17,350 nt of DNA from Paramoeba atlantica (Eukaryota; Protista; Discosea), in contig CDRNVI010000120.1 of the NCBI GenBank assembly GCA_977017575.1, forward strand, positions 1 through 17,350, read 5' to 3'. Of this stretch, positions 1 to 17,350 are shown one piece after another (the first letter of the stretch is position 1; each line of letters opens with the position of its first letter). Under the pieces are notes generated by a model that saw nothing but the letters and a program-made list of their open reading frames with translations, did not search any database and was not told where the DNA came from. The position numbers and the translations under genes were made by a program.

Positions 1-870
<870 letters not shown>

Positions 871-886
871 TAATTTTACTAATATA

Positions 887-960
887 ATCCCTCTGGTCTA
901 ATTGGTTAAGACATATCACTCATAATGGTACTGATATAGGTTCAAGTCCTATGGGGGATA
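887..960 (+). tRNA. tRNA with CAU anticodon (elongator Met or lysidine-type Ile)
   Basis: Acceptor ATCCCTC/GGGGGAT fully paired (one G-U), D stem GTCT/AGAC, loop CT-CAT-AA, T loop TTCAAGT. Met versus Ile cannot be decided from the sequence. Confidence 0.9.
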
Positions 961-961
961 A

Positions 962-1033
962 ATAGTTGTAGTGTAGTGGTTAACATATTAGTCTTCAAAA
1001 CTAATGACATAGGTTCAAATCCTATCAACTGTG
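962..1033 (+). tRNA. trnW: tRNA-Trp(UCA)
   Basis: Anticodon arm TTAGT CT-TCA-AA ACTAA (anticodon 995-997), paired acceptor, G73. Matches TGA at conserved Trp codons. Confidence 0.95.
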
Positions 1034-1065
1034 TTAATTATAGATGATATAATTAAATATAATAA

Positions 1066-1137
1066 AATAGGGTGACTGAAAGGTAAAGTATTGTTTTTTG
1101 GCAGCAAATCGTGTAGGTTCGAGTCCTACTCCTAAGT
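1066..1137 (+). tRNA. trnQ: tRNA-Gln(UUG)
   Basis: TTGTT TT-TTG-GC AGCAA, T arm GTAGG/CCTAC. Acceptor pairs 1-2 mismatched (AxG, AxA); exact 3' end uncertain by 1 nt. Confidence 0.9.
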
Positions 1138-1151
1138 ATTAAAATTTTTTT

Positions 1152-1224
1152 TTAAGGATAGTATAAATGGTTATTATAATTGATTGCAAATCTATAGATA
1201 TCGGTTCGAGTCCGTTTCCTAACT
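1152..1224 (+). tRNA. trnC: tRNA-Cys(GCA)
   Basis: Loop TT-GCA-AA, U73. Acceptor mismatches at pair 1 (TxC) and pair 3 (AxA). Confidence 0.93.
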
Positions 1225-1251
1225 TTTTTAAATTTAATATAAATATAATAA

Positions 1252-1324
1252 ATACCTATAGTTTAATTGGTTAAAACATGCATTTGATAAGTGCAAATTG
1301 ATAGTTCGAGTCTATCTGGGGTTA
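1252..1324 (+). tRNA. trnI: tRNA-Ile(GAU)
   Basis: TGCAT TT-GAT-AA GTGCA. Acceptor mismatches at pair 2 (TxT) and pair 3 (AxG). Confidence 0.94.
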
Positions 1325-1333
1325 TAAATAAAA

Positions 1334-1406
1334 AAATAGTTAGCTCAATTGGTAGAGCATCGGCCTTTTAAGCTGAGGGTTATAGGTTCGAGCCCTATAC
1401 TATCTA
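1334..1406 (+). tRNA. trnK: tRNA-Lys(UUU)
   Basis: TAGCTCAATTGGTAGAGC D arm, TCGGC CT-TTT-AA GCTGA. Acceptor mismatch at pair 2 (AxC). Confidence 0.95.
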
Positions 1407-1412
1407 TAAAAA

Positions 1413-1485
1413 TATGGAATGGTGTAATAGGTTAGCACATCGAGTTGTGATTTCGATAGTATGAGTTCAAGTCTCATTTCTTACC
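1413..1485 (+). tRNA. trnH: tRNA-His(GUG)
   Basis: TCGAG TT-GTG-AT TTCGA, C73. Pairs 1-3 all mismatched (TAT vs TAC); position -1 is A, not G. Confidence 0.94.
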
Positions 1486-1551
1486 TAAATTAAGAATAAT
1501 AAAATTAATAAAATATATATTTTATTAAAATTTTTTTATTAATTTGTAAAG

Positions 1552-1625
1552 ATAGATGTGATGGAATTGGTAGACATATTAGTTTTAGGCACTAAATTTT
1601 AGGGGTTCGAGTCCCCTCATCTGTA
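1552..1625 (+). tRNA. trnL: tRNA-Leu(UAG) with short variable loop
   Basis: Leu-type D arm GTGATGGAATTGGTAGACAT, TTAGT TT-TAG-GC ACTAA, variable region only ATTTT (1596-1600), U2-G71 wobble. Confidence 0.92.
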
Positions 1626-1660
1626 TTGTATGTATAAAAAAAGAAAAAAATATTTTTTAT

Positions 1661-1731
1661 AAGGATGTAGTTTAAAGGTAAAATATCTATTTTGGGTGTA
1701 GACGTTATAGGTTCAAATCCTATCGTCCTGA
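1661..1731 (+). tRNA. trnP: tRNA-Pro(UGG)
   Basis: TCTAT TT-TGG-GT GTAGA. A1xG72 where Pro tRNAs normally have C1-G72; A73. Confidence 0.94.
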
Positions 1732-1744
1732 TAATTATAATAAC

Positions 1745-1818
1745 AAGGAGGTAGCTTAATAGGCTAAAGCTTTAACCTGTCGAGTTAAAAGATGAGGGTT
1801 CGAATCCCTTCCTCCGCA
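1745..1818 (+). tRNA. trnD: tRNA-Asp(GUC)
   Basis: TTAAC CT-GTC-GA GTTAA. Pairs 1-2 mismatched (AxC, AxG); discriminator A. Confidence 0.93.
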
Positions 1819-2119
1819 TAAAATATAATAAAATATGTTTATTTTATTACTATATAATCAAGATGTTTTGTATATAAAATATAAAATATTATCTATTATA
1901 TCTATTATATCAATTTATGATAAATGTACATTTACCATATGAAATAACAGTCATAAAACATACATATTTTACTTAAAATTTTTTTAAAAAGAGAAAAAAT
2001 TATAAAATAAATAATTATAGTAATTTAAAAGATTTTATTTTTTTAATAAAATAAAAAATTAGTAAATTAATATGATTATTTATTTTAGATATATCTTACT
2101 TTAATAATATATGATTTAT

Positions 2120-2191
2120 TTTTTCTTCGTCTAATGGTTAGGACATTGCTCTTTCACAGCAGAAATAAGGGTTCAAATCCCTTAGAAATGA
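2120..2191 (+). tRNA. trnE: tRNA-Glu(UUC)
   Basis: TCGTCTAATGGTTAGGAC D arm, TTGCT CT-TTC-AC AGCAG. Pair 2 TxT, pair 1 U-G. Confidence 0.93.
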
Positions 2192-2292
2192 AATTATTTT
2201 ATCCGTATTAATTTAATTTAATAAAATTTTTTTGTAAATTTTTGAAATCTATTATACACTGATTTAAGTATATTATTTGTCACATATAATAA

Positions 2293-2344
2293 GGGGGGTT
2301 TGGGGGGTTTGTATAAGAGATAATATTTTATTTTCATATACAAA
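2293..2344. other. G6-TTT-G6 tract followed by an 8-bp stem (TTTGTATA/TATACAAA) in an AT-rich intergenic spacer
   Basis: GGGGGGTTTGGGGGG at 2293-2307; stem arms 2308-2315 and 2337-2344. Function is inferred only. Confidence 0.6.
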
Positions 2345-2365
2345 AATTTTTATTAATTATTTTTT

Positions 2366-2448
2366 AATGGTGTGATGGAATTGGTAAACATGATAGACTT
2401 AAAATCTATTGCCTTTTAGGCTTGAGGGTTCGAGTCCCTCCTCCAATA
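2366..2448 (+). tRNA. trnL: tRNA-Leu(UAA)
   Basis: ATAGA CT-TAA-AA TCTAT, long variable arm GCCTTTTAGGC. Mismatches at pair 2 (AxA) and pair 6 (TxT). Confidence 0.94.
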
Positions 2449-2466
2449 ACGATGAGTTAATTATTT

Positions 2467-2539
2467 TTTAAGATGGAGTAATAGGTTAACTCAGTGGTCT
2501 CATGAGCCACAGATGTAGGTTCGAGTCCTACTCTTCTTA
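2467..2539 (+). tRNA. trnM: tRNA-Met(CAU), probably initiator
   Basis: D arm TGGAGTAA...AACTC with the initiator-type A11-U24 pair, GTGGT CT-CAT-GA GCCAC. Pairs 1-3 all mismatched (TTT vs CTT). Confidence 0.9.
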
Positions 2540-2638
2540 TATAATTACGTAAATATTATTATGGATTACATTTGAATATGTAATCAATTTTGAATTTTTA
2601 TTAATTAGTAAAATATATGTATAAAAATATTTTCGAAA

Positions 2639-2878
2639 ATGGCAGGACAAGAAATTATGTTAATTTTTGCAAAAAAAGTAGGTGCTGGTTTAGCTACTAT
2701 AGGTTTAGCAGGTGCTGGAGTAGGTATAGGAATAGTTTTTGGAGCTTTTTTAATTGCTTATTCACGTAATACTACAATTAAAAACGATTTATTTGGTTAT
2801 ACTTTATTAGGTTTCGCATTAACAGAAGCAATTGCTCTGTTTGCCCTAATGATGGCTTTCTTAATCTTATATACTTAA
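2639..2878 (+). CDS. atp9: ATP synthase F0 subunit c
   Basis: [17 protein letters not shown] glycine-zipper helix and GFALTEA proton-binding Glu motif, 79 aa. Confidence 0.98.
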
Positions 2879-2905
2879 TCAACCTATTTTTGTTGTTTTG
2901 TATTT

Positions 2906-2979
2906 AATTGGTTAGTTTAATTGGTTAAAATTATGATCTTCTAAATCATTAGATATAGGTTCGAGTCCTATACCAATTA
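2906..2979 (+). tRNA. trnR: tRNA-Arg(UCU)
   Basis: ATGAT CT-TCT-AA ATCAT, perfect acceptor AATTGGT/ACCAATT. Confidence 0.95.
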
Positions 2980-2987
2980 TAATTTTT

Positions 2988-3068
2988 TATAGTGTGGCTG
3001 AGCGGTAAAGCGGTAGACTGTAAATCTATTGTATTTATACATCGTAGGTTCGAATCCTACCACTTCCA
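2988..3068 (+). tRNA. trnY: tRNA-Tyr(GUA)
   Basis: GTAGA CT-GTA-AA TCTAT, long variable arm. Pairs 1-3 all mismatched (TAT vs TCC); templated repair gives the Tyr-typical GGA start. Confidence 0.95.
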
Positions 3069-3129
3069 TTTGATTAAAATATATAATAATGTTGAATAAT
3101 TTTTAAACAAATCATTTTAAAATTTTTTT

Positions 3130-4125
3130 ATAAATTTAAAATAGTATTAAACGGATATCTTGCCAATAATAAGTTTATAGACGTTTTAAAACGTAATGTG
3201 AAAGTAAAATAATAATAATTTTTCAATATTCACGTATCTAAAGGGAAAACCCAATTAAATTAAATAATTAAAGAATATCTAATGAATTGAATCATCTTAG
3301 TAATTAGTTAAAAAAAATAAAAATGATATTATTAGTAGTGGCGAGCGAAAATAAAATAGCTAAATTAAACAATAATATAAATAAAAAATATAATAATTTG
3401 GAATAATTAACAAAATAAGTAATAGTCTTGTTATTTTTTATTATTATTATTGGTTTTGAGTAAAATAAAAACTAAATTTGTTTGAAGATTAGAGTACCAT
3501 CTCTAAAGGCTAAAGAATTATTATTGAGCGATAGTGAAAAAGTACTGTGAAGGAAAGATGAAAAGAAATTTTTTAAAAATGTTGAAATAGATTTTGAAAT
3601 TTAATACTAAATAGCACTTTAAGCATAAATAATTATATGTTAAAAGGTACCTTTTGCATAATGGGTCAGTGAGTTAATTATTGTAGCAAAATAAAAAATT
3701 ATTAAATTTTTTAATTGTAATTAATATATTTATAGTTATAATAATTAGACCCGAAACCAAGTGATCTAGTCATGGGCAGATTGAAGTTAATTAAATATTA
3801 ATGGAGGATCGAACCCGTTTATGTTGCAATATATTGGGATGACCTATGATTAGGGGTGAAAGGCTAATCAAACTTGGAGATAGCTGGTTTTCTACGAAAT
3901 CTATTTAAGTAGAGATGAAATTTAAATTTATATAAGGTAGAGCTACCATATTGGGTTGTTGAATCCATATGAACTTCAAATAAATATAAAGTAAAAATTT
4001 TAATTTCGATATATGGCGAAAAGGTTGTATATCAAGAGGGAAAGAGCCCAGATTATAAATTAAGGTTTCTAAATTAATATTAAGTTAAAAAGTATATTAT
4101 AATATTAACAATGAATAGGAGGTAG

Positions 4126-4159
<34 letters not shown>

Positions 4160-5900
4160 CAGCTCACTATTGATAGATATTTATATACAAAAATATAACG
4201 AAAATAAATATTATACCGAAATTATAAAATATTATTTAAAATAATAATATTGGTAGTAGAACGTTTTATAAAAGAAAAAAAAAATTGTTAAATTATAAAA
4301 TTAAAATTGAATATACTGGCATAAGTAGCAAAAATAATGTTATAAACATTATCATCTAAAAATCTAAGGTTTCTAATGTCAAGATAAACTGCATTAGGTT
4401 AATCGGTCCCTAAAATGAATATGATAGTAATAATTGAAGGGTAGTTAAAGAGTTATAAGGATAACATAATATTTTTAACGTTATTAGTAGATGACAGTTT
4501 ATTTTTTAAATATTTTAGGATCAAATTTTAATAAATATAGTAAAACATTGTGTGATATATTCGAATATATTGATTGAAATATTTAAAAAATAAATTCAAG
4601 AAAGAATACTAATATATAAAACCGTACTAAATCCTACACAGGAGGATTAGTAGAGAATACTAAGATGAATAATTGAATAATATCGAAGGAACTCGGCAAA
4701 TTAACTCTGTAACTTCGGGAGAAAGAGTATTTTTATATATACATTATATGTATATAAAAATGTAACAGAATAGAGGATGGCGACTGTTTAACAAAAACAC
4801 AGGACTTTGCAAAATTAATTAATGATGTATAAGGTCTGACACCTGCCCGGTGCTATAAAGGTAATTGTTATTGTTAATATATTATTTAATGTATTAGCTT
4901 TATATAGAATGAATAGTAAACGGCAGCTGTAAATATAACGGTTCGAAGGTAGCGAAATTCCTTGTCGAGTAAGTTTCGACCTTGCATGAATGGTGTAACG
5001 ACTATCCTACTGTCTCCGGTATTATATTAGCGAAATTGAATTCTCTGTGCAGATGCAGCGTATTAATAGCTAGACGGAAAGACCCTATGCACCTTTACTG
5101 CAGTTATATTTTGTTATTAAAAATTAAATTTATAGGATACAAACTAATCGTTTTAAAATTTTAATATTAGTTAATTGTTTAGATAATCTTGGAATAGTTT
5201 GAATTTAATTTTTAAAACTTAATAATTTTTTATTGACAGAATATATTTGGTAGTTTCTCTGGGGCGGAGACCTCATAAAATGTAACTGAGGTGTACAAAG
5301 GTAATTAAAATTTTATTAGAAAATTTTGGCGTGTAATGGCTAAAAATTACTTAACTGTGAGATTTACAAATCAAACAGAGATCTTTTTTATTAAAAAGGT
5401 CGGTCATAGTGATCCAATATAATTGAATGGAAAATATATTGCTCAACGGATAAAAGGTACGCTAGGGATAACAGGCTTATGACTCCGGAGAGAAGATATC
5501 GACGGGGTTGTTTGGCACCTCGATGTCGATTGGTCACATCCTGGTTAAGAAAAATGTTCCAAGGGTAAGGCTGTTCGCCTTTTAAAGTGGCACCTGAATT
5601 GGGTTCAGAACGTCGTGAGACAGTTCGGTTCCTATCTACTATTAATTAATTAAAATTGAAGGAATCTTATCTTAGTACGAAAGGACTGGAGAAGGAATAT
5701 CACTGGTAAATCGGTTGTAATTATAATTGCATAGTCGAGTAGCTAAATATTAATAATATAATTATTGAATTCAATCAGATATAAGAAGATTATCCTAAAA
5801 TATTTTAAAAGTATTGATTGTAAAAGATTATTACGAAATTAAGTTATGTGTGTAAGTCCTGTGAAGGATTGAGCTAAATAATTTTAAGAATCAATCTAAT
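3130..5900 (+). rRNA. rnl: Mitochondrial large-subunit rRNA (ends approximate, no intron seen)
   Basis: Colinear 23S landmarks: AGTACTGTGAAGGAAAG, GACCCGAAACCAAGTGATCTA, GGAACTCGGCAAA, GTAGCGAAATTCCTTGTCG, GGGATAACAGGCT, GGCACCTCGATGTCG, GGGTTCAGAACGTCGTGAGACAGTTCGGT, AGTACGAAAGGAC. Confidence 0.97.
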
Positions 5901-6029
5901 TTATAAAAAGAAAAAAGAAAAAAGAAAAAAAATTTCTATATAAGAAAAAATAAAATATATAATATTTTGAAAATATTATATGTAATAAAACAACAAACTT
6001 TAAATTAAAGTTTGTAATTTGTAAAACAA

Positions 6030-6102
6030 TACTTGGTAGTTTCAATGGTAAAATAATTGGCTGTTAACCAATCAGATGTAGGTTCGAATCCTGCCCAGGT
6101 CG
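6030..6102 (+). tRNA. trnN: tRNA-Asn(GUU)
   Basis: ATTGG CT-GTT-AA CCAAT, G73. Pair 1 TxC. Confidence 0.94.
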
Positions 6103-6116
6103 TTGTATAAAAATAA

Positions 6117-6205
6117 GTTTATGTGGCTGAGTGGTTTAAAGTAATCCTCTTGAAAAGGATCGTATAATTTTAATTATACCGTGGGTTCGAATCCCACCAT
6201 AATCT
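6117..6205 (+). tRNA. trnS: tRNA-Ser(UGA)
   Basis: ATCCT CT-TGA-AA AGGAT, long variable arm. Pair 2 TxT; discriminator T. Confidence 0.94.
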
Positions 6206-6265
6206 TAATATAAAAAAAAAGGAAAAAATTTATGTAAATTATATAATATATAATATATTATATAT

Positions 6266-7797
6266 AAATACTTGTATGTTTTATTCTGGCTTTGAGTAAA
6301 TGCTAGTAGTTCGCTTAACACATGCTAGTCAATTAAAATTTAAAATTTAAAATTAATGGCGTAAGGGTGAGTAATATATAAAAACGGGACTTATAATTAT
6401 GTTTATATTATAAACTGGTTTATAAAGATTTAGGTAGTTGGAGGTGTAATAGACTAACAAGCCGATAATTCTTAGTTGATCTTAGAAGGAGGTACAACCA
6501 CATTGGGAATGAGAAAAGGCCCAAGTTCCATTAGGAGGCAGCAGTGAGGAATATTGAACAATGAGCGAAAGCTTGATTCAGCGAAACTACCTGAATTATG
6601 ACAATTTATTGAAAAATTCTTGTTTAAGTGAGCATAATGAGGTTAAACTTAAGAATAAGCATCGACTAACTTCGTGCCAGCAGTCGCGGTGATACGGAGG
6701 ATGCGGGTGTTACTCAGCATTACTGGGCGTAAAGCGTATGATAAGTGGTTTATTTTTTAATAATATAATTTTAAAGGCGTTATTAGTAATAATGAATAAA
6801 TTATATATTAGTAAACTAAGAGTATTATTCAGATATATAGTATTCATAGAGGAAAGGTGAAATTTTATGATACTATGGAGACTATCAGAAGGTGAAAGCT
6901 ATATATTAGATTTATACTGACACTAAAGTACGAAGGTATGGGTATCAAAGAGGATTAGAGACCCTTGTAGTCCATACAGACAACGATGGATGCTAACTGT
7001 AGGAAATATTTTTGTGGTTTAGCTAACGCGTAAGCATCCCGCCTGGGGAGTATGATCGCAAGATTTGAACTCAAAGAAAGTGGCTGAGATTTGGTACGAA
7101 CGGTGGAACATGTGGTTTAATCTGATATAACGCATAAAATCTTACCAATTCTAGATTGAAAAAAATTATAATAAATATAGTAAACTTTATATAATTTTTT
7201 TAAGCAGGTGTCGCATGGCTGTCGTCAGCTCGTGTAGTGATATGTATGGTTAGGTCCTGTAACGAGTGTAATCCTTACAATATAATAAAATATATGATAT
7301 ATTATTATATTATTATATGTTATATTATTATATGTTATATTATTATATTTTATTATATTGTATTATTAATTATATATTAAATGAAATAGAGGAGGACGTC
7401 AAGTAGGTATGGCCCTGATGAATTGGGCTACACACGTGTTACAAAAATAATTACAAAAAAAAAATAAATTGTGAAATTTATTTAAATTATAAAGATTATT
7501 ATAGTTCGGATTATTTTTTGAAAATAAAAATATGAAGTTGAAATCGTCAGTAATCGAAAATTAGAATGTTTCGGTGAAATGGGATCCAAATCTAGTACAC
7601 ACTGCCCGTCACGCCAAGAAAGTTGTTAATATTGGAAAAATTATAATTAATAATTTATATTTATTAATTATTTTTAATCTATTGGAGATAATTAATTTTT
7701 AATAAAATATTATTAATTATTTAATTTGAATGTATTGATAGTAATCAGGGTGAAGTCGTAACATGGTAGTGGTAGGGGAACCTGCCGCTGGATGGAA
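6266..7797 (+). rRNA. rns: Mitochondrial small-subunit rRNA (ends approximate)
   Basis: 16S landmarks: TTAACACATGCTAGTC, GGAGGCAGCAGTGAGGAAT, GTGCCAGCAGTCGCGG, GGATTAGAGACCC, GCTGTCGTCAGCTCGTG, GTACACACTGCCCGTCA, GAAGTCGTAACATGG, GGGGAACCTGCCGCTGGAT. No anti-Shine-Dalgarno tail. Confidence 0.97.
7306..7350 (+). repeat. Three tandem 15-mers (TATATTATTATATGT x2 plus one variant) inside an SSU rRNA variable region
   Basis: Copies at 7306-7320, 7321-7335 and 7336-7350. Confidence 0.8.
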
Positions 7798-7799
7798 AA

Positions 7800-7900
7800 T
7801 AAATTTATATTTTTTTAAAGGTAAGCTTATCGAACCCCTTTAAAATATTATATATTAAATTATATTCTCGTAAAAATTTTTTATAAGAGTGTATAATTTA
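7800..7900 (+). rRNA. Candidate highly divergent mitochondrial 5S rRNA
   Basis: Directly follows rns. Terminal pairing 7800-7810/7891-7900; 9-bp stem 7813-7821/7837-7845 capped by a loop containing ATCGAAC (cf. bacterial loop C CCGAAC); second arm ATATTCT 7862-7868/AGAGTGT 7886-7892. Confidence 0.35.
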
Positions 7901-7922
7901 TATTAATACAAATCATATTTTA

Positions 7923-8011
7923 GGTGAGTTGACCGAGTGGTTGAAGGTGTCGATCTGCTAAATCGATATATTATTCATATAATATCATGGGTTCGAATCC
8001 CATACTTACCT
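7923..8011 (+). tRNA. trnS: tRNA-Ser(GCU)
   Basis: TCGAT CT-GCT-AA ATCGA, long variable arm, paired acceptor, discriminator T. Confidence 0.95.
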
Positions 8012-8044
8012 TATAAAAAAATAATTTGTAATTAAAAAAAGTTT

Positions 8045-8117
8045 TTGGGGGTAGCTCAGTAGGTAGAGCGAAAGCCTGAAAAGCTTTAGGTCATTGGTTC
8101 AAACCCAATTCTCCACA
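8045..8117 (+). tRNA. trnF: tRNA-Phe(GAA)
   Basis: TAGCTCAGTAGGTAGAGC D arm, AAAGC CT-GAA-AA GCTTT. Pair 1 TxC. Confidence 0.95.
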
Positions 8118-8234
8118 TAAAACTTATATTAAATTTAATTATATATGGAATCATTAAAAAGAAAAAGAAAGAAAATTAAAAAAATAGAAAAAGTTTAAAA
8201 AAATAGAAAAATTAAGGAAAGAAATAATACAAAT

Positions 8235-8816
8235 ATGTTTGAAAAAAAAGAAAGTTTAATAAAAAATAGAAAAATTAAATTAATAAAAATTAATAGATTT
8301 AAATTACCTTCAGTTACTTGATTATATAAAAAAAGGTTTAATATAAAATTAAAAAGCAAGTATATATATGCAGCAAAATTATCTTTTTTTAAAAAAAGAT
8401 ATTTATTTATTAATATACTAAAAAATTTTTTAAAGGGTTCAAAATTAGATTGGTTATCTTTGAAATTTTGTACTATTAATTTAATATTAAAATTTAGAAA
8501 AAATACTTATTTAAATTTTTCGCATATTAATGGTAATGTAATAAAAAATTTTTCATGTGGTTTTTATTATAAAAAATCATTAAAAAAAACATATTTTGCT
8601 TTAAATTCATTAATTGTAGCTTCAAAAATTGATTTTAAATATTTATATATGAAAAAATGATTCATATTAAATATAATTTATAAATATTATACTCGTAAAA
8701 TTTTGAGAAATTTAAAAGAATTATTTGAGACTACACCTTATAATTTAAAATTTATTAATTTTATAAAATCAAAAGCTCATAATGGTATAAGAAAGAAAAA
8801 GAGAAGAAGAAAATAA
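8235..8816 (+). CDS. rps11: Ribosomal protein S11 with long basic N-terminal extension (193 aa, UGA=Trp)
   Basis: KNTYLNFSHINGNVIKNFSCG resembles the S11 core NNTIVTITDRQGN...; the C-terminus KAHNGIRKKKRRRK matches PHNGCRPPKRRR. An in-frame ATG at 8145 is separated by TAA 8196 in an A-run region, so the start is uncertain. Confidence 0.85.
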
Positions 8817-8819
8817 TAA

Positions 8820-9143
8820 ATGAAAAAGAAAAAAATTATAAATTATTTAGATAATTCTTTTTTAAGTTTATTATCTATAGAATATAAAAAAAAATTAAAT
8901 AATAATATATCTATTGAATTAAAGTATTTTTATTGATTATATAAGAATGTATATATACGTAATATTAAAGGATTAATTATAAATTTTAATAAAAAACAAT
9001 ATTTAAATATGGAAAGTTTTTTATTATATTATAGGTATAAAAATATACGATTAAATCAATTATATTTTGTTACTTCACCTTTTAATCTATTTTTAAAATA
9101 TAAAATTAGTAATATTAAAAAATATAAATTATATATATTATAA
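8820..9143 (+). CDS. Unassigned 107-aa basic ORF, possibly a very divergent ribosomal protein
   Basis: ATG 8820 to TAA 9143, open with TGA 8934=Trp, exactly filling the rps11-nad9 gap. Missed by the ORF track. Confidence 0.7.
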
Positions 9144-9155
9144 ATAAAAAAAAAT

Positions 9156-9746
9156 ATGTTATTAAAAAAAAATAGTAATAATTATGCTGTAAATTATATA
9201 TTAAATTTACTAATTAAATATATTTCGCATATAAAAATAACAGATGAATTTATTAAAATTAAATTAGTATCAAAAGATTATTTAGGTTTTGTTTTAAATA
9301 TTTTTAATAAGCATACTTTTTTAAGATATAAGGTAATAACTGATATTTGCTGTAGTGATTTTATTGATAGAGCTAAACGTTTTGAAATTGATTATAATTT
9401 ATTAAGTATAGATTATAATTCTAGATTAATTATTTCTGTATCTTGTGATAAATTAGATGTTATAAGATCTATTACTGATATTTATTTAGGTGCCGATTGG
9501 TTAGAACGTGAAGTTTGAGATATGTATGGTATTTTTTTCATGGGTCATAAAGATTTAAGACGTATATTAACCGATTATGGTTTTGAAGGTTATCCGTTTC
9601 GTAAAGATTTTCCTTTAAATGGTTATTTAGAAATAAGGTATGATGAAGATAAACAATATTTGATTTATGAGCCTATTGAATTAATGCAAAATATGAGATC
9701 ATATAGTTTTACTAATCCTTTATTAAATAAAAAATATATACTTTAA
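9156..9746 (+). CDS. nad9: NADH dehydrogenase subunit 9
   Basis: ADWLEREV(W=TGA 9516)[32 protein letters not shown] signature. Joins two ORF-track pieces. Confidence 0.98.
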
Positions 9747-9750
9747 AAAC

Positions 9751-10935
9751 GTGAATAAAATATTTAAAAAAATAAAAACTTTTACAATTAATTTTGGACC
9801 ACAGCATCCAGCAGCTCATGGAGTTTTAAGATTAATATTAGAATTAAATGGTGAAATTATAGAAAGAGCTGATCCTCATATAGGATTATTACATAGAGGT
9901 ACTGAAAAATTAATAGAATATAAGACTTTTATACAAGCTTTACCTTATTTTGATAGATTAGATTATGTATCTATGATGGCTCAAGAACATTGTTATTCAT
10001 TAGCTGTAGAAACTTTAAGTTCTACTAATGTACCTATAAGAGCAAAGATGATACGTATGATTTTTGGTGAAATAACTAGAATATTAAATCATATTTTAGG
10101 GTTAACTATACATGCGTTAGATGTTGGAGCGATGACACCTTTTTTATGACTTTTTGAAGAACGTGAAAAATTAATGGAATTTTACGAAAGGGTATCAGGT
10201 GCTAGAATGCATGCAGCATATATAAGACCAGGAGGTATTAGTCAAGATATACCTATGTCTTTTTGTGATGATTTATATAAATTTACACAAAATTTTATTA
10301 ACTCTTTAATGGAAATGGAAGAATTATTAAATAGAAATAGAATATGAAAGCAACGTTTAGTTGATGTAGGTATATTAGATTATAATCAAGCACAAACTTG
10401 AGGTTGTAGTGGAGTTATTTTAAGAGGATCTGGTATTCCTTGAGATATTAGAAAAAGTGAACCTTATGAATTATATAATGAAGTTGATTTTAAATCTTAT
10501 ATAGGAAATAAAGGTGATTGTTTTGATAGATTTTTAATTAGATTAAAAGAAATGCATGAGAGTTTAAAAATAATTTTACAACTTTTAAATAATTTAAAAG
10601 AAGGTCCTATTTCAAATTACAATAATAAATTAACTATACCTTCAAGATCATTAATGAAGTTTTCTATGGAATCTTTAATACATCATTTTAAATTATTTAC
10701 AGAAGGTGTTAATATACCTTTTAATGATGTTTATAGATCTATAGAAGCTCCTAAAGGGGAATTTGGTGTTTTTTTAGTTTCGGGAGGATTAAATAGACCG
10801 GTAAGATGTAAGATAAAAGCACCAGGGTTTAATCATTTACAATTATTAGATACATTATCAAAAGGACATATGATAGCCGACGTTGTTACTATTATAGGTA
10901 CTTTAGATATAGTTTTTGGGGAGGTTGATCGTTAA
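9751..10935 (+). CDS. nad7: NADH dehydrogenase subunit 7 (GTG start, 394 aa)
   Basis: [29 protein letters not shown](W)[31 protein letters not shown]. One frame once TGA=Trp. Confidence 0.98.
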
Positions 10936-10968
10936 TCAAATATTAATATAATATTAAATATTATATAT

Positions 10969-11424
10969 ATGCAAAAAAAATTAAATCGATTTTTTAATTT
11001 AAGAATTAATTCTAGAGGTGCCGCTTTTGAAAATTTAAATATAGGACCTAATTTAAGTCCTTATATGAATAGAGAGAAAATCAAAGAATTTTGTAATGAA
11101 TTTAATAAACAAACTTTTATATATAGATCGGAAGATTTATTAATATATGTTAGATTATTTTTATATACTGATAAATCATTTGTTTTTTTAATAAAAGGAC
11201 CTTCTTTTAGTACTTTATTAAAATTGGTTTGAAATATTATGAGTTTAACTAATAAAAATATTATGGAAAATTCAATTACATTAAGAAGTCTATATGATAT
11301 TGTTATATTGCGTAATTATTATTGATTTAAATTATATAATAATTTAAATCAAAATTGAATAAAATTGCGATTTAAAAATAGTTTTTTTTCTATATCAAAT
11401 TTACAAATTAATAAAATTATATAA
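10969..11424 (+). CDS. rpl11: Ribosomal protein L11 (151 aa)
   Basis: IGPNLSPY...KEFCNEFNKQT...VRLFLYTDKSFVFLIKGPS matches the L11 motifs GPALG...EFCKAFNAKT...VY.DRSFTF..KTP. Reads through three TGA codons to TAA 11424. Confidence 0.9.
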
Positions 11425-11430
11425 AAAAAT

Positions 11431-11811
11431 ATGAATAATAATATTATAGCTTTTTTTTATGTAAATCAATATAAATCGTTTAATAATTTTGAACAAATTT
11501 ATTTAAACATAATGAATTTATCTAATATTAATTTATTATATAAAATTTTTGTTAATATTAAATATTTTCTAATTATTAATAAGAAATATTTTAAAGATTA
11601 TTTTACTAATCTTTTAAATAATGATGAATTATTATTTTTATGATATAAAAATAAATTATATAGTAAAGGAACTTTAGAACAAATAAATAATAGTTTGTTA
11701 TTAAATTTAAATAAAAAGTATTATTTATTTAATGAATTAATGAAATTCAATTATGAAAAAAAAATTATTAATACGTTAATAATATTTAAATATAAATTAT
11801 GGCTTCGTTAA
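11431..11811 (+). CDS. 126-aa ORF, candidate divergent ribosomal protein L10
   Basis: Open to TAA 11811 with TGA 11641=Trp, overlapping the rps12 start by 13 nt. Occupies the rpl10 slot of the ancestral rpl11-rpl1-rpl10...rps12-rps7 order. Sequence support is weak. Confidence 0.45.
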
Positions 11812-12209
11812 ATCAATTAATAAGAAATAAAGGCAGAGTAAAAAAAAAAAGACGTACAAAAGTTCTTTTGTTAGATTCTTGTCCACAAAAAAGAGGTGTT
11901 TGTATTGAAATTAGAAATAGTGTTAGTCCAAAGAAACCAAATTCCGCTAAAAGAAAAGTAGCAAAAATAAGGTTATCAACAGGTAAAAAATTAATAGCAG
12001 TTATACCAGGTCAAGGTCATAATTTACAAAAATATTCAGTTGTTATGATTAGAGGAGGACGTGCTAGAGATATTCCAGGTGTACGTTATAAATTGATAAA
12101 AGGAAAATATGATTTTAGTAATTGAGAACGTGAAGAACGAAATAAAAGTCGTTCTAAATATGGTTTGAAAAAAAAAAAGAAGGAAGGAAAGATTTTAAAA
12201 GATGAATAA
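11799..12209 (+). CDS. rps12: Ribosomal protein S12 (136 aa)
   Basis: [45 protein letters not shown]. Reads through TGA 12123. Confidence 0.98.
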
Positions 12210-12621
12210 TTGAATAAAATATTTAATACAATTATTAATAAGAAAAGGAAAAAAACAACGAATTATATTAAGTTTAGAGAAAATTTTTATTAATATAAAA
12301 AAAATATATGGTTGTTTAAATACTTTTTTTAAACAAATAGAAACTAATATATTCATTAGAATGTTTTGTTATATTAAAAAAGTAGGAGGTAAAAAATTAT
12401 TAATACCACATATTTTAAAATCAAAAGATTCTATACCATATTCTGTTAAATTAATAGTTAGATCTATTAATTCTAGAACTGAGCGAAAATTTCAAGAACG
12501 TATTCAAAATGAATTAATAGATGTATATAATAATAAAGGTTTATCTATAAAAAAAAAAAATGATATGTATAGATTAATAGAAGCAAATTATACTAATATT
12601 AGATTTAAAAGAAAAAAATAA
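12202..12621 (+). CDS. rps7: Ribosomal protein S7 (139 aa)
   Basis: ATG overlaps the rps12 end by 8 nt. LIRKGKK, KKVGGKKLLIP, NELID..NNKG..IKKK...EAN motifs. Confidence 0.92.
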
Positions 12622-12624
12622 TAT

Positions 12625-13080
12625 ATGTTAAAAAGGAAAAAACAGTCAAAAACAATAAAATATTTAACATTTGGTTTAAAAAATTATGCAGGAGTTAATA
12701 ATATGGGTCATAAAACAGTTAAATCAAAGGGAACTAGAGTTAAAAAGAAATATAGATTAATTGATTTTTTTAGAACTTACGTTGATATACCTGTAATGGT
12801 ATTAAGAATTGAGTATGATCCTAATAGATCTGCAAATATAGCTTTAATATGTTATAAAAATGGATTTTTATCTTATATTTTAGCAGCCGAAGGTTTGAAA
12901 GAAGGTATGGTTTTAAATTCAGTAGATAAAATTGTTGGTTCTACATATCCTTTAGTAAATATAAAATTTGGTTCTTTTATATCTTGTATGGAATTAAAAA
13001 AAAAAAAAGGAAGTAAAGTAGCTAGATCTGCAGGTTCTTTTTGTTTATTAATATCACAAATAAATGAAAATTATTATTAT
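12625..13080 (+). CDS. rpl2: Ribosomal protein L2, truncated at ~152 aa by the junction
   Basis: KKYRLIDF, RIEYDPNRSANIALI, SYILA.EG, VARSAGS are present. The conserved C-terminal half (GKAGR, RGVAMNPVDHPHGGG) is absent. Confidence 0.95.
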
Positions 13081-13090
13081 TGCGTTAACC
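13075..13090. other. Junction between mitochondrial and bacterial-type DNA
   Basis: rpl2 homology stops, composition changes abruptly, and genes to the right use TGA as stop and have Shine-Dalgarno sites. Confidence 0.9.
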
Positions 13091-13321
13091 AATGATGAAA
13101 TTCATTTTATCATTGAGCTGTGTACTCATGAGTTAGATATTGATACGAAACTCAAGTTAGAGTTTGCACGCACTTGGAAAGATAACAGCGTTACTATTTC
13201 AATGACACCCGCAGAATTGCACGCTTTGGTTGAACTACTATTGCGAAAAGCAGAACATGCCAACGAGGATGTAAGAGACTGGGCAGAGGATATTGCTACC
13301 TGGCTCACAGAGCAGACTTAG
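13081..13321 (+). CDS. Hypothetical bacterial-type protein (~80 aa, acidic, helical); native 5' end probably lost at the junction
   Basis: ...ALTNDEIHFIIELC...RDWAEDIATWLTEQT-TAG reads from the + strand (track label is wrong). Its ATG at 13064 lies in rpl2 sequence. Confidence 0.6.
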
Positions 13322-13410
13322 TAAACAACGTGAGCTGATGATGCATTGATTATACGTATCGCTTAGGGCGTGTTAATCGTGGTAATGTGTATTTGTATAC
13401 TGGCGTAATA

Positions 13411-13680
13411 CTACCTGTTTGCCCCAAAATAATACCCAATGATTAACGCTACTAATGGCAAAATACCCATCTTGATAATTTCAAACAACACTTGGATTTT
13501 AAAAATAACGCCACCGACAAGACACAACAAAAATGCCACGAATGTGAAAAACAAAATTTGCTTAGCAAACTTAAGGATATCCTGTTCAGTAACAGGGTAT
13601 TCTTTTGGATCGGGTATGTAATCTTCGCTGTAGTGCAGATTATTATCCCGTTGGGAACTCAATTCGGTATTCTTTTCCAT
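13411..13680 (-). CDS. Small two-TM membrane protein (89 aa) ending IIGYYFGANR
   Basis: ATG 13680 (MEKNTELSS...), overlapping the RHH gene end by 38 nt. Hydrophobic stretches ILFFTFVAFLLCLVGGVIF and VLFEIIKMGILPLVALIIGYYFG. The track's longer start at 13827 overlaps most of the RHH gene. Confidence 0.7.
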   Translation of the reverse strand: MEKNTELSSQRDNNLHYSEDYIPDPKEYPVTEQDILKFAKQILFFTFVAFLLCLVGGVIFKIQVLFEIIKMGILPLVALIIGYYFGANR

Positions 13681-13861
13681 CTTTATCGTGCACTCGCAAT
13701 TCCTTACCGGCTTTTTGATCATCCAGTAACTTTGAAAACAATGAAATTGCCCATCTAGCTGCTGTGGAATTATCCGGTAACAATAGACTTTCACGTACAT
13801 TAGCCAATCGCTTTGCCGTTTCTTCATTCATCGTAAGATGCATGGATACTTTTTCACTCAT
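13643..13861 (-). CDS. Ribbon-helix-helix (CopG/Arc/MetJ-like) DNA-binding protein, 72 aa
   Basis: Alternating beta strand VSMHLTM, helix NEETAKRLANVRESL, turn, helix NSTAARWAISLF. SD GAGGT 9 nt upstream of the ATG. Confidence 0.75.
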   Translation of the reverse strand: MSEKVSMHLTMNEETAKRLANVRESLLLPDNSTAARWAISLFSKLLDDQKAGKELRVHDKDGKEYRIEFPTG

Positions 13862-13914
13862 AAGTCGTTTACCTCATTTACTTCTCACGTATACGCACCA
13901 TCTACATGACAAGT

Positions 13915-13950
13915 ATCTTATCTGTATAAGGTAAGTATATCAAATATACT
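13915..13950 (-). promoter_or_regulatory. Sigma70-type promoter with an overlapping palindromic operator
   Basis: Minus strand TTGATA (13943-13938), 17 bp, TAAGAT (13920-13915). AGTATAT-CAA-ATATACT (13934-13950) covers the -35 box. Confidence 0.6.
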
Positions 13951-13965
13951 CAGCTTATCAACTAG

Positions 13966-14220
13966 CTTAATGGCCATGCAGCAATTCCCGCTGGAAATTA
14001 GAATAACTGTTTAATACTGTAAATAATCATGAAAAATAGTTTACGAAAAATATATTAACATCATGTATTTGTAGAAAATCAAAAAACTTGATCTTTCTTA
14101 CAAGTACATATGGTTACATAAACACCCTCTGAAATTTTCGTAAACTTTTTTTAGCATTATCTTACAATTTTAATAAATTATGTCATTTTCCAGCGGGAAT
14201 AGCTGATGGCCATGATTAAG
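13966..14220. repeat. ~250-bp degenerate palindrome (nested inverted repeats)
   Basis: Outer arms 13971-13997/14187-14212 (one mismatch plus one indel); inner perfect 12-mer 14038-14049/14135-14146; central ATCAA-AAAC-TTGAT at 14078-14091. Confidence 0.8.
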
Positions 14221-14347
14221 AAAACTAAAAAAATCAGAGCCTTAGCAGATAAAAAGCATGGGGCGAGATTGAGCCACCTTTGGGACACCTAACAACCTTT
14301 ATCAATGTGATTCTGGCAGCTACCTCACCCCATGAAACCTTCTTACT

Positions 14348-14722
14348 TCACTTTCCTTCATACAGCCTCTCTTTCCAGCCAAGTGATAAACGCAACCCCA
14401 ATGCGCTGGTGATTTTGATCAGTATCAATAATCTCGGATTACGATGTTTAGCAAAAATGTCGTACAAATTGCGTCGGCTGATGCCTGTTAGCTTGGACAG
14501 CTGGGTGATACCGTGGATGTCGGCAATTTCTTTTAACGCCAACAACAAGACCTGTGCCTCTTCTTTTTCTGACTTCAGTGTACAATCCGGTAGTGTCTCA
14601 AAGTTGTTGTTGGTTGCTAGCTTATCGAATTTCTTCCTACAAAAACAAGTTACAACTTAAGGTGATTGAGCGAGAACAACAACTTTGAGACACTACCTAC
14701 AATCCATCTGGTTATGACACAT
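14348..14722 (-). pseudogene. XRE-type HTH addiction-module antidote-like gene (85 aa when repaired), interrupted by a MITE
   Basis: LLLALKEIADIHGITQLSKLTGISRRNLYDIF...NPRL..LIKITSALGLRL fits the HI1420-like pattern (A.ARGM.Q.A...GLSRE.LY....GNP.F.T..K...ALG..L). Removing the MITE plus one TSD restores ATG 14722: MCHNQMDCTLKSEKEEAQVLLL... Confidence 0.78.
14589..14697. mobile_element. 109-bp non-autonomous element (MITE), IS6-family-like ends
   Basis: Perfect 23-bp TIRs GGTAGTGTCTCAAAGTTGTTGTT (14589-14611 and 14675-14697), flanked by the 8-bp direct repeat TACAATCC (14581-14588 and 14698-14705). Confidence 0.9.
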
Positions 14723-14985
14723 CACACAATTCTCGTTTTCTTGTAATCAGGAATATCCTGCGGTGTTAAGTCATCACACAACCGAGACGCCTCTGCTAGC
14801 ATATCCGTTAAGCCACATAACACATCAAATAACTCTTGTTCTTTCACGTCTTTAGACTTAACTGTAATGTTAGCCATGCTCTTCATTTGGCAAAGCTTGG
14901 CGCACAGTGCTTCATACGGGCTGCGATAATTATCATCACCGCTCTTTTCGGATTTGTTGGAATTTGGTAAAGTTGGCTTAGTCAT
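14722..14985 (-). CDS. Hypothetical helical protein, 87 aa (MTKPTLPNSNKS...RIV)
   Basis: Strong SD GGAGG upstream of ATG 14985. Its TGA overlaps the next ATG (TGATG). The track's 156-aa version adds a non-coding-looking leader. Confidence 0.75.
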   Translation of the reverse strand: MTKPTLPNSNKSEKSGDDNYRSPYEALCAKLCQMKSMANITVKSKDVKEQELFDVLCGLTDMLAEASRLCDDLTPQDIPDYKKTRIV

Positions 14986-15023
14986 ACCGTTTAACCTCCA
15001 GTTAAATTTAAGGTTATGATTAG

Positions 15024-15142
15024 CCGCAGGAAGGTGGTCGTAACACGTTTCTGCGGTGCTTGTGTGGCAACGCCCACACGCTGTTTTCTTGCTTGGTAAC
15101 AACATGCCGATAACGCTGCCACATAGCGATACTTGCTCTGTG
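15024..15142 (-). promoter_or_regulatory. Three-hairpin structured leader upstream of the 14985 gene
   Basis: Stems CCGCAG/CTGCGG (15024-15056), GTGTGG/CCACAC (15062-15079) and CACATAGC/GCTCTGTG (15120-15142, one mismatch). Confidence 0.45.
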
Positions 15143-15730
15143 TGAGGGTAATAGCAACTTGGGAATGGCAATAAGAACGGGTATTGCCCCAAGGAGCGCT
15201 AACATTGCGCTGATGAGTGCATTGTGCTGCAAAATAAGGGCTATTACTGCCCTAATGAACTAGGACAACCATTCCAAATGCTTGTATTGAATAGCAACAA
15301 CAAATGCCAGTTAACTTGCCTGCAGTGCTACCAATCTACTTTGAAATGACGTGAAAAATAATTGGCGCAACAAAAACGTTATAGCGACTCTGTGTGCAAC
15401 AAACTCGATGTCAGTGCTACGTTGCCCTTAGTGCTCTTGAGTAAACGTAGCTAATGGCTTTTATGGAGATCTCAACAACATAAACAACACATGGCCTACA
15501 CTGCCTTATGAAAAACCTGCACAAAACCCCTAAAAAAACTTGATAAAACATCATCAAAAGAGCATAACGGTTGATGCCTAAAAATCACTGCTAACACAAG
15601 CCATTACCTCTGTATTTCTCTCTATTCCTGAGTCTGTAAACGTCCTTTATTAATTCTCTTAGCAAAATAACGCTTAACGCTTTGTTACTCATGGGCTTTT
15701 GCCTGTATTTCAAGTTTAGAGACACAACAT

Positions 15731-15778
15731 ATTATTTTAATAATAATAGTAATACTATTAAAAAATAATAATAAAAAA
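15731..15778. other. Near-pure AT tract centred on the palindrome TAATAGTA-A-TACTATTA (15744-15760)
   Basis: About 48 bp with only 2 G/C bases, in a GC-richer non-coding region. Confidence 0.55.
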
Positions 15779-17008
15779 GAGTAAACGAAGTAAAACAAGT
15801 GATACTCGAAATGGTAATACGTGTAAAACGATTACAAGTGTATTGTAAGACAATGTTAGCCTAGAATACGTGATAAAAACGAATTAGACTACGATCGTGA
15901 ATGATAGATGAGTTATCAGGGTTACTCGTGTTAGGTATATTATTTTCACAGGTGTAAAGAAATAAAAGTGCTAAAAATAATATTGCGCCGCGCCGCACCT
16001 GCAAACACGCAGATTCGTGACAAGAATAAAAACCAATGCGTAATTGATTTTAAATGTCGCGTATAACGGCCATACAAGATCGCTGCGCGCATTTCTACAC
16101 GCAAGGCATAGGGTATAGTGGCTCTTCAGGTTAAATCGTTGCTTAAATCGCTTTAATTTCACTTTGACGTTTAAATCATTTTTTCGTGCAAATGGAGTAA
16201 GCATTCACGCACACAAGCAATGCTATCGTACTCGCTTGACTCAGCACGTAATGGATCCACGCAAGAGCATGTGAGTGATCCACTTGCAACAGCGTGTAAC
16301 AAATCCACTTCGAGTACACGTTAAGCCATCGCGTTACCCACTTTGCTTTTGCGTTAACTGCATTTGCAAATCGCTAACACACCACCACTTCAGCAAGCCA
16401 CCTTCAATGCATAAAATCCCTGTTCTTTTAGTGTCAATACTAGGTATAGACTTAATCCAAACTTGCTAAAAATACACTAAGATAATTTTTTATACACTGC
16501 TTTCGTTACAAAACAAACACGTTAGCGTGCAACATCTTTTTTGCAACAAAAACGCGAAATTGTGATAGACTTTTCGCTACAGTCAGACGTGATTTACACA
16601 ACAGCGAATGCAAGTAACATGACTGACGAGTAGCGTTAACACAACGACGGTTAATTAAAACAACCAGCATTGTGTTAACGACGTAACGGTTGTAAACGTG
16701 TTAAGCACTACGCATAGACTCAACACAAACGTTGACACTGTTTGCAGAAGGTAGCGTTAAGCACACTGTTCATCGTTACCAGCTTAAACGACGTTACCGT
16801 ACAACAACTTTTTTGTAGTCACGGTAACAACACAGGATGGTAGAACAGCTTAACTGGGAGCTTCGAGACATAGAGAAACAGGAAACAGTCTAATACGAAT
16901 AGACGCTTAAACATTCTAGACAATCAAACACCTATGGTTCCTTCCTGGGGCTAAAACGCATTCGGGCACACGCGGCGCAAAATTTCGCTAGCGTCAGAGC
17001 AAAAAAAA

Positions 17009-17344
17009 GGGTTCGCAGTTCGCACCCTCATCATACAAAAACCTAATAAAATCAAATGCTTAACTCACAAAATTCACCATAAATGCGCTAATCTGGGTTT
17101 GCACCAAATTATGTTTAACTCATTGAATTTTTAGGATTTTTTATGAAAAAATGGACTGCAAACCTAAAACGCAACCAAGTTTGCGCCTATTCTAGGTTAA
17201 CCTATTGAATCTTAAAGAATATTTCTGAAAAAACCCCTGCAAACCCCTCAATCAACAGGGTTTGCACTCAATTTAGCTAACCCATTGAATTTACAGCTTT
17301 TTACCTAATTCTCAGTGCAACCCCCCATCTGACAGGGTTTGCAC
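17009..17344. repeat. Degenerate ~80-bp tandem repeat, 4-5 units, running to the window edge
   Basis: GGGTTTGCAC-like boxes at 17009, 17095, 17177, 17258, 17335; TAACYYATTGAAT at 17116, 17198, 17278; inverted TGCAA(A)CC boxes at 17157, 17238, 17316. Confidence 0.82.
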
Positions 17345-17350
17345 GTTCGC

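Follow-up and report, generated by a model that had tools for sequence, protein, structure and literature searches.

The tRNA genes on this contig raise the question of how tRNAs whose acceptor stems are broken at their outer end can be used, and whether the encoded 5' ends are used at all. The window, i.e. the whole 17,350-nt stretch that was analyzed, is of mixed origin: positions 1-13078 are amoebozoan-type mtDNA, probably of a Paramoeba-like amoeba, while 13079-17350 is a foreign, bacterial-like tail, making the contig chimeric. No match was found when the tail was compared with plasmids, and no public assembly had an exact match to atp9 on record. The 17 kb upstream on contigs C124 and C132 held no tRNA, and an extra tRNA-Lys on the C124 tail was rejected as an mtDNA tRNA, being bacterial-type, fully paired and 55% GC. 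Apparent palindromes in the AT-rich spacers were likewise dismissed as features, as they show only 70-80% complementarity in low-complexity DNA.

ARAGORN and Rfam gave an identical set of 19 tRNA genes, all on the plus strand and all above the Rfam threshold, with 40-69 bits on the Rfam tRNA model. They are listed below with their acceptor-stem state and the 5' changes predicted if the 3' strand is copied.

887..960, +, tRNA(CAU) no. 1 (Met1): stem fully paired; no editing predicted
962..1033, +, tRNA-Trp(UCA), reads UGA: fully paired; U2.G71 wobble
1066..1137, +, tRNA-Gln(UUG): pairs 1, 2 broken (A1xG72, A2xA71); predicted A1>C, A2>U; Rfam match covers model positions 3-68 only
1152..1224, +, tRNA-Cys(GCA): pairs 1, 3 broken (U1xC72, A3xA70); predicted U1>G, A3>U; discriminator U73
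1252..1324, +, tRNA-Ile(GAU): pairs 2, 3 broken (U2xU71, A3xG70); predicted U2>A, A3>C
1334..1406, +, tRNA-Lys(UUU): pair 2 broken (A2xC71); predicted A2>G
1413..1485, +, tRNA-His(GUG): pairs 1-3 broken (U.C, A.A, U.U); predicted 5' end GUA; Rfam model positions 5-66 only
1552..1625, +, tRNA-Leu(UAG): fully paired; U2.G71 wobble
1661..1731, +, tRNA-Pro(UGG): pair 1 broken (A1xG72); predicted C1-G72
1745..1818, +, tRNA-Asp(GUC): pairs 1, 2 broken (A1xC72, A2xG71); predicted G1, C2
2120..2191, +, tRNA-Glu(UUC): pair 2 broken (U2xU71); U1.G72 wobble; predicted U2>A; homopolymer indel 2119 just outside the gene
2366..2448, +, tRNA-Leu(UAA): pair 2 broken (A2xA71); U6xU67, the sole mismatch beyond pairs 1-3, lies outside the reach known for 5' editing
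2467..2539, +, second tRNA(CAU) (Met2; fMet in the first-pass annotation): pairs 1-3 broken (U.U, U.U, U.C); predicted 5' end AAG; Rfam model positions 4-67 only
2906..2979, +, tRNA-Arg(UCU): fully paired
2988..3068, +, tRNA-Tyr(GUA): pairs 1-3 broken (U.C, A.C, U.U); predicted 5' end GGA; Rfam model positions 4-67 only
6030..6102, +, tRNA-Asn(GUU): pair 1 broken (U1xC72); predicted G1
6117..6205, +, tRNA-Ser(UGA): pair 2 broken (U2xU71); predicted U2>A
7923..8011, +, tRNA-Ser(GCU): fully paired
8045..8117, +, tRNA-Phe(GAA): pair 1 broken (U1xC72); predicted G1

To guard against register artefacts, as ARAGORN at times drew 8-bp or shifted stems (Gln, Cys, His, Pro and others), the acceptor stem was fixed by pairing the 7 nt 5' of positions 8-9 with the 7 nt 3' of the T stem. 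In this 7-bp register positions 1-3 account for 24 non-pairs out of 57, spread over 14 of the 19 tRNAs (74%); no acceptor-stem mismatch occurs in Met1, Trp, Leu(UAG), Arg or Ser(GCU). At positions 4-7 a single pair of 76 is broken, U6xU67 of Leu(UAA) (Fisher's test, p = 8e-10). Apart from this pair the mismatches are restricted to pairs 1-72, 2-71 and 3-70 of mtDNA tRNA genes, the distribution expected of 5' editing. The same script, applied to 253 tRNAs from 76 unrelated metagenomic mitochondrial contigs, gave 7 non-pairs in 759 (0.9%) at pairs 1-3, a clear difference from the window (Fisher p = 2e-24), and since the canonical register was verified on these control tRNAs, a register artefact was rejected as the source of the mismatches. 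Independently, the Rfam local alignments stop short of the outer end of the stem in His, Met2, Tyr and Gln. The first-pass annotation had named the same 14 tRNAs, with pairs 4-7 whole except for one U6xU67 and all three outer pairs broken in His, fMet and Tyr; in the fixed register each of these statements was reproduced.

Could such a pattern be an error of an unpolished long-read contig? The window does contain errors: compared with sibling contigs, its first 2.2 kb holds six single-base homopolymer indels (356, 508, 645, 1145, 1644 and 2119), one of which breaks cox1. These are, however, indels in A/T runs, they are the only differences from the siblings, and none alters a tRNA, the one at 2119 changing only the base that precedes Glu. 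Seven further contigs contain exact copies of all 15 first-cluster tRNAs (8-9 loci matched, of which two sample a contig for a second time). The Asn/Ser stretch has the identical sequence in 9 additional contigs, as does the Ser/Phe stretch in 10, and every tRNA gene, acceptor stem included, is base-for-base the same in at least 7 siblings. Sequencing error was therefore rejected, and a sequencing or assembly artefact is extremely unlikely. The earlier view that 5' substitutions do not resemble homopolymer errors is borne out, and independent contigs carry the same mismatches rather than the paired stems that polished DNA might have revealed.

The genes could instead be relics in decay, whether pseudogenes or mtDNA copied into the nucleus, with imported cytosolic tRNAs doing the work. 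The tRNA set is indeed incomplete: genes for the Ala, Gly, Val and Thr tRNAs are missing from the window, so that some import is needed anyway, and the chimeric contig would also suit a relic. Decay should nevertheless strike all positions of the stem, yet 75 of the 76 pairs at 4-7 are intact; all 19 genes score above the Rfam threshold, and more than 12 contigs carry the mtDNA part, its genes intact, at approximately 100% identity. Taken together, this makes relics a very improbable explanation.

If the genes are functional, the tRNAs may simply work with frayed acceptor ends and no editing at all. Some animal mitochondrial tRNAs tolerate mismatches, the U6xU67 pair of Leu(UAA) must be tolerated here in any case, and the failure to find a Thg1-like protein (TLP) in the assembly, described below, would fit as well. 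But His, Met2 and Tyr would then be left with a 4-bp stem, and the low mismatch rate of the control tRNAs (n=253) argues against a general tolerance at pairs 1-3.

More telling is the difference in composition between the two strands of the stem. An A or T stands on the 5' side in all 24 mismatches. GC content at 5' positions 1-3 is 14% (8/57), as compared to 42% (24/57) at the opposing 3' positions 70-72 (p = 0.0015), and spacer GC is 11%; at positions 4-7 the two sides are alike (40/76 on the 5' side vs 39/76 on the 3' side). Concurrently, C72 occurs in 8 of 19 tRNAs, comparable to the controls (114/253), whereas G1 is found in only 2 of 19 vs 161 of 253. The 3' strand thus appears to be under selection and the 5' end to be neutral; this indirect, compositional test places the information in the 3' strand and indicates that the 5' bases in the genes can be dispensed with. 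Positions 1-3 that have decayed to spacer-like AT content are a clean, RNA-free sign of discarded bases. Such 5' bases beside normal 3' identity bases (C72, G72) would be unexpected if the encoded 5' bases were functional, and unedited tRNAs with frayed ends are for these reasons unlikely.

A further alternative inverts the roles of the strands, the 3' strand being cut back and then restored by copying the 5' strand. Editing of this type occurs in the centipede Lithobius and the jakobid Seculamonas; its marks are tRNA genes that overlap or lack their 3' end, with the 5' strand as template. Mismatches alone do not reveal which strand is corrected (PMC4284800 section 5.1). However, none of the 19 tRNA genes overlaps another, at least 1 nt of spacer lying between neighbours, and this speaks against 3' editing. 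Copying of the 5' strand would moreover produce all-A/U ends with loss of G1-C72 and C1-G72, and it is the 3' strand that has the control-like composition while the 5' strand is neutral. We consider 3' editing very unlikely. Copying of the 3' strand, on the other hand, restores C1-G72 in Pro, G1 in Cys, GGA in Tyr and GU in His, exactly as the first-pass annotation had listed.

The predicted changes are transversions in 21 of 24 cases and transitions in 3, all A>G, with no C>U. Change types that include transversions are those of 5' editing, in which nucleotides are replaced and not modified. Deaminase-type tRNA editing (C-to-U, A-to-I) yields transitions only and is excluded by the 21 transversions.

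The A/T-only mismatches, the spacer-like 5' GC, the normal 3' identity bases and the transversions together make it most likely, with a probability of roughly 85%, that the tRNA 5' ends are discarded and recopied from the 3' strand by Acanthamoeba-type 5' editing. From the gene sequences we infer that replacement occurs at the RNA level and runs 3'-to-5'. In the proposed mechanism the first one to three 5' nucleotides would be cut off after transcription and re-synthesized 3'-to-5' on the template of 3'-strand positions 72-70, giving Watson-Crick pairs, with 24 predicted replacements in total. In tRNA-His an A stands at -1 and a C at 73; G-1 is therefore not encoded, and four additions would be needed, G-1 opposite C73 and then G1, U2 and A3, so that G-1 addition and three replacements fall on one molecule. 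The first-pass annotation had proposed that this lineage edits about three quarters of its tRNAs, purine-to-pyrimidine changes included; the DNA mismatch pattern and the transversions support this, while the enzyme step it assumed is unsupported.

That step concerns the repair polymerase. The enzyme class is represented in Dictyostelium by TLP3, which carries out 5' editing, with TLP2 adding G-1 to mt-tRNA-His (PMC5041481), and AcaTLP1/2 are implicated in Acanthamoeba. A search of the nuclear genome for TLPs, suggested by the earlier annotation, recovered only canonical Thg1: the 45.7-Mb assembly (G000) holds one Thg1-family gene, on the minus strand of contig C151 (C151:44253-45456). Its three exons, searched and translated individually and not as a joined protein, encode the catalytic RIDG and SDE motifs and the eukaryote-specific HINNLYN motif (for its significance see PMC6471195). 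Among PDB entries human THG1 (3otb) matches best, at E = 2e-44, and TLP chains all fell short of E = 1e-3. Judged by these motifs and matches, the gene is a bona fide canonical eukaryotic Thg1.

The assembly was searched for a TLP with two Pfam models (PF04446, PF14413; E<=10), with a 31-sequence TLP profile and for paralogues of Thg1; only this Thg1 locus was matched, although a TLP split into short exons, or absent from the assembly, is possible. The 31-sequence profile re-found Thg1 and thereby serves as a positive control; it replaced a 4-sequence profile that had no match in the assembly and was uninformative, since it missed even Thg1. NCBIfam has no Thg1 or TLP model. The case for the absence of a TLP is only moderately strong. 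It is conceivable, though rather doubtful, that extensive mitochondrial 5' tRNA editing proceeds here without any TLP, the polymerase being either the lone HINNLYN-bearing Thg1 or a protein that does not belong to the Thg1 superfamily. In yeast, Thg1 fails to repair tRNAs with a truncated 5' end (PMC4284800). Were Thg1 the repair polymerase, it would have to enter mitochondria and carry out templated synthesis on many tRNAs other than tRNA-His. A true absence of TLPs would challenge the current view of TLPs as the editing polymerase and offer a natural test of what canonical Thg1 can do.

The signature extends beyond this contig. It is also present in L057, the closest metagenomic relative, whose orthologous stems are too diverged for a position-by-position rate test. 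Besides the window, the script flagged three environmental mitochondrial contigs, plus a fourth (L070) with only two tRNAs. The script can therefore be used as a screen. Paramoeba pemaquidensis (KX611830) has by description the same genome type, AT-rich with nearly all genes on one strand and about 20 tRNAs (PMC5601477, Supplementary Note 1.5); that paper and its supplements make no mention of acceptor-stem mismatches, editing or Thg1.

Among known systems, chytrids such as Spizellomyces punctatus share both the positional rule, with only pairs 1-3 affected, and the chemistry of replacement (Laforest et al. 2004, cited in PMC4284800), but they belong to a different supergroup, and their gene order and tRNA set are unrelated to those of the window. 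Dictyostelium discoideum, also an amoebozoan, has the same type of mismatch, and its mt-tRNA-His likewise has C73 and no encoded G-1 (PMC5041481). That tRNA has no mismatches in Dictyostelium, whereas here it has three broken pairs in addition to the need for G-1; Dictyostelium has Thg1 and three TLPs, as compared to Thg1 only found here, and edits 10 of 18 tRNAs, vs the 14 of 19 predicted here. Closest in pattern is Acanthamoeba castellanii, where mismatches are likewise confined to pairs 1-3, all change types occur and the 3' strand is the template (Lonergan & Gray 1993; Price & Gray 1999; review PMC4284800). Acanthamoeba differs in having two TLPs and no canonical Thg1 (PMC3561963), the reverse of what was detected here; cox1 and cox2 are separate genes in the window, unlike in Acanthamoeba, and editing is here deduced from the genes, not sequenced. 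In both, a large majority of mtDNA tRNAs is affected, 12 of 15 in A. castellanii and 14 of 19 here; with 24 sites in 74% of the tRNAs, the proportion is among the highest known for 5' editing, which is documented in A. castellanii and D. discoideum (PMC4284800). The 5' editing proposed here is a further instance of this known kind, and it adds one more amoebozoan lineage, apparently that of the Paramoeba group, to those with the Acanthamoeba type.

All 19 tRNAs in the window were found concordantly by ARAGORN and Rfam. Since ARAGORN stems sometimes had eight pairs or were shifted in register, we fixed the register by comparing the 7 nt ending two bases 5' of the D stem with the 7 nt after the 5-bp T stem. 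The recount gave 24 non-pairs at acceptor pairs 1-3 (1-72, 2-71 and 3-70), spread over 14 tRNAs (9 at pair 1, 10 at pair 2 and 5 at pair 3), and a single non-pair at positions 4-7, the U6xU67 of tRNA-Leu(UAA). As control, the same script was applied to mitochondrial contigs retrieved via the N-terminal part of nad7 (80 metagenomic and one from a viral collection), which yielded a set of 76 contigs and 253 tRNAs. In this set non-pairs occurred at 7/759 of positions 1-3 and 18/1012 of positions 4-7, so that the excess at pairs 1-3 in the window is pronounced both vs. the control (p = 2e-24) and vs. its own positions 4-7 (p = 8e-10). Independent support came from local alignments to the Rfam covariance model, which were cut at the stem ends: for His, Tyr and Met2 (the second tRNA(CAU)) they begin at model position 4 or 5 and end at 66 or 67, and for Gln they extend from 3 to 68. 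The mismatch list of the first-pass annotation was thereby correct throughout, and its span (1066-8117) runs exactly from position 1 of Gln to the discriminator of Phe.

The same 5' mismatch signature was seen in four of the metagenomic mitochondrial contigs, L057 (Ga0299906_10000390, 9/13 tRNAs), L097 (JACKZZ010020106.1, 9/11), L071 (Ga0105048_10004060, 5/7) and L070 (Ga0272446_1000919, 2/2), and was absent from 19 other contigs with at least five tRNAs. The U6xU67 of tRNA-Leu(UAA) (2366-2448) lies beyond the three positions known as edited and is the same in 7/7 sibling contigs covering it.

More than 12 read-like contigs of the assembly span the same mtDNA, which allowed a cross-contig check. 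In the first cluster, all 15 tRNAs, taken with 3 nt on either side, match 7 further contigs exactly, except for a flank difference at Glu (8-9 loci matched, two of them re-sampling contigs already counted), and the Asn/Ser(UGA) and Ser(GCU)/Phe stretches are identical in 9 and 10 other contigs, respectively. Compared with two siblings, the window has single-base homopolymer insertions at 356, 508, 645, 1145, 1644 and 2119. The first breaks the cox1 frame, resulting in a short cox1 ORF with a false end at 411, and the last lies one base 5' of tRNA-Glu and leaves the tRNA sequence unaffected. The contig is thus unpolished, yet the acceptor-stem mismatches are substitutions common to all copies, as the sibling contigs carry them identically; homopolymer error does not account for them, and the refuting outcome named in the first-pass annotation, paired stems after polishing, did not appear in these copies.

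The window is the entire contig C120 of a eukaryotic assembly of 45.7 Mb in 248 contigs. Its mitochondrial part (1-13078, ~25% GC) carries every gene on the + strand, in the following order.

Mitochondrial genes of the window, apart from the individual tRNAs
cox1, 3' part only, + strand, followed by the tRNA cluster
2639-2875, + strand, atp9, followed by two tRNAs
3128-5908, + strand, large rRNA, followed by two tRNAs
6268-7803, + strand, small rRNA, followed by two tRNAs and then unidentified ORFs
9144-9743, + strand, ORF of ~200 aa flanking nad7, putative nad9 by position
nad7, + strand, between the ~200-aa and 162-aa ORFs
10936-11421, + strand, unidentified ORF of 162 aa flanking nad7
rps12, rps7 and the start of rpl2, + strand, after nad7

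In the 17 kb upstream, represented by sibling contigs, candidate ORFs for cob, nad3, atp6, nad5, nad6, nad11, nad1, nad4, nad2, atp1, cox2 and cox3 were recognized by eye; cox1 and cox2 are two distinct genes. The presence of a UCA anticodon in one tRNA and of TGA within reading frames shows that UGA is a Trp codon. Among the tRNAs of the window, which span 887-8117, none serves Ala, Gly, Val, Thr or the CGN Arg codons, and the upstream 17 kb holds zero tRNAs; these tRNAs must be imported or encoded in the remaining mtDNA. In the published Paramoeba-Perkinsela pair the host mtDNA is 48.5 kb, with 22% GC and 20 tRNAs (PMC5601477). Two tRNAs have a CAU anticodon (887-960 and 2467-2539) and the sole Ile tRNA is GAU in this very AT-rich genome; one CAU tRNA may be an AUA-reading tRNA-Ile of the lysidine type, rather than Met/initiator. 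The spacer between tRNA-Glu and tRNA-Leu(UAA), of 11% GC, contains a G-rich island (2293-2311) with two six-G runs separated by TTT.

The remainder of the contig (13079-17350, 38% GC) is non-mitochondrial, is found on no other contig and gave no plasmid match. It contains a bacterial HI1420-type antitoxin/HTH ORF (14351-14656, minus strand), and the junction truncates rpl2. The contig is chimeric, with mtDNA joined to bacterial-like DNA. Exits of mtDNA into unrelated DNA, at window positions 7998 and 5436, were also observed in two sibling contigs (loci L022-L023 and L026), C124 from 25035 onwards and C132 from 22770 onwards. On the C124 tail there is a tRNA-Lys of bacterial type, which is 55% GC and has a fully paired stem. 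In the assembly, many read-like chimeric contigs represent the mtDNA, with no single circle.

If the mismatched 5' bases are removed and then recopied with the 3' strand as template, the following replacements are predicted.

Predicted 5' replacements
Gln: A1>C, A2>U
Cys: U1>G, A3>U
Ile: U2>A, A3>C
Lys: A2>G
His: U1>G, A2>U, U3>A
Pro: A1>C
Asp: A1>G, A2>C
Glu: U2>A
Leu(UAA): A2>U
Met2: U1>A, U2>A, U3>G
Tyr: U1>G, A2>G, U3>A
Asn: U1>G
Ser(UGA): U2>A
Phe: U1>G

tRNA-His has A at position -1 and C at 73, so if G-1 is required it would have to be added post-transcriptionally opposite C73, making four templated additions on one molecule.

Base composition indicates which strand holds the information. 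Each of the 24 mismatched 5' bases is A or T, and GC at 5' positions 1-3 is 14% (8/57), compared with 11% in adjacent spacers and 42% (24/57) at positions 70-72 (p = 0.0015 vs. 5' positions 1-3), while at positions 4-7 it is even on both strands (40/76 vs. 39/76). C72 is present in 8/19 tRNAs, like in the controls (114/253), whereas G1 is found in only 2/19 vs. 161/253. The 3' strand thus looks tRNA-like and the first three 5' bases resemble unselected DNA under AT mutation pressure, as expected if these are discarded and synthesized anew with the 3' strand as template. AT-decayed 5' positions 1-3 were also observed in L057 and L097. Since 21/24 predicted changes are transversions, deaminase-type editing is excluded, and the strand asymmetry, together with the lack of overlap with a neighbouring gene among the 19 tRNAs, argues against editing on the 3' side. 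Taken together, mismatch position, strand composition and transversions support, at the DNA level, the earlier proposal of Acanthamoeba-type 5' tRNA editing in this mtDNA.

Repair of this kind is performed in other amoebae by Thg1-like proteins (TLPs), and the mt tRNAs here appear to need one, yet none was detected in the assembly. A six-frame search with the Pfam Thg1 and Thg1C models gave one locus of three exons (C151:44253-45456, minus strand), listed together with L001:889-2293. With exons handled one at a time in searches and translations, we found the catalytic RIDG and SDE motifs and HINNLYN, which is specific to eukaryotic Thg1 and makes contact with the His anticodon (PMC6471195). 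The closest solved structure is human THG1 (E = 2e-44), with no TLP structure within E = 1e-3; judged by its sequence, the gene is a canonical Thg1. The open frame directly upstream of its start is low-complexity and Glu/Lys/Arg-rich, not a typical presequence. Neither a Thg1 exon as protein query nor a profile of 31 archaeal TLPs, which recovered the Thg1 exon as positive control (50 bits, E = 5e-12), gave a second family member among the first-pass candidates that the search scores. Intact archaeal TLPs reach just 63-94 bits on the Pfam model, and a short-exon TLP could therefore escape the search; the assembly may also be incomplete. The nuclear search suggested earlier thus gave the family but not the TLP, whose true absence from this organism we consider rather unlikely.

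The P. pemaquidensis mt genome paper and its supplements mention neither mismatches, editing nor Thg1 (PMC5601477), and none of the papers covered by our search reported editing in this group. The missing TLP is noteworthy because the Acanthamoeba complement is the opposite, two TLPs and no Thg1 (PMC3561963), and Thg1 from yeast fails to repair tRNAs with a truncated 5' end (PMC4284800). In Dictyostelium, mt-tRNA-His needs a G-1, added by TLP2, and has no mismatches (PMC5041481), whereas three replacements are predicted here. The pattern is otherwise like that of Acanthamoeba castellanii, the first case shown, with 12/15 tRNAs affected, and was later found in Dictyostelium (10/18), Polysphondylium, Physarum and chytrid fungi; each of these systems uses a nuclease to strip the mismatched 5' nucleotides and then rebuilds the end in the 3'-to-5' direction (PMC4284800). 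Editing of this type is thus already known in other amoebae, Physarum and chytrids, and the P. atlantica mtDNA would represent a further case of it.
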